Source of the DNA: Candidatus Magasanikbacteria bacterium RIFCSPHIGHO2_02_FULL_48_18
Lineage (GTDB): Bacteria > Patescibacteriota > Patescibacteriia > Magasanikbacterales > UBA922
Reading direction: 5' to 3'
Length of the DNA: 64,000 bases
Assembly: GCA_001784285.1 (NCBI GenBank)
Contig: MFQC01000003.1
Coordinates: forward strand, 221,517 to 285,516
The notes beneath the pieces are model-generated. The model did no database searches, was not told where the DNA came from, and saw only the letters and a program-made list of their open reading frames with translations. Positions within the stretch are counted from its first letter, which is position 1, and every line of letters begins with the position of its first letter. Both the position numbers and the translations under genes were made by a program. Of the stretch, positions 1 through 64,000 are shown piece by piece.

Positions 1-94
1 AAAACACGTCATACGCCACGGCCATGGCAAGCGCAAAGCCAAGAAAACCAAGACGCACATATCGCAGTTTGTTATCAGTAAGAAGTGAGCTCAT
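1..94 (-). CDS. 5' fragment of a membrane protein gene running off the window start (MSSLLTDNKLRYVRLGFLGFALAMAVAYDVF...)
   Basis: ATG at 94 on minus strand, open to position 1. Hydrophobic N-terminus. Not in ORF track because it is truncated. Confidence 0.3.
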   Translation of the reverse strand, partial: MSSLLTDNKLRYVRLGFLGFALAMAVAYDVF

Positions 95-103
95 AGAACA
101 AAA

Positions 104-1237
104 TTAAATTATCTCTTGTATTTCTGAAATAACACCGCCCCCGAGACATCGCCCCTTCTGGTAAAAAACCGCAAACTGACCCGGAGTGACCGCGCGCTGA
201 GGCAACGCGCAAGAGACAAGAAACGTTCCATCATCTTCTCGTATGGTTGCTTTTTGCAGGGCCTGGCGATGACGAAGCCGTACCGTGCAGTATACGGGAA
301 ATGAAGGCGCCTGTCCAAAAATCCAATGCGGATCTGAAATGAGAATATCCCTGACATAAAGCAACGGATCGTCGGCAGAACCAAGGACAAGTTCATTGGT
401 CTTTGCCCGTTTTTGGACGACGTAAAGAGGATCTGTCTTATGATTGCCCCGAAGAAGAGAAGGCCGTCCCCACGCAATATGCGCATGCCGTTCGCCAATC
501 GTATAAAAACTCAAGCCATCATGCGTGCCGAGGCGCGTCCCGTCAGACGATACCACTTTTCCGGGTTTTTTTGGGATGCGCTTTTCCAAAAATGCTTTCA
601 TTGGCTTTTCACCCACAAAACAAATCCCCATGCTTTCCGGACGGTTCGCGGTCGGCAAATGGAAACGGCGCGCGAGCGCCCGAACCTGTTTTTTGGTATA
701 CCCGCCAATGGGAAAAAGAACGGATGAGAGCTGTTCTTGAGAAAGCTGATGGAGAAAATATGTCTGATCTTTGTTCTTATCTTTTGGTATCGCGAGATGA
801 AAAAACATTTTTCCTTTTTGCCGTGCCTCTTCAATCATGGCATAATGGCCGGTCGCAAGCGCGTCATACCCAAGCTCGCGCGCCTTTTTGAGCCAAATAC
901 CAAACTTGAGATATGTGTTGCATAACACGTCTGGATTTGGCGTTCTTCCGGCTGTGTATTCCGCAAAGAGATAACGCAAGACATGCGTTTCATATTCTTT
1001 GATAAAATCAAATCGAAACAAAGGAATCCCAAGCGTTGCGGCAACTCGAAGCGCGTCGCGGTAGTCATCTTTCCAGCATGATACCGCCGCCTCCCGACTG
1101 CTGTCAGTCCGGTCGTCATATTGAATCATAAAAGCGCCGGCGACGTCATGCCCGTCCCGAATCAACAATGCGGCGGCAACCGACGAATCAACGCCTCCGG
1201 ACATGGCAACGAGAATTTTTTTCCTTTTTCGTGGCAT
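104..1237 (-). CDS. mnmA: tRNA-specific 2-thiouridylase MnmA
   Basis: PP-loop motif SGGVDSS near N-terminus and overall MnmA-like sequence. ORF extends to 1291, but MPRKRKKILVAMSGGVDSS at 1237 is the likely start. Confidence 0.9.
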   Translation of the reverse strand: MPRKRKKILVAMSGGVDSSVAAALLIRDGHDVAGAFMIQYDDRTDSSREAAVSCWKDDYRDALRVAATLGIPLFRFDFIKEYETHVLRYLFAEYTAGRTPNPDVLCNTYLKFGIWLKKARELGYDALATGHYAMIEEARQKGKMFFHLAIPKDKNKDQTYFLHQLSQEQLSSVLFPIGGYTKKQVRALARRFHLPTANRPESMGICFVGEKPMKAFLEKRIPKKPGKVVSSDGTRLGTHDGLSFYTIGERHAHIAWGRPSLLRGNHKTDPLYVVQKRAKTNELVLGSADDPLLYVRDILISDPHWIFGQAPSFPVYCTVRLRHRQALQKATIREDDGTFLVSCALPQRAVTPGQFAVFYQKGRCLGGGVISEIQEII

Positions 1238-1365
1238 AGCATCTTTCGTCTGCGTGTCTTCCAATGTATAGAAAAACGCGCGTCCCGTCAATGAACTCCC
1301 CTGACGAAAAAAAACACATCCCGTGCCAAGAAGACACGGGATGTTGTTCTTTTTGATTCAGCCGC

Positions 1366-1674
1366 TTATCGTCCGCGACGGGTTTTATTGCATTCAAAGC
1401 AATAAATGGGCGCGTCACCTTTTGGCTGGAATGGCAGTTGAGAAATGTGGGTTCCACATTCCGCACACGTGACATCCACGTCAAACATTTGACGAGGAGG
1501 ACGTGGGCCGCCAAATCCGCCGCCGCGAGGTCTGTCGTTTCGGCGCTGTCGGAGACATTCGGTGCAATACACCGGACGATCGCCGCTTGGCTGGAATGGC
1601 AATTGAGTGATCTTGGTGTTGCATTGAGCGCAGTCCACATCAACATCAAACATTTGCCTATTGTCGTTGTCCAT
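1366..1674 (-). CDS. tandem zinc-ribbon protein (2 x CxxC-x17-CxxC) with RGG/Pro-rich linker
   Basis: Two near-identical 30-aa modules QMFDVDV(D/T)CA(Q/E)C(N/G)T(K/H)I(T/S)QLPFQP.GD.P(V/I)YC.EC separated by NDRPRGGGFGGPRPPR. The duplication is also visible at DNA level. Confidence 0.6.
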   Translation of the reverse strand: MDNDNRQMFDVDVDCAQCNTKITQLPFQPSGDRPVYCTECLRQRRNDRPRGGGFGGPRPPRQMFDVDVTCAECGTHISQLPFQPKGDAPIYCFECNKTRRGR

Positions 1675-1853
1675 ACTGTTTGTTCGAAAAACGTTAGTTA
1701 ATTAACCGACCTTTTTCCCTTTGTGGGGAAGTACACAGACTGATGCTGTATACCTGGCCGGCAAGCGTGAGCTCGTGTATGGACAGGTTCACTGTTTTTG
1801 CAAACGTGGCACCGTTGTGTTTGACGCCAGTATAGCATAAAGGAGAAACACCG

Positions 1854-2255
1854 TCAAGTCTGTTCCCGTTTGGTATATGTGCGATCATATTCAAACCCGG
1901 CGGCCGTCGTTAAAACCAGCATTTCGAGAAGACCAACATACAATCTCCAATCACCGAAAAATTCGGCGTAGGAGTGGACAAACAACGGAACGGTGATGAG
2001 CGAATCCAAGAGACTCCCGACAATAATGGCCACAATGCCAAGCATGATTCCTTTCTGAATACTCGGAGGATCCTGTTTGAAATACCATTTCGCGGTGAGA
2101 AACACCACGGGAATTTCTGCAAGCCACCAGCCAAAGTATATCCTCGTTTCGTTATCTTTGAGTCCCGGGAGAAACATGAGGATAGAAATCACAACAAAAA
2201 TAAAAACCCATAACAAAATACCAAAACCGATTGCCCGTTTCAAGTTTATGGTCAT
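1854..2255 (-). CDS. hypothetical integral membrane protein (4 predicted TM helices)
   Basis: 133-aa ORF with hydrophobic segments. No recognisable motif. Confidence 0.45.
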   Translation of the reverse strand: MTINLKRAIGFGILLWVFIFVVISILMFLPGLKDNETRIYFGWWLAEIPVVFLTAKWYFKQDPPSIQKGIMLGIVAIIVGSLLDSLITVPLFVHSYAEFFGDWRLYVGLLEMLVLTTAAGFEYDRTYTKREQT

Positions 2256-2358
2256 AGTTGTCTAAGTTAAAACTAAGTTTGCTAAGTTGTCTCAGTTTGC
2301 TAAGTTGTCCCGGTTAATTTGGTTAACTAAGAAAACTGAACCAACTGAGCGAACCAAG

Positions 2359-3045
2359 CTAACCCAGCAACATCTCTTTTGTAATCTCAAAAAGACTGTT
2401 GACTTCAATATCCGCCTTCGACAAATCTTGTTTCGCCATTGCATTGCTTCCGGAATAATGAACGCCAATACAGCGCATCCCGGCGGCTTTTGCGGCGATA
2501 ACTCCCTTAGCCGCGTCTTCCAAAACGACGCAATGTTCTTCCGGCAGAGCAAGCTGTTGCGCCGTCACCAAAAACGTTTCCGGATCTGGTTTGCCTCGAT
2601 GTAGATTTTCTCCAGACACAACCACATCAAAATATGACTCAAGGCCCAACTGGAGGAGACACAGAGTAATATACTCGAAAGACCCGGAAGAAGCAACGGC
2701 CTTTTTCAATCGTAAATCAAGGACCAGTTCGGTTATTTCTCGGACACCCGGCATGGATTTCCCGTGGCGCTTCACCAAATCAACAAAAAGACGCTGGCGT
2801 TCTCTATACATGTCACCAAAAAATTCTTGAGGAATATGATGGATGGTCATAAGGTCTTTGATCATGTCGCTCACTCGCATCCCCATATATTGTGGATCTG
2901 CATCGTCTCGCAAAAACGGGCCGCTCACATACCGCTCCAAAACCAAACGCGTGGCTTCTGTATGACAAGATACATTATCCACCAACACTTCATCCAAATC
3001 AAAAATAATGGCATCTGTCTGTGTCATATCGTTTATACTACTCAT
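2359..3045 (-). CDS. HAD-superfamily hydrolase (beta-phosphoglucomutase-like phosphatase)
   Basis: N-terminal DxD motif IIFDLDEVLVDN and HAD-IA like C-terminus (GDxxxD). ATG at 3045 overlaps the upstream stop (ATGA) at 3042-3045. Confidence 0.8.
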   Translation of the reverse strand: MSSINDMTQTDAIIFDLDEVLVDNVSCHTEATRLVLERYVSGPFLRDDADPQYMGMRVSDMIKDLMTIHHIPQEFFGDMYRERQRLFVDLVKRHGKSMPGVREITELVLDLRLKKAVASSGSFEYITLCLLQLGLESYFDVVVSGENLHRGKPDPETFLVTAQQLALPEEHCVVLEDAAKGVIAAKAAGMRCIGVHYSGSNAMAKQDLSKADIEVNSLFEITKEMLLG

Positions 3046-4007
3046 ACGCGTCGCAAGGTGGTTATCGGACGGCTTTGCGTAATAAAAAATTTTCCGTTTG
3101 CGTATGCCCATTCAATATCGCATGGAAATCCATAGTGGCATTCTACGGCTTTGCAGAGAGCGGCCAGCTCCAAAATATGGCTCGTATCCATTTTTTGTTT
3201 TTGCCCTTCTTCGCCAAGAGACACCCATATATTTTGCGCTGAGTGCTCTGTTTCAACAGCAGACGCTCGGACCAATTTTTTTGTTTGATGCCCAACACAC
3301 GTCTCTTCAATCGTCATCGCATCTTTCGCAATCACATAGCTATCGGGCGTGACATAGCCCCCGACAATGGCTTCGCCCAAGCCAAACGCGGCTTCGATAA
3401 TCATATGATTTGGATTTTCCGTCACCGGATGGACCGTAAAGGCCACCCCGGATAGTTCGGACTGAACCATTGTCTGGACGACCACCGCCACTGAAACATC
3501 GTGATCAATCAAATTTTTTTCATGGCGATAAAAAATTGCTCTTGCGGTAAACAAAGAAGACCAGCATTGTTTGATACGAGGCACTATATATTCTCTCGTG
3601 GTGTTGAGATATGTTTCGAGCTCCCCTGCCCAACTGGCGACATCAGAATCTTCCGCAGTCGCGCTCGATCGAACGGCAACGAATGGCGAGTGTAATTGAT
3701 CAAATGCGTGATAGATCTCCTCTATAATCTCAGCCGGAAAAGGAGTGTCATGAATCACATCGCGCAATATAGCGCTGGATCGTTCAATGGAGTTAATATC
3801 CTCCGGATGCGTTTCAGCGAGCCGCGCCGCAATTTCTTGTTTGATCTGTGTTGCCGCTATAAACGAATCAAAGGCGGATGACGGAATAACAAAACCCGGC
3901 GGAACCGGAATGCCTGCCTGCGTCAATTCTCCAAGCGATGCGCCCTTGCCGCCGGCAATCGCAACATCCTTTTTTGTGAGTTGTGAAAACCAAAGAATGG
4001 CGCTCAT
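3042..4007 (-). CDS. stand-alone PEP synthase / PPDK N-terminal nucleotide-binding domain protein (PPDK_N, ATP-grasp-like)
   Basis: GGKGASLGEL, AVRSSATAEDSDVASWAGELETYLN and C-terminal CDIEWA motifs typical of PPDK_N. No swivel or TIM-barrel domain follows (321 aa only). Confidence 0.85.
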   Translation of the reverse strand: MSAILWFSQLTKKDVAIAGGKGASLGELTQAGIPVPPGFVIPSSAFDSFIAATQIKQEIAARLAETHPEDINSIERSSAILRDVIHDTPFPAEIIEEIYHAFDQLHSPFVAVRSSATAEDSDVASWAGELETYLNTTREYIVPRIKQCWSSLFTARAIFYRHEKNLIDHDVSVAVVVQTMVQSELSGVAFTVHPVTENPNHMIIEAAFGLGEAIVGGYVTPDSYVIAKDAMTIEETCVGHQTKKLVRASAVETEHSAQNIWVSLGEEGQKQKMDTSHILELAALCKAVECHYGFPCDIEWAYANGKFFITQSRPITTLRRV

Positions 4008-4198
4008 GAGGCATGCGTGACAGAACGAATAAATCCAACCGTATCAAGTTTGAATTTCTTTTCGAGAATTGCTTCAAGCGCTGTGAGAAAATCATGATTG
4101 TCGCAATGTTCAAGCGCCAATTGCATGAGTTCTTTTCTTTTTTCCACCGGAATTGTTTCAAGAGAAAAAAGAAGGGAAAAAATATGCTGTATCACCAT
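4004..4198 (-). CDS. small hypothetical protein (64 aa) translationally coupled to PPDK_N gene
   Basis: Stop TGA overlaps downstream ATG (ATGA at 4004-4007). Alpha-helical-looking sequence. Sits inside the operon. Confidence 0.4.
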   Translation of the reverse strand: MVIQHIFSLLFSLETIPVEKRKELMQLALEHCDNHDFLTALEAILEKKFKLDTVGFIRSVTHAS

Positions 4199-4216
4199 AT
4201 CATGCGACGAAAAAAA

Positions 4217-5323
4217 TTAAATTTTGGTCCGTTTATTTGCAAGCCATTCAAAGGTTGGACCAAAAAATTCACGCCCAAGCGTGGGATACGCTCTTTGCGG
4301 ATCAATAAGAGCACGCACATCCTCAACCGTCATCCCTGCTTTTTTGCCAAGCTCCCAAAGACGGCTGGCATAATCAACCAGGGCACGCTGACCGGAGGAA
4401 AGATTGCCGGACACCTGAACAATTTCCCCTCCAAAATTCACCGTAAAATCTTTCCCCGGCTCCCGCGTGGGATAATCGGTTCCAACCGGAATTTCCGGAT
4501 GGTGTTGCGTAGAAAATGCCTGATCTTTCCCTTCAAATGCGTCCCGGTACGACAGCGCGGCCCATAGACCGGTCGTCGGGCTTTCCGTTAAGACCGCGAC
4601 ACCGCTTATGCCTTCTTTTTGGGGCACCGCAACCGTATTATAGGCCTGAGCGCCAAAGGTATCCCCGAGCCGAGAATACACCGGATGACTCTGCCCGGCG
4701 GCTGTGGGAGTTTCAATCTGCGACCCGGCATTGATAATGCCCGGGATCATTGGCGCGCCGGCTATATGCGCGAGATCCTGATGGCCAAGGCAGACACCCA
4801 CCATAGGCGTTTTTTCACGCAACGCCGCTTCCAGTTCCCGAAGAAGCGGTGTCCGCGATGGGTCGCTTGGATATCCCGGCCCACCGCCGATGCAAACGCC
4901 AATACGATTTTGCAACAAACGATGCATTTTTTCTTGATCTTCAAGAGTAATCGTCCCATCTATACTGACATGGATAACATTTTCCGCAAATCGAGGATCA
5001 ATTTGTACGATTCTTCCTTCGACTTGATAATATATTTCCTCAATATGAGGACGAAACTGTTCTGGCGTGGCGTCGCGGACCCAGCCTGCCGTGAATGGAG
5101 AGGTGACAATGTGAAGTATAGGATCAAAACCATCCACTCGAATGAGCCGCTCCATGGTTTCTGCCGCTTTGTCTGCCTCTTCATCCGTATAGGGCCGGAC
5201 ATCCCGATTGACGCCGAGGTACTCCGCGACATTGGTGATAATTCGCCGCTCTTCGGGAGGCAGGTTCATGCCCTCCAAAAATTCCGGCGTGCGAAATGAT
5301 GTTCCTATTTCTCGTGAATTCAT
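4217..5323 (-). CDS. class I glutamine amidotransferase-like protein (peptidase C26 / gamma-glutamyl hydrolase-like)
   Basis: Nucleophile elbow GVCLGHQ and overall GATase1 topology, with a long N-terminal extension. Confidence 0.7.
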   Translation of the reverse strand: MNSREIGTSFRTPEFLEGMNLPPEERRIITNVAEYLGVNRDVRPYTDEEADKAAETMERLIRVDGFDPILHIVTSPFTAGWVRDATPEQFRPHIEEIYYQVEGRIVQIDPRFAENVIHVSIDGTITLEDQEKMHRLLQNRIGVCIGGGPGYPSDPSRTPLLRELEAALREKTPMVGVCLGHQDLAHIAGAPMIPGIINAGSQIETPTAAGQSHPVYSRLGDTFGAQAYNTVAVPQKEGISGVAVLTESPTTGLWAALSYRDAFEGKDQAFSTQHHPEIPVGTDYPTREPGKDFTVNFGGEIVQVSGNLSSGQRALVDYASRLWELGKKAGMTVEDVRALIDPQRAYPTLGREFFGPTFEWLANKRTKI

Positions 5324-5333
5324 AAAAACGCAA

Positions 5334-6740
5334 TTATTGTTTCTTCACCTGTCCCACAATTTGAAAACATCCATCCTGCATAAGATTGGTCACCAGATTG
5401 TGAGATGACCGAGCCATGGCGCCGACATATCTTCCTTGAATCATGTACGGCCCAAAATCGTGATTGATATATTTTAAGGAAACCTTGTTGTCCTCAACAA
5501 ACGGCTCCGCATGCTGGGGAATCGTTATATATTCCTGCACAATCCACCCGCCGTCTTTGACGCCCCGCGCAATAACTTTTTTCCATTGCGGTTTTGTCAT
5601 TTTTTTGCCAATGCATATATTTGCGCCATAGGTGCCGATGGATGGCTTGATCAAAAGATGTTTTTGTTCTTTGATGAGATAATCAACCAGCTCAACCGTG
5701 TCTCCCATCACGTTCGTTGTTTTTCTCTTTTCAATAATTCTGGTCCACGGACACATATTTCCCAAAATCTGTTTTTGTTTTTCCGTAAGATACGATGAAA
5801 ATCGTTCGTCCGTGAAAAATGCAAAGAGCGCTTTGTGCGCGAATACTGAAGAACTCAGCGGATTGACAATACAGACCGCGCCATCATAAAACGCGCGAAG
5901 AATATCCTGGTAAAGAGGCGTGGTGTCTTCCAAAAGATGGCTCAAATCAAACCATCGCAAAACCAAATCATACGCTGTTCCATGATACCATACTTTTTTG
6001 TCTCGGTAATGGACCTGCTGGACGTCTCCGACAAAAGCATGGCTCCCAAATTTTTGAAATTCCTGGCACAAAAAATCCGAATCCTGATTGTACTGCCCGC
6101 TCCATCGAAGAATCAAGATATTCGGATGCGACGCAGTTCCTCCCCACTGTTTGTATGAATCAAGGAGCGCCCGATACATCTTTTTGGCCCATGTACTATA
6201 GTAGCGTATGTGATATTTTTTTTGAAATGATGCCCAAAAGGGAAACCGTTCAAGGACATCAGTCAAATCTTCAACCCAGCCGGGCGTTGCCGCGCAATTG
6301 GTGTTGAGTTCGTAGACGCGCAACCCATGTTCCGGAGTAATCACGCTGTCAAAACGCGCAAAAATTACCGGATGAGGAAAGGGTGTCGGCGCGCGCAATA
6401 ACTGGACCTCTGTTGTGGTAAGATGAAAATAGGTCTGGACGGCTTTTGACGAAGAAAGGACCTTTTGGAGGGTGGGAAGGACATCAAAAAATGTTTCCGT
6501 CCGCTCTCTGACGTGCCGCTCTATCCGCGGCGTGACAAACCGAGGCTTGATGCCGCCCGCAATAAGGCGGCCATTAAAAAATTTACCGTCCTCAAGCATT
6601 TTGTACCCGTGAAATGCCAGATAATGCGGCAATGTTTTTTTCGTCGCGGCAACATGTTTCTTGAACTCGGCAATATAGTCTTGATCAACCTTGTCAAGAA
6701 ATGCGAATTCTTCTTTTGGGATGATGAGGGTCTGTTTCAT
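5334..6740 (-). CDS. glutathionylspermidine-synthase-like / circularly permuted ATP-grasp family carboxylate-amine ligase (putative)
   Basis: 468 aa. Resembles the GspS/CP-ATP-grasp (DUF407-like) fold by eye (LIKPS.G..G, VQEYI patterns). Not verified. Confidence 0.5.
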   Translation of the reverse strand: MKQTLIIPKEEFAFLDKVDQDYIAEFKKHVAATKKTLPHYLAFHGYKMLEDGKFFNGRLIAGGIKPRFVTPRIERHVRERTETFFDVLPTLQKVLSSSKAVQTYFHLTTTEVQLLRAPTPFPHPVIFARFDSVITPEHGLRVYELNTNCAATPGWVEDLTDVLERFPFWASFQKKYHIRYYSTWAKKMYRALLDSYKQWGGTASHPNILILRWSGQYNQDSDFLCQEFQKFGSHAFVGDVQQVHYRDKKVWYHGTAYDLVLRWFDLSHLLEDTTPLYQDILRAFYDGAVCIVNPLSSSVFAHKALFAFFTDERFSSYLTEKQKQILGNMCPWTRIIEKRKTTNVMGDTVELVDYLIKEQKHLLIKPSIGTYGANICIGKKMTKPQWKKVIARGVKDGGWIVQEYITIPQHAEPFVEDNKVSLKYINHDFGPYMIQGRYVGAMARSSHNLVTNLMQDGCFQIVGQVKKQ

Positions 6741-6749
6741 AAAAAATGA

Positions 6750-8249
6750 TTATAAGATCGTGACAATGCCGCGCGTGGCATCAACCTCGACACGCATCCC
6801 ATCCTTTAGGACATGCGTTGCCGTTGCCGTGCCAACCAAGCACGGAATACCCAACTCTCGACATATAATGGCCGCGTGGCAGTTGAGGCCTCCTTCATCG
6901 GTAATCACGGCGGCGGCTTTTTTCATTGCAGGCACATATTCCGGTTGCGTCATACATGCAACCAGGATATCGCCAACTTCCACATTGGCAATTTCTTTTT
7001 CTCCTCGACACACTTTTACTCGTCCGCATGCTTTTCCAAGGGATGCGCAATTTCCTTTCAATTGCTTTGAATTCGACACGGCAGAGGAGACAAATGAATC
7101 TTGGATATTTTTTCGCTGAAACAAATGGAACAGCTGTTTTGCTTCTTCCCCCGCAAAAAGATATTCCGAAGCATTCTGAAGAAGAACATATAAACTTCCG
7201 GTCCGGCGCTTCGCGAGTTCGTCTTTCATTGTGGAAAGATCTTCCAATTCTGAAATGCGCGTATACCGCGCGTCCTCGATCGGCACACCGGCTCGCTTCG
7301 CAATTTCCGCCAATAAAAAGTCAAGATAATGAACGGATATGGTGAGACACTCCTTTCTTCTGTCATGAATTTGGAATATAGTGTCCTGCATCCGCAACAA
7401 ATCAATCAGTTCGACATTGGATATTTTTTGAAGCAGTGCGCGTTTTTTTTCCAAATGCTCGGGCAGACGTTCATATTCTTGTATGGTTTTTCCAATATCT
7501 TCCGGATGAGTGCTATATCCTTCCAATTCTTTCGTAAAATCTTCTGTTGTGACATACTTCGCCGATGTATAACTATTCAGCTTCCAAAAATATTTTTGCT
7601 GATGACGGCGTATCTTTTCTTGTATAACGGAATCCAATAGCAATGATCCTGCTGTTATTGCCGAGATTTCTTTTTGTGTGGCAAGACGCAAAATACAGCA
7701 CAAATCGTATCGTTCGGTGGTGATAAAAGAATGACGCGATGGCATCGTAAGAAGCATCATCGTATCTGTATCGTCGCCATATTCCTGTGCAACCAAATTC
7801 CGAATACGGCCCTCTGTCACAAGCGTAAACCCCTCAATACAATGAGAAACAGAAAGAAGCCGCCCGCACAAGCGGTTTACCTCCCGCCACAGCGAATAGA
7901 CAATATCCGGTGAAAGAACGGCCCAATTTTCTGATCCAATTTTTTGATATGCGGCCAAAACTTCTGTGCAAATGCGTTCATTTTCTCTCTCTATATACGT
8001 AAGGTACCCGGCATCCTTTGTATATCTTTCCCACAATTCACGAAAGATGCGTTCAAGGTCATCCCATGCGTACAAATAATAGGCTTTTTCCTGTTCAAAG
8101 AAAATAACTGATGCCGTATAACCATACCCCAAAAAAGCCGGCATGTCGCGAACCATCGAAAATGCAGGGCCATAGAGAAGAGCCGGAACGGCATTAAACC
8201 CTTGAAAATACCATTCCTTTTTTGTGAGGTCGGCAAAAAATGATTCCAT
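6750..8249 (-). CDS. PEP-utilizing enzyme mobile (phosphohistidine swivel) domain protein with ~380-aa uncharacterised N-terminal domain
   Basis: C-terminal GDILVACMTQPEYVPAMKKAAAVITDEGGLNCHAAIICRELGIPCLVG is a canonical PEP-utilizers swivel domain with catalytic His. It is paralogous to 61984-63396 and 63393-63986. Confidence 0.8.
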   Translation of the reverse strand: MESFFADLTKKEWYFQGFNAVPALLYGPAFSMVRDMPAFLGYGYTASVIFFEQEKAYYLYAWDDLERIFRELWERYTKDAGYLTYIERENERICTEVLAAYQKIGSENWAVLSPDIVYSLWREVNRLCGRLLSVSHCIEGFTLVTEGRIRNLVAQEYGDDTDTMMLLTMPSRHSFITTERYDLCCILRLATQKEISAITAGSLLLDSVIQEKIRRHQQKYFWKLNSYTSAKYVTTEDFTKELEGYSTHPEDIGKTIQEYERLPEHLEKKRALLQKISNVELIDLLRMQDTIFQIHDRRKECLTISVHYLDFLLAEIAKRAGVPIEDARYTRISELEDLSTMKDELAKRRTGSLYVLLQNASEYLFAGEEAKQLFHLFQRKNIQDSFVSSAVSNSKQLKGNCASLGKACGRVKVCRGEKEIANVEVGDILVACMTQPEYVPAMKKAAAVITDEGGLNCHAAIICRELGIPCLVGTATATHVLKDGMRVEVDATRGIVTIL

Positions 8250-8253
8250 AGTG

Positions 8254-9072
8254 CTATCCCTTGCCCCCCTCTTGTTCCCCCCATACTCTCCCCGCTTCTT
8301 GAATCAAATCTTCGGCATTAAAAAAGGTCCCCACACGCTGATGCAGTCGGTCGCCGGCAAAACCATTGAGGTACGTGCCGGCGAGAGCAGAAACAAGCGT
8401 CTCATTTACGGTGTACAGTCCCGCAATAAGCCCAACAAGCACATCCCCGGTTCCCCCTTTGGTCATACCCACATTGCCGGTGGTGTTGGCAAAGAGCACT
8501 GCTCCATCGCTAATATAGTCCGTGGCGCCGGTCAAAACGATGGTGCAGGCGTATTGTTGTGCCATTTTTTGGACATTTTCTTTCGTGGCGTCGCAATGAA
8601 ATACATTTTCAAACTCGCGAGAATGCGGCGTGAGAATGCAGTTTTTATGGAGATATCCGGGTTCTACATGCCACAAGGCCGTTGCATCCACAATGATTTT
8701 TTTGTTTGGATATTTTTCCAAAATGTCGTGAACCAACGCAATCGTTTGCTCATCTTCCGGCAACCCCGGACCCATGGCAATCACGTCAACGAGTTCAATA
8801 ACTTCCCATAATTTTTTTGCTGAAACCGCAATAAACGTCGCAATGTTTTGACGAAGTTTTTGTATAAGTTTAAGATTTTCTTTTGTGGAGTGGACATACA
8901 CCATGTCAACCAGTCGAGACGCGGCCTCTACCGTGAGGACAAGGGCACCATGAAAGGTATCCGAACCGGCAATGATAAGCAGGCGCCCATTTTGCCCTTT
9001 ATGGCTCATCGGAAGAGGCCGTGCGATACGTTCCAATATGGTGTGATCAAGGATATTCATACGCAAAAACAC
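8254..9072 (-). CDS. nnrD: ADP-dependent (S)-NAD(P)H-hydrate dehydratase (YjeF C-terminal domain)
   Basis: KGQNGRLLIIAGS...HGA and GGTGDVLVGLIAGL signature motifs. Confidence 0.85.
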   Translation of the reverse strand: MFLRMNILDHTILERIARPLPMSHKGQNGRLLIIAGSDTFHGALVLTVEAASRLVDMVYVHSTKENLKLIQKLRQNIATFIAVSAKKLWEVIELVDVIAMGPGLPEDEQTIALVHDILEKYPNKKIIVDATALWHVEPGYLHKNCILTPHSREFENVFHCDATKENVQKMAQQYACTIVLTGATDYISDGAVLFANTTGNVGMTKGGTGDVLVGLIAGLYTVNETLVSALAGTYLNGFAGDRLHQRVGTFFNAEDLIQEAGRVWGEQEGGKG

Positions 9073-9075
9073 CCC

Positions 9076-10968
9076 TTAATCAAACCGTATAATCTCATCC
9101 TGGTCAAGGACCATTGGCCGAGGAGGTGGCGGTATATTGTTAGGAGCTTGTGGAGAACTGTCCGGAACAATGTTCTGATTCTCTGCCGCCGGTTGGGGCG
9201 CGGGCTGATTGTGCAATTGAAGTCGAAGAGGAGGTTGGGGCTTGGGTCTTGACTCAGCCGGAGGCTGAGTTGATGGTTGGGGTTGAACCGATGAATCAGC
9301 GCTCTTTTTTTTCTTGCGCTTGCGTTTTCTTTTCTTTTTTCCCTCCGGGAGAGGTTCTCTAACGTCATATTCTTTTGGCTGTGCTGTCATTTCTTCTTTT
9401 TTTTCTTTTGGCAACAAATCTTTAAGAGAAATACTTGGCGCCGGCGGCGGTTCTTCTTTTTTTTCTTGTTTTTTTGGCGGTGCTACGATCTGCGACGGCC
9501 CTTTGGGGCGGGAATCATCATTGCTTTTTTCTTTTGACACGGCATTATCCACATGTTTTGGCGCGTCATTCTTTTTTTCAGCTTTTTCTTCCTTTTTGAC
9601 CGAGGGCGCCAAATCGATTGATTCGTCATCGTCTTCATCATCGTCTTCTCCGGCTTCCATACCGCTCCATCGCATAATTTTATCCTCTATGGTATTTCTT
9701 GCTTTTGCATATCGTTCCCGAGACACGCGAATTATTTTTTCAGTGGATCCGGTTGGCGACCCGATGGGAGAAAGCGTGGTCGCGGTAAACGGCAAGGAGG
9801 CAACGCCGTTAATCATAAGCTTGAGAATAACTTGAAACTTTGCAAGGTTGACAATGTCTTCTTCCAAAAACTGCGGCGTGAATTCTTTGACCAACAGTTC
9901 CGCATCCGCGCCGCCAACGCGAAAGGTGACAATGGTCCCTACGTTTCCAAACACTGCGTCAGACACAAGTTCATCAAGTTGCGCCACATATTGGTGACCC
10001 ATAATGAGACTGAGGCGGTATTTTCTCGCTTCGGACAAGATATTCGCGAAACTGGGCGTGGCAAAATTTTGAAACTCATCCACATACAGAAAAAAATCAC
10101 GCCGCTTTTCTTCCGGTGTATCCACGCGTTCCATGGCAGAGAGCTGAATTTTGGTGATCAGCATGCCGCCCAAAAGACGGCTATTATCTTCTCCAATGCG
10201 TCCTTTGGACAAATTCATGATAAAAATTTTTCCTGAATCCATAATTTCGCGCACATCAATCGTGGATTTCACCTGCGCCACCATATTTCGGATAATATTC
10301 GCGGACAAAAATTGGCCAATTTTATTTTGAATCGGCGCGACAGCTTCGGTCATATACCGATCTGGATAATTGGCGAATTCCGTATTCCAAAAGGATTTGA
10401 TCACTGGGTCTTTGAGCTGTTTCACGACTTTTTTCCGATATTTTTTATCGGCAAGCAGGCGGTTGATGCCAAGAAGCGTGGAATTGGGATAATCCAAAAG
10501 CGCAAGAAGCGTATTGTTCAAAATATATTCCATGCGCGCGCTCCACACGTCCGGCCATATTTTTTTGAATGTGCCCATCATTCCTGCGGCCACCAAATGC
10601 TTTTGCTCTTCGCTTTTCACCTCGAGGATATTAAATCCGATTGGGTATTGTACATCGGCAGGATTGAGATAGACCACGTCGTTAACACGGCTTGACGGAA
10701 TATAATCAATAATTTTTTCCGCAAAATCGCCGTGCGGATCCACAATACCAACCCCGTGGCCGCTGTAGATATCGTTCAAGACCATGTTTTCCATCATGGT
10801 CGTCTTGCCCATGCCGGTTTTTCCGATCACATACATGTGGCGGCGCCGATCGTCGAGTTTAATGCCAAAACGCCGCATTTGATTGCGGAAATTGGTTTTG
10901 GCGAAAACGCAGATTGGTTCCTCTTCTCTTTTTTCGCCGTCTTTTTGCGTCAGATGATGCATTGGCAT
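9076..10968 (-). CDS. TraD/VirD4-like (T4SS coupling protein / DUF87-type) P-loop ATPase with ~200-aa low-complexity K/E/P-rich C-terminal tail
   Basis: Walker A GKTGMGKTT, then VDPHGD. Long disordered tail (DDDEDDDE..KKEEK..PPAP..KKKRKRKRKKKK..PQP). Confidence 0.5.
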   Translation of the reverse strand: MPMHHLTQKDGEKREEEPICVFAKTNFRNQMRRFGIKLDDRRRHMYVIGKTGMGKTTMMENMVLNDIYSGHGVGIVDPHGDFAEKIIDYIPSSRVNDVVYLNPADVQYPIGFNILEVKSEEQKHLVAAGMMGTFKKIWPDVWSARMEYILNNTLLALLDYPNSTLLGINRLLADKKYRKKVVKQLKDPVIKSFWNTEFANYPDRYMTEAVAPIQNKIGQFLSANIIRNMVAQVKSTIDVREIMDSGKIFIMNLSKGRIGEDNSRLLGGMLITKIQLSAMERVDTPEEKRRDFFLYVDEFQNFATPSFANILSEARKYRLSLIMGHQYVAQLDELVSDAVFGNVGTIVTFRVGGADAELLVKEFTPQFLEEDIVNLAKFQVILKLMINGVASLPFTATTLSPIGSPTGSTEKIIRVSRERYAKARNTIEDKIMRWSGMEAGEDDDEDDDESIDLAPSVKKEEKAEKKNDAPKHVDNAVSKEKSNDDSRPKGPSQIVAPPKKQEKKEEPPPAPSISLKDLLPKEKKEEMTAQPKEYDVREPLPEGKKKRKRKRKKKKSADSSVQPQPSTQPPAESRPKPQPPLRLQLHNQPAPQPAAENQNIVPDSSPQAPNNIPPPPRPMVLDQDEIIRFD

Positions 10969-11002
10969 AGGGTATAGTATAGCAATTCGGAAGTGAAATG
11001 TT

Positions 11003-11031
11003 AAGAAAACCCCGATACTGTTCGGGGTTTT
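11003..11031 (-). terminator. Rho-independent terminator after the DsbA-like gene
   Basis: Hairpin aaaaccccga-tactgt-tcggggtttt followed by a U-run on the minus strand. Confidence 0.5.
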
Positions 11032-11057
11032 CTCGCCTATCTTTTCAGAAAAAAATG

Positions 11058-11867
11058 TTATTCGAGAAATTGTTGAATTGCGGCCTCAACCGCGGCAAAG
11101 GATTGGGCTCCGTTTATGACGGACGTCTCTCCGTTCGGCCCAATAACAATACTATACGGCGTTCCCCTGCCGCCCGATTGCTGTACTTCGGTTTCGTCAT
11201 CCACAATATCCTTTGCATATTTTTTACTTTGAAGACACGTCGTAAACTGGTTGGTCTTCAGCCCAAGCGCTGAGGCGAAACTTTTAAGTCCGGATTCTCC
11301 CAGATTGTTCTGATCGGCAAACATCATATCGGAAAATTCCCAAAATTTCCCCTGCTCGGAGGCGCATTCAGAGGCCAAGGCGGCGTTTCGAGCGTTGGGA
11401 TGGAGACTATCAAGCGGAAAATGACGATAGACCCATCGCACATCGTCGCCATAGGTTTCTATCACTTGTTTCATGGTGGCATCAAAACTTTTGCAAAATG
11501 GACATTGAAAATCAGAAAATTCGATAACGCTGATTGTGGCATTTTTATTGCCGCGGATGTGGTCGGTCTTCACATCAACAGGCCGAATGGCGACAGGACC
11601 GGAAACCGTGTCATCAACGACGGCAGACCCCGCAGTGTCCTCAACAGATGGCACGAAGTCACTGCCGGCAGACAGATATGACCCCAAGGCGCCGCTGCCC
11701 CGAAGGAGTATGGACAACAGCAGAAAAAAACCAATGGTGCAAAGGACAAGAAAACCTTCCACAATGCCAAGCACAAAAATTTGTATCGGGCTCATTTGAT
11801 CAAAAATACCGCTTTTTTCTTCCTGTGTTTCTGTCAAACTCTTACCGGATTGTGTGGGCGATTCCAT
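11058..11867 (-). CDS. membrane-anchored DsbA-like thiol:disulfide oxidoreductase
   Basis: N-terminal TM helix. Thioredoxin-fold with CPFC active site (FQCPFCKSF). Confidence 0.8.
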   Translation of the reverse strand: MESPTQSGKSLTETQEEKSGIFDQMSPIQIFVLGIVEGFLVLCTIGFFLLLSILLRGSGALGSYLSAGSDFVPSVEDTAGSAVVDDTVSGPVAIRPVDVKTDHIRGNKNATISVIEFSDFQCPFCKSFDATMKQVIETYGDDVRWVYRHFPLDSLHPNARNAALASECASEQGKFWEFSDMMFADQNNLGESGLKSFASALGLKTNQFTTCLQSKKYAKDIVDDETEVQQSGGRGTPYSIVIGPNGETSVINGAQSFAAVEAAIQQFLE

Positions 11868-12104
11868 AAAAAAATAAATTTAATTTTTAATTTTCACTCT
11901 GTTGAAAAAGATATATATTAAGAAGAATGAGTATATCATACGTCATGTTTTTTCCACAAGTGCGTTCCAATTATTGCTGAATTGTTCCAAACCCGTGTCG
12001 GTCAATGGGTAGCGAATGTTAAAAATGGCTTCTCCAAGCTGTATACCGGTGCATATACTTGCCACGAAAATTCGACATGGCAATGTGAGGACGAGGCATA
12101 AGAA

Positions 12105-12698
12105 CTATGGGGCATCATTCGACATATTTTCCAATAACACCAACGCTTTCTCTTGGAGACTCTCAAATGCAACATATCCTTTTTCATGAAAAAGGATATC
12201 TCTTTCAGGCGTCACAAAAAGAATCTCCGGCAGAGAAGAACCCCCAATCGTTCGATAAAAAAAATCTTCGTTATCCACGGCCAGAGAGAGTTCGTTGGTG
12301 ATGCCCAAACTATCGGTAAAAGCTTTTGCCACTGACGATGGTTCGCGGCGGTTGATCGCAATAAATGGAATAACGCCGCCGAGTTGCCGCCGCACAAACG
12401 CGGCCTGAATCAATTGCTCCCCGCACCGCTCACAGGCGGTTTCCCAAGAGATAATCACCAGTGGCTTCCCATAAAACGCCGCAAGCGAAAACGATGTCCC
12501 ATCATAGGTTTGAAGGCCCGGAATATCGGGGAGGCGTGAAACCAGCGGTGCGTCGTTTTCCACAGTGTTTGACGCTGGCGTATTGATGATTCGACCGCCG
12601 CACCCAGCCACGAATGGCAGGAGAAAAAAAATTAGGATACGCATCGATAAATACTGAGTTGACATATAATACAAAAATGGTATGATTCTTTTATGCAC
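12105..12698 (-). CDS. TlpA/ResA-like redoxin (thioredoxin-fold lipoprotein)
   Basis: Lipobox-like LLPFVAGCGG and WETACERC (CxxC) active site. True start may be an internal Met (about 12665). Confidence 0.7.
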   Translation of the reverse strand: MHKRIIPFLYYMSTQYLSMRILIFFLLPFVAGCGGRIINTPASNTVENDAPLVSRLPDIPGLQTYDGTSFSLAAFYGKPLVIISWETACERCGEQLIQAAFVRRQLGGVIPFIAINRREPSSVAKAFTDSLGITNELSLAVDNEDFFYRTIGGSSLPEILFVTPERDILFHEKGYVAFESLQEKALVLLENMSNDAP

Positions 12699-12807
12699 AT
12701 CATATCACATATCATCGATCGACCAAATCAAGGTGTACGGCACGTTCAAGTATAAAAAATTTTTTTATATTTCACCATCTGTGGATAAGTAATATATATT
12801 TTCTTTC

Positions 12808-13416
12808 ATGTATATGATGCACGAATCATGCCATTGTCATCCAAATCAAGAAACATCTTTCATCAATACGCAGATTCCCGATCTTTCATTTGACATATTT
12901 CACAATAACCAAATACAGCGGGTGAATTTTTCCAACTACAAAGGAAAATGGCTTATTCTCTTCTTTTACCCCGCAGATTTTACATTTGTCTGTCCAACCG
13001 AACTTGAAGAAATGGCAGACCTTTACCCGCAATTCACCGCACTCAACTGCGAAGTGGTCAGCGTCAGCACCGATACGGCCTTTGTCCACAAAGCCTGGCA
13101 TGACACATCGCCAGCCATTAAAAAAATTAACTATCCAATGGCGGCAGACCCCACTGGAACCATCTGCAAAACGTTTAGAACCTACATTCCGGAAGAAGGC
13201 CTTTCATACCGCGCGAGTATTGTTATCAACCCCGATGGCGTTGTGAAAGCGTTTGAAATGCACGACAACAGTATTGGCCGAAGCGCGGAAGAGCTCCTTC
13301 GCAAGCTTCAAGCCGCGCAATATGTCAGCGAACATAGCGGCGAAGTATGCCCGGCAAAATGGAAACCGGGAAGCGCAACCTTGCGCCCAGGATTGGATTT
13401 GGTGGGGAAAATCTAA
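12808..13416 (+). CDS. 2-Cys peroxiredoxin (AhpC/Prx1 family)
   Basis: FTFVCPTE peroxidatic Cys motif and VCPAKW resolving Cys motif. Confidence 0.9.
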   Translation: MYMMHESCHCHPNQETSFINTQIPDLSFDIFHNNQIQRVNFSNYKGKWLILFFYPADFTFVCPTELEEMADLYPQFTALNCEVVSVSTDTAFVHKAWHDTSPAIKKINYPMAADPTGTICKTFRTYIPEEGLSYRASIVINPDGVVKAFEMHDNSIGRSAEELLRKLQAAQYVSEHSGEVCPAKWKPGSATLRPGLDLVGKI

Positions 13417-13473
13417 AATGTCAGTTTTCTTCCTTAACCGAATCAACCAATATAACTTAGCCAACCTCCACAT

Positions 13474-14052
13474 ATGCTCTACACACCAAAAAACTTCACC
13501 CAATTGTTGGGTATGGAAGGATTCAGCGACCAATTGCTGAAAAATCATTTTACGCTCTATGAAGGGTATGCCAAAAATACAAATACCCTTCTTGAAAAAC
13601 TCCCTGTCCTGGATCCCGGCTCGCCGGAATTTAACGAACTCAACCGTCGGTTCGGCTGGGAATTTAACGGCATGCGTTTGCATGAAATCTACTTTGAAAA
13701 TCTCTCCAAAGAAAATACATCTCTTGACAGCGGACATCCGCTGGCAAAAAAAATAGATGAATGTTTTGGCTCATTCGAAAAATGGCAGATGCATTTTAAC
13801 GGTATGGGGACCATTCGCGGCATTGGCTGGGTATTGCTGTATTACGATACGGAAATGAAGCGTTTATTCAATGTGTGGATTGACGAACATGACCGCAATC
13901 ATCTTGCGGGGGAGGCCCCTATTCTCCTCATGGATATGTGGGAACATGCGTTTATGATTGACTACGGACTGGATAAAAAAGGGTATATTGGAGCATTTTT
14001 GAAAAATGCGAATTGGCGTATTGCCATGGAACGATTCAACATGGCGAAGTAA
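13474..14052 (+). CDS. Fe/Mn superoxide dismutase
   Basis: DMWEHAF metal-binding signature and overall SOD_Fe length of about 190 aa. Confidence 0.85.
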   Translation: MLYTPKNFTQLLGMEGFSDQLLKNHFTLYEGYAKNTNTLLEKLPVLDPGSPEFNELNRRFGWEFNGMRLHEIYFENLSKENTSLDSGHPLAKKIDECFGSFEKWQMHFNGMGTIRGIGWVLLYYDTEMKRLFNVWIDEHDRNHLAGEAPILLMDMWEHAFMIDYGLDKKGYIGAFLKNANWRIAMERFNMAK

Positions 14053-14061
14053 AATGGGATA

Positions 14062-15417
14062 TCAATAATCTCTCAATTTGCCCACAATATCAAAACCTTG
14101 TATTTTCTCGAGCGCCTTCGCTTCAATTTGACGGATGCGTTCGCGCGTCACATCGAATTCTTTTCCCACTTCTTCAAGCGTGTGGGTCACTCCATCTTTG
14201 AGTCCAAACCGCATCTCAAGAATTTTTTGCTCGCGCGCCGAGAGATGCTGAATTGCATCGCTGATATAGTCTTTCAAAAGCTGGACCCCGGCCACATGCG
14301 ACGGACTCGCGTTTTTGACGTCTTCAATAAAGTCGGAAAGCGACGTGTCGTCGTCATCGTCGTCGCCCACCGATGTTTCCAAGGAAACCGTATCCTGAGA
14401 AATTTTGATAATGTGTTTGATTTTGTCGAGTTCTTCGCCCATTTCGGCGGCCAGCTCTTCCGGCGTCGGGTCGCGCCCCAAATCCTGGAGCAGACGACGT
14501 TGCATTTGTTGGAATCGGTTGATGGTTTCCACCATGTGGACCGGAATGCGAATGGTGCGCGACTGATCGGCGAGAGCGCGCGTGACGGCTTGGCGGATCC
14601 ACCATGTGGCATAGGTGGAAAATTTATAGCCTTTGCGATAATCAAATTTTTTGACTGCGCGAAACAACCCGATATTTCCTTCCTGGATAAGATCAAGCAG
14701 GGACAATTGCTTGCCGACAAATTTTTTTGCGATAGAAACCACAAGGCGGAGGTTCGCTTCAATCATTTGACGCTCGGCCGCTTTGTCGCCTCTTTCTTTT
14801 CGCTTGGCAAGAGAAATTTCCTCTTCCGCGGTAAGAAGCGGAATTTTTCCAATTTCGCGCAAATACATTTGGATGGAGTCCCGTGAAATGCTCCCCAAAT
14901 CAAATTCGCCCTCAACATCCGGCTGTTCTCCCTGGAGTTGGGTCAAAATTTCTTCGCGATCGGTCGAAGACGCCTGCCCAAGAAGCCCTCCCTGGACCGA
15001 AACAATGGAAACGCTATTTTTATCAAGGACATCCAAAAAACCCTCATACAAAGGAATACTGCATTCCAGTCGAGAAAATGTTTGGAGAATTTCCGTCTCG
15101 GTCAGAAAACCGCGGCCCCTTCCCTTGTGGATCACCTGCCACAGCTCTTGATCGGTTGGCTCACGCCACGATTCTGGCATGGCATCTCGCGGGCGGGAGG
15201 GAACGCTTCTTTTTTTTTCTTTTGGCGATTTTCCAAAAGAAACAGTTCCCCGCCCTCCTTTTGGAGTGTGTTTTCCTTGGGTATGTTTTTTTCGAGACTG
15301 GTTTCCCCGTCTTGATGGCGTGCGGGAAGTGCGTGTCCTCGAAAGTAATTTTTTTGCCGCATTATTTTTACGTCCTGCTGATGCTTTTTTCGCGCTCGAC
15401 GTTTTTTTACTTCGCAT
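14062..15417 (-). CDS. rpoD: RNA polymerase sigma-70 factor RpoD
   Basis: Region 2-4 motifs ([29 protein letters not shown]). Basic K/R-rich N-terminal extension. Confidence 0.95.
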
Positions 15418-15534
15418 ACGTACGGCTTTTTTACCGAGAGCCTTTAGAGTGGCTGTTTTTTCTTTTTGCTGTTTTTTTTGAAAGCGGCGATTTTTTTAAT
15501 GGTATTGTGCGTTTGTAGAATGGCATGGAGGGTT

Positions 15535-17316
15535 CTATATATGCTGAAACTCCTGCAACAATCGCTCCAATTCCTCTTTATTTCCTTTTTCTTCAGCGAC
15601 ACGAATGTGTTGGGCAAGAAATTCACGACGTCGTTTTTTTGATTCTTCCTCCAAAAAACGCTGGTATTCTTCCATGCGCCGCGGCGCTTCTTCTTTGGTG
15701 ATATCAGAAAATTCAAGATCGCCTTTCATTAAAAAAACATCAACCGAATTTTCTGTTCCGTTAAGAAAAAAAAACCGAAGCGCTTCTCTGTCTACGGAAC
15801 CTTTTTCAGTATACTGATTTTTTATTGCTTCGTAAAGGGAAAAATAGGGGTCTGTGGACAAAAAAATATCCGATCCTTCAAATACGCTCGCCGAAATGGC
15901 ATCGGGAAACCGAAGAATGAGCGCCAAATATGATTCCGCGAGACGATCAAACCGAGTCTTTTCAACCGGCGCGCTGTCTCTTTTTCTCTCTTCCCCTGGC
16001 TTTTCCGCCTTCTTTTGCCGCTGAAGACGTTTGGTATCCTCAAGAAGCACCGGCACATCCACCCCAATCCTGTTTGCCACTATTTTCATCCAATGATCTC
16101 TTTCGACCGCATACGGAATAGCCATGATTTTCGGCAAAAGCATATTAACAATCTGTTGTTTTTGTTTTGGATCAGACAAATTTTTCCCCGCGAACGCCCG
16201 CTCCAAAAGCCATTCCATGATTCCCCGGGCATGTTCCACTGCATCAAACCAAACAGACGAATTTTTTTTCACGCATTCATCAGGGTCTTTTCCCGCGCCA
16301 TCGGGAATCTGAATAACCCGCACGGAAAATCCTTCGGCAATTGCCAAATCGATCCCCCGCTTTGCCGCGTTTTCCCCTGCCGCGTCCGTGTCAAACGCCA
16401 TGGCCATATTGAACGCGTATCGTTTGAGTAATGTAAGTTGATGCTCCGTTAAGGCAGTTCCACTGGTTGCGACCACGTTCTTCATTCCCGCTTCATGGCA
16501 CGCGATCACGTCCATTTGTCCTTCTACCATGACCATTTCATTTTTTGTTTTTATGTCTTGTTTTGCCTTGTCGAGGCCAAACACCACGCGCGATTTGTCG
16601 TATACAAGTGTTTGCGGTGAATTCACGTATTTTCCTCCCGACCGTTCGGTTTCCACCAATACTCTGCCGGTAAATCCGACAACCGTTCCATGAACGTCAG
16701 AAATGGGAAACATAATCCGTCCGCGAAATCGGTCATAGAGTCCCCTGCCGGTTTGCACGTCTGCGCCGTCGCGCCGAATGGTGAGGCCGGCGGCAATAAG
16801 GTCGTCAATGCCATGGCCTTTTTTGAGCAAGTATTGCGTGAGCAAATCCCATTGATCGGGAATAAACCCAACCTGCCACGCTTCGATCGTTTCGTCTTTC
16901 ATGCCACGGGACGCAAGGTATTCGCGCGCCGGACGAGAGGCGTCCATCTGGACCAAAAATTTATGAAAAAAACGCGCGGCTTCGGCGTTGATGTCTTTCA
17001 TTCTATTTTTTTGACTGCTGTTGATGTCGGCTCTGGTGTTGGTGAGAGTCACTCCGGCGCGATTGGCAAGATATTTCAACGCTTCCACAAATTCCATGCC
17101 TTCAATTTCTTGGATAAAGGTGAAGAGATCGCCGCCCTTGCCGCAACCGAAACATTTAAAACTCTGCCGTTCGCGGTTGACCATAAACGACGGACTTTTT
17201 TCATGATGAAACGGACAAAGCCCCTTCTGGTTTACGCCGGCCGGCTTGAGCTCTACATATTCGCCGACAATATCGGCGATGTCGAGTTTATCTTTAATTT
17301 GTTCAACGTCGGTCAT
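15535..17316 (-). CDS. dnaG: DNA primase DnaG
   Basis: CHC2 zinc finger (CPFHHEKSPSF..CFGCG) and TOPRIM region. Lies upstream of rpoD (macromolecular synthesis operon arrangement). Confidence 0.95.
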   Translation of the reverse strand: MTDVEQIKDKLDIADIVGEYVELKPAGVNQKGLCPFHHEKSPSFMVNRERQSFKCFGCGKGGDLFTFIQEIEGMEFVEALKYLANRAGVTLTNTRADINSSQKNRMKDINAEAARFFHKFLVQMDASRPAREYLASRGMKDETIEAWQVGFIPDQWDLLTQYLLKKGHGIDDLIAAGLTIRRDGADVQTGRGLYDRFRGRIMFPISDVHGTVVGFTGRVLVETERSGGKYVNSPQTLVYDKSRVVFGLDKAKQDIKTKNEMVMVEGQMDVIACHEAGMKNVVATSGTALTEHQLTLLKRYAFNMAMAFDTDAAGENAAKRGIDLAIAEGFSVRVIQIPDGAGKDPDECVKKNSSVWFDAVEHARGIMEWLLERAFAGKNLSDPKQKQQIVNMLLPKIMAIPYAVERDHWMKIVANRIGVDVPVLLEDTKRLQRQKKAEKPGEERKRDSAPVEKTRFDRLAESYLALILRFPDAISASVFEGSDIFLSTDPYFSLYEAIKNQYTEKGSVDREALRFFFLNGTENSVDVFLMKGDLEFSDITKEEAPRRMEEYQRFLEEESKKRRREFLAQHIRVAEEKGNKEELERLLQEFQHI

Positions 17317-17442
17317 ACACCCTCACAGTACTGAAATTTGAAGGAAAAAGCAAATGGATCAACGCCCAGCTATTGACATCCACCCCTTCATTATGTTTGT
17401 GTAGAGAACAAACAAAACTCTAGGGGGCAAAAGGGAGACATT

Positions 17443-17691
17443 ATGCAACCGACACAAACAAACCTGCAAGGTCTTCTAACCGAGCAGGTTGTTGTGGAAA
17501 TCCAACAAGAGGGGGCGGAGGCCGAAGGAAAACTCATACAGTTTGATGAAACGACACTCATGCTTTCCAGCCTGGACAAAGGTAAAATTAAGTGGCGTGT
17601 CATTGAACTATCCAAAGTTCGCTCGATTCGGAGGAAGACATCATCCTCTGATCCGGGCGGAGCACTGTATCGCACTTTTTCAAGGAGATAA
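17443..17691 (+). CDS. small hypothetical protein (82 aa), possibly Sm-like fold
   Basis: Strong SD (aagGGAGacatt-ATG). Downstream hairpin ggcgacg..cgtcgcc plus T-run. Confidence 0.35.
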   Translation: MQPTQTNLQGLLTEQVVVEIQQEGAEAEGKLIQFDETTLMLSSLDKGKIKWRVIELSKVRSIRRKTSSSDPGGALYRTFSRR

Positions 17692-17788
17692 AAAAATAGG
17701 AAAGGAGAACACAAACGGCGACGCGTGGAGAACGTCGCCGAAAGAACACCCTTGCTATTTTTGAGAATGGCAGGGGTATTTTTTTAAA

Positions 17789-18337
17789 TTATTCGTCTTT
17801 CAATGAAATATATTTTCCTTCTGCGATATTTTTTGCGACTTCATTTGGCTTAAATACGCGCGCGTTCATACATACATAAACGCCCGGATCCAAATCTTGA
17901 ATTTTTGCAATTGCAAAACCGATGTTGAACGGCGCATCGGAGGGAGTAAATCCTTTGAGTGGAATAAACGAACCAGTCAAAATAACCGTTTGATCTTTGC
18001 GCTTCAAATTTCTCTCAAGAAAACGGGCTGTGTCGGGAATGGTATACGTCCCGTGCGTAATAATAATCTTTTTGTGTTTGGTATTTTCTATTTTGCCTAA
18101 AATGGTGTACATGTCGTTTTTTGTAACCTCACGGCTGTCTTTCATCATAATTTCGTCAAAACTCGCCTTGAGATGCACCTCGGAAAAAATCGACTCATTG
18201 TATAAATTGAGTCCTATGATATAATCCGGAATACAAGAGCTTTTATATGGGACAACCGTATCTCGAAGCCCGTCATAATACGAGTCAATGGTTCCGCCGG
18301 TGAGAATAAAATGAATTTGTTGGTCATTTTTTTTCAT
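17789..18337 (-). CDS. asparaginase/glutaminase family protein, N-terminal catalytic domain only (182 aa)
   Basis: ILTGGTIDS threonine-nucleophile motif near N-terminus. Lacks the C-terminal domain of type I/II asparaginases. Confidence 0.6.
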   Translation of the reverse strand: MKKNDQQIHFILTGGTIDSYYDGLRDTVVPYKSSCIPDYIIGLNLYNESIFSEVHLKASFDEIMMKDSREVTKNDMYTILGKIENTKHKKIIITHGTYTIPDTARFLERNLKRKDQTVILTGSFIPLKGFTPSDAPFNIGFAIAKIQDLDPGVYVCMNARVFKPNEVAKNIAEGKYISLKDE

Positions 18338-18675
18338 AGAAAAAGGATAAATAATTTGATCTCAACATAGCATAAAATGCGAAAAAGGTCAAAAAAATTA
18401 ATATTGGAAACGAACTTGTATACAATACTCCAGCCACAAATGATTTTTCTCTTTGTTGAACACAATAAACAAACATGTGCTGTGGACAACCCAATTGACG
18501 AACACACAAAAATCCGTTAGAGTATACCCACTCTATGAAGAACTCCCACACAATACACCTGCGCCGTCGTGCATGCCGTAGCCTGCGCCACAAGCGTGAT
18601 GTGTTTTGTGTATAACGAATTCTCTCCACAACACCCAATCATTCTTCTGGCGCGAGTCAGAAATTTTTATTTATG

Positions 18676-18790
18676 TACGAAACTACGAAATATACGAAAA
18701 TACGAAAGTGAATTGCGAATGGGCTCCCAAATAAAAGAAAAAAATAATAAAAAATGTTCGTAATTTCGTACTGTTCGTATGTTCGCACAT
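18676..18790. repeat. TACGAA(A) x4 direct repeats, A-rich spacer, TTCGTA x4 inverted repeats upstream of argG (copy 1)
   Basis: tgtacgaaactacgaaatatacgaaaatacgaaagtg ... tgttcgtaatttcgtactgttcgtatgttcgcaca. Same family as 20097-20196. Confidence 0.7.
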
Positions 18791-18815
18791 ATTATAATTA
18801 ACTTTAATCACTACT

Positions 18816-20090
18816 ATGAACCACACAACGACTTATAAAAAAATCGCCTCACACGAGGCTGAGAAAGGAGAATTTGATACCTGTCTTCTTCTCTACTCCG
18901 GCGGGCTCGACACATCCGTTATGCTCAAATGGATCCAAGAAGAATATGAATGTACCGTCATCGCCCTCACCATTGATCTTGGCCAAACCGCGGATAACTT
19001 GGAAGAAATAAAACAAAAAGCATTGAACCTTGGGGCCAAAGACGCGATTGTCTATGACGCAAAAGATGAATTTGCTGATATTTTACTGACCGAAGCGATT
19101 AAAGCCAACGCGGATTACCAGGGCGGGTACGCCCTCAGCTGTCCCTTGGGACGGGTGATGATCGCGAAGGTGGCGGTGAAGATTGCGAAACAATACAACT
19201 GCCAAGTGATTGCCCACGGCTCGACCGGAAAAGGAAACGACCAAGTTCGATTTGAAGGATATATTACAACCCTTGATCCTACGCTTAAAACCATAGCGCC
19301 GGTCCGAGAATGGGGCATGGGACGAGATGAAGAAATTGAATACGCCGAAAAAAATAATATTCCGGTAAAACAAAAGAAAGAAAGCCCGTATTCGTACGAC
19401 GAAAATATGTGGGGCAACACCGGAGAAGGCGGAGAAATTGAAAATCCGGAACTTATTCCCCCGCTCCCCAATATTCTCCAATGGTGTGTGACGCCGGAGA
19501 ACGCGCCAAACGAACCGGAACTGCTTGACATTGGATTTGAAAAAGGTATACCGGTTTCAGTGAATGGTGAAAAAAAGAAACTCAGTGATATTGTTAAAAT
19601 ATGCAACGCGATCGGCGCAAAACACGGCGTTGGCGTTATTCATCTTATTGAAGATCGGCTCGTGGGTCTTAAAGTACGGGGCGTCTACGAACAGCCGGGC
19701 GCAACGATTCTTATTGAAGCACACAAAAAACTGGAAAAGCTCGTGTCGACGAGAGAAGAAAACGAGTTAAAAACCATTCTCGACAACAAGTGGGCATATT
19801 TGACCTACGCGGCCAAGTGGTACGACCCGGTGATGTACCATATTCACGCCTACCTCAATAGCCAAAACAAAAAAGTGACCGGCTCGGTCACAGTAAAACT
19901 CCAAAAAGGCGTGGCGACCGTGGTGTCACTCAGTTCGCCATATTCGCTTTTCAACCACAATCTCGCGACGTTCAATAAAAATCCAACATTCAACCAAAAC
20001 GCGTCCGCGGGATTTATTGAAATTTACAACATGGCGCAAAAAACCGCGTATAATGTATATAATTTTGAAAAAGAATTGGATACTAATTAA
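18816..20090 (+). CDS. argG: argininosuccinate synthase
   Basis: YSGGLDTS PP-loop and AHGSTGKGNDQVRFE signature. Confidence 0.95.
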   Translation: MNHTTTYKKIASHEAEKGEFDTCLLLYSGGLDTSVMLKWIQEEYECTVIALTIDLGQTADNLEEIKQKALNLGAKDAIVYDAKDEFADILLTEAIKANADYQGGYALSCPLGRVMIAKVAVKIAKQYNCQVIAHGSTGKGNDQVRFEGYITTLDPTLKTIAPVREWGMGRDEEIEYAEKNNIPVKQKKESPYSYDENMWGNTGEGGEIENPELIPPLPNILQWCVTPENAPNEPELLDIGFEKGIPVSVNGEKKKLSDIVKICNAIGAKHGVGVIHLIEDRLVGLKVRGVYEQPGATILIEAHKKLEKLVSTREENELKTILDNKWAYLTYAAKWYDPVMYHIHAYLNSQNKKVTGSVTVKLQKGVATVVSLSSPYSLFNHNLATFNKNPTFNQNASAGFIEIYNMAQKTAYNVYNFEKELDTN

Positions 20091-20096
20091 ACTCTA

Positions 20097-20196
20097 TGTA
20101 CGAAACTATTTATATACGAAATTACGAACAGTACGAAATTACGAACAGATTTTTATTTCTGATTTCGTATTTTCGTATATTTCGTACTTTCGTACA
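20097..20196. repeat. TACGAA/TTCGTA repeat element (copy 2) in the argG-argH intergenic region
   Basis: tgtacgaaactatttatatacgaaattacgaacagtacgaaattacgaacag / atttcgtattttcgtatatttcgtactttcgtaca. The inverted arm is about 33/35 identical to the direct arm of copy 1. Confidence 0.7.
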
Positions 20197-20233
20197 TACA
20201 TCTCTCCCTGCTTCATTATAAAAATATACGTTT

Positions 20234-21529
20234 ATGTCTAAACTGTGGCAAAAAAAAGAAACCAAACTGCATCCATTGGTGGAGGCCTATACGGTTGGCG
20301 AAGATTATATATTGGATCAGCAACTCATGCCGTTTGATATTGTGGCAAGCAAGGCGCATGCGAAGGGTCTTGAGCGTATTGGTGTACTAGTACATGAAGA
20401 ATTAATACAAATTCTTTCCGCGCTTGAAGCACTCGAAGACGAATGGCGAAACGGAAAAATCACCATTACCATAGAAGATGAGGACTGCCACACGGTGATT
20501 GAAAATTATCTGGTAGAGAAGCTGGGCGACATTGGAAAAAAAATCCATACCGGACGGAGCAGAAACGACCAAGTTTTGGTCGCGATGCGTTTGTTTATGA
20601 AAGCGTCGGCAAAGGACATTATTGACGCGGCAAAAAAATTGGCCGCCACGTTTCTTGCGTTTGGCGAACAATACCAAAATGTGCCGCTTCCCGGCTATAC
20701 TCACACCCAGCAAGCGATGCTTTCAAGCGTGGGCCACTATATGGCAAGCTTTGTTGAAAGTCTGCTTGATGATATTGATCTTTTGATTGCGATACAAAAA
20801 CACATTGACAAAAATCCGTTGGGCAGCGCGGCCGGATTTGGCGTGTCGTTTCCGCTGGATCGAGCGTTTACGACGAAGGAACTTGGATTTAACACAACGC
20901 AAATAAATTCTCTGTATTGCCAAAACAGCAAAGGAAAATTTGAAACGCTGTTTTTGGAAGGACTCACGCAAATCATGATGACGCTCAATAAATTCGCGCA
21001 CGACATGCTGATTTTCACCTCCAAAGAATCGGACTTCTTTGATATTGATGATTCTCTTGTGACCGGATCAAGCATTATGCCGCAAAAACGAAACCTCGAC
21101 ATTATGGAAATTTTACGGGCGAACGCGAGCGTTCTCATGTCGGGCCACGCCATGATTCAATCCATGTCAAAAAATTTGATGTCCGGGTATAACCGTGATT
21201 TGCAGCTTATTAAAAAACCGGTGATGGAAGGGGTGCGTCTGGTCAACGACAGCCTGAACGTGCTTGCGGTATTTATGCAAGGTATCAAACCGAACCAAAA
21301 AAATATTGAAGAAAAAATTACCAAAGATATTTTTATGGCTGATATAGCGAACGACCTCGTGAAAGAAAAAAATATCCCCTTTCGAGATGCCTACCGAGAA
21401 GCCGCGGCAAACAGAGACACATACGTCATAGACTTCCAAAAAAACATTGCGTCAAAAATGAGTCTTGGCGCGCCCGGGAATTTGAATTTGGATGTGTATA
21501 AAGAGCGTCTGAACATGTTGGAGAAATAA
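20234..21529 (+). CDS. argH: argininosuccinate lyase
   Basis: Fumarate-lyase signature GSSIMPQKRN. N-terminal KLWQKK typical of ArgH. Confidence 0.95.
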   Translation: MSKLWQKKETKLHPLVEAYTVGEDYILDQQLMPFDIVASKAHAKGLERIGVLVHEELIQILSALEALEDEWRNGKITITIEDEDCHTVIENYLVEKLGDIGKKIHTGRSRNDQVLVAMRLFMKASAKDIIDAAKKLAATFLAFGEQYQNVPLPGYTHTQQAMLSSVGHYMASFVESLLDDIDLLIAIQKHIDKNPLGSAAGFGVSFPLDRAFTTKELGFNTTQINSLYCQNSKGKFETLFLEGLTQIMMTLNKFAHDMLIFTSKESDFFDIDDSLVTGSSIMPQKRNLDIMEILRANASVLMSGHAMIQSMSKNLMSGYNRDLQLIKKPVMEGVRLVNDSLNVLAVFMQGIKPNQKNIEEKITKDIFMADIANDLVKEKNIPFRDAYREAAANRDTYVIDFQKNIASKMSLGAPGNLNLDVYKERLNMLEK

Positions 21530-21597
21530 ATAAAGATTGAAAAGAAAACATAATTTGCTATACTCTGAATATTCTTAAAAATTCTTGTATTTTTACT

Positions 21598-22278
21598 ATG
21601 ATCAAAGCCTACAAACATCTCGACACTATTACCGCGCTCTTTGTCGCCGTACTCCTTATTTCCAACGTTGCGTCAACAAAAATAGTGAATTTTGGGCCAC
21701 TGTCGTTTGACGCAGGGACGTTATTATTCCCGCTTGCGTACATTTTTGGCGATATTCTTACCGAAGTCTATGGCTACCGACGCTCACGAAAAGTAATCTG
21801 GCTTGGCTTTTTGTGCGCCGCGCTTATGTCGGCGGTCTTTATGATTGTTGGCAGACTTCCGGCTGCCGCAGACTGGCCTTTTCAAGAATCGTACATGAAC
21901 ATTCTCGGACTTACCCCGCGCATTGTGCTTGCCAGTCTTATCGCCTATTTTGCCGGAGAATTTTCCAATTCGTATGTGCTTGCCAAGATGAAAATAAAAA
22001 TGGCCGGAAAAAAACTCTGGGCCAGAACCATTGGATCAACACTCCTTGGCGAAGGGGTGGACACATTGTTGTTTATTGTCATTGCGTTTGTCGGCATCCT
22101 CCCCTCTTCACTCCTCATCACGCTTATTATTTCAAACTACATTTTTAAAGTTGGTATGGAAGTGGTGTTGACACCGGTGACGTATAAAGTGGTCAAATTT
22201 TTGAAACGATCCGAACAAGAAGATGCGTATGATACGGAAACGAATTTTAATCCGTTTGCCATTTCCAAACCAGCGTGA
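21598..22278 (+). CDS. yhhQ: queuosine-precursor transporter family membrane protein (YhhQ/DUF165)
   Basis: LFPLAYIFGDILTEVYGY motif. Multi-pass membrane protein of about 225 aa. Confidence 0.7.
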   Translation: MIKAYKHLDTITALFVAVLLISNVASTKIVNFGPLSFDAGTLLFPLAYIFGDILTEVYGYRRSRKVIWLGFLCAALMSAVFMIVGRLPAAADWPFQESYMNILGLTPRIVLASLIAYFAGEFSNSYVLAKMKIKMAGKKLWARTIGSTLLGEGVDTLLFIVIAFVGILPSSLLITLIISNYIFKVGMEVVLTPVTYKVVKFLKRSEQEDAYDTETNFNPFAISKPA

Positions 22279-22293
22279 TATTAACTCTATCAT

Positions 22294-22322
22294 AAAAAAA
22301 TCCCCAGGCCAGGGGATTTTTT
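22294..22322. terminator. bidirectional Rho-independent terminator between convergent yhhQ and ribH
   Basis: aaaaaaatcccc-aggccag-gggattttttt: perfect 12-bp stem with A/T tails on both sides. Confidence 0.7.
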
Positions 22323-22325
22323 TAT

Positions 22326-22787
22326 TTATTTCTTCTTATTTGCTATTTCAACCGCCGCAACCCCCCAATGATACCCAAGCGCTTTTTTGCCGCTTGATCG
22401 TTCTTTGGCCTGTTTCATGGTTGTACACGTCAGAACGCCAAACAAAACCGGCACGCCGGTTTCAAGACCAACCTGCATAATCCCCCGCGACACCGCAGAC
22501 GCAATATAGGTATAATGATCTGTTTCCCCACGAATAAGGCAACCAATCGCCAGGACCGCGTCCACTTTTTTTGTCTGGACCATTTTTTTCGCGGCAAGCG
22601 GGAGCTCAAACGAGCCGGGAACCATTTTGATGAAAATATTTTTTTTCTTCACACCGCAATCAGAAAGAGCACAGAGCACATCACTCAAAAGAGCCTGAAT
22701 AATTTTTTCGTGCCACACACTCATCACAATGCCGATCTTGAGCGGCATACCATTTGGAAGTATATTATTTGTTTTTTTTGGTTTCAT
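22326..22787 (-). CDS. ribH: 6,7-dimethyl-8-ribityllumazine synthase
   Basis: VPGSFELP and GCLIRGETDHY motifs. ORF extends to 22949, but MKPKKTNN at 22787 gives canonical length. Confidence 0.9.
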   Translation of the reverse strand: MKPKKTNNILPNGMPLKIGIVMSVWHEKIIQALLSDVLCALSDCGVKKKNIFIKMVPGSFELPLAAKKMVQTKKVDAVLAIGCLIRGETDHYTYIASAVSRGIMQVGLETGVPVLFGVLTCTTMKQAKERSSGKKALGYHWGVAAVEIANKKK

Positions 22788-22800
22788 AAAAACTATTCTT

Positions 22801-23439
22801 TTAAAAAGGGATTCTTCGTCCCGCCGTATGGCGGAACTCAGAATGACAGAAAAATCCATGGGTATATCGGGCAAGCATGTCGGCTTCAAAATTAACGGCA
22901 TCGCCTTTTTTGAGATTGCCAAGCGTTGTGTGTTTTGCGGTAAATTCAATAAGAGAAACGGTACATGTTTTCTTTGTGCGGTGACTCACCGTAAGACTCA
23001 CGCCATCCAAACATACCGACCCGCACAAGGCAATCAAATGATGAAACTGCGCCGGTATAGCAAATACCAAAGCAATGTTCCCTTTCTCCGTCTTTTTTTC
23101 TCGCAAATAAATCGGCGCATCCACATGGCCAAAGACAAAGTGGCCCGCGACGTCATCGCCCACTCGCAGTGACGGTTCCACATTGAGCCGATCACCAATC
23201 TTTTTTTCTCCAAGCGTCGTTTTTTTGAGTGTTTCCGGCATGACTTCTGCAAAAAATAAATTGCCTTTTTTATTGCGAACCGTAAGACACACGCCGGATA
23301 CCGAGATACTGGATCCTATTTTTAGTTTTTTCAAAAGAGACGCATTCGTTTGCGTGCCAAAAAGAAAACCATTGCGAAAAGGCTCTTTTGTCTTGAGCGT
23401 ACCAATGGATTGAACAATACCGGTGAACATAGACAACAA
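22801..23439 (-). CDS. ribE: riboflavin synthase alpha subunit
   Basis: MFTGIV N-terminus and duplicated lumazine-binding half-domains. Confidence 0.9.
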   Translation of the reverse strand: MLSMFTGIVQSIGTLKTKEPFRNGFLFGTQTNASLLKKLKIGSSISVSGVCLTVRNKKGNLFFAEVMPETLKKTTLGEKKIGDRLNVEPSLRVGDDVAGHFVFGHVDAPIYLREKKTEKGNIALVFAIPAQFHHLIALCGSVCLDGVSLTVSHRTKKTCTVSLIEFTAKHTTLGNLKKGDAVNFEADMLARYTHGFFCHSEFRHTAGRRIPF

Positions 23440-23472
23440 AATACATATGTCGCCCTCCTCATATAATTCGTG

Positions 23473-23844
23473 TTAATTCTCTATCCTCAAAAAATATTCT
23501 CTCACCTTTGCAACATCATTTTCTATTTTTTTAATCAATGCTTCGCGCGATTCATACTTTTTTATATCGCTCACCTTCTCAAACAGTGTTACCTCAACCG
23601 TTTTACCATAATATGACCCTTTGTCAAGATCGAGAAGAAACGCTTCGCACTGCGGCGGCGTATCCAAAATCGCGATAGCCGCGCGATACGACGCGGTATT
23701 TACAAGCACATGACCCGCATAGACGCCGCAATATGTCTTCGCGTCATCCGAATTCATAATGATATTGAGGGTAGGAAAACCAAACGTACGGCCTTCGCCT
23801 TTGCCTGCCACTACCTCGCCGCGTATGTGAGAAAATTCTGTCAT
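23473..23844 (-). CDS. riboflavin kinase (monofunctional flavokinase domain)
   Basis: GKGEGRTFGFPTLN motif. Start MTEFSHIRGEVV at 23844 overlaps the upstream stop. Confidence 0.7.
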   Translation of the reverse strand: MTEFSHIRGEVVAGKGEGRTFGFPTLNIIMNSDDAKTYCGVYAGHVLVNTASYRAAIAILDTPPQCEAFLLDLDKGSYYGKTVEVTLFEKVSDIKKYESREALIKKIENDVAKVREYFLRIEN

Positions 23845-25043
23845 ACGGTTTTTCGTTCCACCAATTCCTGATAATACGCGTCGAGAGATTGAATAATCCG
23901 AGGCCACGCGTAGGTGGTTTCCGCGACAAAACGCGCTCGTTTTTTCCACTCGTCGCGATCGACCGCATCGCTGAAATATGCTTGCATTTGTTTTGCCAAT
24001 TCTTCAACATTTCCCGGAGGAAACGTGAGCCCGCCTTTTTCCGCAACCGTCCGAACTCCGGGCAAATCACTTGCCAATACCGGAACACCGCTCGCCATAG
24101 CCTCGAGCAACACCATGCCAAACGCTTCGCCGGTGTTGATAGACGGCAGGACCAACAAATCAGCCAACGTGTAATACGAGGGCAGATCGGCATCATCAAC
24201 CGCGCCAACAAACTGGACGTCCTTCTCAAGACCTAAGCCCCTGGCTTCCAGCATATATTCTTCACGCAAATCTCCTTCGCCCACAAAAATTGTTTGGACT
24301 GGCGTATTATTTTTTTTGAGAAGAAAAAGCGCTTTTAACAAAACCATTATCCCTTTAAAATAATGCGCACGGTCCATACCCCCCACAAAAAGAACAACGG
24401 GTGCGGCAGGATCAAACGCCAATTCTTGAAACAATCGTTGCGGCTTTTCTCGTGGCTGAAACCGCTCAATATCCACGCCAAATGGCAGTTCTTTCCAAGA
24501 AGACGGACGCTCTCTCAACAAAGACGCCGCCTGGCTTGCGGCAATAAAATCAAACGAACTTGCAAGTATTCCATCGGCTACGTCAAGAATTTTGGGCATC
24601 CAATACCGCGCATAATAGGAAAAAAAGAGCCCTTTCCAGCCCGTCCCGCGCGTATCCATGTGATAGGTTATGACAAGCGGCTTGTCCGGATTTTGTTCTT
24701 TCCATTTTCGCACCGTGTTTGCAGTGCCAAAAAAAGGATAATGCAGATGAACCACATCAAACACATCCAATTCTTTTTTGACTTTCGGCATAACCGCCGC
24801 GTTGCCATACAAAAAGGCCGGAGCTATTCTCTGCACGGTCGCAATCGTCGTCTTCAGTTTTTTTGAATGGACCGGTGCGGATGGCTCGTGCGCCGGACGA
24901 ATTTCTTTGGGTTCATACCGATCCGGCGTATACACGACGACATCATGCCCCAAATGGACCAAACCGCCCGCCATCTGAAATGCCGCATTGCCCATGCCGC
25001 CATAATAGGGCGGATAGGTGGAAACAATATGGGCGATCTTCAT
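23841..25043 (-). CDS. glycosyltransferase family 4
   Basis: MKIAHIVSTYPPYYGGMG N-terminus and C-terminal GT4 EX7E-like region. Confidence 0.85.
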   Translation of the reverse strand: MKIAHIVSTYPPYYGGMGNAAFQMAGGLVHLGHDVVVYTPDRYEPKEIRPAHEPSAPVHSKKLKTTIATVQRIAPAFLYGNAAVMPKVKKELDVFDVVHLHYPFFGTANTVRKWKEQNPDKPLVITYHMDTRGTGWKGLFFSYYARYWMPKILDVADGILASSFDFIAASQAASLLRERPSSWKELPFGVDIERFQPREKPQRLFQELAFDPAAPVVLFVGGMDRAHYFKGIMVLLKALFLLKKNNTPVQTIFVGEGDLREEYMLEARGLGLEKDVQFVGAVDDADLPSYYTLADLLVLPSINTGEAFGMVLLEAMASGVPVLASDLPGVRTVAEKGGLTFPPGNVEELAKQMQAYFSDAVDRDEWKKRARFVAETTYAWPRIIQSLDAYYQELVERKTV

Positions 25044-25057
25044 ATCGTATCAATTGT

Positions 25058-25402
25058 TTACTTTTTCTTTTCAAGAGTCTCTTGAAGCGCGTGTTCTCGC
25101 ACCACGCGCGTCACATCCCGACCGATGGATTCTATTTTGATATGGAGTTTGAACAAAAGAAAAAACACTAAGGCAACAGAAACATATAAGACCACATCGG
25201 TTCCTCGCCCAATGCCAAGCTTTTGTGCGAAGAGAACCGTACTGTTTGGCCACAACACGACGACGAGCGCAACCAGCCAAAACAACATCCAAAACCATGC
25301 GCCCCGCTTGCCGAGCTCTGCCGCGCGATAGCGGCGAAACACGCCCGCAATCGCGAGAATAAAAAAACATGCGAAAAGAATTTGAAATAGATTAATCGTC
25401 AT
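25058..25402 (-). CDS. DUF2304-family small membrane protein
   Basis: Three TM helices plus a basic C-terminus. Sits next to a GT2 gene, as is typical for DUF2304. Confidence 0.55.
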   Translation of the reverse strand: MTINLFQILFACFFILAIAGVFRRYRAAELGKRGAWFWMLFWLVALVVVLWPNSTVLFAQKLGIGRGTDVVLYVSVALVFFLLFKLHIKIESIGRDVTRVVREHALQETLEKKK

Positions 25403-25408
25403 ACCATT

Positions 25409-26068
25409 TTATTTTATAAACCGCGCGAATAAAAGATCTTTGATGATTTGCGCTCCCCCGCGAACGCCCTGCCCATACTCATGGTACGTGACCTTCACCG
25501 GAAATTCAATATATGACAGATGATGTTTTTTGACCAGCGCGGGAATTTCAGTGGCATGCGCCATGCGGTCGTGGGTCATTCGAATTTTTGAAAGCGCGGA
25601 TTGATTGAAAATGCGAAAACCATTATGGGCGTCACTTAGTTTGAGACCGGTAAAAAACGCGTTGATACGCCGCGCGGCAGGTAACACCAATTTTTTTTTG
25701 AACCACGGAATAGTGGAACGACGATCCAAAAAACGAGAACCAAACAAAACATCCGCACCGCTGTCTTTGAGCGCGCGCAATGCCGGCGCAATGTCGTTTG
25801 GATCAAACTGGCCATCTCCATCAAAGTGAAGCACATAATCGGCATGAACGCGGCGCGCGTATACGTGGCCGGTTTCAAGCGCCGCTCCCTGGCCACGGTT
25901 GATGGAATGACGCAACACCACCGCGCCGGCAAGACGGGCAGTGTCAGCGGTTTTGTCGGAAGATCCGTCATCAATCACGACCACGCCATCCACACAATCA
26001 AAAAGGCTCCGAACCACGGAACCTATGCGCTGTTGTTCTTGAAACGCGGGGACAAGGGCAAGAAACAT
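25409..26068 (-). CDS. glycosyltransferase family 2 (dolichyl-phosphate mannosyltransferase-like)
   Basis: VVIDDGSSD, HFDGDGQ (DxD) motifs. Confidence 0.85.
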   Translation of the reverse strand: MFLALVPAFQEQQRIGSVVRSLFDCVDGVVVIDDGSSDKTADTARLAGAVVLRHSINRGQGAALETGHVYARRVHADYVLHFDGDGQFDPNDIAPALRALKDSGADVLFGSRFLDRRSTIPWFKKKLVLPAARRINAFFTGLKLSDAHNGFRIFNQSALSKIRMTHDRMAHATEIPALVKKHHLSYIEFPVKVTYHEYGQGVRGGAQIIKDLLFARFIK

Positions 26069-26079
26069 ACAGAAGAAAA

Positions 26080-27111
26080 CTATCGATCGGGGTCGTTCAT
26101 TTCAATAATTTCTCTGTGCGCGATAGTATAATCAATGGTTCGGCGAAGACCCTCTTCCACGGTAATCAATGGAATCCAATCAAGCATTTCTTTGGCACGG
26201 CGCAAATCCGGAATCCCTTTTGGCGTAAGAAAAACGAGCGGATTTTCAAACCGTACTTCGGACGATGAATTGGCCATGTCAATAATTTTTCGCGCCACAT
26301 CTGCCATTTTGTATACCTGATCATGACCGAGATTGACCAATGATACGCTTGTGTCCGCGTACATAAGACGAACCAACCCATCAACCATGTCGGAAACATA
26401 ACACAATGATTGGTCCAAATCACCATTGCCATAAATAACCAAATCGCTTCCTTCAAAAGCATCCAAAATAAAATCAGGAACCAAAAGGCCATCCCGCAAC
26501 TTCATACGCGGACCATACGTGGTAAACACCCGGGCAATTTTTGCGTCGAGCCCGTACACTTGTCGATAGGTTTCGACGCAGGTTTCGGCAAATCGCTTGC
26601 CTTCGTCATAACACCCGCGCGGCGACAAATGGTTGACAAGCCCCTCGTCTCCTTCGGAGAAAATCTTTTTTTCTGCCGTCGGCGGACCATACACCACAGA
26701 ACTTGATGCAAACACGTATTTGGCGTGATATTTGACGGCCAAGTCAAGCGTCGCAATCATGGATGTGGAGTTTGCCCAGAGCGAATGGAGCTTTTTTTCT
26801 TCAAAATTTTTTGGGCTCGTGGGGCATGCCAGATGATACATTTCTTGAATGCCTTGATAGCGAATTTTAAATTTTTCTAATTCTGGAAAATCAAGCGGCT
26901 CAAAAGGTTTGTTCGCATCAAATTTAATAAATTCAAAATCAGGATATTGGAGTAGATGATCAATGTTGTGGATGGAAGAATTGGAAAGATCATCCACACA
27001 AATAACATTGGCTTCTTTCAAGAGACGCTCGCACAAATGCGAACCGATAAACCCGGAACCCCCGGTTACCAATACATTTTTTCTTTCAAAGATAGGCGTG
27101 CCCGTCATCAT
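26080..27111 (-). CDS. NAD-dependent epimerase/dehydratase (UDP-glucuronate decarboxylase-like SDR)
   Basis: VTGGSGFIGSHL Rossmann motif. Length and YxxxK-type core consistent with UXS/RmlB family. Confidence 0.85.
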   Translation of the reverse strand: MMTGTPIFERKNVLVTGGSGFIGSHLCERLLKEANVICVDDLSNSSIHNIDHLLQYPDFEFIKFDANKPFEPLDFPELEKFKIRYQGIQEMYHLACPTSPKNFEEKKLHSLWANSTSMIATLDLAVKYHAKYVFASSSVVYGPPTAEKKIFSEGDEGLVNHLSPRGCYDEGKRFAETCVETYRQVYGLDAKIARVFTTYGPRMKLRDGLLVPDFILDAFEGSDLVIYGNGDLDQSLCYVSDMVDGLVRLMYADTSVSLVNLGHDQVYKMADVARKIIDMANSSSEVRFENPLVFLTPKGIPDLRRAKEMLDWIPLITVEEGLRRTIDYTIAHREIIEMNDPDR

Positions 27112-27184
27112 AGAATACCTTCAAGTTTATATATCGCAGTATACTCAAAAAAAATGAAAAATTCAAGATTGATATCTATTGATT

Positions 27185-27670
27185 TTATTGGCCAAGCGTC
27201 AACTCATCCCCAATGGCAATGCTATGCGCGAGGACCCATCCGGCAGGGAATTCGAGAACGAGATTTGCGGGAAGACGAGGATAATAAACAGCGAGCGCTT
27301 CCTCGGAAACACCCAGCTCAATCGGAACATTGGAAGCGATATCAACGACTTTGCCTCCCTGGATCCACACGATATCAATAGGAAACCTCATGTCGCGCAT
27401 GACAAAACCGTGCTGATCGCTTTTTGGAAAAACAAAAAGCATGCCATCGAACGGCCGAAGGCTGTCTTTTCCGCCCAAGCCGCGATGCCGGTGTTCGGCC
27501 GTGTTTGCGACCAACACAGTGAGATCTTCTCCTCCAAAATGGATGACTGTCTCCGGCCATCGATTTTGCCAAATTTTTAATCCGACAAATGCGACCATGA
27601 GAAGGCCAATAACAACAAAAAAAATATACTCACGAAACGCCCTCTTGCTGTGCTCTGTGCTTTGAATCAT
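27185..27670 (-). CDS. DUF192 family protein
   Basis: ARGLGG...HGFVMRDMRFPIDIVWI pattern matches DUF192. Confidence 0.6.
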   Translation of the reverse strand: MIQSTEHSKRAFREYIFFVVIGLLMVAFVGLKIWQNRWPETVIHFGGEDLTVLVANTAEHRHRGLGGKDSLRPFDGMLFVFPKSDQHGFVMRDMRFPIDIVWIQGGKVVDIASNVPIELGVSEEALAVYYPRLPANLVLEFPAGWVLAHSIAIGDELTLGQ

Positions 27671-27680
27671 ATAAATACGA

Positions 27681-28739
27681 TTATTTCGCAGTTTTTTTGG
27701 AAAACCAAATACCTACAAACAGCATGAGCATCCCTAAAAAAAGAAGCGCTACCATTTTTTGTCTGCTTTGCAAAAACAATGTCGTAATGCCAAACGAAAA
27801 AGAAATACCATACAAAATCAACACGGCCTGGCGATGCGACATGCCGGATTCAAGGAGTTTAAAATGCAAGTGTTCCCTATCGCCCACGTACAACGGACGG
27901 TTTGCCCGCAGACGACGCGCCATAACCCGAATCATATCAAGCATGGGAACACCCACCACAAGAAGGGTTGTTGCAATTTTTCCTCCGGAAATAATGGCAA
28001 GCGACCCCAAAAGAAAACCGGAAAACAAACTGCCACCTTGACCGAGAAATATCTTTGCCGGGTGCCAATTCCAAAACAAAAAACCAAGACACGATCCTGC
28101 AAACACAATCGCGAGGAGCGCCACGTCCGGCTGGTACCACTGTTTTTGCAGACTCAAGAAAAAAATCATAAGCGCGCCTATTGCCACGATCCCAGTTACC
28201 AAACCGTCGAGCCCATCAAGAAGTTTGGTCGTAAACATCATGCCCATAAGCCAAAAAAAGACCACGATGTCCGCAAGCACGACCCAGTTTCCCAATCCAT
28301 CAATAGGGATAACGAAACGATCCAAACGAATTTCCCCGCCAAACGGATTAGTAATCATGTGCGGACCAATACCAAAAGCGATAATAATGAGTGCGGCAAA
28401 GACAGCAAAAAAAAGTTGATATCGCGCTTTCAAATTTTTTCGATCATCAAGAATGCCGCCAATCATCAAAACCAATGAGCCAAAAAAAAGACCCCACAGG
28501 TGTCTTGGCAAAACAGTATGTTCCGCGGGGGTTTGCACAAAAGAAAATATAATCCAGACCAGGAAAAAAAATGATACAAAAATGGCAATCCCTCCGCCAA
28601 GAGGGATGGTTTTGGTATGAATTTTTCGATCAAGCGCTTTGGGCCGGTCCACAATATCGAGCCGCAACATAAGGCGGCGAATGCCCGCGGTAAGGCAAAA
28701 AGAAAGGGTAAGGGCAAAGAAGAAAAAAAAGAAATACAT
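27681..28739 (-). CDS. MraY/WecA-family polyprenol-phosphate N-acetylhexosamine-1-phosphate transferase
   Basis: Multi-TM protein with the conserved DD..D cytoplasmic loops. The ORF track extends to 29144, but that 5' extension lies in an antisense high-GC region, so MYFFFF at 28739 was chosen. Confidence 0.75.
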   Translation of the reverse strand: MYFFFFFFALTLSFCLTAGIRRLMLRLDIVDRPKALDRKIHTKTIPLGGGIAIFVSFFFLVWIIFSFVQTPAEHTVLPRHLWGLFFGSLVLMIGGILDDRKNLKARYQLFFAVFAALIIIAFGIGPHMITNPFGGEIRLDRFVIPIDGLGNWVVLADIVVFFWLMGMMFTTKLLDGLDGLVTGIVAIGALMIFFLSLQKQWYQPDVALLAIVFAGSCLGFLFWNWHPAKIFLGQGGSLFSGFLLGSLAIISGGKIATTLLVVGVPMLDMIRVMARRLRANRPLYVGDREHLHFKLLESGMSHRQAVLILYGISFSFGITTLFLQSRQKMVALLFLGMLMLFVGIWFSKKTAK

Positions 28740-28862
28740 ACAGGTCTTTGGCAAAAACAGCCATACGGTATTCCAAAGTATACCTGACGACAGGTGGCCT
28801 TGACAACTCTCTCTCTTTGCTATGATCGGCGGTTGTTCGTCCGCATTTTTTGAGGTAAAAAC

Positions 28863-29222
28863 ATGAACTTCATCGCGAACAACATCGATTGGATTTTCCC
28901 CCTTCTCTGCATGGCCCTTTTCTTCGGGGGTTTTTTCTGGAGCAAGACCCTGTGGCTGCGGCGGCCCGGCAAGCCCCGGGCCAAGCCGGGGACGACGTGG
29001 AGTGTGGTCGCAAACCTCTCCCCCTCCTACCTCCTGGTCGTCCGCCCTTACGGGGGCGACGATGCGAGCTGCCAGCTCTGGCAGCTCCCGAGGAGCTCTG
29101 TGAGCCTCCTCTCCTACCCGGTCGGCACGAAATTCGTCGCCCAAAAGGGCGGCCGCTTCGCAAAGCTCGAGACCGAAAAGGAAGAGCCTTCTTCAAATGA
29201 CCGCAAGGTCAGGAGTATCTGA
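28863..29222 (+). CDS. small high-GC (GC3-biased) gene, foreign composition; N-terminal TM/signal-anchor
   Basis: Third codon positions are almost all G/C, unlike the host. Starts MNFIANNIDWIFPLLCMALFFGGFFWSK. Confidence 0.45.
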   Translation: MNFIANNIDWIFPLLCMALFFGGFFWSKTLWLRRPGKPRAKPGTTWSVVANLSPSYLLVVRPYGGDDASCQLWQLPRSSVSLLSYPVGTKFVAQKGGRFAKLETEKEEPSSNDRKVRSI

Positions 29223-29360
29223 AGACGGCGCATGGGGCAAGGACGGCGGCACATAATCCAACAATCGCGGACGAACACAACACGCCGCCCGAACCCCTGC
29301 AAGGTGTCTGAAAATCGGATATCTTGCAGGAGGATACGGGCGGCGTTTGTTGTTTTATCA

Positions 29361-29452
29361 CCCCTCCCTGCCCCTCCCCGGATGGGGAGGGAACTATTCT
29401 CCCCTGGTTAAACCGTTCCTCCCCCGAGAGGGGGAGGACAGGAGGGGGAATT
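29361..29452. repeat. G-rich hairpin cluster: perfect palindromes ccctcccc-ggat-ggggaggg (29372-29391) and tcctccccc-gaga-gggggagga (29417-29438), plus direct repeat ggaggacaggag
   Basis: Read directly from the sequence. The second hairpin has a GNRA (GAGA) tetraloop. Confidence 0.7.
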
Positions 29453-29830
29453 CTTCAAGTCACCATCCAACCGCCTGCACACTTCTCGTATTTTTTCCTT
29501 TACCCGATCACGATCAAACAACACCTCATCATTCGTAAAACGAAGAATACTATATCCCTGACGACGCAGCCAGTCTTCCCGCGCATGGTCATATTCTTTT
29601 TGAAAATAATGAATCGGTCCATCAACCTCAATAACCAATCGAAGCCATTTGCAATAAAAATCCACAATAAAAAATCCAATACTGGTCTGCCGTTGGAAGC
29701 GATATCCTAATTTTCTTTTCCTTATTTCCTGCCACAGCACCAACTCGGCTTTCGTCATGTGGCGACGAAGCCGACGGCGTCGCTCTTTTACAATGCGCCA
29801 ATACAACCTGTGATCACAATAAAAATTCAT
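29408..29830 (-). CDS. DUF559 endonuclease-domain protein (Vsr-like PD-(D/E)xK fold)
   Basis: LWQEIRKRKLGYRFQRQTSIGFFIVDFYCKWLRLVIEVDGPIH...ILRFTNDEV matches DUF559. The C-terminal about 15 codons are read-through of the hairpin region. Confidence 0.8.
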   Translation of the reverse strand: MNFYCDHRLYWRIVKERRRRLRRHMTKAELVLWQEIRKRKLGYRFQRQTSIGFFIVDFYCKWLRLVIEVDGPIHYFQKEYDHAREDWLRRQGYSILRFTNDEVLFDRDRVKEKIREVCRRLDGDLKNSPSCPPPLGGGTV

Positions 29831-29892
29831 ACCCCTCCTTTTGTATCATTATTGTCATTTTTTCACCAATCCTCATCTCACTACGGATAGGA

Positions 29893-29935
29893 TGTCCCTC
29901 CCCCTAAGGGAGGAGGACAGGAGAGGGGTCACTTC
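29893..29935. repeat. second G-rich hairpin (cctccc-cctaa-gggagg) plus second copy of direct repeat ggaggacaggag, upstream of DUF559 gene
   Basis: 12-nt identical direct repeat with 29435-29446. Confidence 0.6.
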
Positions 29936-32694
29936 GCCCCTTCCACCTTTATCTTCCCGCCCTCCCCAATGACCACAGTATCGCGCCGTTTCAACTTGCC
30001 GCCCAATACCAACTCTGCCAAGTTATTTTCTACGGTGTCCTGAATGGCGCGGCGCATTGGGCGCGCACCAAATTCAGGATCAAATCCCACATCGGCCAAT
30101 GATTCGAGCGCCGCGGCGTCCACGCGCAAAAAAACGCCGCGTTTTTCCAAATCTTTTTCAACGCGTTTCAACATGAGTCCTGCCACCTGTTTTATTTCTT
30201 CTCTATCCAACGCTCGAAAAAGAACAATGCCGTCAAAACGGTTGAGAAATTCCGGACGATAATATTTTTTTAATTCACCGCGAATCAACGACTGACGAAT
30301 TTCTTCGAGCTCGACGCCCTTCCCGAGCTGATCGGCAACATATTGCGTTCCTGCGTTTGAAGTCGCAATAATAATCGTATTGGTAAAATCAATGAGTCGG
30401 CCCACGCTGTCGGTCAAGCGTCCGTCGTCAAAGACCTGTAAAAATAAATTGAGCACATCCGGATCCGCTTTTTCCATTTCATCAAATAACACCAAGGAAA
30501 AAGGATGCTGACGCACAGCCTCGGTAAGAATGCCGCTCCCCTGCTGTCCGGGCTGGCCGATAAGACGATAGATCCCGCTTTTATCTTGATATTCGCTCAT
30601 GTCTACGCGAATCATGCGATCTTCCCCGCCAAAATACACATCCGCGATAGTTTTTGCCAATTCGGTTTTTCCAACACCGGTTGGCCCTAAAAAAAGAAAA
30701 TTCGCGATTGGTTTTTTTTGCGACCGAATTTCCGCGCGAGCGCGGCGCAAAGCATTGGCAACCAGGAGCACGGCTTGATGCTGGCCAATCACGCGCTTGT
30801 GCATCTCTTCTTCCAGGCGCAACAATTTTGATGATTCATCTTCGGAAATGGTCGTCACCGGAATACCGGTTTTTTCATGAATAATGGTGGCGACATCATC
30901 GGCCGCGACCAGCTGTTGTTCTCCTTTATGATTCCGCGTATAGCTTGCCGCCTCGGTCATAATGGAAATTGCGCTTTCCGGAAGTCGCTGATCTTGAAGA
31001 AATCTACCGGCCAATTTGACGGACTGCTCCAAAGCGGCGTATGAAAAAAAGACATTGTGTTTGTATTCAATGGATCCCACTTTCGATTCCAACACCTGAA
31101 TAGCCTGGTTTTCATCCATTTCGTTGATATCCACGCGTGAAAACACAGTGCCTAATTCGGAATTGAGAATGTGCTTGTTGTATGCATCGAGCGTGGTTGT
31201 CGCCAATGTTAAAAATTTTCCCGGCCCCAAAAACTCAGAAAGCGTTTCGGACACGTCGAGGCCTTCCTGCCCATTCGTGTTTTCAATGGTCATGAGGTCG
31301 TGGATATTTTTGATAAAAAGAATGATATTGCCCGCTTTCCCGACCTCGCGCATCATCGACATCAATCGCTCTTGCGCCCCGCTCATGGTGGCGCCGGCCA
31401 AGAGAGCGGATGTTGAAAGCTGTACCAATCGCTTGTCACGCAGACGTTGGGGCGTGTCGTCCGCAATCATTTTTTGGGTAATGCCTTCAATGATGCTCAT
31501 CTTCCCCACCCCATGCTCTCCAACCAACAGCACGCTATGACGGCCGCCTTCAATGATGCGAAAAATTTCTTCTATCTCTTTATCACGCGCCACGCACGGC
31601 GGCATGTAGCCGTATTTCGCCGCCATCGTCAGGTCTTGGCTAAAATTGTTGAGATACGGTGTCGCAACCGCGGTCATGGCCCGATCGAGCCCATATTTGC
31701 TTCTATGCGCCGCCGCGCGTTGCAGGCGCCGAAACTGCGTATGCAGGCGCTCCCGAATGCGTAACCACGCAACCACATTGGTCAATTTATTTTTATCAAT
31801 ATCCAAATCATAGAGCAATTCCTGAATGGCGTCCGACTGCTGGACGGTTGCCAAAAGCAATTCCGTGATATGGACATATTCTTGTTTTGCGTGATACGCG
31901 GACTCATACGCGTGAAACATAATTTGCTGGACGTCGGCCGATAAGCCGGGCTCTCGTGATTCTAGAGCGGATGATTGAAACGCCTGTTTGAGACGCGCCT
32001 GAACATTGTCGGGATGAATGCCAAGACGGATAAAGACCATCCCTATTTTTTGCGCGGACAGAAGGGCCGAAAATACATGAAACGGCGTCACTTCTCCGTG
32101 GCCGGATTGGTACGCCAGTATATAGGCACGTTCCAATACGGCCCGTGTCTCCGGGGTAAAGGTATCCGCGATATCCAGTCGTTTTCTATGCGGCATACGG
32201 CGAACCTCTTGCCACGAACCAAGCGTCGCACTCGATTCCTCAGGTGTTTTTTCTTTTGCCCCTTCGTAGCCCGCATGTTCCACCAATGTTTGGGGCTTTT
32301 GATCTGCGATAAGACGATACACAAAAAAACTGAACGATACGACAGAAAACCAAAAGAGCATGCGGGCAGAATCGGCGCTTGTCATCCAATAATGAAGGGT
32401 AAAGACATTATTCAAAATTGGTCTTGAAGAAAGGACATACAGGTATAGCGCCAAAAAGCCAACACCAAAAACAACAGATCCAGTCAGCTCAAACATTTTT
32501 TTCCATCGTCGCACATGCCGGACCGTCACATGATACCGGGTAAGCGGTTCGCCCCAATAGAGCAACACCCCCCGCGCTATTCGCGCAACCGTCATGCCAT
32601 GGCACGACGAACAACGGCGAAATCCGCGATATCCGGCTCCGTGACATGCACCACAACGAAGAAGCGCAAGTGAAGCATTTTTGGTGAAGAGCAT
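29929..32694 (-). CDS. ClpC/ClpB-family AAA+ chaperone ATPase with N-terminal Cys4 zinc-ribbon + 2 TM extension
   Basis: Clp_N (TPFHVFSALL), NBD1 (GEHGVGKMS, degenerate Walker A), NBD2 (GPTGVGKTELAK), sensor regions. N-terminal CGACHG..CSSCHG then hydrophobic helices. Alternative internal start MPHRKR at 32196. Confidence 0.9.
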   Translation of the reverse strand: MLFTKNASLALLRCGACHGAGYRGFRRCSSCHGMTVARIARGVLLYWGEPLTRYHVTVRHVRRWKKMFELTGSVVFGVGFLALYLYVLSSRPILNNVFTLHYWMTSADSARMLFWFSVVSFSFFVYRLIADQKPQTLVEHAGYEGAKEKTPEESSATLGSWQEVRRMPHRKRLDIADTFTPETRAVLERAYILAYQSGHGEVTPFHVFSALLSAQKIGMVFIRLGIHPDNVQARLKQAFQSSALESREPGLSADVQQIMFHAYESAYHAKQEYVHITELLLATVQQSDAIQELLYDLDIDKNKLTNVVAWLRIRERLHTQFRRLQRAAAHRSKYGLDRAMTAVATPYLNNFSQDLTMAAKYGYMPPCVARDKEIEEIFRIIEGGRHSVLLVGEHGVGKMSIIEGITQKMIADDTPQRLRDKRLVQLSTSALLAGATMSGAQERLMSMMREVGKAGNIILFIKNIHDLMTIENTNGQEGLDVSETLSEFLGPGKFLTLATTTLDAYNKHILNSELGTVFSRVDINEMDENQAIQVLESKVGSIEYKHNVFFSYAALEQSVKLAGRFLQDQRLPESAISIMTEAASYTRNHKGEQQLVAADDVATIIHEKTGIPVTTISEDESSKLLRLEEEMHKRVIGQHQAVLLVANALRRARAEIRSQKKPIANFLFLGPTGVGKTELAKTIADVYFGGEDRMIRVDMSEYQDKSGIYRLIGQPGQQGSGILTEAVRQHPFSLVLFDEMEKADPDVLNLFLQVFDDGRLTDSVGRLIDFTNTIIIATSNAGTQYVADQLGKGVELEEIRQSLIRGELKKYYRPEFLNRFDGIVLFRALDREEIKQVAGLMLKRVEKDLEKRGVFLRVDAAALESLADVGFDPEFGARPMRRAIQDTVENNLAELVLGGKLKRRDTVVIGEGGKIKVEGAK

Positions 32695-32717
32695 AGATCA
32701 AAGCGCCAAATATCGTT

Positions 32718-33080
32718 TTAAAAAATAAATGACAAAAACAACATGTACGACACCGCAAGCGGAAAAATCATCCATGCGAGAAAAAGACAAACCAAGACAC
32801 CAAACCATACCGTGAGCGCAATCGAGCGGCCGATCACATTGACAAAGCGCATAAAAATACTCATGAGCCTGCCCTGCAAATCGCGCTGGCCAAACATGGG
32901 CACAAAAAGATTTTTGAGCCACAGCAAGGGCGCAAAGGAAAGATTCGCGTCTTGAAACAACCGAACGCAAAACAAAAGCGTGTGCTTCGCTCCCGCGGTA
33001 TACCACCAGAGCGGGAAATACAAGACATCTAAAATAAATTCAATCGCGATTCTCTGGAAGACAAGAATCCACATAGACAT
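32718..33080 (-). CDS. hypothetical membrane protein
   Basis: 120-aa ORF with 3 hydrophobic helices. Confidence 0.4.
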   Translation of the reverse strand: MSMWILVFQRIAIEFILDVLYFPLWWYTAGAKHTLLFCVRLFQDANLSFAPLLWLKNLFVPMFGQRDLQGRLMSIFMRFVNVIGRSIALTVWFGVLVCLFLAWMIFPLAVSYMLFLSFIF

Positions 33081-33158
33081 GGGAAAAGAGATACCTGTAG
33101 TTTAGCACAAAAATAAAAAAACTCCCATGAAAAGGAGATTGCTATGACACAAAGAATG

Positions 33159-33521
33159 TCAGCGCTGGGCAACGGTTGTGTCCCCAAGAGTGATATATTG
33201 CGGCGCTTCCGCCCGAACCAAATCGGATTCTTGAAGCCGTGCTTCCACTGCTTGGAGCGAGCGATGCGATGCGATATCGGCTTCCATTTTTTTCACTTCA
33301 ATATGCAATTCCTCTTTTTTTTGCTCTAAATCACTGATGGCGAATCCTTTTGTGGATACGGCGGTGGTTTGGATCACATAGAGCACGCCAAACAATGCAA
33401 CCCACAAAAATAAACCAACGCGAACGGTGGCGCTCATGAGCCACTGCTTCATCGCAAGATTTTTTTGACGCAATGTTGGTTTTTTTCTGATGTAGGAATA
33501 CATGGAATGCTGAATACACAT
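33159..33521 (-). CDS. ftsL: FtsL-like septum formation protein (single TM + coiled coil)
   Basis: Sits after rsmH as in dcw clusters. ATG at 33521 overlaps the rsmH stop (TAATG). TM VGLFLWVALFGVLYVI followed by coiled coil. Start uncertain (alternatives 33503, 33452). Confidence 0.5.
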   Translation of the reverse strand: MCIQHSMYSYIRKKPTLRQKNLAMKQWLMSATVRVGLFLWVALFGVLYVIQTTAVSTKGFAISDLEQKKEELHIEVKKMEADIASHRSLQAVEARLQESDLVRAEAPQYITLGDTTVAQR

Positions 33522-34450
33522 TATAATTTTTTGACGACTCGTAATTTTGCGGAGCGCGCTCGCGGGTTGTTGTCCCATTCTTCCTGCGAAGACTGGATTG
33601 GTTTTTTCGTAAGACTTGCAAGCGTTTTCCCCTCGTGTGATTTGAAAAAATGTTTGACGATTCTGTCTTCCAAAGAATGAAAGGAAATAACTGCTAATCT
33701 TCCTTCCGGCTGAAGCACATTCACCGCTTGCGGCAGAGCTTTTTCCAAAACACCCAATTCATCATTGACCGCAATTCGAAGCGCTTGGAATACTTTGGTT
33801 GCCGGATGGAGACCCCCCACCCAGGGAATCTCTTTTTTGCTTTTCAACTTTGTGCGATATGCCGAGAGGACAATGGCCGTCAGATCTCCGGTAGTCGCAA
33901 TCTCCTGGCGCTTTCGCGACGCGACAATGGCTCCCGCGATTTCGCGGCTCAATTTTTCTTCCCCATACGTGCGAAAGAGGCGCACGAGCTCTTCTTGCGG
34001 CAAACCATTGACCAAATCTTTTGCCGTGCATCCGTCATACGGTCCGTCTGTGCCGCATTCCATCAATGGATCAAACCGCATATCGAGCGGCTCATCTTTT
34101 TGGAAGCTGAACCCCCGGCCTCGCTCTTCAAACTGCGGCGTGGACCACCCCAGATCAAACAGGATGGCATGGATTGGAGGAAACTGCTCTTTGTGAATGA
34201 TATCTTCCAAATGAACAAAATTTTCACGAGAATACACGATGCGATTACCAAACGGATACAGATAGTTTTTGACTCGCAACATGGACTCTGCATCCGCATC
34301 AATGGCAAGAAGTTTTCCATTTGGAGCGATGTGCTGAAGCAGTGCTTCCGCGTGCCCCGCGTCTCCGGCGGTCGCGTCAACCACATTCATCCCGGGCTTA
34401 AGATTGAGCCATGTCAACACTTCATGTTGTAAAACCGGGATATGTCTCAT
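33521..34450 (-). CDS. rsmH: 16S rRNA (cytosine1402-N4)-methyltransferase RsmH (MraW)
   Basis: MRHIPVLQHEVL..VDATAGDAGHAEALL N-terminus and SAM-MTase core. ORF track extends to 34717, but the canonical start is at 34450. Confidence 0.9.
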   Translation of the reverse strand: MRHIPVLQHEVLTWLNLKPGMNVVDATAGDAGHAEALLQHIAPNGKLLAIDADAESMLRVKNYLYPFGNRIVYSRENFVHLEDIIHKEQFPPIHAILFDLGWSTPQFEERGRGFSFQKDEPLDMRFDPLMECGTDGPYDGCTAKDLVNGLPQEELVRLFRTYGEEKLSREIAGAIVASRKRQEIATTGDLTAIVLSAYRTKLKSKKEIPWVGGLHPATKVFQALRIAVNDELGVLEKALPQAVNVLQPEGRLAVISFHSLEDRIVKHFFKSHEGKTLASLTKKPIQSSQEEWDNNPRARSAKLRVVKKL

Positions 34451-34463
34451 AGGTGGAGAAAAA

Positions 34464-34895
34464 CTATACGCCAAGCGCACCCATCTGTTCGGCAATTTCC
34501 GTGCTTTCCTGCTCGGTGCGTTTGGTGTATTCGCTCCACGTTTTCTGGTCCCAAATTTCGAGACGGTTGTACAGACCGGCCACAATGGTTCCTTTGGTGA
34601 GACCAGCAAATGTGCGCAAATAATCCGGCAACATGATTCGACCTTGTTTATCCACGGCGACATCCATGGCGCCGGCAAGCATAAGACGGGCGAACGCCCG
34701 CGTATTGGCTTGGGCAAAAGGCAGGTTGGAAAGTTTGTCGGCGAGAATGTGCCATTCCTGTTTGGTATACAAAAACAGACAATGATCTAGTCCTCTTGTG
34801 ACTACCGCGCCTTCGGCAAGCGCCGCACGAAATTTTTTGGGGATAGCGAGCCGACCTTTTTCATCCAAATTGTGGCTATATTCGCCAATAAACAT
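34464..34895 (-). CDS. mraZ: transcriptional regulator MraZ
   Basis: MFIGEYSHNLDEKGRLAIPKKFR, a duplicated MraZ domain of 143 aa. ORF track extends further 5', but the conserved start is at 34895. Confidence 0.9.
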   Translation of the reverse strand: MFIGEYSHNLDEKGRLAIPKKFRAALAEGAVVTRGLDHCLFLYTKQEWHILADKLSNLPFAQANTRAFARLMLAGAMDVAVDKQGRIMLPDYLRTFAGLTKGTIVAGLYNRLEIWDQKTWSEYTKRTEQESTEIAEQMGALGV

Positions 34896-35091
34896 AGAAG
34901 AAAAGCAATATACGTTGACAAGCATCGAACGTATTATTCCCCATTTATCCCCACTGAAACCCATAATACACCACTTTTCTTTCCTTTTCAATAATTTCTG
35001 TGGATAAACAGTGATAAAACAAAAAAACAACCATTCTCTGGTTATTGTGGGTAAGGGGAGGTCCTCCGGTCCTCCCCCGCGCAGATGTGTG

Positions 35092-35457
35092 CTAAGGACG
35101 AGAATCAGCAGAACCCAAAACCACGATTTCCTTATTGGAATACACGGTGGAGAGAGAAACAAACAAATTCTCACCCACCCATGCCCCAATCAAGGCGCCG
35201 GCCTTCAGGGTCGAGAGACACTCAAAGCTACCACCCTGGTCAACCCCATAAGGAAATTCGTACTCCCCAAGCGTGCCGAGACCGTGGAATCTGAGACTAA
35301 TAGAAACCATTTTCTGGCCGTTCAAGGAGAACCGCTCGACCTTAACACTGCTCAACGTCCCAACGAAGCCAAAACGCTTCCCCTCGAGATACCGGACCCC
35401 GTGCCCGACCATTCCCTTGAGGATCTTCTCGGTTTCGTGTACGGTTTTATCCGCCAT
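35092..35457 (-). CDS. hypothetical protein (121 aa)
   Basis: ORF with protein-like composition. Divergent from the ATP-grasp gene. Followed by a GGGGAGG..CCTCCCC hairpin at 35046-35070. Confidence 0.4.
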   Translation of the reverse strand: MADKTVHETEKILKGMVGHGVRYLEGKRFGFVGTLSSVKVERFSLNGQKMVSISLRFHGLGTLGEYEFPYGVDQGGSFECLSTLKAGALIGAWVGENLFVSLSTVYSNKEIVVLGSADSRP

Positions 35458-35529
35458 AATCCTTTCGCCTTCCCCCCGATGTTCCCCATCATCCAACCAA
35501 AAATGAGAAAGAATGTCAATAGAAAGACC

Positions 35530-35558
35530 TTGAAAAAGCACCAAAAATTGCTATACTT
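35530..35558 (+). promoter_or_regulatory. sigma-70-like promoter TTGAAA-16-TATACT giving a near-leaderless ATP-grasp transcript
   Basis: -10 ends 5 nt before the ATG at 35564. Confidence 0.4.
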
Positions 35559-35563
35559 GGGGA

Positions 35564-36787
35564 ATGAAGCAAGAAAAAAAAATAGGGAGCCGTCCCGTGA
35601 TCTATGTTACGCGAGACATCGAACGCGCCCTGGGGCTTCCACTCGATACGCGTGGGTATTTTGTTGTTGCCAACAAAACCGACTTTGCAGTGTCAATCGC
35701 CAAAAATAATAAAAATGTCTTATTGATAAAAGAAAAAAAACTGCTCGACACGCGGGAACTTTTAGCGCATAAAAAAACAAAAGCGTTCATCGCACCATTT
35801 GCACAACCCAAAATTATGGTGTTTAAAAATACCCCCCAGATTGAACGCATCTGTCATGAAAGCGGCTGGCCTCTTTTGAACCCACCCTCGTTGCTTTCAA
35901 ATCGGGTAGAAGAAAAATTGTCCCAACTCTCTTGGCTTGGCGCGCTCTCTTCTTATCTTCCGCCACACACCAAGGAAGAGTGCAACAACATCACATGGCA
36001 AGACATCCCCTTTATGCTCCAGTTTAATCGCGCGCATACCGGACTTGGGACCACATTCATTACATCAAAAAAACAACTCCGAGCGATTCAAAAAAAATTC
36101 CCCAAACGGGAGGCGCGCGTCACCGCGTATATTGACGGCCCCATGTTTACGGTAAACGCGGTTGTCACGGACAGCACCATTCTGGTTGGCAATATCAGTT
36201 ATCAAATTACCGGACTGAAACCGTTTACCGACGAACGATTCGCGACCGTCGGAAATGACTGGATGCTCCCATCCATACTTCTTAATGCCGAACAACGCAC
36301 CCGTATTGCAACCTTGGCGAGGTATGTCGGGAAACGTCTCAAAAAAGACGGTTGGCTTGGTCTCTTTGGCATTGACGTGATATGCGAAAAAAAAACGGGC
36401 AAACTTTTTCTTATCGAAATCAACGCGCGCCAGCCAGCATCAGCGGTCTTTGAGTCGTGGCTCCAAAAAAAACAAAAAAAAACACAGCCAAAAACACAAA
36501 CGATTTGTGAAGCCCATATATGCGCGCTTCTCAAAAAGAAAACCCATCTTCCTCTCACAAACATAAAAAACGGGGCGCAACTCGTTCAGCGCGTCACAAA
36601 AAAAAGACACACACTGCGGAAAATAATTCCCGGCCAACACCATGGATTTTTTGTGATCCCCTATGCCAATACCGATCACAACGCCGACCTTTTGCGTATC
36701 CAGTCCGATACATGGGTTATGCAAAAAAATGGTATACTGAATACGACGGGAAAGGAAATTCTTTCGCTGGTTCACGATATGGTGTAA
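35564..36787 (+). CDS. ATP-grasp domain carboxylate-amine ligase
   Basis: GLFGIDVICEKKTGKLFLIEINARQPAS is an ATP-grasp C-terminal motif. Confidence 0.75.
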   Translation: MKQEKKIGSRPVIYVTRDIERALGLPLDTRGYFVVANKTDFAVSIAKNNKNVLLIKEKKLLDTRELLAHKKTKAFIAPFAQPKIMVFKNTPQIERICHESGWPLLNPPSLLSNRVEEKLSQLSWLGALSSYLPPHTKEECNNITWQDIPFMLQFNRAHTGLGTTFITSKKQLRAIQKKFPKREARVTAYIDGPMFTVNAVVTDSTILVGNISYQITGLKPFTDERFATVGNDWMLPSILLNAEQRTRIATLARYVGKRLKKDGWLGLFGIDVICEKKTGKLFLIEINARQPASAVFESWLQKKQKKTQPKTQTICEAHICALLKKKTHLPLTNIKNGAQLVQRVTKKRHTLRKIIPGQHHGFFVIPYANTDHNADLLRIQSDTWVMQKNGILNTTGKEILSLVHDMV

Positions 36788-36792
36788 ACGCT

Positions 36793-37569
36793 ATGCAAAC
36801 AAAAACGCTTTCCGAATACGCCATGCGCGTGATTCATGAGTATTGTCACCTCCCTTTTTCGGCAGTCTCAGTCCCCTGCCCGTATTTTAATAATCGCCGA
36901 ATCAAAATGCGCGGCGCCCTCCGGGTTCTTATTGGCAAAGGAACGCCGCAAGAAATTGTGGATGAAGCGCATATTATTGCGCTCAAAGAACATCTCCCCA
37001 TTGATGAATATAACGCGGATACGCTCAGACAATTTTTGACCGATCACCAGCTGGGCGTTGATTGCTCCGGATTGGTCTACCATGTCCTCAATGCGGAACA
37101 CCGTGGACGACTCAAAAAAATGCTTTCCTTTCCCCATGCAAAAAATCCGATCAGAACATTGCTCACGCACTTGAGACCTGCAGAAAACACTGGCGTCAAA
37201 ACATTTTCACACGACGCAAACAGTCGCGTTGTTGCAATAAAAGACGCGAATCCGGGAGACATGATTGTGTTTTTGGAAACCGGAAAATTTGCGACGCCCG
37301 ACCACATGTTGGTTATCCATACCGTAGAATATGAAAATACTGTGCCCGTCATGCTCCATTATACGCATGCCTTGCCATGGTCAACTGATGGAAAAAATAA
37401 TACCCATGTGCGTCAAGGAATAATACATATTATAAATCCGGAAAATCCGCTCAGCGAACAAGAATGGAGAGAAGAAGAAAAGACGGGGGAAGAAAATGAG
37501 ACATTCCAGCTTGGAAGAAGCGCCAAACGACTTGAAATGAGAAAATTGAACTGCTGGAGCTGTGTATAG
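36793..37569 (+). CDS. NlpC/P60-family papain-like hydrolase (putative amidase), cytoplasmic
   Basis: GVDCSGLVYHVL (catalytic Cys), GDMIVFLETGKFATPDHMLVIH (His), HYTHA. No signal peptide. Start chosen at the ATG at 36793 just after the upstream stop. Confidence 0.5.
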   Translation: MQTKTLSEYAMRVIHEYCHLPFSAVSVPCPYFNNRRIKMRGALRVLIGKGTPQEIVDEAHIIALKEHLPIDEYNADTLRQFLTDHQLGVDCSGLVYHVLNAEHRGRLKKMLSFPHAKNPIRTLLTHLRPAENTGVKTFSHDANSRVVAIKDANPGDMIVFLETGKFATPDHMLVIHTVEYENTVPVMLHYTHALPWSTDGKNNTHVRQGIIHIINPENPLSEQEWREEEKTGEENETFQLGRSAKRLEMRKLNCWSCV

Positions 37570-37696
37570 ATGCTTCCGTGCCCATACACTTTGTAGGCAT
37601 ACGTGCCGGCCGCGGCTTTGAGTCGATAATCGACCAATCGATTGCCAGGATGAGGAACATAATTCTGAAATGCAATCGCGTCAATGCCGTCTTGCC

Positions 37697-37725
37697 TTGA
37701 CGAAAAAATAAAAAAATTATATACT
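37697..37725 (+). promoter_or_regulatory. promoter TTGACG-17-TATACT for tRNA-Thr(GGT)
   Basis: Consensus-like hexamers 15 nt upstream of the tRNA 5' end. Confidence 0.5.
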
Positions 37726-37739
37726 TTTTCTCGCGTCAA

Positions 37740-37812
37740 TGCCGTCTTAGCTCAGTTGGTAGAGCGCCGCCATGGTAAGGCTGAGGTCTCGGGTTCGATC
37801 CCCGAAGACGGC
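37740..37812 (+). tRNA. tRNA-Thr (anticodon GGT)
   Basis: Manual cloverleaf: acceptor GCCGTCT/AGACGGC, D stem GCTC/GAGC, anticodon loop AT-GGT-AA, T arm TCGGG-TTCGATC-CCCGA, discriminator T. No encoded CCA. Confidence 0.85.
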
Positions 37813-37978
37813 TCGAAAAATATGGAGGCTGGTCGGTTCTCTCTTCGAGCAGATCACAACCGAGCTGACGGCACGAACCGAAGCCGCCGTGGCGCGCGGG
37901 GCTGAGGACTCCTTCCTCACCGCCCTCCGCGCCCACATCGAGAGGGCGCTCGGCGTCACCCTGCCGCCGCTCTCCTGA
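37813..37978 (+). pseudogene. high-GC 3' gene remnant (C-terminal about 50 codons ...EQITTELTARTEAAVARGAEDSFLTALRAHIERALGVTLPPLS*) abutting the tRNA 3' end
   Basis: Strong GC3 bias. The reading frame runs back into the tRNA, so there is no possible N-terminus. Confidence 0.4.
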
Positions 37979-38116
37979 CCGAGCACACACCGCCCCGCCA
38001 GGCGTTCAACATTGTCGACCAATCTGGCGGGAGCGGTTGACACATTATATTTTTCTCCCGTTGAACTCTCTGCAAAATATTGATATGATCTCTGTATTTG
38101 AAAGATAATTCTCCCT

Positions 38117-38814
38117 ATGAATGTTACTGTCGCCCTTGTCCAATATGCTATTGCTCACCTTGAACCCAAAACAAATATAGAGCGGGCCGAATATTTTATA
38201 CAAAAAGCATCCAAAGAACACGCAAACGTCGTCGTGTTTCCTGAAGATTTCATCACTGCGTCAATTTTTGGCAATCAAGAAAATCTGAATCATGGCGATG
38301 AATACCGCCGCACATTCCAAAGGTTCTTGGGATCTACCACAAAAATCATCCCTATATTTCTGAAAAATCATTCATAGACCCGGGGACGGATATTACCGTA
38401 TTTAACACCGCATACGGCAAAGCCGGCATTATTATTTGCTGGGACATTGTATTCCTGGAGATATTTGAACGAATGAAACAATTGGGAGTGCGTGTCGTCT
38501 TTTGTCCCAGTTATTGGTATAAAGAAATTGCAGGAGAAGGCGCTAAATGGAATTCCACGTGTGAAGAAGATCATATTGACGCCCTCTGCCGTACGCGAGC
38601 CCTTGAAAACAACATCATGTTTATTTACGCAAACGCCGCCGGCGTGATGAAATTTCCAAACGGAACTGTGGATACCCTCATTGGACACTCGCAAATAACA
38701 CTCCCCATTGTTGGGCCGGTTGCAAAAACAGAACATAATAATGAAACCATGATCGTGCACACAGTGGATCTTTCTATTTTGGATATTGGCAGAAAAGAAT
38801 ACTGGCTCGTATAA
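38117..38814 (+). pseudogene. nitrilase-superfamily carbon-nitrogen hydrolase, frameshifted
   Basis: N-part (VVVFPEDFI, catalytic Glu) stops at 38375-38377. The catalytic Cys region (KAGIIICWDI) continues in the +2 frame from 38374. The junction lies in the poly-A run ctgaaaaatca. Confidence 0.7.
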
Positions 38815-38883
38815 CAACAACACTGCTATTGCATTTTGTGCATCATTATTATTGGACAATATTTTTTCCTAAATTTTTAACAG

Positions 38884-38914
38884 AAAACCCCCAGCTTGCG
38901 CCGGGGATTTTTTA
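38884..38914 (+). terminator. Rho-independent terminator after nitrilase-family gene
   Basis: aaaaccccc-agcttgcg-ccgggg-attttttat. Confidence 0.5.
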
Positions 38915-39013
38915 TACTTTTGATAATTTTTGCCGTTCCAAAAATTTATCCTGCACCTTTCCCGAAAATCCCGTAGCTTACTACGGGAATGAGGGAGCTG
39001 AAAGGTACGGGAT

Positions 39014-39259
39014 TTATTTGCTTTCCATGTCTCCGCTTTTGCACACCTTGCATTTGCATTTAAAGAGTGACATCACCGCGGCAAGACCGACCAACACATA
39101 GACCAAATTTTCCAGCCAGCTAACGCCTCCAAGAATAAGATTGACCACGTTCCAATTTCCTCCAAACCACCCCCCAAGGCCAACCAAGCCCCAGTTAAGG
39201 CCACCGATGACGAGGAGGGCAAAGCCTACTTTCGTTCCGGTGCATTTTCCTTTTTGCAT
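39014..39259 (-). CDS. DUF378 family small membrane protein
   Basis: FALLVIGGLNWGLVGL...NLVYVLVGLAAV pattern. Start MQKGKC at 39259. ORF track extends to 39421. Confidence 0.65.
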   Translation of the reverse strand: MQKGKCTGTKVGFALLVIGGLNWGLVGLGGWFGGNWNVVNLILGGVSWLENLVYVLVGLAAVMSLFKCKCKVCKSGDMESK

Positions 39260-39287
39260 ATGCAAAAATTTAAAAATAATTCTTTCT

Positions 39288-40253
39288 CTATTGTCTTCCG
39301 TTTTTTTGCATTCTTTTTCTGCGGATAACTCGACGAACAAGATACACGACAAGAAAAAGAAGAAGCCACAGCGGTATATAAATGACCACCCAAATAATGG
39401 CACTAACCAATCCCTTCCCAAGATCGGTCAAACTGCGCATCGCCTCTTTTACAACCGCAATAGGTTTCCAAGAATCGGAATCATCAATTGCCGGAAGCCC
39501 TTCCGGATCGGTCGACAGATACACGGTGAGTGTTGACAGGTCCGCGCTTTGTTTTAAATATTTCATGCGTCCTTCAATTTGTTCAATGTGCGCCCGCACG
39601 GTCGTGAGTTCTCTTTGGACTGCCAAAATATCATCAATTCTAATCGCTTTTTTCATAATTTCCAAAAACTGGCTCTCTGCCGCGCGAAGATTTCCGAGCT
39701 GAGCGTCAAGATCAACATATTCTTCCGTCACATCTTGTCCGTTGACCGAGCGATTCTCCACCTCTCCCATGTTGCTCACGGCCGCAACCGCCGCGTCAAA
39801 CCGCGCAGATGGGATGCGAATAGTAATACTTCCTGATGGAGCAATATCGGCTTGTGAAATTTGGCTCGCGACGACAAATCCTTTTTCTTGACCCGCAAAG
39901 GCGCTAATATCCGCTATCGTCTGTGCGACGTCTTCTACCACCATTGAGAGCGATCCAGTTTTAATAATAAGCCGATTGACTGATCCGTCGTCCGGCTGTC
40001 CCGGTTCTTTTGGACCCGGGGTAGCGGCTTCAAGATCTGCTTTTTGATCGCCAAGTCTATCTAAAGACAAACGCTGTGTCACCCCTCCCAGTGCACCTGT
40101 CTGAGATTCGGATTCGTCGCCTTCATAATATTGGTTATAGGGATAAGAAGTACCCATGGATGTTCCGTAGTAAAATAACACCTTGAACACCCCAACAATA
40201 ATCAAAAGGAGTAATAAAATTCCTCCCAGCCCATACAACATTTTTTTGTTCAT
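39288..40253 (-). CDS. DUF4349 domain membrane protein
   Basis: N-terminal TM, then DVTEEYVDLDAQLGNLRAAESQFLEIMKKA...AVQRELTTVRAHIEQIEGRMKYL typical of DUF4349. C-terminal TM. Confidence 0.7.
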   Translation of the reverse strand: MNKKMLYGLGGILLLLLIIVGVFKVLFYYGTSMGTSYPYNQYYEGDESESQTGALGGVTQRLSLDRLGDQKADLEAATPGPKEPGQPDDGSVNRLIIKTGSLSMVVEDVAQTIADISAFAGQEKGFVVASQISQADIAPSGSITIRIPSARFDAAVAAVSNMGEVENRSVNGQDVTEEYVDLDAQLGNLRAAESQFLEIMKKAIRIDDILAVQRELTTVRAHIEQIEGRMKYLKQSADLSTLTVYLSTDPEGLPAIDDSDSWKPIAVVKEAMRSLTDLGKGLVSAIIWVVIYIPLWLLLFLVVYLVRRVIRRKRMQKNGRQ

Positions 40254-40494
40254 AGAGGATACGTATAAGAGTTAAAAAGAATTGCCTTGAGTATAGCAAA
40301 AAAACAAAAAATAGTCCACGCGATGTGGACTATTTGAAACAGGTTCTAAGCACCCTATCTGCCTTGATTATGGTTCAAAACAGAAGAGGATGGTCGAGTG
40401 TGGGCTAGGACTCGACCGGCAGAGGCGTTTGCGCCTCCTTGTGGAAGAGTTCATCGAACGAACAGCGGGGCCCAGACCGCTGTGGGTGGGGGGA

Positions 40495-41949
40495 TTAGGC
40501 CTGCGCGACGGCCGGGAACGTGGTGATGGAGGTAGAACGGCTGGCCTGCATCGGCTCAACCGCTACCCCCGCCAGCACCTTGCCCGTGACCTCTTCAATA
40601 CCCCCATAGTGGGGGTATCCGGCCTCACGGTAATCCCGGATCATGTCGACCAGGACTTGCAGGGCGGCCCGGAGCTGGTCACCCTGCTTGGAGTGGGTCA
40701 CCCGAAGGCCACGGATGACCTGGCCGTTCTCGATGTCCTGGAAGCCGGACAGTGGGATGCAGTAGGTGAACTTCGGAAGATCACCGTTCCGCTCCCCGTC
40801 CCGAGCCGCGGCGATCGACGCGAGCAGACGGTGGAGAAGGAGCTGGACCTCGTCGAGTTGGGGGTCCTCGAACACCACGACGTCGTAGTAGGCCCCCTGG
40901 CCGGAAATGAGCCGAAGCCCAGAGACGTACCCCAGAACTTCTCTCGCGATGCGTCGGTTGTCGGCCATCTCCTGGTTGAGCGCCCAGAAGTAGGCAGGCA
41001 ACCCCTCCGGCCCGAAGTCGTTCACGAGTACAGCGAGGGCATGCTGTACGTTCATGAAGTTGTTGACTCCGAGCCAGAGGTTGCTCCAGGGGACCAGAAG
41101 TTGCCGGATGCGCCGGTCGAGGGTCGTGAGTCGGCCGAGCCGCGCAGACGTGATGCAGGCCGTCTTGGACCAGGCCGCGGTCGAGATCGTCCGCGAAAGC
41201 CCGAGTTCGAGGATTGAGCGCGGCAGTCCATCGCTGACGCCGTAGTACTCTTCGTCCGCAAGGACGCACGTCTCACGGCGTTGCGGGTCGAGAAGAAAAT
41301 CTCTGACTGCTCCGAGCTCATCGTCGTCCCAGTTCTTAGCGGTCGGGTTTCCCGGCCGCTCGATGACGACGAGACGGCTCTCCTGCTTGACCCGCCGCAA
41401 CAGACTCGGCGTCACACGGAATCCCTCGCTAGGGTCCGTGGTGATGGCCTGCACCGAACGGCCGAGAAGCTTGCAGATGACCGGTGTGTTCGGCCAGGAA
41501 GGCCGAAACACGGTTACCAGATCTCCTGGCCGTGTGACGAGATTGATCGCCCCAAAGACAGCCCCGATCCCCCCGGGGGTGATCATGCTGTCCTCGGAGG
41601 TGATCCGGACTCCAGTCATCCCTGTCAGGTTCTGGGCGAGCGCGTCGAGAAGCACCTGCTCGCCGAAGGCCTGAGGGTAGGACTCGGGGTGACGCGGGTC
41701 GGCCACGATCGCGCGATAGATGCGATCCGGCGGCAAACGCGACAGACTGCCGACCGCGAGATGTGTGACCGGAACGCCGAGCTTTTCCGCGGTGCGGACG
41801 AGTGGGCGAAGCCGCCGAAGAATCGGCGTCTCGCCCATCATGACCAGGTTTGTCGGGTTCAAGTGGTACGCCCCCTGGCTCGGGCGTTCCACCGTGGTTC
41901 TTGCGCCATAGCCAAGGGCGGCCATAAGCGCTTCACCGGTTGGAGCCAT
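40495..41949 (-). CDS. class I/II PLP-dependent aminotransferase, high-GC foreign gene
   Basis: AWSKTACITSARLGRL (PLP-lysine motif SxSKxxxxxGxRxG) and ERPGNPT. GC3-biased codons, roughly 62% GC versus about 45% background (visual estimate). Start MAPTGEAL at 41949. Confidence 0.8.
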   Translation of the reverse strand: MAPTGEALMAALGYGARTTVERPSQGAYHLNPTNLVMMGETPILRRLRPLVRTAEKLGVPVTHLAVGSLSRLPPDRIYRAIVADPRHPESYPQAFGEQVLLDALAQNLTGMTGVRITSEDSMITPGGIGAVFGAINLVTRPGDLVTVFRPSWPNTPVICKLLGRSVQAITTDPSEGFRVTPSLLRRVKQESRLVVIERPGNPTAKNWDDDELGAVRDFLLDPQRRETCVLADEEYYGVSDGLPRSILELGLSRTISTAAWSKTACITSARLGRLTTLDRRIRQLLVPWSNLWLGVNNFMNVQHALAVLVNDFGPEGLPAYFWALNQEMADNRRIAREVLGYVSGLRLISGQGAYYDVVVFEDPQLDEVQLLLHRLLASIAAARDGERNGDLPKFTYCIPLSGFQDIENGQVIRGLRVTHSKQGDQLRAALQVLVDMIRDYREAGYPHYGGIEEVTGKVLAGVAVEPMQASRSTSITTFPAVAQA

Positions 41950-42182
41950 AACTGCTCTCCTCTGGTTTTTGGTTTTGGCAGTCCCCTTGTGAAACTGCCG
42001 TGAATGGCGTTTTGCCTCAAAACCCAAATTCGGACAGACAGGATGTCCAAAACAGGGTCGCAAAAACGAGGGCGCCACCCTCGTTGAAGCCCGCGGTCCT
42101 CCATCTCCGCGGTTGAGAAAAAGTAAACTTGATTTTTGATGAACAAAGGACTTTACCCCGACAAAAGTCGGGACAAAGATCC

Positions 42183-42267
42183 TGGTGGGCCGGGCAGGAT
42201 TCGAACCTGCGAAGGCAGAGCCAACAGATTTACAGTCTGTCCTCGTTGACCGCTTGAGTACCGACCC
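42183..42267 (-). tRNA. tRNA-Tyr (anticodon GTA), long variable arm, CCA encoded
   Basis: Manual fold: acceptor GGGTCGG/CCGGCCC, anticodon stem ACAGA/TCTGT, loop CT-GTA-AA, T arm GCAGG-TTCGAAT-CCTGC, 85 nt. Confidence 0.85.
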
Positions 42268-42271
42268 CTCG

Positions 42272-42344
42272 AGCCATCTCGGGGATTCGAACCCCGGACC
42301 TTCACTTTACAAAAGTGTTGCTCTACCAGCTGAGCTAAGATGGC
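42272..42344 (-). tRNA. tRNA-Thr (anticodon TGT)
   Basis: Acceptor GCCATCT/AGATGGC, D stem GCTC/GAGC, anticodon loop TT-TGT-AA, T arm CGGGG-TTCGAAT-CCCCG, discriminator T. Lies 4 nt from tRNA-Tyr. Confidence 0.85.
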
Positions 42345-42349
42345 GTATG

Positions 42350-43264
42350 TTATGAAGAAGCCATGTGTTCTATTTTATCTTTGAGAATGTCAATTTTTTG
42401 ATTTTCCGGATTCACCATGCGCAACTGTTGCAAAGCCTGCTCTGCCAATTTTTTATCTCCGGCAAGTATACTGACCTCTGTGAGATTGTCAAGATATTTT
42501 GGATTTTGAGGCTCAAGTTCCACAGCTTCTTGTATGGCCGCAAGCGCGCTTTCTTGCTGTCCCGCCTCTCGCAACACATCGGCAAGCCGCGCAAAGCGGC
42601 TTGAAATATTGGGATTAAGAAGAATGGCTTGCTGATAGTATTCAATTGCTTGAACCACATTCCCTTCTTCTTCCTTCAATTCGCCCAGCCGGACAAACGT
42701 TTGATCCTCCTCCGGATCAAGCTGAATCAGAAATTGAAATGTTTCCTCCGCCTCATCAAATTTTTTTAATTTGTAATACACATCGCCAAGTCCGCGATAC
42801 GCGTCCACATTTTTTTGATCCAGCCGAATAACGGAGAGAAATTTTTCTTCCGCGTCTTCGTACGAGCCGTTCGCAAGCGCAAACTGCCCCTCCTGGAGAA
42901 ACGTGCGAATGTCTTCGGCCTGGGTTTTGTCTTTTGTTCCTGTGCCGCTGAATCGCCGTATTTTTTCTTGCATCAATAACCGTTCCACTTTTCCCACATA
43001 CTGACGAAATTGCAACTGGATGTCTTTCAGGCGTTGAAAAAACGGCCGCAAGCGCGCGGATAATTCTTTTTGGGATACCTTTGCTTTTTCTTCAACGCGT
43101 TTTTTCCAGAACTCGTCTTTTTTCCGCTCCAGTTTCACTTCCGGCAAATTGTCCACGTCGAGGAGAGAAATGCGCGGAAATTTTCGGATAACAATAACAA
43201 TGATCGTGGCTAACGAAAGAAGAATAAGAAAAAAAGGGAGAATCGTTGCCATACAAACACTCAA
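42350..43264 (-). CDS. TPR-repeat protein with N-terminal TM anchor
   Basis: Multiple TPR-like AxxAxxxYxxA repeats (AYRGLGDVYYKLKKFDEAEETF...). Confidence 0.75.
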   Translation of the reverse strand: MSVCMATILPFFLILLSLATIIVIVIRKFPRISLLDVDNLPEVKLERKKDEFWKKRVEEKAKVSQKELSARLRPFFQRLKDIQLQFRQYVGKVERLLMQEKIRRFSGTGTKDKTQAEDIRTFLQEGQFALANGSYEDAEEKFLSVIRLDQKNVDAYRGLGDVYYKLKKFDEAEETFQFLIQLDPEEDQTFVRLGELKEEEGNVVQAIEYYQQAILLNPNISSRFARLADVLREAGQQESALAAIQEAVELEPQNPKYLDNLTEVSILAGDKKLAEQALQQLRMVNPENQKIDILKDKIEHMASS

Positions 43265-44008
43265 TCAAGCAAGAGAGGCGCCGATTGCGTGAACAAGCGA
43301 GAGAAAAGAGTCGTACGTGGTGGACGCGCCGCCGACCAATACCCCGTCAACGCACGAACGCGAGGTATAGGATACTATATTTTCCGCGTTCACGCTACCC
43401 CCGTACAAGAGCGGAACGTTTGCACTGGCGTACTGGCGCACTTCTTCCCGGATCCATCCGTGCACGTCGTCCACATCGGCCGGAAGACATGGTTTGCCGG
43501 TTCCAATGGCCCACACGGGTTCATACGCGATAAACCACGATTTGTCCGACAGATCCATACCCTGAAGCGCGGTCATCAGTTGTTTTTTCAGACGATACTG
43601 CCGCTTGCCGCGGTCGAGATCCTCGGCGGTTTCGCCAATGCACAAAACGGGAGCAAGGCCAACGTCAAAACAGGCCTGCATTTTTTTCCGTATGTCCGGA
43701 TCCGATTCGCCAAAAATATGCCGTCGTTCCGAATGACCCACAAGCGCGTACGACGCGCCCGCTTCCCGGAACAAGAGCGCGGAAAGCGCTCCGGTATACG
43801 CGCCCTGCGGCACCCACGCCACATTTTGAGCGCCGAGCGATACGGAAGAGCCTGTGAGCGCGTCTTTCACCCGTGTCAATGCAAGACTGTCGGGAAACAC
43901 CGCCGCGGTTATGGCCGCGACATCAAATGAAATCGTCGAAATCTTTTTTGCGAGAGTCGCCGATTCTTCAAGAGAAAGATACATTTTCCAATTCGCGAAA
44001 AAAAACAT
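43265..44008 (-). CDS. tpiA: triosephosphate isomerase
   Basis: ANWKM, VGHSERR, IAYEPVWAIGTG motifs. Confidence 0.95.
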   Translation of the reverse strand: MFFFANWKMYLSLEESATLAKKISTISFDVAAITAAVFPDSLALTRVKDALTGSSVSLGAQNVAWVPQGAYTGALSALLFREAGASYALVGHSERRHIFGESDPDIRKKMQACFDVGLAPVLCIGETAEDLDRGKRQYRLKKQLMTALQGMDLSDKSWFIAYEPVWAIGTGKPCLPADVDDVHGWIREEVRQYASANVPLLYGGSVNAENIVSYTSRSCVDGVLVGGASTTYDSFLSLVHAIGASLA

Positions 44009-44012
44009 AGGG

Positions 44013-45272
44013 TTAAAATGTTATGGTCTCTTTTTTGACATCTCCAATAATCGCAATCCGCATTTCATGCATGCGAAAAATTCTCTTTGCAAGCGCCTGA
44101 ATCTGTTCTTTGGTCACGCGGTCAATTTTTTTCAAAACATCTTCCGGAGTTTCCACCATCGGATAAAAGAGCGCTCGTCTCGCATACCAATTGGCTTGCG
44201 CGCTGGAATCTTCCAATGACAACGTTACAGAACCCCGGATATGCGTTTTTGCGTCGCGGAGTTCCCGGTCTGTTACCGGACGTTCAACCATTTTTTTTAT
44301 TTCCTGCGCAATCACAGATAATGCTTTGTTGATATTTTTTGATTCAAGACCGGCTCGAATATATTGATATCCCGTATCGTGAAACGCTTCTGAGCCGCTT
44401 CGAATCATATAGGCAAGGCCGCGCCGTTCCCGAATTTGGATAAACAAACGCGAACTCATGGACGCGCCAAAAATGGCATTCAAAACAAAAAGCGTGTCAT
44501 TTTCTTTGGCCGCGTGCGCAAACCCGGGAAAACCAATCATGAGTTGCGTTTGATCGGTTTGTTTTTTTTGCAATCGTATCCGCTGTATTTTTTCGCCTGG
44601 GCCATATTGAAAGTGACGAAACGCGGCCGACGGACGCCGCGCGGATTGTTCTTTTGCAAAATACGCGTCAATAAGGGTTGTAATGTTTCCCGGAATATTC
44701 CCCGCAATAACAACGGTCATATTCCTCGGGACATAGTATTTTTCTTTATAGGCCAACACGTCTTCCCGGCGGTAGCTTTTCACATGCGTTTCCGTTCCGG
44801 CGATATCTCTCCCCAAAGGACAGCCCGCATACAGCAAATCTTCAAAAACATTTTCAATGTTCATAAGCGGGTTGTCGTTGTACATGCGAATTTCCTCTAT
44901 CACCGGCCCTTTTTCTCGCTCCATTTCTTTTGGGTCAAAGAGGGAAGAAAAAAGCATGTCGGACAAAATATCAAGCGACGTTTCGAGGTACTGCGCATCC
45001 GACTTGATATAATATCCCGTGTATTCTTTTCCGGTAAACGCATTATATTCCGCGCCCAGGCGATCAATTTCTCTCGTCAAAATCAGCGTATTTTTTCGTT
45101 TTTTTGTTCCCTTAAACATGAGGTGCTCAATATAGTGGGACACACCGGCCAATTTTTCCGGTTCATACCGTGACCCAACCGGGTACATAACCAATGTGGT
45201 CGCGGAATGGGTATCTTCTTGTGGAATCAATATGACCCGTGCATTGTTTTTTAGGGTGTATGAGGTAAACAT
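44013..45272 (-). CDS. M16 family zinc peptidase (insulinase-like)
   Basis: Inverted zinc motif HYIEHLMFKGT (HxxEH). Confidence 0.9.
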   Translation of the reverse strand: MFTSYTLKNNARVILIPQEDTHSATTLVMYPVGSRYEPEKLAGVSHYIEHLMFKGTKKRKNTLILTREIDRLGAEYNAFTGKEYTGYYIKSDAQYLETSLDILSDMLFSSLFDPKEMEREKGPVIEEIRMYNDNPLMNIENVFEDLLYAGCPLGRDIAGTETHVKSYRREDVLAYKEKYYVPRNMTVVIAGNIPGNITTLIDAYFAKEQSARRPSAAFRHFQYGPGEKIQRIRLQKKQTDQTQLMIGFPGFAHAAKENDTLFVLNAIFGASMSSRLFIQIRERRGLAYMIRSGSEAFHDTGYQYIRAGLESKNINKALSVIAQEIKKMVERPVTDRELRDAKTHIRGSVTLSLEDSSAQANWYARRALFYPMVETPEDVLKKIDRVTKEQIQALAKRIFRMHEMRIAIIGDVKKETITF

Positions 45273-45275
45273 ATT

Positions 45276-45590
45276 TTATATATATTTTTTCCAAACTAGG
45301 TCACCGATAAAATAAAAAAGAAAAAAATAAAAAAGTGTGTTATAGAAAAAAGCGTCTGCCAAAAACTCATCTTCGATAAAGCTGATATGGCCTACCACAG
45401 ATACGGAAAAACTATCAACCAAAAAGATAACAGGGAAACCAGCTACTTTACTCGGACAAAAATTATTTTCAATTCCCGGACAATCTCTGTGTAATTCACG
45501 GTGTATAAAAACAGAAAAATAAGAAACAACACAAGCAGTGACTATAAGAAAACAAAAAAAGAAAAATCTACGGGACTTCTGAATAATCAT
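45276..45590 (-). CDS. hypothetical small membrane protein
   Basis: Overlaps the glyQS stop by 4 nt. Hydrophobic. Confidence 0.35.
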   Translation of the reverse strand: MIIQKSRRFFFFCFLIVTACVVSYFSVFIHRELHRDCPGIENNFCPSKVAGFPVIFLVDSFSVSVVGHISFIEDEFLADAFFYNTLFYFFLFYFIGDLVWKKYI

Positions 45591-46954
45591 ACCTTCATCT
45601 TTTCCTTTATATACGCCTCTAATTCTTCAACCGCCACTCGTTCCTGTTCCATCGTATCCCGATCGCGAACTGTCACTTTTTTGTCTTCGAGGCTATCAAA
45701 ATCTACCGTCACACAAAATGGTGTTCCTGTTTCGTCCTGACGGCGATACCGTTTGCCAATCGAACCGGTTTCGTCGTACTGAGTCATCCATGTGGCCCGG
45801 AGGGTTTTTTGAATATCTTTCGCGAGCTGTTGCAGCGGCTCTTTTTTGGAAAGCGGTAAAATGGCGGCTTTTATGGGAGCCAATTGTTTGTGGAGCCGCA
45901 GCACCACTTCTTTTTCGTGTTTTGCGTCGTCGTCGCCGCTCCGCGCTTCCACCTCTTGATACGCATCAATCAAAAAAGCAAGGGTTGCCCGATCGGCGCC
46001 ATCGGATGTTTCCACAATATGTGGGGTATACCGCTCGCCCTTTTCCGGATCAAAATATTCCAAACTCTGTCCGCTAAACTCCTGATGGCGCGACAAATCC
46101 CAGTTTCCCCGATCGTGGATACCGGCCAATTCTTTAAAGCCTTGATCCGGATATAAATATTCAATGTCAGCCGCTGCTTTGGCATAGTGGGCCAATTCAT
46201 GCCCTTCGTGGTCTCGAAATCGCAGGTGATCTTTTTTGATTCCCAAATCTAAATACCATTGCATGCGCCGCGCTTTCCAATCTTCAAAATACGGACCGGT
46301 TTCTCCGGGCGCCACAAAAAATTGCTGTTCCATTTGTTCAAACTCGCGCGTGCGAAAGGTAAAGTGCCCTGGCGTAATTTCGTTGCGGAAGGCTTTCCCA
46401 ACCTGCGCGATGCCAAACGGCATCTTGAGCCGCATGGACTGCTGCACATTGAGAAAATTGACGTAAATGCCTTGACAAGTTTCCGGTCGTAAATAAATTT
46501 GACTTGCGTCATCTTCGACGGCGCCCATAAACGTTTTGAACATCAGGTTAAATTTTCTGACATCGGTAAGCTCCCCACCGCAACTGGGACAAACCACGGA
46601 TTTATCCCACGCGCCGGGCCGAAAATCCGGTTTCATGCCTTTTGCTTCCAACAAATGATCGGCACGCCACCGTTTTTTGCAGACTTTACAATCCACCAAG
46701 GGGTCGGTAAAGCCTTCCACGTGACCGCTGGCTTCCCACGTTTTGGGGTGCATAAGAATGGCCGAATCAAGCCCAACAACATCATCCCGATCTTGGACCA
46801 TAGCCTTCCACCACATGCGCTTTACATTATTTTTTAATTCCACGCCAAGAGGACCATAATCATAACACGACGACAAACCGCCATAAATTTCCGACGACTG
46901 AAAAATAAACCCCCGTCTCTTTGCAAGAGATACAATAGGCTCAAGTGACTTCAT
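45587..46954 (-). CDS. glyQS: glycine--tRNA ligase (alpha2 dimeric type)
   Basis: MKSLEPIVSLAKRRGFIFQSSEIYGGLSSCYDYGPLG N-terminus and class II aaRS motifs. Confidence 0.95.
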   Translation of the reverse strand: MKSLEPIVSLAKRRGFIFQSSEIYGGLSSCYDYGPLGVELKNNVKRMWWKAMVQDRDDVVGLDSAILMHPKTWEASGHVEGFTDPLVDCKVCKKRWRADHLLEAKGMKPDFRPGAWDKSVVCPSCGGELTDVRKFNLMFKTFMGAVEDDASQIYLRPETCQGIYVNFLNVQQSMRLKMPFGIAQVGKAFRNEITPGHFTFRTREFEQMEQQFFVAPGETGPYFEDWKARRMQWYLDLGIKKDHLRFRDHEGHELAHYAKAAADIEYLYPDQGFKELAGIHDRGNWDLSRHQEFSGQSLEYFDPEKGERYTPHIVETSDGADRATLAFLIDAYQEVEARSGDDDAKHEKEVVLRLHKQLAPIKAAILPLSKKEPLQQLAKDIQKTLRATWMTQYDETGSIGKRYRRQDETGTPFCVTVDFDSLEDKKVTVRDRDTMEQERVAVEELEAYIKEKMKV

Positions 46955-46993
46955 AGAACAAAAGAATAGTGGTGGTAGTATACCAACCGTGAT

Positions 46994-47023
46994 TCAAAAT
47001 AAAAAGACCATTGGTATGGTCTT
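46994..47023 (-). terminator. Rho-independent terminator after dtd
   Basis: aagaccat-tggt-atggtctt hairpin with a U-run on the minus strand. Confidence 0.5.
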
Positions 47024-47050
47024 GGGATCGTTACTCATACGACAAGACTA

Positions 47051-47503
47051 TCATGGGTTCTTTTTTGAGTCAAGAACGAGCGTTATTGGTCCATCATTGA
47101 CGAGCGACACGTCCATGTGCGCCTGAAAGACACCGGTTGCGACTGAAAGTCCGGCATCGCGCAGTTTTTGGACAAACAACTGATACAGTACTTCTGCCTC
47201 CTCTGGTCGCGCGGCGTCCGAAAAACTCGGCCGTGTTCCTTTTCGACAATCGCCATACAGGGTAAATTGCGAGACCACCAAAACCGACCCGCCGACTTCC
47301 TGAATATTTTTTTCCATAAATGTATCCGTCGTTTCGGAAAACAATCGGAGGGTGATTATTTTTTTTGTTATCCAGTCAACATCGGATTCCGTATCGTCAT
47401 GAGAAATGCCGACAAGTAATAAAAAACCATGAGCAATATCCCCTACGGTTTGTCCTCCAACCCCAACTGAAGCGCATTTTACTTTTTGGAGAACGATTTT
47501 CAT
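47051..47503 (-). CDS. dtd: D-aminoacyl-tRNA deacylase
   Basis: SQFTLYGD and NDGPITL motifs. Confidence 0.9.
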   Translation of the reverse strand: MKIVLQKVKCASVGVGGQTVGDIAHGFLLLVGISHDDTESDVDWITKKIITLRLFSETTDTFMEKNIQEVGGSVLVVSQFTLYGDCRKGTRPSFSDAARPEEAEVLYQLFVQKLRDAGLSVATGVFQAHMDVSLVNDGPITLVLDSKKNP

Positions 47504-47532
47504 AGAAGCACCATACCTCTGTTTGCAATAAA

Positions 47533-48453
47533 TTACAGACCTAAATTGGCCTTTATTTTTTCCAACATGGAAATATTGTCAGCCAATCCATCCTGTTGCC
47601 AGGAACATCTCCCAAGTGTTGCTTCCCCGGCGCCGATGGCCAAATCATGGGCGCACTCTTCTTGAAGGCTCTCGAGTTCGGACTGTGCTTCGGCAATTCT
47701 CAAGTCCAACCCACCGGGAAAAAATTTTTCCTCTGCGGCAATGTATTCCTTAAATGAAATATCACCGAGATTGCATGCCGCAGATTGTTCCAAAATTGCA
47801 GCGTATTGATTTGCCTCCTCAATAATGGTCTGCCCACCAAGTGCTATGGCCTCATAACGGATCCTGCCATTATATTGTCCCGGTGTGTAATAGGATTCCA
47901 AACGGGAAGTAACACGAAACGCCTGTTTTTCCAAATCATCTACGGTAATCATAATTGGCAGAGATGGGACCGGAACGCCATATTTGTCCTTTCTCCCTAT
48001 AATAACGTAGCGGTGTTGGCCAAGCTCATGGAGTGAATCCGGATCAAAAAGCGTCGCGTTTCGGGTAAACAAATCTTTCAAATACGCCATCTCGGCTTCT
48101 TTTTCTTGTTCTTTTTTTTCCTCTTCTCCTCCCATTCGCGGCAGGGCCTGAATTCGCTCTCGTTTTCTCGCATCTTCTACAGCCTCTTCAAGCGTGGCAA
48201 TCGCAGCATCCGCTTCTTCGCGTTCATCTTCCGGCATATCATCAAAATCTTTTGGATCTAATCCAAAAGACGGGTCTTCCGGTTCAGTGAGTTTTTCTGC
48301 TGCAGGATGATCACCGCTTCCTTCTCGACCCAGATACCACGCGCCGCCAATGGTCACCAACGCGCCAAGCGCAAGCCACCGTCTCCACGTACGCATGAAT
48401 GGTCGTTCTCTTTTGGGCTCGTCGTCTCTTCGTGCGCGTCTTTCAGGATTCAT
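47533..48453 (-). CDS. hypothetical membrane-anchored protein with acidic low-complexity region
   Basis: N-terminal TM (WLALGALVTIGGAWYL). DE-rich segment. No known domain recognised. Confidence 0.5.
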   Translation of the reverse strand: MNPERRARRDDEPKRERPFMRTWRRWLALGALVTIGGAWYLGREGSGDHPAAEKLTEPEDPSFGLDPKDFDDMPEDEREEADAAIATLEEAVEDARKRERIQALPRMGGEEEKKEQEKEAEMAYLKDLFTRNATLFDPDSLHELGQHRYVIIGRKDKYGVPVPSLPIMITVDDLEKQAFRVTSRLESYYTPGQYNGRIRYEAIALGGQTIIEEANQYAAILEQSAACNLGDISFKEYIAAEEKFFPGGLDLRIAEAQSELESLQEECAHDLAIGAGEATLGRCSWQQDGLADNISMLEKIKANLGL

Positions 48454-48458
48454 AACAG

Positions 48459-49010
48459 CTAGATGGTCTGAATTTCTTTTTCTTTTTCTTCGCCAATTTG
48501 TTTTATACTTTCATTGTAGTCCTTCACCATTTTTTCCAAATCTTCTTGCGAAGAAAATTTTTCATCTTCAGAAATCTGTTTTTCTTTTTCGGCTCGATCA
48601 ATGGTATCGCGGATCTCTTCACGAACTTTCCGAACCCCAATGCGCGCTTGCTCCAGCTTGGTGTGGAGCACTTTAATCAATTCTCCGCGTCTTTCTTGGG
48701 TAAGATCGGGTAAAACAAGCCGCAGCAGGACGCCGTCATTGACCGGGTTGATTCCCAAATTGGATGCCCGAATTCCCGCATCAAGATTTTGCAAAATACT
48801 TTTATCCCACGGCTGTACGGTAATGGTTTTTGCGTCAACCACGCTAATGGACGCGAGGGCTTTCACCGGCTGCCGTACATTGTAGGCTTCGACTATAATG
48901 TCTTCGACAAGGGCAGGCGTGGCGCGGCCGGTGCGCAGGCCGGAAATTTCCTGCTTCAAGTGATCAATGGTATTGACAAATTGTTCTTTGTACTGCTGAA
49001 GAGCAAACAT
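48459..49010 (-). CDS. frr: ribosome recycling factor
   Basis: ISGLRTGRATPALVEDI and C-terminal coiled coil. Start MFALQQ at 49010. ORF track extends to 49058. Confidence 0.9.
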   Translation of the reverse strand: MFALQQYKEQFVNTIDHLKQEISGLRTGRATPALVEDIIVEAYNVRQPVKALASISVVDAKTITVQPWDKSILQNLDAGIRASNLGINPVNDGVLLRLVLPDLTQERRGELIKVLHTKLEQARIGVRKVREEIRDTIDRAEKEKQISEDEKFSSQEDLEKMVKDYNESIKQIGEEKEKEIQTI

Positions 49011-49027
49011 AAAAAAATACGAAAAAA

Positions 49028-50110
49028 TTATGGCGTGGTATATCCGAGATACAGCCACGATTCATTTTCCGGGTGCACCCTCAACACGGCCGGAATTTGA
49101 CCGGAGGGTAGCTTTTTCGTCGTCCACGTTCTTCCCCCGTCAATGGTTTTATAAAACGTAGAACGGGTATTGTCCTTGAGCGTTGCCGTATAATACATTT
49201 CGTTATCGTTATGTCCGTTGATGTCGAAGGCATAGATATTCACGCTCCCGGGCGGCGTAATCAAATCCATGGCCGACCATGAATCGCCGCGGTCGTTGGA
49301 AAACAAAATACCATAGGTTGAAATCCAAAATAAAACGTCGGGTTTCTCCGGGTGGCGGAGAAAACGCCGGTAATCCAGCGCGCCCGCGAATTCTGCCAAA
49401 GGCGCCTGAAGCGAATCCCAGCTGTATCCCCGATCGACCGAGCGATACAGTCCCTGATTTTTGGTGATGAGATAAAACAGCCCGGACTCAAATTCATCTG
49501 CCTGTATGTCAACAACAGGAATTTTGAGGCGTTCGGTGACCGTCCAGCTTCTGCCGGCGTCGGTACTTCGTAAAATGTCTCCATTGGATTCTCCCACTAT
49601 AATATCATAGGGGTGAAACGGCTCAAACGCAATCGCGCTCATGCGGGCATCCGATCGCGTCTCAAGATACATATCTTCCCAACTGCGCCCGCAGTCGTTG
49701 GTTTTTAAAATTTCCGTGCCATTCGTGGTATACATCGTGCATTTATCTTTTGGATGGATGGCAATGCTATAGAGCAATCCTTCACGAAGACGGGCGTCAC
49801 TCGGCCGTTGCCATGTTTTGCCATCGTCATATGTATAAAACATTCCGCTTTGTTTGGACAACAGATATACGGTTTTTGTGTCTTGCGGATCCTCCACAAG
49901 CCGAAAAACACTCACGTTGCCAATGCTTTCAACGCCGGAGATCGTGGGCAAGGCGGCAATTTGTTGCCATGATTCGCCTTTATCAAGAGATAAAAACATG
50001 CCGGCTGGTCCGGTGGTTTGCGGTGCTTCTTTAGTGGACAAAAGACAGCCGGCGCCCAGTAAAAGAAAAAGAGGAAGCGCCACGCCAAAACGGTACCATG
50101 ATACTTTCAT
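49028..50110 (-). CDS. BNR-repeat beta-propeller lipoprotein (Ycf48/sortilin-like)
   Basis: Lipobox LLLGAGC. Repeated D.G.SW / DGG.TW BNR motifs. Confidence 0.8.
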   Translation of the reverse strand: MKVSWYRFGVALPLFLLLGAGCLLSTKEAPQTTGPAGMFLSLDKGESWQQIAALPTISGVESIGNVSVFRLVEDPQDTKTVYLLSKQSGMFYTYDDGKTWQRPSDARLREGLLYSIAIHPKDKCTMYTTNGTEILKTNDCGRSWEDMYLETRSDARMSAIAFEPFHPYDIIVGESNGDILRSTDAGRSWTVTERLKIPVVDIQADEFESGLFYLITKNQGLYRSVDRGYSWDSLQAPLAEFAGALDYRRFLRHPEKPDVLFWISTYGILFSNDRGDSWSAMDLITPPGSVNIYAFDINGHNDNEMYYTATLKDNTRSTFYKTIDGGRTWTTKKLPSGQIPAVLRVHPENESWLYLGYTTP

Positions 50111-50121
50111 AAAAAAATAAA

Positions 50122-51072
50122 TTATGGAATACGAAGGAGAATATGTTCAAATAATAATCGGGGATGAACATTTTTTTGCAATAAATCTTTCGAATGTTGA
50201 ATTGTCTCCTCAAGAGATAAGAGATGAGACAGAGAAGCCGGAGCGGCGCAGGTAAACCGATGAATCATGCGTTCTTCCATATTTATGGCGGCCATAATAA
50301 GATCCCGCGCAAAGAATGACCACAGATGAAGAATGTGCCCCAGGCCGTCCCTGGTCGCGATATGATCATCCGGCGAACCAAAAAAATCTTCTATAGTCTT
50401 TAGTTTATCATGAAAGCGCGCGCCAATCAACGATTGAAACCGCGCAATTTCATTGAGAAACGCCTGATACGCGGCGTCGTCCTGTATCCACGATATGGCA
50501 AGTCCGGGGAGTCCTCGAGAAAAACGAGCAACCTCTTCGGCAAAAGGCGTCTCACAACCCCGATCCGCCAAACCAGACGCTATGGTGTCATGATGAACAG
50601 GGAAAAAATGGATATGCTGACAGCGGGAAAGAATGGTCGAAGGAAGACGCGCATCGTCGTCGGTCATTACAAAAAGAACGGCGCGGTCTCTTGGCTCTTC
50701 CAAGGTCTTGAGAAGCGCATTTGCCGCGCTTCGGCTGAGGTGTTCCGCGCCGTCAATGACGGCGATACGATACCCCCCGGCAAATGACCGCTGAGAGAAA
50801 AAACCGCGCACGCGATGGATCTGCTCAATGGAAATATCTTTTTTCATCTTCCCGGTCTTTTCATCGTTTTCACGAGCCACGAGAAAAAAATCCGGACTGA
50901 CCGACAGATGGGTGCTAAGAACGCCGAGCCACTGGGAGGAAAAATACTCCACCACCGCGCGTTTTCCCACTCGCTTTGGCCCAACACAACAATAGGCATG
51001 GGAAAGCCGTCCGTTTTTTGCGGCGGACTCAAAAAAATGAAGAATAGACGCGTGCCCAATAATGGAAGTCAT
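50122..51072 (-). CDS. holB: DNA polymerase III delta-prime subunit
   Basis: AAA+ clamp-loader-like N-terminus (HAYCCVGPKRVGKRAV) and SRC-like region (TILSRCQ). Confidence 0.75.
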   Translation of the reverse strand: MTSIIGHASILHFFESAAKNGRLSHAYCCVGPKRVGKRAVVEYFSSQWLGVLSTHLSVSPDFFLVARENDEKTGKMKKDISIEQIHRVRGFFSQRSFAGGYRIAVIDGAEHLSRSAANALLKTLEEPRDRAVLFVMTDDDARLPSTILSRCQHIHFFPVHHDTIASGLADRGCETPFAEEVARFSRGLPGLAISWIQDDAAYQAFLNEIARFQSLIGARFHDKLKTIEDFFGSPDDHIATRDGLGHILHLWSFFARDLIMAAINMEERMIHRFTCAAPASLSHLLSLEETIQHSKDLLQKNVHPRLLFEHILLRIP

Positions 51073-51115
51073 GGAAAAAGTGTACCATAAAACGAAAAAG
51101 ATGACATCTTTTTGT

Positions 51116-52306
51116 TCATGTTGTCATCGCGTTCAACAAAACATCCACTGTTTTTTCCGCCGAAGAACGCCAAGAAAATTTTCTCACACGAGACAACCCT
51201 TTTTGCGCGTATTCCTCTCTCAAATGTGAATCGGTCACAAGCCGAAAGAGTGCCTCCTCGACCTGTTTTAAATCTGTTGGATCCGCATACAGCGCGGCAG
51301 AGCCGCCGACTTCTTCCAGGCTGTTTCCTTTTGAAACAACGGCTGGCGTTCCTGACGCAAACGCTTCAAGAACCGGCATGCCAAATCCCTCATAGAGACT
51401 GGGAAAAACAAAAACATCTGCCACTTTCATAAGACATCGCGCGTCGAGGTTGGAAATCCATCCGGTTTCAATAATATCCTTTCTATAGGGACTTGCCTCG
51501 CGAATTGATGCAATTGTCTCGTATCCAACCCCTGGTTTGCCGGCAAGGACTAACGCGAGGTTCTGCACTCTTTCGCCGCCGCGTTGTTTGATATTTTCAA
51601 ATGCGTGAATGAGGATCGCCGTATTTTTTTTGTATTCCAGCCGGCCGATGGCCAGCAAAAACGGCCCGCCAATACCAAATTTTTTCCGAGTTGCATCAAT
51701 CGCGGCCGGTGACACCGGCGCCCCATACGCCGGATCATATCCGTGCGGAATAACCATAATGCGTTCGCTATCATAAACGGCATCCGGCCGATTTCCTGCT
51801 GTAAGAAGCGCGAGCAATTCCTTTTTACTAAAAAATGAAGGAACAATTACCTTCCACAATCTTCGTGCGGCGTATGACGCGGACCAGATGCTGTACCATC
51901 GTTCAAACCAGCTATATGCTTTTGGAAAACGAAATGCCGCGACGTCATGCACGGTCATCACGGTTTTTTTCGGATGAATAATTGGAAATACATGAGCGGG
52001 AATAAACAAAACATCCGGAGGATGCAACAACATTTCCCAACTTAGACGGAACTGCGTCCATAACCGCCTTGGCGGCCAACTGAGTACTTTTTGTGTCCAA
52101 TGCTGGGGCATGCGCGCCAATGATCCGCGGAGCGGTTGATCCGCATACAGCACAACCCGAAGATTGGGATACGCGCCGGTCAATTTTTTCATTTCTTCAA
52201 TGAGAAAAAACGCGTACCACTCCACGCCGGTTTTTTGATCGTGATTCGCGCGCGAGGCGTCTATGCCGAGGATCATAGGATCAATACAAAGTAAAAACCC
52301 CATCAA
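51116..52306 (-). CDS. glycosyltransferase family 4
   Basis: EGFGMPVLEAFASGTPAVVS GT4 C-terminal motif. Confidence 0.85.
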   Translation of the reverse strand: MMGFLLCIDPMILGIDASRANHDQKTGVEWYAFFLIEEMKKLTGAYPNLRVVLYADQPLRGSLARMPQHWTQKVLSWPPRRLWTQFRLSWEMLLHPPDVLFIPAHVFPIIHPKKTVMTVHDVAAFRFPKAYSWFERWYSIWSASYAARRLWKVIVPSFFSKKELLALLTAGNRPDAVYDSERIMVIPHGYDPAYGAPVSPAAIDATRKKFGIGGPFLLAIGRLEYKKNTAILIHAFENIKQRGGERVQNLALVLAGKPGVGYETIASIREASPYRKDIIETGWISNLDARCLMKVADVFVFPSLYEGFGMPVLEAFASGTPAVVSKGNSLEEVGGSAALYADPTDLKQVEEALFRLVTDSHLREEYAQKGLSRVRKFSWRSSAEKTVDVLLNAMTT

Positions 52307-53414
52307 CTTTCATATCAGACCCAACAAGAGACACATGTACATTTGTTAAAGACAGAACCGAAGAAATAGACCGCGTTCCGTTTCCCCCTACGACAGAAAG
52401 CGCCGATTTTCCTCCAATAATTTTTGGCGCGATGTAAAAAAGAACCCGGTCGAGAAGAAGCGGATTGGATAAAAACGCATCATAGAGCGACCCGTGGACG
52501 CCCGCACCGCCCTCAACAAAGATTCCCCGTACCCCCTGCCGGCCCAAAAAATCAAACAATTTTTTCCATGACACGCGACGGGTTCCCGCGCAATACAATG
52601 GAATATTTTTTTTGGTGAAAGCAATAATCTTTTGCGGAGACGCTTTTTTGGTATGCACAACCAAAACCTGTTCATCGCGAAACACGCGGCTTTTTTGATG
52701 TGATGAAAGCGCGGGATCAATGATAACCCGCAATAATTTTTTTGTTCGAAATTTTCCATAACTGCCAAGTCCGGGATTGTCCGCGTTCACGGTTCCAACG
52801 CCAACCACGACTGCGTCGCACATACTTCGTTCCAACCGGGCATCGTTGCGTGCGGCCGGTCCGGTTATCCATTGGGATTCACCGGTTCGGGTTGCAATTT
52901 TTCCATCCAAACTCACGCCCGCTTTCAACACAACATACGGAAGGCCGGTTTGAATATATTTGAGATGCGGCTGATTCAATAATCTGATTTCCTGTACTAT
53001 ATAATTATCCTTCACCATTGCCACGTCAATTCCGGCGCTCTTCAAAAGCCGCAACCCCTTGCCATTTACATCGTTATTCGGGTCTTTCATTCCAACAACC
53101 ACTCGAGAAATTCCGGCGCTGACAATAGCATCGGTGCATGGCGGCGTCCGGCCAAAAAAACAATGCGGCTCAAGCGTCACGTACATCGTGGCGCCCCGCG
53201 TGCGCTGTTTTGCTGAGTTCAGAGCAACAATTTCCGCGTGCGCTTTCCCCGGAGGCTGTGTGCATCCTTTTCCAACAATTTTTCCTTTCTTCACAATAAC
53301 CGCCCCCACCGCGGGATTGGGAGACGTCAAGCCAACCGCTTGCCGCGCAAGCCCTATTGCCTCCTCCATAACATAATAATCTTTTTGCGAAAACATCGAT
53401 AAAAAATCAGACAT
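52281..53414 (-). CDS. ribD: bifunctional riboflavin biosynthesis deaminase/reductase RibD
   Basis: CMP/dCMP deaminase zinc motifs HAEIVAL and PCxxC (TPPCTDAI). C-terminal RibD reductase domain. Confidence 0.9.
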   Translation of the reverse strand: MSDFLSMFSQKDYYVMEEAIGLARQAVGLTSPNPAVGAVIVKKGKIVGKGCTQPPGKAHAEIVALNSAKQRTRGATMYVTLEPHCFFGRTPPCTDAIVSAGISRVVVGMKDPNNDVNGKGLRLLKSAGIDVAMVKDNYIVQEIRLLNQPHLKYIQTGLPYVVLKAGVSLDGKIATRTGESQWITGPAARNDARLERSMCDAVVVGVGTVNADNPGLGSYGKFRTKKLLRVIIDPALSSHQKSRVFRDEQVLVVHTKKASPQKIIAFTKKNIPLYCAGTRRVSWKKLFDFLGRQGVRGIFVEGGAGVHGSLYDAFLSNPLLLDRVLFYIAPKIIGGKSALSVVGGNGTRSISSVLSLTNVHVSLVGSDMKVDGVFTLY

Positions 53415-54609
53415 TATTCAATATATGCCCCATTTTTTCTTTCTTTGTCTGAAGATACCCATTATTCACACCGTTCGGCGGCACTTCGATTGGGACCTGT
53501 GTTACCACGTCAATGCCATACCCGCTAATGCCCCCCATTTTTTTTGGGTTATTGGTCATAAGCAAAATTTTCTTTACCCCCAAATCCGCCAAAATTTGTG
53601 CGCCGATGCCGTATTCACGCAAATCTTCGGGAAAACCAAGCGCTTCATTTGCTTCCACGGTATCCAACCCCTTGGTGCGTTGCAATTCATAGGCTTTGAT
53701 TTTGTTTCCCAAACCAATGCCGCGGCCTTCCTGCTGTTTCATGTACACAACAACTCCTGATCCCGCTTTGTCAATCTGCGCCATCGCATGGCGGAGTTGC
53801 GCGCCGCAATCGCAGTGTTTCGAGCCAAAAATATCCCCGGTCATGCATTCGGAATGCACGCGAACCAACGTTGGTGTGATGGAACTGATTTCTCCTTTTA
53901 TCAGGGCAACGTGCTCCGCGTGGTGAAGCAAATCGGCATACACCTGCACGCGCCAAGGGCCGGTATCGGTTTCAATAACCGTTTCCGCGTCGCGGCGAAT
54001 AAACGTTTCGGTCTTATGGCGATAGGCAATAATATCCGCAATGGTGATGATGGGAAAACGATGTTCCGCGGCAAATTCCATCAACGCCGGAAGCCGCATC
54101 ATGGTGCCATTGTCATGCATGAGTTCGCTAATCACGGCTCCTTCGCGAAGGCCGGCGATACGGCACAGATCAACCGATGCCTCGGTATGGCCGCCGCGCC
54201 ACAAAACTCCGCCATGTTGGGCCCTCAGCGGAAAAACATGTCCGGGACGAACCAAGTCTTCCGGGCGCGCGTTTGGAGCAATTGCTTTGAGTACAGTTTG
54301 TGTTCGGTCATGCGCGGAAATACCCGTGCTCACGCCATCGACCGCTTCAATACTGACAGTAAAGGGCGTTCCCCGTTTACTGGTATTTTTCTCCACCATC
54401 GGCGGCAAGTTGAGCCGATCCGCGACTGAGTTGCTCAACGCAAGACACACGACACCGCCGGTATGTCGAATGAAAAACGCCATTTTTTCTGGCGTTATAT
54501 GCTCTGCCGCAATGACCAAATCGCCTTCGTTTTCCCGATTCTCGTCATCAACGATAATAATGATCTCCCCGCGTCTCAGCGCCTGAAGCGCGGTATCAAT
54601 AGTATCCAT
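53407..54609 (-). CDS. ribBA: bifunctional DHBP synthase / GTP cyclohydrolase II RibBA
   Basis: DDENRENEGDLV (DHBPS) and VRVHSECMTGDIFGSKHCDCG (GCHII zinc site). Confidence 0.95.
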   Translation of the reverse strand: MDTIDTALQALRRGEIIIIVDDENRENEGDLVIAAEHITPEKMAFFIRHTGGVVCLALSNSVADRLNLPPMVEKNTSKRGTPFTVSIEAVDGVSTGISAHDRTQTVLKAIAPNARPEDLVRPGHVFPLRAQHGGVLWRGGHTEASVDLCRIAGLREGAVISELMHDNGTMMRLPALMEFAAEHRFPIITIADIIAYRHKTETFIRRDAETVIETDTGPWRVQVYADLLHHAEHVALIKGEISSITPTLVRVHSECMTGDIFGSKHCDCGAQLRHAMAQIDKAGSGVVVYMKQQEGRGIGLGNKIKAYELQRTKGLDTVEANEALGFPEDLREYGIGAQILADLGVKKILLMTNNPKKMGGISGYGIDVVTQVPIEVPPNGVNNGYLQTKKEKMGHILNNV

Positions 54610-54615
54610 ACAAAA

Positions 54616-55623
54616 CTATCGAGTGGACATAATGCTCCGTTTATAATTTTCCAAATTTTCAAGTGCGATGCCGGTGCCTTTTGCCACGCATAACAGCGGC
54701 TCATCCGCCACATAACAGGCAACACCCGTGGCTTGCGCGATCAATTCGTCCAAATTGCGCAACTGGCTTGATCCGCCGGACATAATAATTCCCTTATCCA
54801 TGACATCGGCCGAGAGTTCTGGCGGCGTTTTGTGGAGCACTTCTTTGACTGCTTCAATCAGGCCTTCCAAATCATGCTGGAGTGCTTCGGTGGTATCGTC
54901 CGAGGTAATGGTAATGGTTTTTGGCAGACCCAAAATCATATCACGGCCCTTCACATCCATCTTGAGCGGTTCATTCATAAACATGGCAGACCCAATGCGA
55001 ATTTTTACGTCTTCTGACATGGATTCTCCAATGGCCAATCCATGTTTTCTCCGAATATATTCCGCAATCGACTGGTCAAAACGGGTTCCGCCGATACGGA
55101 CCGATCCGGACGACACAATGCCGCCAAGAGAAATGACCGCGATTTCCGCTGTTCCCCCGCCGATGTCAATAATCATGTGTCCCGACGCGCTCCCAATGGG
55201 AATATCGGACCCAATCGCCGCCACAATCGGTTCTTTAATAATGTATGCCGCCCGCGCGCCGGCGTTCATGGCCGCGTCAATCACCGCACGCCGCTCGGTT
55301 GAGGTAATCCCGGCAGGGACCGCAATCATCACTTCCGGACGAAAGAGCCGAACGCCGCCCAACGCTTTGTTGATAAAATAGCGAAGCATGGCTTCGGTGG
55401 TCCGATAGTTGGCAATGACGCCATCTTTAAGCGGCCGCTCCGCGATAATGGTATCGGGGGTGCGGCCAATCATGTCCTTTGCCTCAGCGCCAACTGCGAG
55501 CACTTTCTTGTCTTCTTGAGAAATCGCGACAACCGATGGTTCGTTAATCACAATGCCGCGTTTGGGAACGTGGACGAGCACATTGGTGGTGCCAAGATCA
55601 ATCGCGACTTTTTTAATTAACAT
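54616..55623 (-). CDS. mreB: rod shape-determining protein MreB
   Basis: VAIDLGTTN, actin-like ATPase motifs throughout. Confidence 0.95.
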   Translation of the reverse strand: MLIKKVAIDLGTTNVLVHVPKRGIVINEPSVVAISQEDKKVLAVGAEAKDMIGRTPDTIIAERPLKDGVIANYRTTEAMLRYFINKALGGVRLFRPEVMIAVPAGITSTERRAVIDAAMNAGARAAYIIKEPIVAAIGSDIPIGSASGHMIIDIGGGTAEIAVISLGGIVSSGSVRIGGTRFDQSIAEYIRRKHGLAIGESMSEDVKIRIGSAMFMNEPLKMDVKGRDMILGLPKTITITSDDTTEALQHDLEGLIEAVKEVLHKTPPELSADVMDKGIIMSGGSSQLRNLDELIAQATGVACYVADEPLLCVAKGTGIALENLENYKRSIMSTR

Positions 55624-55645
55624 AATTCTTGTACTGTGAAGATTG

Positions 55646-57130
55646 CTATTTTGCTATTGTGACTGCAAATTTTTTGTCAACGTTGAAATTCGTTTCAACC
55701 TGATACCGCGCGTCGCCCCACTGTTCAAAAATTTCGCCAGGGGTTGCGCCCGCTACGTTTATACCAAAATCAAGATCAAGCGTCAAACCGCTCCCGACAA
55801 CGCCGGGCTGTTTTTGAACAAAAAGTGTGTACGATCCTTCGTCAATTTTTTGCGTGAGAGATTCGGGCAAATCATATACGAAACTGAGGGTCCCGGTTTT
55901 CCCAGGCTCAATGGCAATAAAACTGCCAAACCATTGCTTTCCAAGCTCGGTCCCCTGATCCGTGCTTCCGGGCTCATTGCTTCTGTCCGTTTTCATGGAT
56001 CCTTTGGTTTCGACCCACGTTGAACCCTCCGGGACAAATACCCGCGCATAGGTGCGGTACCGCGTTGTCCGCCAATCAAACGCGCCACCATGCGTATACG
56101 TCATTGATGCAGTGGCCCGATAGCGGCCATTTTCTTGTCTTTGAAACGAGTAGGACAGCGTTCTTGCAATTGCATGATCTGTTTTGAGCGCCGCCACATT
56201 CGCATCCACCCACATGACAGAGTCCCCTTCTCCCTGCGCTATTTGTCCGGACCATTGCAAACGGTCTAATTTTTTCTGCAATTCGGGAAAAAGCGAATAC
56301 ACCAAAATTTGTTTTTCGTCAAAGAGCGCATGGATCGCGCCGAGATATTCCGGATAGCGGTGAAACATATCTTGTTTCAATCTGCCGACAATTTCCATCA
56401 TGAGCGGTTCCAAAATTTCCTTTCGCTGTTCAAAACTCAGCCCGCGCTTTTTATAGTCAAACTCCACTTCATATTCCAATGTTTCAACCGCTGTCTTAGC
56501 GTCAAACGTGATTCCATTCACCGTAACCGGCCCGGTAAACTCGAGCAATGTTTCAAGCACGGTTGGCGTCACGCCGACCACCGTATCAATACGGTCGGCC
56601 AAGGCGCCGCCCTCTCCTTTATACAATGCGACCGCTTGAATGGCGCTTGTGCCAAAATCCGGAGACCAATTGCTGTCGCGAAAATACCACCGATCCACGC
56701 CAAGATGTTCTGTCAAAGGCCCGGGCGCTTTTGGCGTCCATGTGTCGGGCGTTGCGGCATCCAAAACTTCGGTGCCTTCAATTTTTTCAATTCGGGTTTT
56801 GCCCCTGTCAACGGTAACGACCGCATAACTCCCTATAAATCCCCCGCCCGGACGAATTTCCGTATTATTCAAAAATAAAAACAAATACGTGCGAGGCCCC
56901 GTATATCCCAAAAAATCCGGAAGGAGCGACCACAACGCGACGCCCTCGTCACCGGCTTTTTTTTGTATTTCACGTTTGAGAATGGATGAGTCCAATACCT
57001 CGTCCAAAGTAAGCTGTTTTGCCCAAATATATAATCCCGCGCCGACCGTGATGCAAAAAAGAAAACCAAGAAACACAGCCCATGGCCACACTCGTCGTTT
57101 TTTTTTATGAAAAAACAGCATAGAACACAA
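55646..57130 (-). CDS. DUF4012 domain protein (N-terminal TM)
   Basis: FLNNTEIRPGGGFIGSY is the DUF4012 signature. Confidence 0.7.
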   Translation of the reverse strand: MCSMLFFHKKKRRVWPWAVFLGFLFCITVGAGLYIWAKQLTLDEVLDSSILKREIQKKAGDEGVALWSLLPDFLGYTGPRTYLFLFLNNTEIRPGGGFIGSYAVVTVDRGKTRIEKIEGTEVLDAATPDTWTPKAPGPLTEHLGVDRWYFRDSNWSPDFGTSAIQAVALYKGEGGALADRIDTVVGVTPTVLETLLEFTGPVTVNGITFDAKTAVETLEYEVEFDYKKRGLSFEQRKEILEPLMMEIVGRLKQDMFHRYPEYLGAIHALFDEKQILVYSLFPELQKKLDRLQWSGQIAQGEGDSVMWVDANVAALKTDHAIARTLSYSFQRQENGRYRATASMTYTHGGAFDWRTTRYRTYARVFVPEGSTWVETKGSMKTDRSNEPGSTDQGTELGKQWFGSFIAIEPGKTGTLSFVYDLPESLTQKIDEGSYTLFVQKQPGVVGSGLTLDLDFGINVAGATPGEIFEQWGDARYQVETNFNVDKKFAVTIAK

Positions 57131-57141
57131 GCACGTTGCAA

Positions 57142-58629
57142 TTACGAAACTCTCTTTTTTTGAGATACATTAAACCCTAAATATTTTCCAAACATCATGT
57201 GCGTCGCGGCGTCAATCGCGGGAATCGCGCTCATAAAGATAAGAGTAATCGGCAATAACGCCCATTGAAAAAACATAATGAGGTATTTGTGCGGCGGGTG
57301 GGAATGCGGACGCGGGGGCAAGAGCGGCACGCTTAACACTGCTGAACACACCATGCCAAGCATCGCCGACCCCATAAGCCAGGAAAGCATATGCGGCGTA
57401 TTGATAAACAGGGCGCTTTCCTTAACCCAATCCGGCGCCACCCATAGCGGCAGACGGCCGATAATGGTAATAAGCAACGCCACAAGCGCCCATGACCATT
57501 TTCCTTCCCACTCCACAAATACCCACTTGGCTTTTTTCCAAAATGGAATCGCTTTTCCTTTTTTTCGAAATTCCCACAATAAATATGGAATGTGTTCGCT
57601 CCCCCATGCCCAGCGGCGCTGTTGTTTGTATAAATTCTTTACACTCTGCCACCATGTATCATCTCGGACCGTATCCATGGAAACCGGAATATACATCGGC
57701 GTCACTTCGTACTCGCCATTATACGCCAAAAAACATTGGTAGAAAATGCGCGAGTCTTCGCTCACAATGCGCTTTTCATGATACCCTGCGTCTACAATCG
57801 CACGAAAGCTCATGGAGTGCGAAGAAAATGTGACGAGCGAATCTTGCCTCGCATGCGACGTCATCATCCAAAAGGTCGTTCCAAACGCCATGATGCGAAG
57901 CATGGCCGGCGACTCCCACATATTATTATTATAGAGCGCGATGGGTTGGAAAGAAGAACGGGTAGGGTTGGGATGCGTGCAATAGAGATAGGTAAGGTAT
58001 GCAAAATACTGCGCGTGGCAAACCGTATCAATATCAAAAATCGTCGCAACAGTCGTCGCGTAGTCCCATCCTTTTTTATCAATATACTCTTTCATCTGTC
58101 GTTCGGCATAATGAAGATTTGACCCTTTCCCCGGAATTTCGTCCGGAAGGTCTGTCGGGTGGCAGGTCCCCACAATATCAAAAAAACAATCGCCAAAGGT
58201 CTCGCGGATATGCTGAAAAATGGATTCATAATGCATTTTCTTTTTTTCTTCGCCGGCAACCACGATAACAAATTTTTTTCGGTCATACGCCGCGTTGCAA
58301 ATACTTTGAATGGCGGTTTTGACGACCGTCCAGGATTCATCATACAATGTAAGAAACACCACATGCCGGATGGTTTCCCATTTTGGCGCTTCCTCTTTCA
58401 TTTTTTTCTTCCAATCAATTTTTTTTACGACCGAAAACCGCCGCCAGGAAACCATAAGATAAAACGAAAAATTCAAAACGCGCAAAACCCAATACAAATC
58501 AAAGACAATGACAAAATAAATCATCCAAAGCGGCCGGACAAACGACAACACAATGGTGCCAATGAGGGTAAGCCAAATAGAAAGTCCGGGAAGAATTTCG
58601 TAAATGCGATAGCGGGTGTAGTCGGACAT
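57142..58629 (-). CDS. membrane glycosyltransferase family 2 (processive, cellulose-synthase-like)
   Basis: Multi-TM protein. QQRRWAWG (QxxRW) motif. DxD region. Confidence 0.8.
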   Translation of the reverse strand: MSDYTRYRIYEILPGLSIWLTLIGTIVLSFVRPLWMIYFVIVFDLYWVLRVLNFSFYLMVSWRRFSVVKKIDWKKKMKEEAPKWETIRHVVFLTLYDESWTVVKTAIQSICNAAYDRKKFVIVVAGEEKKKMHYESIFQHIRETFGDCFFDIVGTCHPTDLPDEIPGKGSNLHYAERQMKEYIDKKGWDYATTVATIFDIDTVCHAQYFAYLTYLYCTHPNPTRSSFQPIALYNNNMWESPAMLRIMAFGTTFWMMTSHARQDSLVTFSSHSMSFRAIVDAGYHEKRIVSEDSRIFYQCFLAYNGEYEVTPMYIPVSMDTVRDDTWWQSVKNLYKQQRRWAWGSEHIPYLLWEFRKKGKAIPFWKKAKWVFVEWEGKWSWALVALLITIIGRLPLWVAPDWVKESALFINTPHMLSWLMGSAMLGMVCSAVLSVPLLPPRPHSHPPHKYLIMFFQWALLPITLIFMSAIPAIDAATHMMFGKYLGFNVSQKKRVS

Positions 58630-58636
58630 AACTTAG

Positions 58637-58918
58637 CTAACTCAGAACCACTTCAAACGTATCAACGCTCTTTTCATCGATATTTTTCCACTGTTCTTCA
58701 ACACGCACAACCGCCGCCAACTCCGGGCCTTTTTTGCACCAATCACGAAGATTCTCGAGCGCGTCTTTTGGCCCTTCGGCAACCGCCTCAACCGTGCCAT
58801 CGGAACAATTTTTAACAAAACCAACAAGACCAAGACCGCGCGCGTAATCCCGGGTGCTGTCTCGAAAAAAAACTCCCTGAACGATTCCATGGATACGGAG
58901 GGTAATACGATAGAGCAT
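58637..58918 (-). CDS. acyP: acylphosphatase
   Basis: HGIVQGVFFR signature. Confidence 0.85.
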   Translation of the reverse strand: MLYRITLRIHGIVQGVFFRDSTRDYARGLGLVGFVKNCSDGTVEAVAEGPKDALENLRDWCKKGPELAAVVRVEEQWKNIDEKSVDTFEVVLS

Positions 58919-58939
58919 AAAGGAAACTTCTCCTATTTT

Positions 58940-59211
58940 ACGGGAAAAAAGGTGATTTGTCTATTTGACGTCAAACGTCGGACGCCTACTGGCAAGGCAG
59001 GCCAAACAATCAGTACTATTGTATTGATTGACAAACGCTCAATGTTATGATACAAAACCAAATCCAAAAAAAGACCGTTTTGGTCCATTTTGGGTGTGTT
59101 CTTTAAAAAAAGACATGGCGTGCCATGAGAAGACTTTTCTCTTTTCATGGGACGCTGTGTCAAAACTGACATGGCAATGTGAAGGCTTCGAAAGAAAAGA
59201 GGAGAAACGCC
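58940..59211 (+). promoter_or_regulatory. regulatory region of the M20 cassette: TTGATT-16-TATGAT promoter, palindromes TTGACGTCAA and CATGGC-gt-GCCATG, SD aaGAGGAGa
   Basis: Read directly from the sequence. SD is 8 nt before the ATG at 59212. Confidence 0.4.
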
Positions 59212-60384
59212 ATGGCTACGAAGAACATCGCCGCCGCCGTCCGCCACGTCCTTCCCGCCACCCGCGGATTCGCATTCCACCTCCACCGCGAGCCGGAGCT
59301 CTCCTGGGGCGAGGTGAGGACCATGGACAAGGTGACCGAGGCGATCGTGAACCACTTCACGGAGGCCAGGATCGTCCGGTGGAAGTCCGGATTCTGGACT
59401 GACGTGGTTGTCAACCCGGACGATCCGACGCTCACCATGTTTCGGGCCGACATGGACGCCCTCCCTGTCCAAGAGGCCACCGGCCTGCCCTACTCGAGTC
59501 GTATCCAGGGCGTCATGCACGCCTGCGGACACGACTTCCACACGGCCGGGCTCCTCGGCGCCTACCGCGCGATTGCCCGCGGCCTGGTCAGGCCAACCCG
59601 AAACATCCGGTTCGTGTTCCAGGCGGCCGAGGAATCCCCGGAGTCCGGGGCCAAGGCCATGATCGAGGAATGCGTTCTCGAGAACGTCGTCTCGGCCCAC
59701 GGCGCCCATGTCTGGCCGTACGCGCCGGTCGGTACCGCGCTGTGCCGGCCGGGGCCAATGATGGCCAACCCGGGTGTGCTCCGGCTCAAAATCCGGTCGG
59801 CCGGCGGCCACGTGGCCGATCCGGAGCACGGTTCGGGTGCTCTCCGCGGGGCGGTGTGCGCGATCTGGGGGCTCCTGTCGTCCCAGTTCAACGTGGTCCC
59901 CGAGGGCCAGCCGTTCGTGCTGGAGCCGGTCCAGTGCCAGGCTGGAGACGGTGTCGTCACCAATGTCCTCCCCTCGGAGGCAACGTTGGTGTTCAACATC
60001 CGGCATTTCCTGGTAGGGGACCAGCGCGACCTGCTCCAGGCCGCGATCGAGGGGGTGATCCGCACCTCGGTCGCGAAGGTCCCGGGCGCCGAGGTCGCCG
60101 ATCTCTCCTTCCAGTGGGGCGCGCCGGCACTTCACAACACGCCCGAGGACGTGGAGCGGGTCGGGGCGCTCCTCGGCGCCCAGGGGCTGACCGTCAAGGA
60201 GATGGCCCCGATCCTCGGGGCCGAGGACTTCTCCTACTTCCTCGGCGAGCGGCCCGGCTCATTCTGGTTCTTCGGTGCCCACACCGAGGGCACGGGGCCG
60301 ATCCACAGCCCCACCTTCGTGTGCAACCCGAAGGTCCTCCAGGGCCTCATCGCCTACTGGCTCGCGCTCGCGACCGCTCCGTAG
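59212..60384 (+). CDS. M20D-family amidohydrolase (hippurate hydrolase / N-acyl-amino acid amidohydrolase-like), high-GC foreign gene
   Basis: HACGHD, GAEDFS motifs. Roughly 65% GC with strong GC3 bias. ORF track starts at 59179, but the SD supports 59212. Confidence 0.85.
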   Translation: MATKNIAAAVRHVLPATRGFAFHLHREPELSWGEVRTMDKVTEAIVNHFTEARIVRWKSGFWTDVVVNPDDPTLTMFRADMDALPVQEATGLPYSSRIQGVMHACGHDFHTAGLLGAYRAIARGLVRPTRNIRFVFQAAEESPESGAKAMIEECVLENVVSAHGAHVWPYAPVGTALCRPGPMMANPGVLRLKIRSAGGHVADPEHGSGALRGAVCAIWGLLSSQFNVVPEGQPFVLEPVQCQAGDGVVTNVLPSEATLVFNIRHFLVGDQRDLLQAAIEGVIRTSVAKVPGAEVADLSFQWGAPALHNTPEDVERVGALLGAQGLTVKEMAPILGAEDFSYFLGERPGSFWFFGAHTEGTGPIHSPTFVCNPKVLQGLIAYWLALATAP

Positions 60385-60431
60385 GGCGGGCCAGTCCAGC
60401 GACAGGGGGGAACAAAAAGGGGGAAAAGGAA

Positions 60432-60490
60432 ACGCCCTCGTTGGTCACTGATCACGCACGATCATACCAACGAGGGCGTCTGTGTTTTTT
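60432..60490 (+). terminator. Rho-independent terminator of the M20 gene
   Basis: 14-bp stem acgccctcgttggt / accaacgagggcgt followed by a TTTTTT run. Confidence 0.7.
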
Positions 60491-60850
60491 ATCCTGAGCG
60501 AGCCCGCCGATAGGCGGACGAGTCGAAGGATCCTGTTTCAGATAGGATCCCGTTTCAGACAGAACGCTAAAAAGATTTTTCATCTGAGGATTCATCTTTT
60601 CAACCAAATCTATTTTTTTCTTTCTCGTCCACCCTTTCAATTGTTTCTCCCGGGCAGTTGCTTCTTCCGGAGAAAAATATTTTTCAAAATATATCAAGAT
60701 ATCAATATTGTATTTTGCAGTGAATGAATGTTTCTTTTGTTTCCTTACATGTTCACTAAATCTTCTTTTCAAATTATTGGTAACGCCAATATATAAAACT
60801 GTTTTTCGTCTGTTGGTCATTATGTATGTATAATAATATTTTCCACACAT
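60452..60850 (-). CDS. small GIY-YIG nuclease family protein
   Basis: YYTYIMTNRRKTVLYIGVTNNLKRRFSEH is a GIY-YIG motif. Strong SD aaGGGAGGg. The C-terminal tail is read through the opposite-strand terminator, so the real stop is probably earlier. Confidence 0.7.
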   Translation of the reverse strand: MCGKYYYTYIMTNRRKTVLYIGVTNNLKRRFSEHVRKQKKHSFTAKYNIDILIYFEKYFSPEEATAREKQLKGWTRKKKIDLVEKMNPQMKNLFSVLSETGSYLKQDPSTRPPIGGLAQDKKHRRPRWYDRA

Positions 60851-60874
60851 AAACCCTCCCTTTTTAATAGTCTA

Positions 60875-60946
60875 TTTCATCGGGATCCTTCGTCCCGCTT
60901 TCATCGGGATCCTTCGTCCCGCTTTCATCGGAATCCTTCGTCCCGC
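60875..60946. repeat. 3 x 24-bp tandem direct repeat tttcatcgg(g/a)atccttcgtcccgc, each able to form a cggga-N7-tcccg hairpin
   Basis: Units at 60875, 60899 and 60923, with one mismatch in the third. Followed by hairpin gtcccgcc-atcc-ggcgggac at 60940-60959. Confidence 0.8.
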
Positions 60947-60959
60947 CATCCGGCGGGAC

Positions 60960-61904
60960 TCAGGATAAAACTTCAATCCCCAACAAATACGTCACGACCG
61001 CAACCGCCACTTCTCGATACGGCGCGTACTTCATATGAAGAGACCTCGGATCCGGATCAACATCTTCGTTGACTTCGCCGCAACGCGGGGTAATCACGAC
61101 CAGTTGCGCGTCGTCTCGCATCATTTTCATTTTTTCACGATTCACCGGCACAAATGTTTTTTTCACGTGCTCGGTTAATTCCGGCGACAATGCCGATCCG
61201 CCGGCTTTGGTGAGAATGAGGGCGTCGACATCGCCGATAAAATTATCCAATGTGTCGTACGTCAAATTTTTTAATCCGTTTTGTTTTGCTGCGTCAACGG
61301 TTTCTTGTTTTATTGGAAATTTGCCGCCAAGGTCATCAATAACCAAATCAACGCCATAATGACCAAGAACCGGAATAAGCGACGTACAGCATCGGCCTCC
61401 CCCGCTTTTCGCGCCGGGTGTTCCGTAGATCCCAATTTTCATTCCTTGAAGCGGACGCTTCATGTGATACGTCATTTGCGCCAACAGCATAATACCGGCC
61501 AACGCGTGCTCGCGCGTTCCGGATCCGCCGTTAATAATGGGAATGCTCGACACCCGCGCCGCGCGCTCGGCCGCGTCGTCCTCGGGATGGCGCATGAGAA
61601 GACAATCAACAAATGACCCATACGTCACGATCAAATCTTCCCACGTTTCGCTTTTTCCAAGGGTTTCGTCTTTACCGATCGAGGACTCCGCAAAACCCAC
61701 CCATCCGCCGCCCGCGCGGATCATGCCGGATTGAAACGCGGTCATGGTGCGGATAGAGGTTTGCATAATGAGTGTGGCAATCACTTTGCCCTGGAGCAAT
61801 GTTGGCGGAATACCTTCATCAACAAATTTTTTTGTTCGACGAAGCAATTCGTCATAGCCCACCCTATCAATATCGCGGGCCGAAATAAAATGGTTTGGAG
61901 GCAT
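60960..61904 (-). CDS. aspartate/ornithine carbamoyltransferase-fold protein, divergent motifs
   Basis: MQTSIRTMTAF (compare STRTR), RHPED (compare HPxQ), ITPRCGE (compare HCLP). Both CP-binding and second-domain regions present, but non-canonical. Confidence 0.6.
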   Translation of the reverse strand: MPPNHFISARDIDRVGYDELLRRTKKFVDEGIPPTLLQGKVIATLIMQTSIRTMTAFQSGMIRAGGGWVGFAESSIGKDETLGKSETWEDLIVTYGSFVDCLLMRHPEDDAAERAARVSSIPIINGGSGTREHALAGIMLLAQMTYHMKRPLQGMKIGIYGTPGAKSGGGRCCTSLIPVLGHYGVDLVIDDLGGKFPIKQETVDAAKQNGLKNLTYDTLDNFIGDVDALILTKAGGSALSPELTEHVKKTFVPVNREKMKMMRDDAQLVVITPRCGEVNEDVDPDPRSLHMKYAPYREVAVAVVTYLLGIEVLS

Positions 61905-61983
61905 ATAAAATAATTAAAAAATAGAAAGCAATATACAATCCCCGACATTGTGGTACCAGTATACCCGGCTTTCGTAAAGAGGA

Positions 61984-63396
61984 CTATATCTTCTTTATGG
62001 TTCCTTTTTCCGCATCCACCTCAACCATATCGCCATCATGAAATATTTTTGTTGCATTTTTAGTGCCAATAACGCATGGAATTTGGAGTTCTCTTGAAAC
62101 AATCGCCGCGTGGCAGACAACACCCCCTTCGTCGGTGACAATGGCGCCTGCTTTGCGTATCCCAACCATGTACTCCGGATGGGTCATGGACGCCACAAGA
62201 ATTTCACCGTCCCGCAACAAACGAATATCTTTGGCATGTTGAATAATGCGCACACGGCCCCGGGCATTGCCAGGAAACGCGGACCTCCCACGGACGGTTT
62301 CTTTCCCGTCTTTCTCAAAATAATCCGGAATCAATTCCGCGAGAAATTGATCCCGCGCGTTTGGCTCGGCAATGACCGTGGTGTTCTTTTTTTGGAAATG
62401 CGTAATATACATCTCTTTCAAACGGTGATGCAGTATTTCCTCTTCCAAGACTCTCCCCGTCTCGCACGCATAAATAATCTCTTTTTTGGTTAAGTGCCCC
62501 GCAGAGCCGGACGGGAGCTGAAAATACCGTTCAAAGGCTCTATAAAATGGCGCGGCATTCATGAGTCCCCATTTATATCGGTCAATGCGTTCGGTGCGCA
62601 AAAAAACGTACATATGAATGGTGCGCGCCAGCTCGTACAACACCGGATCATCATGACGCAAGCGAGAAAAAATATGTTCTATTTTTTGACGCGTCTGTTC
62701 TCTCCCATCGCGCATCTCACGGAGCGCATCACGGGGATCGGCATATTCGGCAATAAGCCCCTCCAATTCTTTTTCGGTCCAGTATCGGTCATTCACAGAA
62801 TACCCATTGAGGTGGCCAAACTGCTGTTGTAATTGTTGAAGCCTTTCTCTGTCTCCTCCCGTTATTTTCCATTCAAGAAGCCCTTCAATCAATTGGTGCA
62901 TTTGTATGGATTCCGATGGCAACGCAAGTGTGTCGTATATAGCCTGCCAATCCGCATACCATTTTTGAAGGAGATCCCGCAATCGATCCTCAAGCACATA
63001 GGTAATAGACCAAGGAAACCATATATACGGCACATACCTGTCCCACACACGTGTAAACACTTCATAGAGGGGGAGGAGATTGTTTCCCCATCCATCCTCC
63101 GCGGCAGAACGCAATTCCAGGACAGCCCGCTCTATCACAGCCCAATCCTCTTCAAACGCCGACCGGTGCCGATCAATCGACCAGTCAGGGCGGTCAACAA
63201 GGCTTGCCCATGCATTCATCAGCCGTAAAAATTCCTTTTCCACATACCATGCTTCCCACTTTCCTCCCGTCCCAACATAAATTACTGTGCTTAATGGCGT
63301 TGGCGACATGCGCAGTGCGGGAGCAACCAAGGAAATTTCCATGTCTTGCGTTCTGGTGGGACGGGTATAAATGCGTATGAATCGTTTGTGTGTCAT
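61984..63396 (-). CDS. PEP-utilizer swivel (phosphohistidine) domain protein with Trp-rich uncharacterised N-terminal domain (paralog 2)
   Basis: C-terminus GEILVASMTHPEYMVGIRKAGAIVTDEGGVVCHAAIVSRELQIPCVIG. Overlaps the next gene by 4 nt. Confidence 0.8.
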   Translation of the reverse strand: MTHKRFIRIYTRPTRTQDMEISLVAPALRMSPTPLSTVIYVGTGGKWEAWYVEKEFLRLMNAWASLVDRPDWSIDRHRSAFEEDWAVIERAVLELRSAAEDGWGNNLLPLYEVFTRVWDRYVPYIWFPWSITYVLEDRLRDLLQKWYADWQAIYDTLALPSESIQMHQLIEGLLEWKITGGDRERLQQLQQQFGHLNGYSVNDRYWTEKELEGLIAEYADPRDALREMRDGREQTRQKIEHIFSRLRHDDPVLYELARTIHMYVFLRTERIDRYKWGLMNAAPFYRAFERYFQLPSGSAGHLTKKEIIYACETGRVLEEEILHHRLKEMYITHFQKKNTTVIAEPNARDQFLAELIPDYFEKDGKETVRGRSAFPGNARGRVRIIQHAKDIRLLRDGEILVASMTHPEYMVGIRKAGAIVTDEGGVVCHAAIVSRELQIPCVIGTKNATKIFHDGDMVEVDAEKGTIKKI

Positions 63397-64000
63397 AGTT
63401 TTGAAATTTGTTTTTTAATACTGCCATTTTCAGCGTCGACAATAACGGATTCTCCGCTTGCAAAAATCTCCATTGCGTTTTTCACGCCCACGATGCACGG
63501 AATATTCAACTCCCGAGAAATCACTGCCGCGTGCGAGGTCATGCCTCCTTGTTCGGCGACAATCGCCGCCGCTTTTTTCATGAGGGGGAGAAAATCCGGC
63601 GTCGTCTGGTTGGTAACAAGGATATCACCCCTCTCAAAGGAGTCAAATTGATCGCTTCCCAAAACCACGCGAACCGTCCCCGCCGCGCGTCCTCGGGATG
63701 CCGGCGTTCCTTTGGCTTCTTGAAGCATATGATAATCCTGAAAAAAATGAGCGAGGTCAATACCCTCAAGATCTTTTCGCAACAGAAGCGCGCACCCCTG
63801 CCTGTCAAACAATGCCAAACAGCCCTCGCGCCGTTCTGCGGCAAGAGAACGGAATGCGTCTGGATCGCGCAACAAATCTTTCAGCTCAAAAAACATGATA
63901 TAGCGTATAAGCTCGGGATCAAAACCAATCCGCCGCGCCAATTCATCAAGATAAAAAAATAAAAAATAATTTAACCGTAACACCACTTGCTTCCGACAAT
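63393..64000 (-). CDS. PEP-utilizer swivel domain protein (paralog 3), 5' end runs off the window
   Basis: C-terminus GDILVTNQTTPDFLPLMKKAAAIVAEQGGMTSHAAVISRELNIPCIVG. The listed ORF starts with GTG at 63986, but the frame stays open to 64000. Confidence 0.7.
   Translation of the reverse strand, partial: CRKQVVLRLNYFLFFYLDELARRIGFDPELIRYIMFFELKDLLRDPDAFRSLAAERREGCLALFDRQGCALLLRKDLEGIDLAHFFQDYHMLQEAKGTPASRGRAAGTVRVVLGSDQFDSFERGDILVTNQTTPDFLPLMKKAAAIVAEQGGMTSHAAVISRELNIPCIVGVKNAMEIFASGESVIVDAENGSIKKQISKL

Follow-up and report, generated by a model that had tools for sequence, protein, structure and literature searches.

The 2359-10968 region of the 64-kb window (the whole stretch of DNA analyzed here, from the tiny genome of a Candidatus Magasanikbacteria member) combines the two subunits of a predicted small-molecule dikinase, namely a stand-alone ATP-grasp protein (beta) and a protein joining an acceptor domain to a phosphohistidine swivel domain (alpha), with an ATP-grasp amide ligase, a class I glutamine amidotransferase-type enzyme (GATase) and a conserved small protein. 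Considering the domain and fold identities, the catalytic residues, the paralogue arrays and the conserved neighborhood together, we judge it rather probable that these two modules, kept together in Magasanikbacteria-type CPR genomes, are a two-component dikinase and an amide-bond module acting on one pathway. Two-protein dikinases as a kind are already known from phenol-degrading bacteria; what appears to be new here are the arrays, the family and the ligase/GATase context.

The region holds eight ORFs, all on the minus strand and closely spaced (Table 1), with gaps of 3, 4, 9, 10 and 18 nt and two ATGA overlaps at their junctions. The original prediction had described this packing correctly, and HMM searches uphold its domain calls for the TraD-like ATPase, Nnr, swivel, PPDK_N and HAD proteins, but it had counted nine genes in the operon. 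Spacing on its own is weak evidence for an operon because close same-strand packing is usual across the window, where the minus strand carries 57 of the 67 ORFs and junctions of 20 nt or less make up half of those between same-strand genes. The retention of the neighborhood, with a rearranged gene order, in other genomes is stronger support. A promoter-like site sits directly upstream of the first gene. On the other side, no strong terminator-like hairpin comes before the one at 1344-1316 (minus strand), and the transcription unit may therefore extend beyond the left end at 2359.

Table 1. Features of the dikinase/ligase locus and further alpha paralogues in the window
Feature	Position	Strand	Evidence or remark
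Promoter-like site	10976-11004	-	TTAACA-17-TATACT, extended -10, 10/12 match; consensus match only
TrwB/TraD-like coupling-protein ATPase, 630 aa	9076-10968	-	PF10412 1.1e-15; DUF87, TraG-D_C
Nnr-type ADP/ATP-dependent NAD(P)H-hydrate dehydratase, Carb_kinase family, 272 aa	8254-9072	-	PF01256 8.4e-45
Predicted dikinase alpha subunit, 499 aa	6750-8249	-	PEP-utilizers swivel; RPH-like acceptor fold
Circularly permuted ATP-grasp amide ligase, 468 aa	5334-6740	-	glutathione-synthetase/glutathionylspermidine-synthetase fold
Class I glutamine amidotransferase-type enzyme, 368 aa	4217-5323	-	PF00117 9.7e-14
Conserved small protein, 64 aa	4004-4198	-	homologues by synteny and alignment
Predicted dikinase beta subunit, stand-alone PPDK_N ATP-grasp, 321 aa	3042-4007	-	PF01326, 312 bits
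HAD-superfamily phosphatase/phosphomutase, beta-phosphoglucomutase family, 228 aa from Met23	2359-3045	-	PF13419 1.8e-28
Second alpha paralogue, 470 aa	61984-63396	-	tblastn 42% identity over swivel; PF00391 at 395-465
Third alpha paralogue, cut by window end	63393-64000	-	tblastn 36%, residues 298-496; PF00391 9.5e-29

PPDK_N is the only domain of beta, the PF01326 match spanning 3-313 of 328 positions, and beta is the only gene in the window to code for it. Against NCBIfam, beta scores 332 bits with the N-terminal region of PEP synthase and 260 bits with the N-terminal third of the rifampin phosphotransferase (RPH) model. ATGA overlaps join its start to the stop of the small-protein gene and its own stop to the HAD start. 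Stand-alone PPDK_N proteins of 313-338 aa recur at loci L003, L006, L009 and L091 and on the P0035 contig, with phmmer E-values of 1e-130 to 3e-117 in the first three, the last two being known from their PF01326 annotation only. The proper stop within the ATGA overlap and these counterparts elsewhere rule out a frameshifted fragment of PEP synthase; beta is complete. In alpha, the sole Pfam match is the PEP-utilizers swivel (residues 425-494), and PPDK_N is absent both by HMM and by fold. Residues 1-390 (7080-8249) form an acceptor domain with a fold like the rifampin-binding domain of RPH, and residues ~395-499 the swivel, in which His458 (codon 6876-6878) of the motif TDEGGLNCH is the predicted phospho-carrier. 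This His motif shows no variation among 54 homologues or among the 32 paralogues checked, and the family consensus GGLTCH retains, two residues ahead of the His, the regulatory Thr of PEPS/PPDK. The invariant residues of the acceptor domain, Q16, R298, K299 and R348, may correspond by analogy to the Gln337/Arg666/Glu667/Lys670 phosphate network of RPH.

This places ATP-grasp and His swivel on separate polypeptides, as had been proposed; the claim that the combination is not a described system does not hold at the level of architecture, which is known from PpsAB (phenylphosphate synthase of Thauera aromatica), PasAB (phenylphosphoamidate synthase), CreHI and HpeHI. In all of these PPDK_N occupies its own subunit, the second subunit has an RPH-type acceptor domain ahead of a His swivel at its C-terminus, and there is no PEP/pyruvate TIM barrel, just as HMM searches found PEP-utilizers_C in none of the eight proteins here. 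Of the HpeHI pair, HpeI is the ATP-grasp protein and HpeH the RIF-BD-like and swivel subunit; H581Q HpeH is inactive, and HpeH alone moves phosphate between substrates. Unlike these enzymes, the present alpha has ~490 rather than ~600-640 aa, and the PpsA-type model NF006153 matches its swivel only. The family consensus GGLTCH likewise differs from the Met reported for HpeH-type proteins. An aromatic-catabolism context, such as carboxylases, is lacking here, the family occurs in CPR bacteria and DPANN archaea, and genes for a ligase of GS fold, a GATase and a small protein accompany the locus. The only solved structure matching alpha over both of its domains is RPH, and RPH-Lm (PDB 5FBS, 5FBT, 5FBU, 5HV1) has the same order of acceptor domain and C-terminal swivel. 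However, RPH is one polypeptide of 865 aa, whereas the ATP-grasp is a separate gene here; the NCBIfam RPH scores are 69 and 260 bits against a family cut-off of 999, and there is no sign of rifamycin as a substrate. As the acceptor domain is ~17% identical to RPH and NF006153 is limited to the swivel, the substrate class of alpha is not transferable from RPH or PpsA. With PEP synthase and PPDK, the homology of the ATP-grasp (332 bits) and the swivel (E = 6.5e-28 to PEPS 8A8E, nearest to true PEP synthases) is clear, but those enzymes have a PEP/pyruvate-binding TIM barrel, unite the domains in one protein and differ in the acceptor fold.

The main oddity of the locus, overlooked by the original prediction, is that the swivel subunit is multi-copy and diversified. 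Two more paralogues are found towards the window's far end: the second retains the GGxxH His with a divergent N-domain, and the third probably begins a larger array. L093, with at least 12 tandem alphas, has the same transcarbamylase-like neighbor as these far-end paralogues. Other loci carry 11 (L001), 5 (L003) and at least 8 (L007) tandem alphas; within arrays, mean identity is 17-18% for the N-terminal acceptor domains and 53-54% for the swivels. Searches with the N-domain alone recovered 563 clusters (at 50% identity), nearly all 460-520 aa long and with the domain beginning at residue ~5-20, which argues that being split is normal for this family. Alpha belongs to a separate family of CPR bacteria and DPANN archaea that is almost always split. 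Tandem arrays of up to 11-12 diverged alphas, with at most one beta at any locus examined (and none in the DNA examined at L001, L007 and L093), are a further difference from the known two-component dikinases. In the literature we found no description of alpha as a separate CPR/DPANN family, of such arrays, or of a dikinase that, in Magasanikbacteria-type genomes, adjoins a GS-fold ligase together with a GATase and a small protein.

The ligase gives sub-threshold matches to CP_ATPgrasp_2/1 (PF14403, PF04174), and its homologues carry PF14403 and PF03738. In Foldseek, its AF2 model (pLDDT 89) best matches human and yeast glutathione synthetase, homoglutathione synthetase, 3N6X, GspS, YgiC/YjfC and trypanothione synthetase (TM 0.55-0.66), in line with the original guess of a GspS/CP-ATP-grasp-like ligase; a sequence search of the PDB returned no match, identity to any solved ligase being 9-15%. 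Alignment with homologues from other phyla shows 25 invariant columns. Ligase relatives adjoin GCS2, Peptidase_C26 and GGACT genes, which recalls GS/GspS-type ligases with their GCS2 and C26 partners, and the proposed gamma-glutamyl theme fits this. Unlike in those systems, the place of the C26 peptidase is taken here by a class I GATase with extensions, and there is no GCS2 gene in the 64-kb window. The GATase has N-terminal (~1-127) and C-terminal (~280-368) extensions and an intact triad of Cys178 (codon 4790-4792), His275 and Glu277; CLGHQ and H-P-E are kept in all homologues bar one with HPD. An amidotransferase of class I is therefore upheld from the predicted GATase1/C26-like hydrolase, but Peptidase_C26 (PF07722) has no HMM match. 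The split dikinase and the ligase theme of that prediction thus stand, and the neighborhood is conserved; the gene number, the lack of precedent and the C26 assignment do not. At 6 clusters the GATase family is very small, and its members occur together with the ligase. The small protein always lies directly downstream of the GATase, as 71-aa homologues at L006, L009, L090 and L089; a three-way alignment with those of L006 and L009 has 21 invariant columns, and Pfam and NCBIfam HMMs return no match. A second GATase type has its own partner of 76-83 aa, the small proteins spanning 64-83 aa overall. The small protein appears helical, to go by its sequence alone.

The cluster is kept in related genomes with the gene order differing between lineages. 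The order Nnr-alpha-Lig-GAT-small-beta-HAD of the window becomes Nnr-alpha-alpha-ATPgrasp-beta-alpha-GAT-small on the P0035 contig and Nnr-GAT-small-GCS2-Lig-282aa-beta-x-alpha at L091. L006, L009 and L090 share Nnr-Lig-GAT-small, followed by beta in the first two (at L090 the contig breaks off within the next gene, which is unannotated); no alpha lies within 9-10 kb of this operon in L006 and L009. At L007 and L092, alpha arrays are divergent from Lig. L089 has a ligase module with GCS2, GGACT and two GATase-small pairs, and no dikinase gene in 12 kb, its upstream side being truncated by the end of the contig.

By homology to PpsAB, HpeHI and RPH, the reaction would convert ATP to AMP, Pi and X-phosphate via His~P. 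Beta would bind ATP, and the alpha swivel would dock on it so that His458 could attack the beta-phosphate; AMP would be released and the gamma-phosphate hydrolyzed to Pi. The His~P domain would then swing back onto alpha's own RPH-type acceptor domain, where Q16, R298/K299 and R348 would hold the phosphate for transfer to a nucleophile, probably a hydroxyl, of a small molecule. A single beta probably works with several alphas, there being at least three in the window and up to 11-12 in related genomes; the divergence of the acceptor domains argues that these differ in substrate. The ligase would join a carboxylate and an amine via an acyl-phosphate, and the GATase with its 64-aa partner might supply ammonia from glutamine or hydrolyze a gamma-glutamyl amide. 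Both modules would act on one pathway or metabolite, with the HAD phosphatase/mutase removing or moving the phosphate.

The same arrangement might arise if the dikinase and the ligase/GATase/small genes were merely neighbors with different substrates, a possible but less favored explanation. It is consistent with the gene-dense, largely minus-strand window and with a TrwB-Nnr anchor suggestive of a conserved locus receiving variable gene insertions. Inherited synteny is a confounder, since all co-located examples (ligase identity 42-61%) come from one CPR lineage. The many non-CPR ligase relatives neighbor GCS2, C26 gamma-glutamyl hydrolase and RimK-like genes, with no PPDK_N or swivel gene at the loci examined, so the amide module can function without a dikinase. 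The dikinase-free L089 module and the arrays of L001, L003 and L093 without a ligase beside them agree with this. Against it, no more than a few genes separate beta and/or alpha from the ligase in five of the six lineages grouped, despite differing orders; beta sits inside the ligase operon in L006 and L009 though alpha is absent there; and the ATGA junctions of small with beta and beta with HAD in the window argue for co-expression. The alpha-less L006/L009 operon, the dikinase-less L089 module, the lack of a ligase at most alpha arrays and the rarity of the ligase (26 matches versus >1200 for alpha) all count against the one-pathway reading.

An unlikely variant makes the dikinase the synthase half of a glutamine amidotransferase, with FGAM-synthase/CTP-synthase logic: alpha~P would phosphorylate a carbonyl or hydroxyl oxygen, GATase-derived ammonia would displace the phosphate, the small protein would be a PurS-like adaptor and the ligase would act before or after. 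The intact triad without a fused synthase domain, the unexplained extensions, the constant GATase-small pairing and its adjacency to beta in the window, L006 and L009 accord with it, as does NCBIfam similarity to PigC and RedH. In PigC/RedH-type relatives of RPH, phosphorylation drives condensation. Yet L089 pairs two GATase-small sets with GCS2 ligases and no dikinase, HMMs detect no similarity of the small protein to PurS or any family, and the ATP-grasp ligase is an equally good ammonia-acceptor partner. It is highly improbable that the alphas are instead Enzyme I/PtsP-like regulators passing His~P to proteins or polymers, possibly tied to the TraD-like ATPase. PTS Enzyme I does share the swivel, the regulatory Thr is kept, and TrwB-like genes directly precede the arrays of L001 and L003; but RPH, a small-molecule kinase, is the sole match of the acceptor domain, neither HPr-like nor EI C-terminal domains are encoded nearby, and Parcubacteria and Woesearchaeota arrays do without TrwB. 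Descent from a broken PEP synthase or RPH gene, by frameshift or assembly artefact, might be suspected from the two halves in one operon. This is already refuted: they have three other genes between them and stand in the wrong order, both domains are full-length, high-scoring and have proper starts and stops, the split form is kept in hundreds of clusters and several genomes, and the locus has no TIM-barrel remnant.

On the upstream flank of the cluster, the TrwB-like ATPase, whose C-terminal tail is long and of low complexity, serves as a conserved syntenic anchor. A gene of this kind precedes Nnr, alpha arrays or the ligase module on the P0035 contig and at L001, L003, L006, L090 and L091, but the Parcubacteria and Woesearchaeota loci L007, L092 and L004 lack it. 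Nnr (TIGR00196 188.8 bits, cut-off 129.85) lies immediately ahead of an alpha, ligase or GATase gene at L006, L009, L090, L091 and on the P0035 contig. Downstream, the HAD protein scores 123.8 bits with TIGR02009, below the cut-off of 153, and is translationally coupled to beta; its ATGA overlap needs the start at Met23 (3045), the first ATG (3111) giving a 70-nt overlap with the upstream gene. At the Woesearchaeota locus L004, a HAD gene overlaps an alpha gene by 4 nt.

The alpha and beta genes of this cluster encode a predicted dikinase that is a variant form of a known kind, not a new kind. Although the original prediction recognised no described system of this type, the two-protein architecture has already been reported for PpsAB, PasAB and HpeHI. 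In PpsAB and PasAB, the alpha subunit bears the phospho-histidine and the beta subunit resembles the N-terminus of PEP synthase (PMC7500099). In HpeHI, HpeI is the ATP-grasp protein and HpeH joins a RIF-binding-like domain to a swivel, rifampin phosphotransferase (RPH) being the one PDB structure that can be aligned with the greater part of HpeH; the His mutant of HpeHI is dead, and HpeH alone moves phosphate between substrates (2025 JBC paper). With this PpsAB/CreHI/HpeHI type the window proteins share an ATP-grasp (PPDK_N) domain on its own polypeptide (beta), an alpha subunit in which an RPH-like acceptor domain (residues 1-390) precedes a C-terminal His swivel, and a conserved catalytic-His motif. 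However, the full-length alpha falls outside the PpsA-like alpha family, as NF006153/PRK08296 (PpsA-type) match only its swivel (residues 382-499; 105 bits against a cut-off of 578). The window differs from RPH in spreading over two genes the domains that RPH carries on one polypeptide, the RPH model NF041857 yielding 69 bits on alpha and, over its N-terminal third, 260 bits on beta against a cut-off of 999. It also differs from PEP synthase and PPDK: as had been predicted, no operon protein matches PF02896, the C-terminal PEP/pyruvate-binding TIM-barrel domain (PEP-utilizers_C). PEP synthase models match partially (129 bits on alpha and, over the N-terminal third, 332 bits on beta; cut-off 598).

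The cluster contains eight minus-strand genes, where nine had first been counted, and its junctions are as tight as described, with gaps of 3-18 nt and two ATGA overlaps given a HAD start at Met23. The observation behind the original prediction stands after corrections, and its interpretation was right in part. The window belongs to a Candidatus Magasanikbacteria MAG, and two of the window proteins are 100% identical to DCY48_04025 and DCY48_04015 (NCBI). Since 57 of the 67 window ORFs lie on the minus strand, with half of the junctions at 20 nt or less, same-strand tight packing is normal here and spacing alone says little. A promoter-like site lies upstream of the first cluster gene, and the first strong terminator-like hairpin met after it is the one at 1344-1316.

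Features in and around the predicted dikinase cluster (window positions)
Feature	Position	Strand	Match or remark
Terminator-like hairpin	1344-1316		
Double treble-clef zinc-finger protein	1366-1674	minus	PF23477
Membrane protein, 133 aa	1854-2255	minus	
HAD hydrolase, beta-phosphoglucomutase family	2359-3045	minus	HMM
Beta, 321 aa	3042-4007	minus	PPDK_N (PF01326) alone, 312 bits
Small protein, 64 aa	4004-4198	minus	no HMM match
Class I GATase, 368 aa	4217-5323	minus	PF00117, 51.9 bits
Ligase, 468 aa	5334-6740	minus	sub-threshold circularly permuted ATP-grasp matches
Alpha, 499 aa	6750-8249	minus	sole Pfam match PEP-utilizers swivel, residues 425-494
Nnr dehydratase	8254-9072	minus	HMM
TrwB/TraD-like ATPase	9076-10968	minus	HMM
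DsbA-like thioredoxin-fold protein	11058-11867		
Weak redoxin-like protein	12105-12698		
AhpC peroxiredoxin	12808-13416		
Fe/Mn superoxide dismutase	13474-14052		
Divergent aspartate/ornithine-transcarbamylase-like gene	60960-61904	minus	PF02729
Extra alpha copy	61984-63396	minus	
Extra alpha copy	63393-64000	minus	cut by window end

The TraD-like ATPase is an upstream anchor in Magasanikbacteria-type loci only; the arrays of Parcubacteria and Woesearchaeota lack it, and it is no more than a candidate member of the dikinase/ligase system. As only 7 nt separate its -10-like box from the annotated ATG, either the transcript may have no leader or translation may start at the second ATG; its C-terminal tail of ~200 residues is of low complexity and rich in Lys, Glu and Pro. 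At the other end, the membrane protein and zinc-finger genes lie after HAD and before the hairpin. A zinc-finger gene is likewise found, followed by MnmA, downstream of the ligase module in the comparison locus L006, and together with a homologue of the membrane protein in L089.

The PF01326 match of beta covers profile positions 3-313 of 328, a near-whole PPDK_N domain with neither a swivel nor an acceptor domain. Stand-alone counterparts of 313-338 aa occur in five other loci (L003, L006, L009, L091 and the contig encoding the homologous protein P0035; three confirmed by phmmer and two known from PF01326 annotation only), and beta is not a gene fragment, as had initially been considered; a broken PEP synthase is rejected as the origin of the split genes. 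As alpha in turn contains no PPDK_N domain, the split reading stands.

An AlphaFold2 model of alpha built on 54 homologues (pLDDT 93, pTM 0.91) matches RPH with a Foldseek E-value of about 1e-13 over 480-580 aligned columns, and all its non-RPH fold matches are limited to the ~100-residue swivel. With RPH as the sole match beyond the swivel, the alpha N-domain, previously thought to be novel, is predicted to have the fold of the RPH rifampin-binding domain; judged by this model, alpha and beta together are an RPH cut after the ATP-grasp domain. In a PDB profile search with the alpha alignment, the RPH match extends into the acceptor domain by only its ~70 C-terminal residues. The alpha motif T450-D-E-G-G-L-N-C-H458 fits T/S-x-x-G-G-x-x-x-H; T450, G453, G454 and H458 are invariant in the 54 homologues, as are the acceptor-domain residues Q16, D296, R298, K299 and R348, and GG...H is kept in all 32 alpha paralogues examined. 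RPH holds the phosphate through Gln337, Arg666, Glu667 and Lys670 (PMC4844700), and by analogy alpha Q16, R298 and K299 are plausible equivalents of Gln337, Arg666 and Lys670. The swivel itself most resembles those of true PEP synthases, and GGLTCH is retained in the consensus of the family.

Queried separately, the N-domain (residues 1-390) defines a family of its own with 563 clusters at 50% identity, nearly all of them 460-520 aa long, in which the domain begins at residue ~5-20; none of these clusters shows a fusion to ATP-grasp, and a few members are multi-alpha fusions of 983-2648 aa. The organism-named alpha matches, a minority of all, come from CPR bacteria and from Woesearchaeota or other archaea. 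Proteins of 744-867 aa consist of two alphas fused in tandem and show two PF00391 stretches. Such fusions, or longer multi-alpha ones, are P0066, P0068, P0069, P0096, P0098, P0114, P0155 (1836 aa, with three stretches matched by the N-domain query) and P0251 (2648 aa, with one). The 'Epimerase_2' tags on some of these proteins are spurious, and a fusion of alpha with UDP-GlcNAc 2-epimerase (precomputed PF02350) is rejected: the matches are sub-threshold and mostly overlap or abut the swivel.

From the PpsAB, PasAB and HpeHI enzymes we take a dikinase mechanism that probably applies to the window pair: beta would bind ATP; alpha His458 would attack its beta-phosphate, giving AMP, with the gamma-phosphate lost as Pi; and the swivel would then return to the acceptor domain of alpha and phosphorylate the substrate bound there. 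To our knowledge, two-component dikinases have so far been encountered only as entry enzymes for phenolic catabolism. No context of phenolic or aromatic catabolism, including a carboxylase, was found around the window genes, whose neighbours are Nnr, the ligase, the GATase, HAD, the TrwB-like ATPase and genes with redox or housekeeping functions. One metagenome paper on DPANN archaea took the phenylphosphate synthase genes of its MAGs as a sign of phenol or aromatic degradation (PMC8091004); for the present alpha family alone, our evidence argues against transfer to a phenol-type substrate.

A distinctive aspect of this family is its organisation in tandem arrays: L001 carries 11 alpha genes and L003 has 5, and there are at least 8 at L007 and at least 12 at L093; the two extra copies at the right edge of the window are probably the start of a longer array. 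Within arrays, the swivel retains ~53% identity versus ~18% for the acceptor domain, the His is kept in all copies, and several arrays contain an orthologue of the 499-aa alpha, identified by the Y-Q-F...D-R-K signature common to them. Each locus showed one beta gene or none. The simplest reading of these sequence patterns is that one ATP-binding subunit would serve many acceptor subunits of differing specificity. Literature searches found no paper describing dikinase arrays in CPR/Patescibacteria, and the locus represents a separate, large, uncharacterised branch of two-component dikinases in CPR bacteria and DPANN archaea; the points worth follow-up are 'one beta, many alphas' in ultra-small genomes and the linkage to an amide-ligase module. 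Diverged acceptor subunits, as many as twelve of them, span more than 15 kb in these loci, and the genomes of such bacteria are typically only about 1 Mb. This outlay suggests an important role, candidates for which are the scavenging of metabolites through phosphorylation, detoxification, and modification of the envelope.

The transcarbamylase-like gene of the window directly adjoins the alpha paralogues, its carbamoyl-phosphate motif reading SIRTMT where the canonical one is STRTR. A homologue (29% identity, E 1e-32) lies with an Amidohydro_3 gene inside the 12-copy alpha array of L093 (14538-15488), and the association with alpha arrays is thus conserved.

The ligase family is rare (26 matches). 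The window member scores 25.6 bits against a Pfam gathering cut-off of 32 (CP_ATPgrasp_2/GSP_synth), and several homologues have precomputed PF14403 and PF03738 matches. Its model (pLDDT 89) has the circularly permuted ATP-grasp fold of GS/GspS: the best 50 Foldseek matches are all eukaryote-type glutathione synthetase (GS), homoglutathione synthetase, GspS, trypanothione synthetase, YgiC, YjfC or 3N6X (E down to 7e-17, TM 0.55-0.66). The 25 invariant columns in its alignment with homologues from other phyla are consistent with an active enzyme. The GATase has an intact Cys178/His275/Glu277 triad, with C178 (CLGHQ) and H275 invariant and E277 present in seven of eight homologues (Asp in the other); it carries N- and C-terminal extensions, and its CPR family comprises 6 clusters. 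Of the GATase1/C26-like assignment first proposed, class I GATase holds. A C26 peptidase is rejected, as there is no PF07722 match and identity to the C26 neighbour of a non-CPR ligase homologue is 25% over 177 residues. A conserved small protein of 64-71 aa always directly follows the GATase, and GATases of a second type are paired with a small protein of their own (76-83 aa); a '57-aa' gene of L091 is not another such partner and is instead the detached N-terminus of the ligase. Candidates for the ammonia-accepting partner of the GATase are the adjacent ATP-grasp ligase and the dikinase alpha.

Gene order in the window and comparison loci
Locus	Gene order	Remark
Window	Nnr-alpha-Lig-GAT-small-beta-HAD	
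P0035 contig	Nnr-alpha-alpha-ATPgrasp-beta-alpha-GAT-small	477-aa ATPgrasp is the putative ligase orthologue
L091	Nnr-GAT-small-GCS2-Lig-x-beta-x-alpha	
L006, L009	Nnr-Lig-GAT-small-beta	no alpha nearby
L090	Nnr-Lig-GAT-small	next gene cut at contig end
L007, L092		alpha arrays divergent from ligase

Functional coupling of the dikinase and ligase modules has, in our estimation, roughly even chances. The neighbourhood is conserved in other genomes, a lack of which would have weakened the original prediction, and despite differing gene orders only a few genes separate the ligase from beta and/or alpha; yet all the genomes with this co-location are fairly close relatives, and dense ones. In the window, translational coupling joins beta to both the small gene and HAD, and at one locus from Woesearchaeota a HAD gene and an alpha gene overlap. 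Against this stand the absence of the ligase from most alpha arrays, the lack of a dikinase in the 12 kb seen of L089, and the ability of the ligase module in other phyla to work without one. In 266 loci of non-CPR relatives (Gemmatimonadota, Chloroflexota, Planctomycetota and others), the conserved module consists of a RimK-like ATP-grasp, the ligase, a GCS2 ligase, Peptidase_C26 and an esterase, with no PPDK_N or swivel gene nearby.

The gamma-glutamyl-type amide that had been envisaged as made or broken here fits this family context (GCS2, C26 and GGACT); on the other hand, tblastn found no GCS2 or GGACT gene in the window, and the window GATase is not a C26. The modules of L089 and L091 are extended, with one to three GCS2-like ligases, and look like a set of genes by which CPR bacteria would make and turn over a gamma-glutamyl-type compound. 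L089 (Logan ERR7570000, 78-9766) holds two pairs of GATase and small protein, three GCS2-like ligases and one GGACT gamma-glutamyl cyclotransferase, and L091 (6968-12043) one such pair, one GCS2-like ligase and a 282-aa YGSL-motif protein without an HMM match. The association with the GS-fold ligase, GATases, GCS2 ligases and genes resembling gamma-glutamyl cyclotransferase may point to a small amide or gamma-glutamyl compound so far unrecognised in Magasanikbacteria. A bolder conjecture, which we regard as improbable, is that in CPR/DPANN a single beta would charge at least 10 diversified alphas, each phosphorylating, and so trapping or activating, a different scavenged metabolite, while here one alpha would act with the GS-fold ligase, GATase and small protein on a pathway of amidation or ligation, driven by phosphorylation, that yields a gamma-glutamyl-type metabolite. 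If true, this would be a modular dikinase system of 'one charger, many acceptors' in organisms of minimal metabolism.

Directly upstream of the cluster lies a redox-defence group (11058-14052), a co-location of interest beside a glutathione-synthetase-fold ligase and the Nnr repair enzyme.

Follow-up and report, generated by a model that had tools for sequence, protein, structure and literature searches.

Iterated-hexamer elements flanking argG in a Magasanikbacteria genome: probable gene-less copies of a selfish element associated with GxxExxY genes

The two repeat elements that flank argG in the window, the whole 64-kb stretch of Candidatus Magasanikbacteria DNA analysed here, are probably non-autonomous, MITE-like and gene-less copies of a selfish element associated with genes of the GxxExxY family. 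The upstream element (U) and the downstream element (D) are each formed by two facing arms of iterated TACGAA/TTCGTA hexamers (Table 1). Matching four-hexamer arms are found at more than 140 public loci, mostly in Patescibacteria, and in several loci such arms closely bracket a GxxExxY gene (TIGR04256, PF13366) of 125-135 aa. The initial annotation had listed a MITE-like repeat that landed twice among the possible roles of the two copies, and it is this reading that the evidence favours.

Table 1. Features of the argG-argH locus, with coordinates in the window
Feature	Coordinates	Strand	Description
Promoter-like TTGACG-17-TAGAGT	18495..18523	+	Context, outside the repeat
Leader ORF MKNSHTIHLRRRACRSLRHKRDVFCV	18535..18615	+	6 Arg codons (CGY); candidate part of an arginine attenuator; context
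Leader terminator	18645..18672	+	Hairpin TTCTGGC-GCGA-GTCAGAA, then T-run; element U directly after
Element U (upstream)	18669..18791	none	Imperfect palindrome, arms 18672-18706 and 18757-18791
U left arm	18676..18706	+	TACGAA x4 at 18676, 18684, 18693, 18701; spacing 8-9-8; 0 mismatches
U central spacer	18707..18756	none	A-rich, 50 nt, without ORF
U right arm	18757..18787	-	TTCGTA at 18757, 18765, 18774 and TTCGCA at 18782; 1 mismatch
argG, argininosuccinate synthase	18816..20090	+	Pfam PF00764, PF20979; host gene, flanked by the elements, not part of them
Element D (downstream)	20095..20201	none	In the argG-argH spacer; U in inverted orientation, centre of 18 nt
D left arm	20115..20145	+	TACGAA x4 at 20115, 20123, 20132, 20140
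D right arm	20164..20194	-	TTCGTA x4 at 20164, 20172, 20181, 20189
argH, argininosuccinate lyase	20234..21529	+	Pfam; element D lies between argG and argH

The mapping of U and D confirmed the earlier description of two elements flanking argG, each with about four direct repeats, a spacer and about four inverted repeats, lying in non-coding stretches (about 470 and 143 nt) that are the only long ones near argG, and preceded by a promoter-like TTGACG-17-TAGAGT sequence. The two stretches measure 478 nt upstream of argG and 143 nt between argG and argH. Element U directly follows the leader terminator and precedes the argG start codon, and element D carries an additional outlying TACGAA hexamer at 20099-20104. 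The likeness previously noted between the downstream inverted arm and the upstream direct arm (about 33/35) corresponds to a complementarity of 95% over 39 nt between the U left arm and the D right arm. The complementarity of the U right arm and the D left arm is 86% over 43 nt. Together these values identify D as U in inverted form. The bases between the hexamers are also matched, the difference between U and D being confined to their central spacers, which is expected of duplicated copies and not of independently evolved operators. A scan of the window for four-site arrays, with up to four mismatches allowed, gave matches only at U and D, which together contain 16 of the 36 TACGAA hexamers of the 64 kb; the hexamer overall is not over-represented there (36 observed vs 28.8 expected). 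The presence of U and D at argG is specific to this lineage: in three other Magasanikbacteria (L261-L263), argG and argH are separated by 4, -4 and 8 nt, and the region upstream of argG lacks hexamer arrays.

The wider family of arms was delineated by a genome scan, which gave matches in at least 20 Patescibacteria loci, and by a search of metagenomes with a pattern in which 24 bases were specified, which matched at least 120 loci. The common architecture of these arms is a series of four (W)TTCGTA hexamers with a spacing of 7/8-9-7/8 bp. Among 192 canonical arms, the pairs are exclusively convergent (37 convergent, 0 divergent) with a centre of 3-112 nt, and 118 arms (~60%) are without a recognisable partner inside 120 nt. 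The conserved feature is the hexamers, not the stem. The inter-hexamer bases are complementary across arms in 47% of cases, vs 40% with shuffled partners (p=0.12), and because they do not covary, selection does not act on the hairpin itself. The neighbours of the arrays are diverse housekeeping genes, including ribosomal-protein genes, mreB, tsf, grpE, clpP, ligA, hydrogenase genes and others, and the junctions occupied vary among genomes. Related contigs carry about one further element every 44 kb, and the window two in 64 kb. The initial annotation had considered that many copies unrelated to arginine genes would refute a link with arginine; such copies do exist across genomes, but the 64-kb window itself holds only two. 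No array was found in viral contigs, and a literature search on the hexamers and Patescibacteria returned nothing relevant.

The association with GxxExxY genes is observed from both directions. Within the loci ascertained by their arrays, five of the seven GxxExxY homologues are bracketed by arrays, and a protein-first approach revealed canonical or variant arrays at six of eight independent GxxExxY loci. The canonical repeat type brackets the gene in L173, L182, L055, L247, L248 and L255, the gene lying 1-12 nt inside the arms in L173 and L182. Variant motifs are present at the GxxExxY loci L250, L170, L260 and L120 and in other phyla. Inverted short-repeat arrays of different sequence bracket the gene in cultured Bacteroides, Bernardetia and Sphingomonas; in Treponema, it is bracketed by one single inverted repeat; and in Gemmatirosa, a palindromic array without a gene lies beside GxxExxY. 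The class of repeat motif follows the relatedness of the GxxExxY proteins. The arms of the window have the organisation proposed for such arrays, namely three to four short repeats with a period of about 8-9 bp in a convergent arrangement (8-9-8). No GxxExxY gene is present in the 64-kb window, and an HMM search of six-frame translations detected no remnant of it in the U spacer, elsewhere in the window or in the longer centres of other elements.

The GxxExxY protein is predicted to be a nuclease of the PD-(D/E)XK fold with the catalytic D...ExK residues kept. The AF2 model (pLDDT 93.9) has Cas4, lambda exonuclease and Hjc as its best PDB matches, and residues D72, E82 and K84 are conserved. 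No meaningful match was obtained in defence and phage profile libraries. The family, which comprises more than 25,000 clusters at 50% identity, is catalogued as of unknown function (PMC3424549), and searches of the literature for GxxExxY, PDDEXK_3, TIGR04256 or PF13366 returned this catalogue entry and incidental mentions only.

In full-length copies, the centre between the facing arms (TACGAA x4 ... TTCGTA x4) contains a single GxxExxY gene. We propose that the cognate GxxExxY nuclease would recognise the hexamer arrays, each hexamer being read by about one protomer and each arm by four. We infer that GxxExxY proteins bind or cleave the arrays and that the elements are mobile. The unit could spread selfishly, the nuclease driving its copying into new intergenic sites or the gene homing into arrays that are empty, and gene-less copies such as U and D would be MITE-like derivatives, which may use the nuclease in trans or may now be inert. 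At the locus studied here, one insertion in this lineage of Magasanikbacteria would have fallen after the arginine leader terminator and ahead of the start of argG, and a second, of an inverted copy, at the argG-argH junction. A broader and more tentative proposal is that GxxExxY proteins may be the nucleases of tiny selfish elements of a class not described before, bounded by short repeats in iterated series (TACGAA for Patescibacteria; CACAGAGG, ACGCGGAT and others in further groups), with one repeat read per protomer and gene-less arrays seeded at the intergenic junctions of housekeeping operons.

Several observations count against the selfish nature of the elements. Inspection by eye revealed no target-site duplication at the two window copies or at the other loci examined. 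The partnerless state of about 60% of the canonical arms counts in the same sense, as does the presence of a GxxExxY gene in only 5 of the ~128 array-ascertained loci, and none in the window. The conservation of one hexamer across deeply diverged Patescibacteria classes is unusual for MITEs, and the flanking arrays of some GxxExxY copies (L252-L254 and L264) are direct, not inverted. The proximity of arms to start and stop codons and the scarcity of convergent gene pairs are also compatible with regulation.

It is conceivable, though unlikely, that the arrays are operators for a conserved DNA-binding protein of Patescibacteria, either GxxExxY or an unrelated small repressor, which would form a head-to-tail polymer on the four hexamers and control or block the adjacent gene, here argG and argH; a GxxExxY gene bracketed by arrays would then be autoregulated. 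The conservation of the hexamers with free spacer bases is the signature of a protein-binding site, and the period of 8-9 bp resembles that of ribbon-helix-helix (RHH) arrays (MetJ, omega, ParG). Arms are located immediately before start codons (median 24 nt) or after stop codons (median 9 nt). The single arms lie in one orientation relative to transcription 25 times and in the other 17 times, which fits the recognition of double-stranded DNA, and divergent gene pairs are enriched around these arms (14/61 vs ~7 expected), convergent gene pairs being under-represented around element pairs (0/28). However, the sites are not kept at orthologous junctions, since argG is without arrays in the three relatives and the arrays of ribosomal-protein operons occupy different junctions in different genomes. 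Also counting against operators are the non-essential spacer bases common to the copies of one genome and the shift in position of the GxxExxY gene between related genomes (L248 vs L250), and the conserved catalytic residues of GxxExxY point to a nuclease rather than a repressor.

A role at the RNA level appears highly improbable. The convergent arms would form a long hairpin in a polycistronic mRNA, acting as an RNase III-type processing site, a stabiliser or a terminator that parts argG from its leader and from argH. Both elements do fold into the long imperfect hairpins anticipated by the initial annotation, with -27.1 kcal/mol for U (z -2.85) and -35.4 kcal/mol for D (z -7.6), the latter being far better than shuffled sequence, and 25 of the 28 element pairs are inside operons, between co-directional genes. 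This is opposed by the lack of inter-hexamer covariation between arms, by a centre that varies from 3 nt to 112 nt or a whole gene, and by the majority of canonical arms being solo, in either orientation, so that no local hairpin is possible. Rfam scans (gathering score; E<=10) gave no family match for the elements and returned only tRNAs and generic miRNA hairpin matches far below gathering scores. The attenuator or terminator role that had been suggested does not fit the repeats: the stems are made of A/T-rich hexamers, complementarity of the inter-hexamer bases is not kept, and a G+C-rich stem with a following U-run, as in an intrinsic terminator, is absent, the sequence downstream of D being CATACATCTCTCCC.

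The suggestion that the arrays are ArgR/AhrC-type, arginine-responsive operators for argG and argH is scarcely credible, despite the palindromic half-sites formed by the hexamers and the position of both copies on either side of argG, where the locus has its only long non-coding stretches, because the arrays are absent from the argG loci of the three related genomes, adjoin unrelated genes (mreB, tsf, grpE, clpP, ribosomal-protein and hydrogenase genes), and do not form an ARG box, and because a conserved Arg-codon leader and terminator already present upstream of argG can account for arginine control. The ARG box is an 18-bp palindrome, TNTGAATWWWWATTCANW, usually paired and overlapping arg promoters, and a TACGAA array with a period of 8-9 bp is unlike it when judged by eye against this consensus. 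Control by arginine is more likely to be exerted by a leader-peptide attenuator with Arg codons at 18535-18672 than by the repeats. Leader ORFs with Arg runs have equivalents in L261, L262 and L263, and single-sequence folds of the arg leaders indicate a homologous leader hairpin followed by U6 in the relatives.

Other readings of the hexamer arrays were discarded. A small ORF starting from ATG-TACGAA (7+9+8 = 24 nt) was set aside because its frame is lost in the 8-9-8 and 7-9-7 variants and its peptides are unconserved. The 9-bp junction is always TAnnnT, and a promoter was discarded as the primary function because no -35 is present at a workable distance and solo arms stand in both orientations before start codons. 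An MraZ operator was ruled out by the separate AAAGTG x3 boxes that L088 and L133 have beside the element. DNA uptake sequences were rejected, the hexamer not being over-represented outside arrays, and integron attC sites, Ter sites and LexA Cheo boxes were informally discarded on sequence or context.

At the level of the locus, a tempting but wrong regulatory annotation is removed, and the conserved Arg-codon leader attenuator is left as the likely arginine sensor. More widely, a very large family of unknown function (TIGR04256/PF13366) is tied to a recognisable DNA feature, the inverted arrays of short repeats with a period of 8-9 bp, the sequence of which varies with the GxxExxY lineage. 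This link offers a directly testable hypothesis on binding or cutting. The proposed elements would also account for a class of conserved intergenic repeats in the streamlined genomes of Patescibacteria, which have little intergenic DNA and in which selfish elements are regarded as uncommon.

The elements can be compared with several known systems. RHH arrays (MetJ metboxes, omega heptads, ParG tetramer boxes) consist of short repeats with a period of 7-9 bp, in direct and inverted blocks, and the likeness extends to conserved repeat cores with free spacer bases; in contrast, no RHH gene is tied to the arrays described here, and their distribution looks insertional rather than regulon-like. The genes of free-standing or PD-(D/E)XK homing endonucleases such as I-Ssp6803I and I-Bth0305I, the latter being a weak structural match to the GxxExxY model, are likewise small, selfish genes for PD-(D/E)XK nucleases that lie sporadically between conserved host genes, but they are not known to have iterated bracketing arrays or abundant gene-less array copies. 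As in the REP/REPIN-RAYT system (Y1), the elements are extragenic palindromes in operons, homogeneous within a genome, and occur as singlets and as inverted doublets of fixed relative orientation. They differ in their iterated-hexamer ends, in an associated gene of PD-(D/E)XK fold, with no RAYT gene noticed among the listed neighbours, and in a copy number far below the hundreds per genome of REP sequences. With regard to MITEs, the ends here are four 6-bp direct repeats instead of a simple inverted repeat, target-site duplications were not seen, the gene carried encodes a 125-aa PD-(D/E)XK protein instead of any known transposase, conservation of the hexamer extends over whole bacterial classes, and the copy number is low (about one per 30-45 kb). 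The resemblance to MITEs nevertheless lies in short (~75-125 bp), non-coding, intergenic elements bounded by inverted repeats, in multiple copies that are alike within a genome, with rarer longer copies that have one gene between their ends, and in a presence that varies across relatives, as illustrated by the two copies in the window and none at argG in related genomes.

Two copies of an element with iterated-hexamer arms lie in the window, which belongs to a Candidatus Magasanikbacteria MAG; they are inverted relative to each other and hold no gene. U is upstream of argG and D is in the argG-argH spacer, and each is made of two facing runs of four TACGAA/TTCGTA hexamers around a centre. Reading of 18000-20500, a repeat finder and a hexamer search agree on these two blocks, which the initial annotation had described, and Pfam backs the identities of argG (18816-20090) and argH (20234-21529); the divergent gene upstream of argG is asparaginase-N-like and is followed by dnaG and rpoD. 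The hexamer spacing is 8-9-8 in all four arms. In the alignment D repeats U in inverted orientation, inter-hexamer bases included, and the centre alone differs; the repeat finder matched the U left arm to the reverse complement of the D right arm (95% over 39 nt) and the U right arm to that of the D left arm (86% over 43 nt). Of the 36 TACGAA hexamers in the window, an unremarkable total (28.8 +/- 4.5 expected), 16 fall in the two blocks, and a scan allowing up to four mismatches found no further four-site array in the 64 kb. A -10-like sequence lies just beyond each right arm (TATAAT 18793-18798, 18 nt before the argG start codon; TATAAA 20217-20222, 12 nt before that of argH), and no obvious Shine-Dalgarno sequence precedes either gene. 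Elsewhere, 40001-42000 has a G+C of 0.59 (0.42-0.53 in the rest of the window), with overlapping long ORFs (40495-42078, - strand; 40390-41217, + strand), and adjoins tRNA-Tyr and tRNA-Thr genes (42183-42344).

The element is scattered across Patescibacteria and recurs at many metagenome loci, beside unrelated genes. A three-hexamer pattern, run on one genome per species, matched at least 120 loci, which also include chance matches and simple tandem repeats; at least 20 Patescibacteria loci among the matches listed have the same four-hexamer arms, the hosts being Magasanik-, Moran-, Taylor- and Berkelbacteria, Paceibacter and Parcubacteria. The four-hexamer pattern (24 specified bases), for which we estimate a chance expectation near zero, matched at least 120 metagenome loci; viral contigs yielded no arrays. 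Among 192 canonical arms (four sites, at most two mismatches) from 128 loci and the window, the commonest architecture is TTCGTA-nn-TTCGTA-nnn-TTCGTA-n-TTCGTA, an excess for which the search pattern itself accounts in part; the base 5' of each hexamer is A or T. All 37 arm pairs within 120 nt are convergent, none divergent, and their centres span 3-112 nt. Flanking sequence yields roughly one further element per 44 kb. In two different contigs an array of 4-5 TACGAA hexamers lies within the uvrB coding sequence (L022 1357-1400; L160 894-923), in the linker ahead of the C-terminal domain, where the frame is kept because the first and fourth hexamers are 24 nt apart (translation ...VRNTK(G/N)TKLR...). 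In low-GC metagenome contigs a single TACGAA x4 arm stands amid tandem repeats of other short units (attgttc/attgttt..., gtgataggtgataa..., aattagg...; L130, L136, L144, L155, L161, L172, L204, L208, L232, L234, L237; L153; L206) whose copies are near-identical within each contig; these may be composite repeat regions of another kind.

The distribution of the arrays looks insertional and not regulon-like. Their neighbours are diverse (mreB, ligA, rplP, rpsE, rplB, rplC, rplJ, efp, tsf, clpP, atpG, gatC, grpE, ftsW, trxB, parA, bactofilin and hydrogenase genes, among others), and the occupied junction varies between genomes, an identical one recurring in near-identical contigs only. Ribosomal-protein sites include the rplF|rplR, rpsM|rpsK and L10|L12 junctions and positions directly upstream of rplP, of rpsE, and of rplB after an L22-like gene. 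Element pairs lie at 25 co-directional, 3 divergent and 0 convergent junctions and solo arms (no partner within 120 nt) at 42, 14 and 5, against a background of 587, 94 and 94. The median distance from the outer edge of an arm is 24 nt to a start codon and 9 nt to a stop codon, and because the arrays sit so tightly at gene boundaries, which fits operators or roadblocks, a regulatory role is a live rival. Upstream of mraZ (L088 ~4130-4165, sequence also in L133) an element adjoins three AAAGTG repeats of 10-bp period resembling MraZ boxes; the order on the mraZ strand of L088 is boxes, element, 12 nt, ATG, which puts the element after the probable operator/promoter and ahead of the start codon. 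A role as an RNA hairpin is less likely. The predicted RNA folds reach -27.1 kcal/mol for U (z -2.85) and -35.4 kcal/mol for D (z -7.6); solo arms at co-directional junctions occur in both orientations (25 versus 17), which argues against a strand-specific RNA signal, and inter-hexamer complementarity between paired arms shows no excess (47% versus 40% for shuffled partners, p=0.12), so that the constraint is on the hexamers and not on a continuous stem.

The initial proposal of an arginine operator is effectively excluded, since upstream of argG, over 220-335 nt, all three related loci (L261-L263, from other Magasanikbacteria) are devoid of TACGAA arrays. Their argG-argH gaps are 4, -4 and 8 nt; the element is thus missing from the same sites, and U and D are lineage-specific insertions. 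All four upstream regions share a short leader ORF in which Arg codons occur in runs; a hairpin and U-run follow it 20-35 nt before argG. U starts directly 3' of the leader T-run, and deleting 18673-18790 gives back the leader-argG spacing of the relatives. For arginine control, this leader is a stronger candidate than the repeats; the candidate attenuator (promoter-like site, short ORF with CGT/CGC Arg-codon runs, hairpin and U-run near argG) has no Rfam match at E<=10.

The hexamer arms are characteristic flanks of genes for GxxExxY proteins (TIGR04256/PF13366), which have a PD-(D/E)XK nuclease fold. At L173 and L182 the arms, about 400 nt apart, lie 1-12 nt from the ends of the one gene between them, which encodes 128-136 aa and belongs to this family (TIGR04256 at 95 and 83 bits; PF13366 PDDEXK_3). 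Five of the seven homologues at array-ascertained loci have TACGAA repeats at one flank and TTCGTA repeats at the opposite flank, the gene pointing either way (L173, L182, L055 of Parcubacteria, L066, and L023 of Prevotellaceae). A protein-first sample, eight homologues of the L173 protein examined on their contigs, and cultured examples, from tblastn against plasmids and chromids, are listed in the table. L248 and L250 are related contigs that both have DsbA and POR-gamma genes; they place the GxxExxY gene on opposite sides of POR-gamma, and the hexamer is TTCGTA in one and TTAGTA in the other. Related GxxExxY proteins share a motif class, and the flanking-repeat sequence shifts along with protein lineage; inverted short-repeat arrays of ~8-9 bp period (CACAGAGG, ACGCGAAG, ACGCGGAT) flank the gene in Bacteroides, Bernardetia, Sphingomonas, Gemmatirosa and one unassigned contig (loci L265, L267, L270, L268 and L170). 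The Persicobacter gene has no clear flanking repeats. The literature that could be searched yielded no earlier account of a link between these arrays and GxxExxY genes.

Features of the window and of GxxExxY loci
Feature	Locus or host	Position	Neighbouring genes	Sequence or repeats
U	window	18669-18791
U left arm	window	18676, 18684, 18693, 18701		TACGAA, + strand
U centre	window			50 nt, A-rich
U right arm	window	18757, 18765, 18774; 18782		TTCGTA; TTCGCA
D	window	20095-20201
D left arm	window	20115, 20123, 20132, 20140; outlier 20099		TACGAA, + strand
D centre	window			18 nt
D right arm	window	20164, 20172, 20181, 20189		TTCGTA
Leader peptide	window	18535-18615		MKNSHTIHLRRRACRSLRHKRDVFCV
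Leader peptide	L261			MNKLIQTISFRRRSHFRT
Leader peptide	L262			...GLRRTSHKGQKFRRL
Leader peptide	L263			MNYQNYTQNRRRTRAFWKML
Leader hairpin + T-run	window	18645-18672
Candidate arginine leader-peptide attenuator	window	18495-18672
Candidate attenuator	L261	2360-2470
Candidate attenuator	L262	2329-2480
Candidate attenuator	L263	2354-2475
GxxExxY locus	L247		hydrogenase small + large subunits	canonical bracket
GxxExxY locus	L255		PBP2, greA	canonical bracket
GxxExxY locus	L248		DsbA, POR	canonical right arm, degenerate left arm
GxxExxY locus	L250		downstream of POR	TACTAA/TTAGTA arrays, same architecture
GxxExxY locus	L252, L254			TTCGTA x4 both sides, direct orientation
GxxExxY locus	L257		between two glycosyltransferase genes	1-2 hexamers only
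GxxExxY locus	L260 (GC-rich contig)			ATTCGTG-type repeats
GxxExxY locus	L170	flanks of 2687-3070 (short-repeat arrays)		ACGCGGAT / ATCCGCGT arrays
GxxExxY locus	L120			TTCGTA/TTCGCA/TTAGTA arm
GxxExxY locus	Bacteroides finegoldii		radA, FAD-dependent protein	CACAGAGGA x3 / TCCTCTGTG x3; 30-nt arms, 90% complementary
GxxExxY locus	Bernardetia		adenine deaminase, mannose-1-phosphate guanylyltransferase	CACAGAGA repeats; 28-nt arms, 86% complementary
GxxExxY locus	Sphingomonas		fabD, fabG	ACGCGAAG-type x3; 25-nt arms, 92% complementary
GxxExxY locus	Treponema		hypothetical protein, Fic family protein	single inverted repeat around gene
GxxExxY locus	Fusobacteria		ATP-binding protein, metal-dependent hydrolase	direct 21-bp repeats
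GxxExxY locus	Gemmatirosa			ACGCGGAT x3 palindrome adjoining gene
Short-repeat arrays	L265	1131-1160, 1573-1602
Short-repeat arrays	L267	1148-1175, 1571-1598
Short-repeat arrays	L270	362-386, 774-798
Short-repeat arrays	L268	805-877

The GxxExxY family, whose function a catalogue paper gives as unknown (PMC3424549), comprises 25,583 clusters at 50% identity (E<=1e-3), with many two-domain fusions. Residues G30, E33, Y36, D72, E82 and K84 are kept. In the PDB, the confident AF2 model (pLDDT 93.9) most resembles Cas4, lambda exonuclease, Hjc, splicing endonucleases and the homing endonuclease I-Bth0305I; we found no solved structure related by sequence and no meaningful match to defence and phage profiles. 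Among the representatives P0229-P0377, many members of ~260-275 aa have two tandem GxxExxY domains, which suggests that the functional unit would be at least a dimer.

We propose that the arrays are putative recognition sites of the GxxExxY protein, and that array and gene may together form a selfish, mobile unit of which U and D would be non-autonomous or relic forms. Its spread could proceed by transposition or, alternatively, by homing into empty arrays. The weaknesses of this mobile-unit reading are that no target-site duplication was found, that many arms are solo, that some copies of the gene have direct-orientation flanks, that the hexamer is kept across deep lineages and that the 64-kb window has no GxxExxY gene.

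Of the roles suggested initially, the evidence favours that of a MITE-like repeat that landed twice; target-site duplications, a MITE feature, were not seen by eye at the window junctions or at the other inspected loci. The associated gene is not a known transposase, no RAYT gene was noticed among the listed neighbours, copy number is low and the ends consist of iterated hexamers. Each described family has defining features that the element lacks or matches only doubtfully, and we therefore assign it to none of them. It has some features in common with free-standing homing-endonuclease genes, and its nearest functional analogues are MITEs that have an autonomous partner and REP/REPIN systems.

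Follow-up and report, generated by a model that had tools for sequence, protein, structure and literature searches.

Genes at the locus

The window analysed here is a 64-kb stretch of DNA in which a DUF559 endonuclease gene, three repeat units (H1, H2 and H3) and a GC-rich ORFan lie between the genes for a ClpC-type ATPase and a family 4 glycosyltransferase, GT4 (Table 1). The gene order p120-ClpC-GT4-DUF192 is kept in relatives. Across nine related Magasanikbacteria loci (seven distinct sequences, with ClpC 60-77% identical), the distance from the ClpC stop codon (29929-29931 in the window) to the GT4 start is -4 to 136 nt, and neither the DUF559 gene nor the ORFan was found between the two. 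GT4 starts at the ATG at 28739, the residue 1 from which its orthologues align, and its product has 352 aa in NCBI's own annotation; the N-terminal extension of its ORF up to 29144 is an artefact, as the earlier sequence-only reading had supposed. As the insertion separates GT4 from ClpC, GT4 needs its own promoter here, and a predicted one 38 nt upstream of its start may, from its sequence, fill this role.

Table 1. Features of the ClpC-GT4 region, in window coordinates
Feature	Position	Strand	Basis or description
GT4 (MraY/WecA-like glycosyltransferase family 4) gene	27681..28739	-	Pfam PF00953, E = 1.5e-28
Insertion relative to related genomes, 1,189 bp	28740..29928		Empty in 9 related loci
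Predicted sigma-70-like promoter of GT4, TTGTCA-18-TATACT	28777..28806	-	Consensus scan, 10/12 matches
GC3-biased ORFan, 119 aa, hydrophobic N-terminus	28863..29222	+	Codon composition; GAGG 8 nt before ATG
Long two-tier stem-loop, then TTTGTTGTTTT	29268..29362	+	Inverted repeats I1 and I6
Unit H1	29360..29393	-	Minus-strand reading CCCTCCCC-ATCC-GGGGAGGG-GCA-GGGAGGGG
DUF559 (Vsr-like PD-(D/E)XK) endonuclease gene, 140 aa	29408..29830	-	Pfam PF04480, E = 1.1e-34, residues 15-118
Unit H2	29415..29449	+	TCCTCCCCC-GAGA-GGGGGAGGA-C-AGGAGGGGG; overlaps DUF559 ORF end
Shine-Dalgarno sequence AAGGAGGGG	29832..29840	-	Immediately before DUF559 ATG
Unit H3, decayed	29894..29928	+	Same orientation as H2; abuts ClpC stop codon
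ClpC-type AAA+ ATPase gene, upstream flank of insertion	29929..32694	-	Pfam AAA_2, ClpB_D2-small, others

The GC-rich stretch and its GC3-biased gene are present as first read. GC content in 50-nt windows is 0.52-0.80 between 28900 and 29450, against about 0.47 for the whole window, and the ORFan has GC1/2/3 of 0.53/0.48/0.82, against a host GC3 of 0.49 +/- 0.03 (17 large host ORFs). Searches of 5.8 billion clustered and 1.84 billion representative proteins returned only the ORFan itself, and searches of Pfam, NCBIfam and PADLOC gave no match. Its composition, this lack of homologues and its absence from the same site in relatives bear out the proposal that it is probably a foreign gene. The stem-loop behind it, folded as DNA, reaches -30.1 kcal/mol (z = -6.97; 0/200 shuffles as good) and is a probable intrinsic terminator of the ORFan.

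The DUF559 gene is host-like in composition, again as first read (GC 0.42-0.45; GC3 0.40-0.43). It occurs once in the window, its product has all 22 invariant columns of our family alignment (A1), and the A1 profile matches PDB 3HRL (4.8e-32) and 3R3P, I-Bth0305I (2.5e-5). Residues 119-140 are encoded by H2. The ORFan differs in composition from the DUF559 module, and the two were probably acquired separately. GC-rich foreign ORFs also adjoin the module at two other loci (L154 and L011); two further GC-rich foreign genes in the window have no units nearby.

It is scarcely credible that the GC-rich piece is an assembly artefact, a chimeric join through repeats shared within a metagenome. Three independent contigs do end within the ORFan, at 29091/29107, and one begins at 29861, but no fewer than five further contigs, recovered from different samples with different assemblers, run across the region at 99.98-100% identity, and host synteny resumes on both flanks.

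Repeat units in the window

All the elements first described for this region are present, with slightly offset coordinates. The three hairpins around the gene are, however, not simple GNRA-loop hairpins but three-block, triplex-capable units: they belong to an already described class of repeats, the intrastrand purine-motif triplex motif (TM/PIT; Holder 2015), with the architecture C-rich arm, loop, G-rich arm, short turn and mirror copy of the G-rich arm. H1, whose hairpin reads CCCTCCCC-GGAT-GGGGAGGG on the plus strand (29372-29391; -9.8 kcal/mol), has a perfect 8-bp stem, a 3-nt turn and a mirror tail matching at 8/8 positions. The H2 hairpin (TCCTCCCCC-GAGA-GGGGGAGGA, 29418-29439) has a perfect 9-bp stem, and its mirror positions match 9/9, giving seven G*G:C and two A*A:T triplets. 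H3 is decayed: its hairpin, CCTCCC-CCTAA-GGGAGG at 29897-29913, has a 6-bp stem, its mirror tail matches at 5/6 positions by script, or at 9/11 when a longer register is aligned by eye, and its fold is no better than shuffles (z = -0.26).

The pattern CCTCCC-N3-9-GGGAGG occurs three times in the 64 kb, always in the DUF559 region (shuffle mean 0.03). Exactly two strict units are present, H1 and H2, which lie together at the DUF559 3' end, and the remaining 63 kb holds no dispersed units; among 20 block-shuffled windows, 19 had no strict unit and one had a single unit. A further copy had been proposed at 35046-35070. The likeness is partial: the hairpin there (35056-35076) is purine-first and lacks a pyrimidine arm, and its minus strand has GGGGGAGGAC[C]GGAGG in common with H2.

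The 12-mer GGAGGACAGGAG does exist twice, at 29433-29444 and 29912-29923 rather than from 29435 and 29915 (chance expectation 0.06, allowing up to one mismatch). It forms the centre of a longer, 34-nt direct repeat (29415-29448 and 29894-29927) in which H2 and H3 are 82% identical, and is the arm-turn-mirror part of two same-direction units. It had been taken for a direct repeat bracketing the gene, and as a hint of a small mobile or homing unit; it is neither a target-site duplication nor a terminal repeat, and the canonical arrangement in relatives is inverted ('> gene <').

H2 is the canonical 3' unit of the module. The closest homologues of the DUF559 protein (55-66% identity) are encoded downstream of PolA, of a SIMPL-domain gene or of a methyltransferase-NUDIX gene, and their units are almost identical to H2. 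At one other locus (L150), the upstream unit is intact and leads into the start codon as ...GGGGGAGGA-T-AGGAGGGGG-TT-ATG, so that its tail would act as the ribosome-binding site there. The AAGGAGGGG of the window looks like the leftover tail of such an upstream unit, decayed. The window copy is a rearranged one, with the upstream unit apparently cut down to a Shine-Dalgarno-like tail and an extra unit on each side.

Association of the units with DUF559 genes

Units of this anatomy recur beside DUF559 genes. We surveyed 80 DUF559 loci from many phyla, with a perfect 6-bp stem as the strict hairpin criterion. Within 200 nt of DUF559 there are 2.35 hairpins/kb and elsewhere in the same loci 0.21/kb, an 11-fold difference, with 0.05/kb in ClpC control loci (335 kb); purine-first hairpins, counted as a control, number four near and five far. 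The repeats belong with the nuclease gene and are not generic terminators. About 70% of loci have a unit on a given side (hairpin upstream in 51/73, downstream in 50/77, both sides in 37/70), and under the strict criterion it is missing there in about 30%. The association persisted when loci whose tblastn match took in the repeat-encoded tail were dropped (27/37 upstream and 21/36 downstream). Second DUF559 copies, found in two loci (L042 and L053), are flanked by hairpins too, and two copies may lie less than 6 kb apart. Among 14 DUF559 relatives on viral contigs, nine had no such hairpin. We found no earlier report of a systematic pairing of such units with DUF559 genes.

The geometry is regular. 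The end of the upstream hairpin lies a median of 101.5 nt before codon T26 (IQR 85-125), and codon V103 precedes the start of the downstream one by a median of 77 nt (IQR 64-89.5); DUF559 genes sit 20-100 nt behind a co-directional host gene. The units are mostly inverted, arranged as '> gene <' in 15 loci, as '< gene >' in eight and directly in four, and at one locus (L149) the inverted repeat continues past the unit. Taking the 80 loci together with the window, 224 pyrimidine-first hairpins have flanks that mirror the purine arm with a mean match of 0.904, against 0.769 +/- 0.006 with permuted flanks; the match is at least 87.5% in 76% of hairpins (30% with permuted flanks), and a mirror copy fits better than a direct copy in 134 cases versus six. 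The turn is 3 nt in 126/176 cases, G maps to G at 98% of mirror positions and A maps to A or T, in agreement with the published TM_ECO pattern (PMC4666352).

Fixed unit distances from both gene ends, an ORF that continues into the 3' unit and units that match on both sides across phyla would be unexpected if DUF559 genes and the ORFan were merely frequent passengers at triplex motifs acting as fragile sites for any foreign DNA. We consider that reading very improbable. It could draw on the greater rearrangement of TM loci among E. coli strains (PMC4666352), on the E. coli sapF-fabI site, which has either ycjD plus TM or an efflux island, and on the GC-rich ORFs beside the module in the window, L154 and L011; within the DUF559 loci, however, no such flanking is seen for other genes, and the other two GC-rich foreign genes of the window lie away from units.

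Comparison with known systems

The TM_ECO pattern forms a triplex in vitro (PMC4666352, which cites earlier work on triplex motifs by Hoyne and Maher). Like the units described here, TM_ECO/PIT copies are intergenic, lie on either strand and often form inverted pairs, at loci unusually variable between E. coli strains. They differ in that the window subfamily has a 1-nt second loop (C/T/G) and CCTCCCCC-type stems, and in that H2 reaches into a coding end. The published work reported neither a mobility gene linked to the repeats nor any pattern among the neighbouring genes (PMC4666352), whereas here units systematically bracket DUF559 genes, including the authors' TM_ECO no. 9, which adjoins ycjD. 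The suggestion of a REP-like family is right in part, as the units fall into a known class of dispersed repeats.

The only DUF559 gene of E. coli, ycjD, runs into a degenerate unit; beyond the gene come a second, partial copy of the ycjD 3' end and a canonical TM_ECO. YcjD and 3HRL belong to the same Pfam family as the window protein, although identity is low and the unit sequences differ; the window protein matches NCBIfam PRK09767 at 72.6 bits, against a curated cut-off of 218 bits, and is not an equivalog.

REP/REPIN elements with their RAYT (TnpA-REP) genes offer a parallel in organisation: a short structured, lineage-specific repeat is dispersed as singlets and inverted doublets, with one small nuclease-type gene characteristically between inverted copies. 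REP is, however, a GTAG/CGTC-tagged palindrome and not a triplex-capable three-block unit; RAYTs are HUH Y1 transposase homologues that form a covalent intermediate on single-stranded hairpins; and DUF559 is multi-copy in some genomes. By analogy, a largely domesticated, low-copy DUF559 might maintain or spread the repeats in trans, as singlets or inverted doublets, without moving its own gene. Such a role is consistent with the inverted units around DUF559 genes, with gene-less doublets and with E. coli, where one ycjD stands beside 23 TM_ECO, five pairs being inverted doublets; further TM-like places number a median of 18 in sampled ycjD+ genomes and 7.5 in ycjD- genomes, a comparison that ignores kinship, and lineages without ycjD, e.g. 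O157, retain about 12. We nevertheless hold it unlikely. The close homologues lie in differing gene contexts and two copies can occur within 6 kb, which argues that the gene itself moves; the window lacks dispersed units; and hydrolytic nucleases do not have the covalent strand-transfer chemistry on which HUH enzymes rely.

Vsr-like (EDxHD) homing endonucleases such as I-Bth0305I (PDB 3R3P; PMC3239194, PMC2677866) share the catalytic-domain superfamily and are small free-standing selfish genes that follow host genes co-directionally; hairpins precede their start, and relatives have empty sites. They lie in phage group I introns or split genes, have an additional DNA-binding region at the N-terminus and are directed at a unique host gene sequence, whereas DUF559 is intergenic and chromosomal, encodes a protein of 120-140 aa, is tied to a repeat and is rare on viral contigs. 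The gene-bearing copies (405-511 bp between inverted ends) and gene-less pairs of the same ends also recall a MITE with its autonomous insertion sequence, but the module has no transposase of a known class and no target-site duplication, and its ends are structured repeats found singly too.

Regulatory hairpins are documented upstream of free-standing Vsr-like and GIY-YIG endonuclease genes (PMC2677866), and at two loci (L150 and L015) the spacing between purine tail and start codon suits ribosome binding. The units could then be expression signals of an ordinary housekeeping repair nuclease without mobility, the upstream unit hiding a Shine-Dalgarno-like GGAGG and throttling translation, the downstream one ending or stabilising the transcript. 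This is improbable. Units occur without the gene, as in the 22 other TM_ECO of E. coli and the gene-less pairs at the ClpC-GT4 site of relatives (L089/L090, L093 and L108), where a separate canonical terminator precedes them; they have no following T-run, and termination does not require a mirror tail. With the units inverted, the G-rich three-block sequence falls on different strands at the two ends, and the transcribed RNA would not be the same at both. As cited in PMC4666352, an earlier study did not find promoter or terminator activity.

A candidate selfish module

We put at about even the chances that the window carries a compact selfish module in partial decay, a DUF559 endonuclease gene framed by triplex-motif repeats and adjoining an unrelated ORFan. 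The nuclease would recognise the units and nick or cut them, probably when extruded as hairpin or triplex from single-stranded or supercoiled DNA, and break repair from a gene-bearing copy would then set the gene between two units, as in homing. Gene-less unit pairs may be its targets or relics; most copies of the gene would lack their own promoter and take the purine tail of the upstream unit as ribosome-binding site. To our knowledge, a PD-(D/E)XK hydrolase alone is incapable of strand transfer, and any spread must therefore use host recombination and repair.

A mobile or homing-type unit, as first suggested, is the best reading of the empty site in relatives, the gene-less unit pairs at that site in others and the varied contexts of homologues, though mobility is inferred, as is the action of the nuclease on the repeats. 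The setting of ycjD and the larger number of TM-like places in ycjD+ E. coli genomes also speak for the module. Counting against it, H3 and H2 are in direct orientation in the rearranged window copy, no target-site duplication was found, and there is no recent presence/absence polymorphism, since the nearest relative of the source genome is only 69% identical in ClpC. The lack of dispersed units elsewhere in the window, the DUF559 loci and viral-contig relatives in which hairpins are missing, and the TM-like places kept by E. coli lineages without ycjD weigh against it too. Stable triplex was not seen in vivo by DMS footprinting (Holder et al., PMC4666352). The pairing of nuclease gene and repeat recurs across many bacterial phyla; it ties together two long-unexplained features and makes both testable.

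Triplex-motif units at the DUF559 gene

In this groundwater member of Candidatus Magasanikbacteria (Patescibacteria), the window DUF559 gene stands beside three repeat units, H1, H2 and H3, each made up of a pyrimidine arm, a loop, a purine arm, a turn and a mirror copy of the purine arm. All of the elements named by the earlier sequence-only reading were found in the window.

Features of the ClpC-GT4 region of the window
Feature	Position	Strand	Remark
ClpC-type ATPase gene	29929-32694	minus	
Repeat unit H3	29894-29928		directly adjoins the ClpC stop codon
DUF559 gene, 140 aa	29408-29830	minus	
Unit H2	29415-29449		codes for the final residues of the DUF559 protein
Unit H1	29360-29393		mirror layout read on the strand opposite to H2
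Strong stem-loop with T-run	29268-29362		
119-aa ORFan	28863-29222	plus	convergent with the DUF559 gene
AT-rich spacer, 123 nt			between the 119-aa ORFan and the GT4 gene
GT4 (MraY/WecA-like glycosyltransferase) gene	true start 28739	minus	

H2 reads TCCTCCCCC-GAGA-GGGGGAGGA-C-AGGAGGGGG, with a 9-bp stem, a 4-nt loop, a 1-nt turn and a final block which is an exact mirror of the purine arm (9/9 positions). This mirror allows nine purine-motif triplets, seven G*G:C and two A*A:T. H1, on the other strand, has an 8-bp stem, a 4-nt loop and a 3-nt turn with 8/8 triplets, and H3 is a degraded copy with a 6-bp stem, a 5-nt loop and a degenerate mirror block.

An intrastrand triplex motif of the form 5'-CCCTCNCCC-N3-6-GGGNGAGGG-N3-GGGNGAGGG has been described under the names TM_ECO and PIT (Holder et al., 2015; PMC4666352). 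TM_ECO forms a triplex in vitro, is common in Enterobacteria and Cyanobacteria and frequently occurs as inverted pairs, and the authors of the survey state that mobility genes were never found near the motif (PMC4666352). The C-rich stem, 3-6-nt loop and complementary G-rich stem of this motif are present in H1, H2 and H3, and the second block, a mirror pairing as G*G:C, A*A:T or T*A:T, is present in H2 and H1 and degenerate in H3. The second loop of H2, at 1 nt, departs from the published 3 nt. The window units are members of the published triplex-motif class. H1 and H2 are triplex-capable as judged from their sequence, in vitro triplex formation being known for TM_ECO only (PMC4666352).

The mirror layout is general. 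DUF559 loci and the window together gave 224 pyrimidine-first hairpins, in which the flank matched the mirrored purine arm at 0.904, against 0.769 +/- 0.006 with permuted flanks, and the mirror copy was the better fit in 134 cases and the direct copy in 6. The turn was 3 nt long in 126/176 hairpins. Opposite an A of the arm stood A or T; C never occurred there, and G at just 3/324 positions. The outward tails also allow the H1/H2 pair to fold back on itself (-26.3 kcal/mol, z = -2.5; ViennaRNA fold energies, which count Watson-Crick pairs only).

The hairpin pattern occurs three times in the 64 kb, always in this region, against 0.03 expected by chance. A 12-mer proposed as a direct repeat bracketing the gene is present (chance expectation 0.06), 2-3 nt from the positions first assigned to it, and in H2 and H3, which share one orientation, it spans the purine arm, the turn and the mirror block. 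A further copy had been placed at 35046-35070. A purine-first hairpin (35056-35076) lies there, upstream of mraZ; its minus strand has GGGGGAGGAC[C]GGAGG in common with H2, where this sequence runs from the purine arm across the turn into the tail, and the pyrimidine arm is missing. It is probably a unit relic within the cell-division cluster's promoter region. Rfam, run on the whole window at gathering thresholds, returned three tRNAs and nothing else. A known RNA family for the island was rejected, since the E-value mode gave sub-threshold generic hairpins, e.g. whalefall-1 (18 bits against a threshold of 37).

Insertion between ClpC and GT4

The gene order p120-ClpC-GT4-DUF192 is kept in related Magasanikbacteria. 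The ClpC-GT4 gap is -4 to 136 nt in nine loci (7 distinct sequences), which include the two closest relatives (ClpC identity 69% and 67%), compared with 1,189 nt in the window. Relative to these bacteria the window segment is an insertion, and it cuts GT4 off from ClpC. GT4 has a promoter-like site, TTGTCA-18-TATACT, shortly before its start. The earlier suspicion that the GT4 reading frame's long N-terminal extension into the island is an artefact was right, because the orthologues begin at Met 28739.

Empty sites were seen only in relatives with 60-77% ClpC identity, and every same-population contig was occupied. Eight contigs, 99.98-100% identical once N runs were set aside, showed no insertion polymorphism within the population, and the nearest ClpC relative by which the insertion might be dated was only 69% identical. 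In independent assemblies of the same population, three contigs end within the ORFan (29091/29107) and one at 29861, in the stretch from H3 to the DUF559 start; others read on through at 100% identity. Lower coverage of GC-rich DNA, or strains that differ at the island, could account for these ends.

The same ClpC/GT4 site holds a 90-nt inverted pair of units in two further loci (L089/L090). In another two it holds an element of ~200 nt (L108 6824-7012, L093 4478-4688) whose inverted ends are tipped by CTCCCCC/GGGGGAG hairpins; its neighbour is a convergent ORFan of 206 aa, hydrophobic at its N-terminus (L108 7113-7733). This layout resembles the window without DUF559. These two loci represent one event, not two, because they are collinear at about 80% identity. 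The element was rejected as a sign of recent movement, its conservation being no better (0.84 vs 0.81). One of the main alternatives to a nuclease-driven origin is that units are fragile sites where passengers collect.

Units beside DUF559 genes across phyla

The survey took in 80 loci, chosen by tblastn, whose DUF559 proteins are relatives of the window protein at 38-55% identity; they belong to Patescibacteria, Chloroflexota, Cyanobacteria, Bacteroidota, Proteobacteria, Nitrospirota and others. Whether DUF559 genes in relatives carry such repeats on their flanks had been posed as a check, and units lie beside the gene in most of these loci. Pyrimidine-first hairpins occur at 2.35/kb within 200 nt of DUF559 and at 0.21/kb elsewhere in the loci (11x), while 335 kb of ClpC control loci have 0.05/kb, about 50x fewer than near DUF559. 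Hairpins with the purine arm first, the reverse-class control, were essentially absent from the DUF559 loci. A unit was found upstream in 51/73 loci, downstream in 50/77 and on both sides in 37/70. The tblastn query included the repeat-encoded tail and may have inflated the downstream count; selection bias as the cause of the association was rejected, as the association holds in the subset with the tail unmatched.

Positions are narrow, with the upstream unit ~25 nt ahead of the start codon and the downstream unit starting near codon 129. The two flanking units are alike and mostly inverted (23/27 classifiable loci), with tails inward in 15 loci, outward in 8 and direct in 4. Canonical modules span 405-511 bp, and no target-site duplication was found in 16 of them. 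Second DUF559 copies in two loci (L042, L053) are likewise flanked by units. Units are tied to DUF559 genes across phyla, and the tie is strong, position-specific and orientation-biased.

In some genomes, mainly of Chloroflexota, units of two types in alternation (A/B, repeating about every 133 nt) form arrays on both sides of DUF559 (L025 404-616 and 2690-3593; also L021, L051, L088), which suggests tandem amplification of unit pairs.

Closest homologues and the rearranged window copy

Homologues 55-66% identical to the window protein sit in unrelated gene contexts: two Magasanikbacteria have theirs behind PolA, and others follow a SIMPL-domain gene beside a recombinase or a methyltransferase-NUDIX gene. 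Each lies 20-70 nt behind a same-strand upstream gene. The units beside them differ little from H2 (GTTCCTCCCCC...GGGGGAGGA-[C/T]-AGGAGGGGG), so that close homologues carry the same units in different contexts. In one of these loci (L149) the inverted repeat extends 8 nt past the unit, and in another (L150) the AGGAGG right ahead of the ATG comes from the unit tail. The other main alternative to nuclease action is that the units are expression signals.

Measured against the template of these homologues, the window copy shows a rearranged layout: H2 is the regular 3' unit, H3 and H1 are extra, and the normal 5' unit is reduced to AAGGAGGGG before the ATG. H3 and H2 are in direct orientation, unlike the inverted units of canonical relatives. 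The window feature is one somewhat decayed member of a widespread architecture.

The DUF559 protein

The window protein matches Pfam PF04480 over residues 15-118 (119 bits against a cut-off of 20.6, E = 1.1e-34). Core residues D57, E68-x-D70, H74, R84, R97 and N100 (window numbering) are kept, as are all 22 invariant columns of a 22-sequence alignment of DUF559 relatives (A1). The A1 profile matched the solved structure 3HRL (4.8e-32 over 99 positions) and the homing endonuclease I-Bth0305I (3R3P; E = 2.5e-5 over 71 positions). The protein is a member of the DUF559/Vsr-like PD-(D/E)XK nuclease family and a predicted endonuclease. It scores under the YcjD equivalog cut-off and had no meaningful PADLOC match to a defence system. 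Carriage by phages was rejected as well: among 2.9 million viral contigs there were 14 relatives, most without units.

DUF559 proteins in A1 often end in P/S/L...G/E/R-rich tails (e.g. PPPLGGG, SPRAPLPRGEG), because the downstream unit starts near codon 129 and the 3' repeat is translated. Such annotated ends probably do not form a functional part of the protein.

An external check in E. coli

ycjD is the sole DUF559 gene of E. coli K-12, and at its 3' end it passes into a degenerate unit. It is followed by a partial duplicate of the ycjD 3' end and then by a canonical TM_ECO (L148, NC_000913.3 1351039-1351407), listed as motif no. 9 of the published table and given no comment there (PMC4666352). 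The gene is present in 3,377/5,426 complete E. coli genomes; in about 38% of complete genomes an RND efflux island occupies the place of ycjD and its motif, between sapF and fabI. In an evenly spaced, phylogeny-confounded genome sample, further TM-like places had a median of 18 in genomes with ycjD (range 13-27, n=37) and 7.5 in genomes without it (range 1-15, n=22). Because of this confounding, the higher number with ycjD is suggestive only. O157 strains are without ycjD, yet about 12 TM-like places remain.

The GC-rich ORFan and other genes of foreign signature

The 119-aa ORFan has GC1/2/3 of 0.53/0.48/0.82, compared with a GC3 of 0.49 +/- 0.03 for host genes. It has GAGG as its ribosome-binding site and a terminator-like hairpin (fold -30.1 kcal/mol, z = -6.97). 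Only the self-match was returned by a word-indexed search of 5.8 billion clustered proteins and by an exhaustive HMMER search of 1.84 billion representatives, and there was no protein-family match. Kinship with neighbouring ORFans in L108 and L154 was rejected, no relation being found. An antisense or alternative-frame gene in the GC-rich stretch was also rejected: there was no Pfam match, and the sole antisense frame with equally high GC3 is broken by stops.

GC-rich islands directly beside a DUF559 module were also seen in L154 (3451-4300; GC 0.70 vs 0.36) and L011 (2251-2750), both from low-GC genomes, each coding for a small signal-peptide or lipoprotein ORF. The ORFs of the window, L154 and L011 islands share no sequence similarity, and such an island is not a usual companion of the module (2/60 loci only).

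Two more window genes have the foreign signature of the ORFan, a class I/II aminotransferase (40495-42078, minus strand; GC3 0.76) and an M20 peptidase (59179-60384, plus strand; GC3 0.89), compared with an average of 0.49 for the genes of the genome. Both were probably acquired recently from high-GC donors, and no triplex-motif units were found near either. This genome has therefore probably taken up high-GC genes repeatedly.

Known systems and a proposed mechanism

In REP/RAYT systems the gene lies between inverted copies of a repeat that is dispersed in the genome. Inverted flanks are seen in most classifiable DUF559 loci; dispersal of units is seen in E. coli and some loci, and none in the 64-kb window. 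The associated REP/RAYT gene is a homologue of HUH Y1 (IS200/IS605-like) transposases, whereas the window gene is a DUF559 PD-(D/E)XK gene with no HUH match. Vsr-like/EDxHD homing endonucleases have a related catalytic domain, as the I-Bth0305I profile match indicates; their genes lie in an intron, intein or split gene and have an added DNA-binding region, whereas the window gene is intergenic and encodes a single domain of 140 aa. Insertion sequences and MITEs have terminal inverted repeats; inverted ends are found in canonical DUF559 relatives, and the window copy has direct H3/H2. Insertion sequences have a transposase of a known class and a target-site duplication; no duplication was found in 16 canonical DUF559 modules, and DUF559 is the sole encoded protein. 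We rate the architecture as akin to nuclease-associated structured repeats or free-standing selfish endonuclease genes.

We propose that the nuclease would recognise and cut the units, and that cutting would drive spread of the gene by homing into unit pairs. In a RAYT/REPIN-like relationship, cutting would instead drive spread of the units, not of the gene. We prefer homing of the DUF559 gene into unit pairs, and overall would give it about an even chance. A broader proposal is more tentative, and we hold it to be rather less probable than its negation: that DUF559 proteins are dedicated enzymes of intrastrand-triplex repeats, the two together forming an unrecognised, phylum-spanning selfish nuclease-plus-repeat class, with the three-stranded fold, not the plain hairpin or linear sequence, as the signal, and with hundreds of thousands of orphan TM/PIT repeats as gene-less derivatives.

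Significance

The widespread DUF559-unit architecture appears to be undescribed; full-text searches of an incomplete literature set found nothing linking DUF559 with triplex repeats, and an earlier description is possible. To our knowledge, the very large DUF559/YcjD family has a solved structure and no known role, and intrastrand triplex repeats, catalogued in bacteria since 2000, are without an explained origin or function. The finding joins these two old puzzles. For annotation, the unusual C-terminal tails, rich in proline and glycine, that many DUF559 proteins carry can be read as translated repeat units, and DUF559-unit modules mark insertion hot spots. If the nuclease acts on the repeats, this would explain both the source of the repeats and the instability of their loci, and it would be the first natural enzyme with a DNA triplex as its target.
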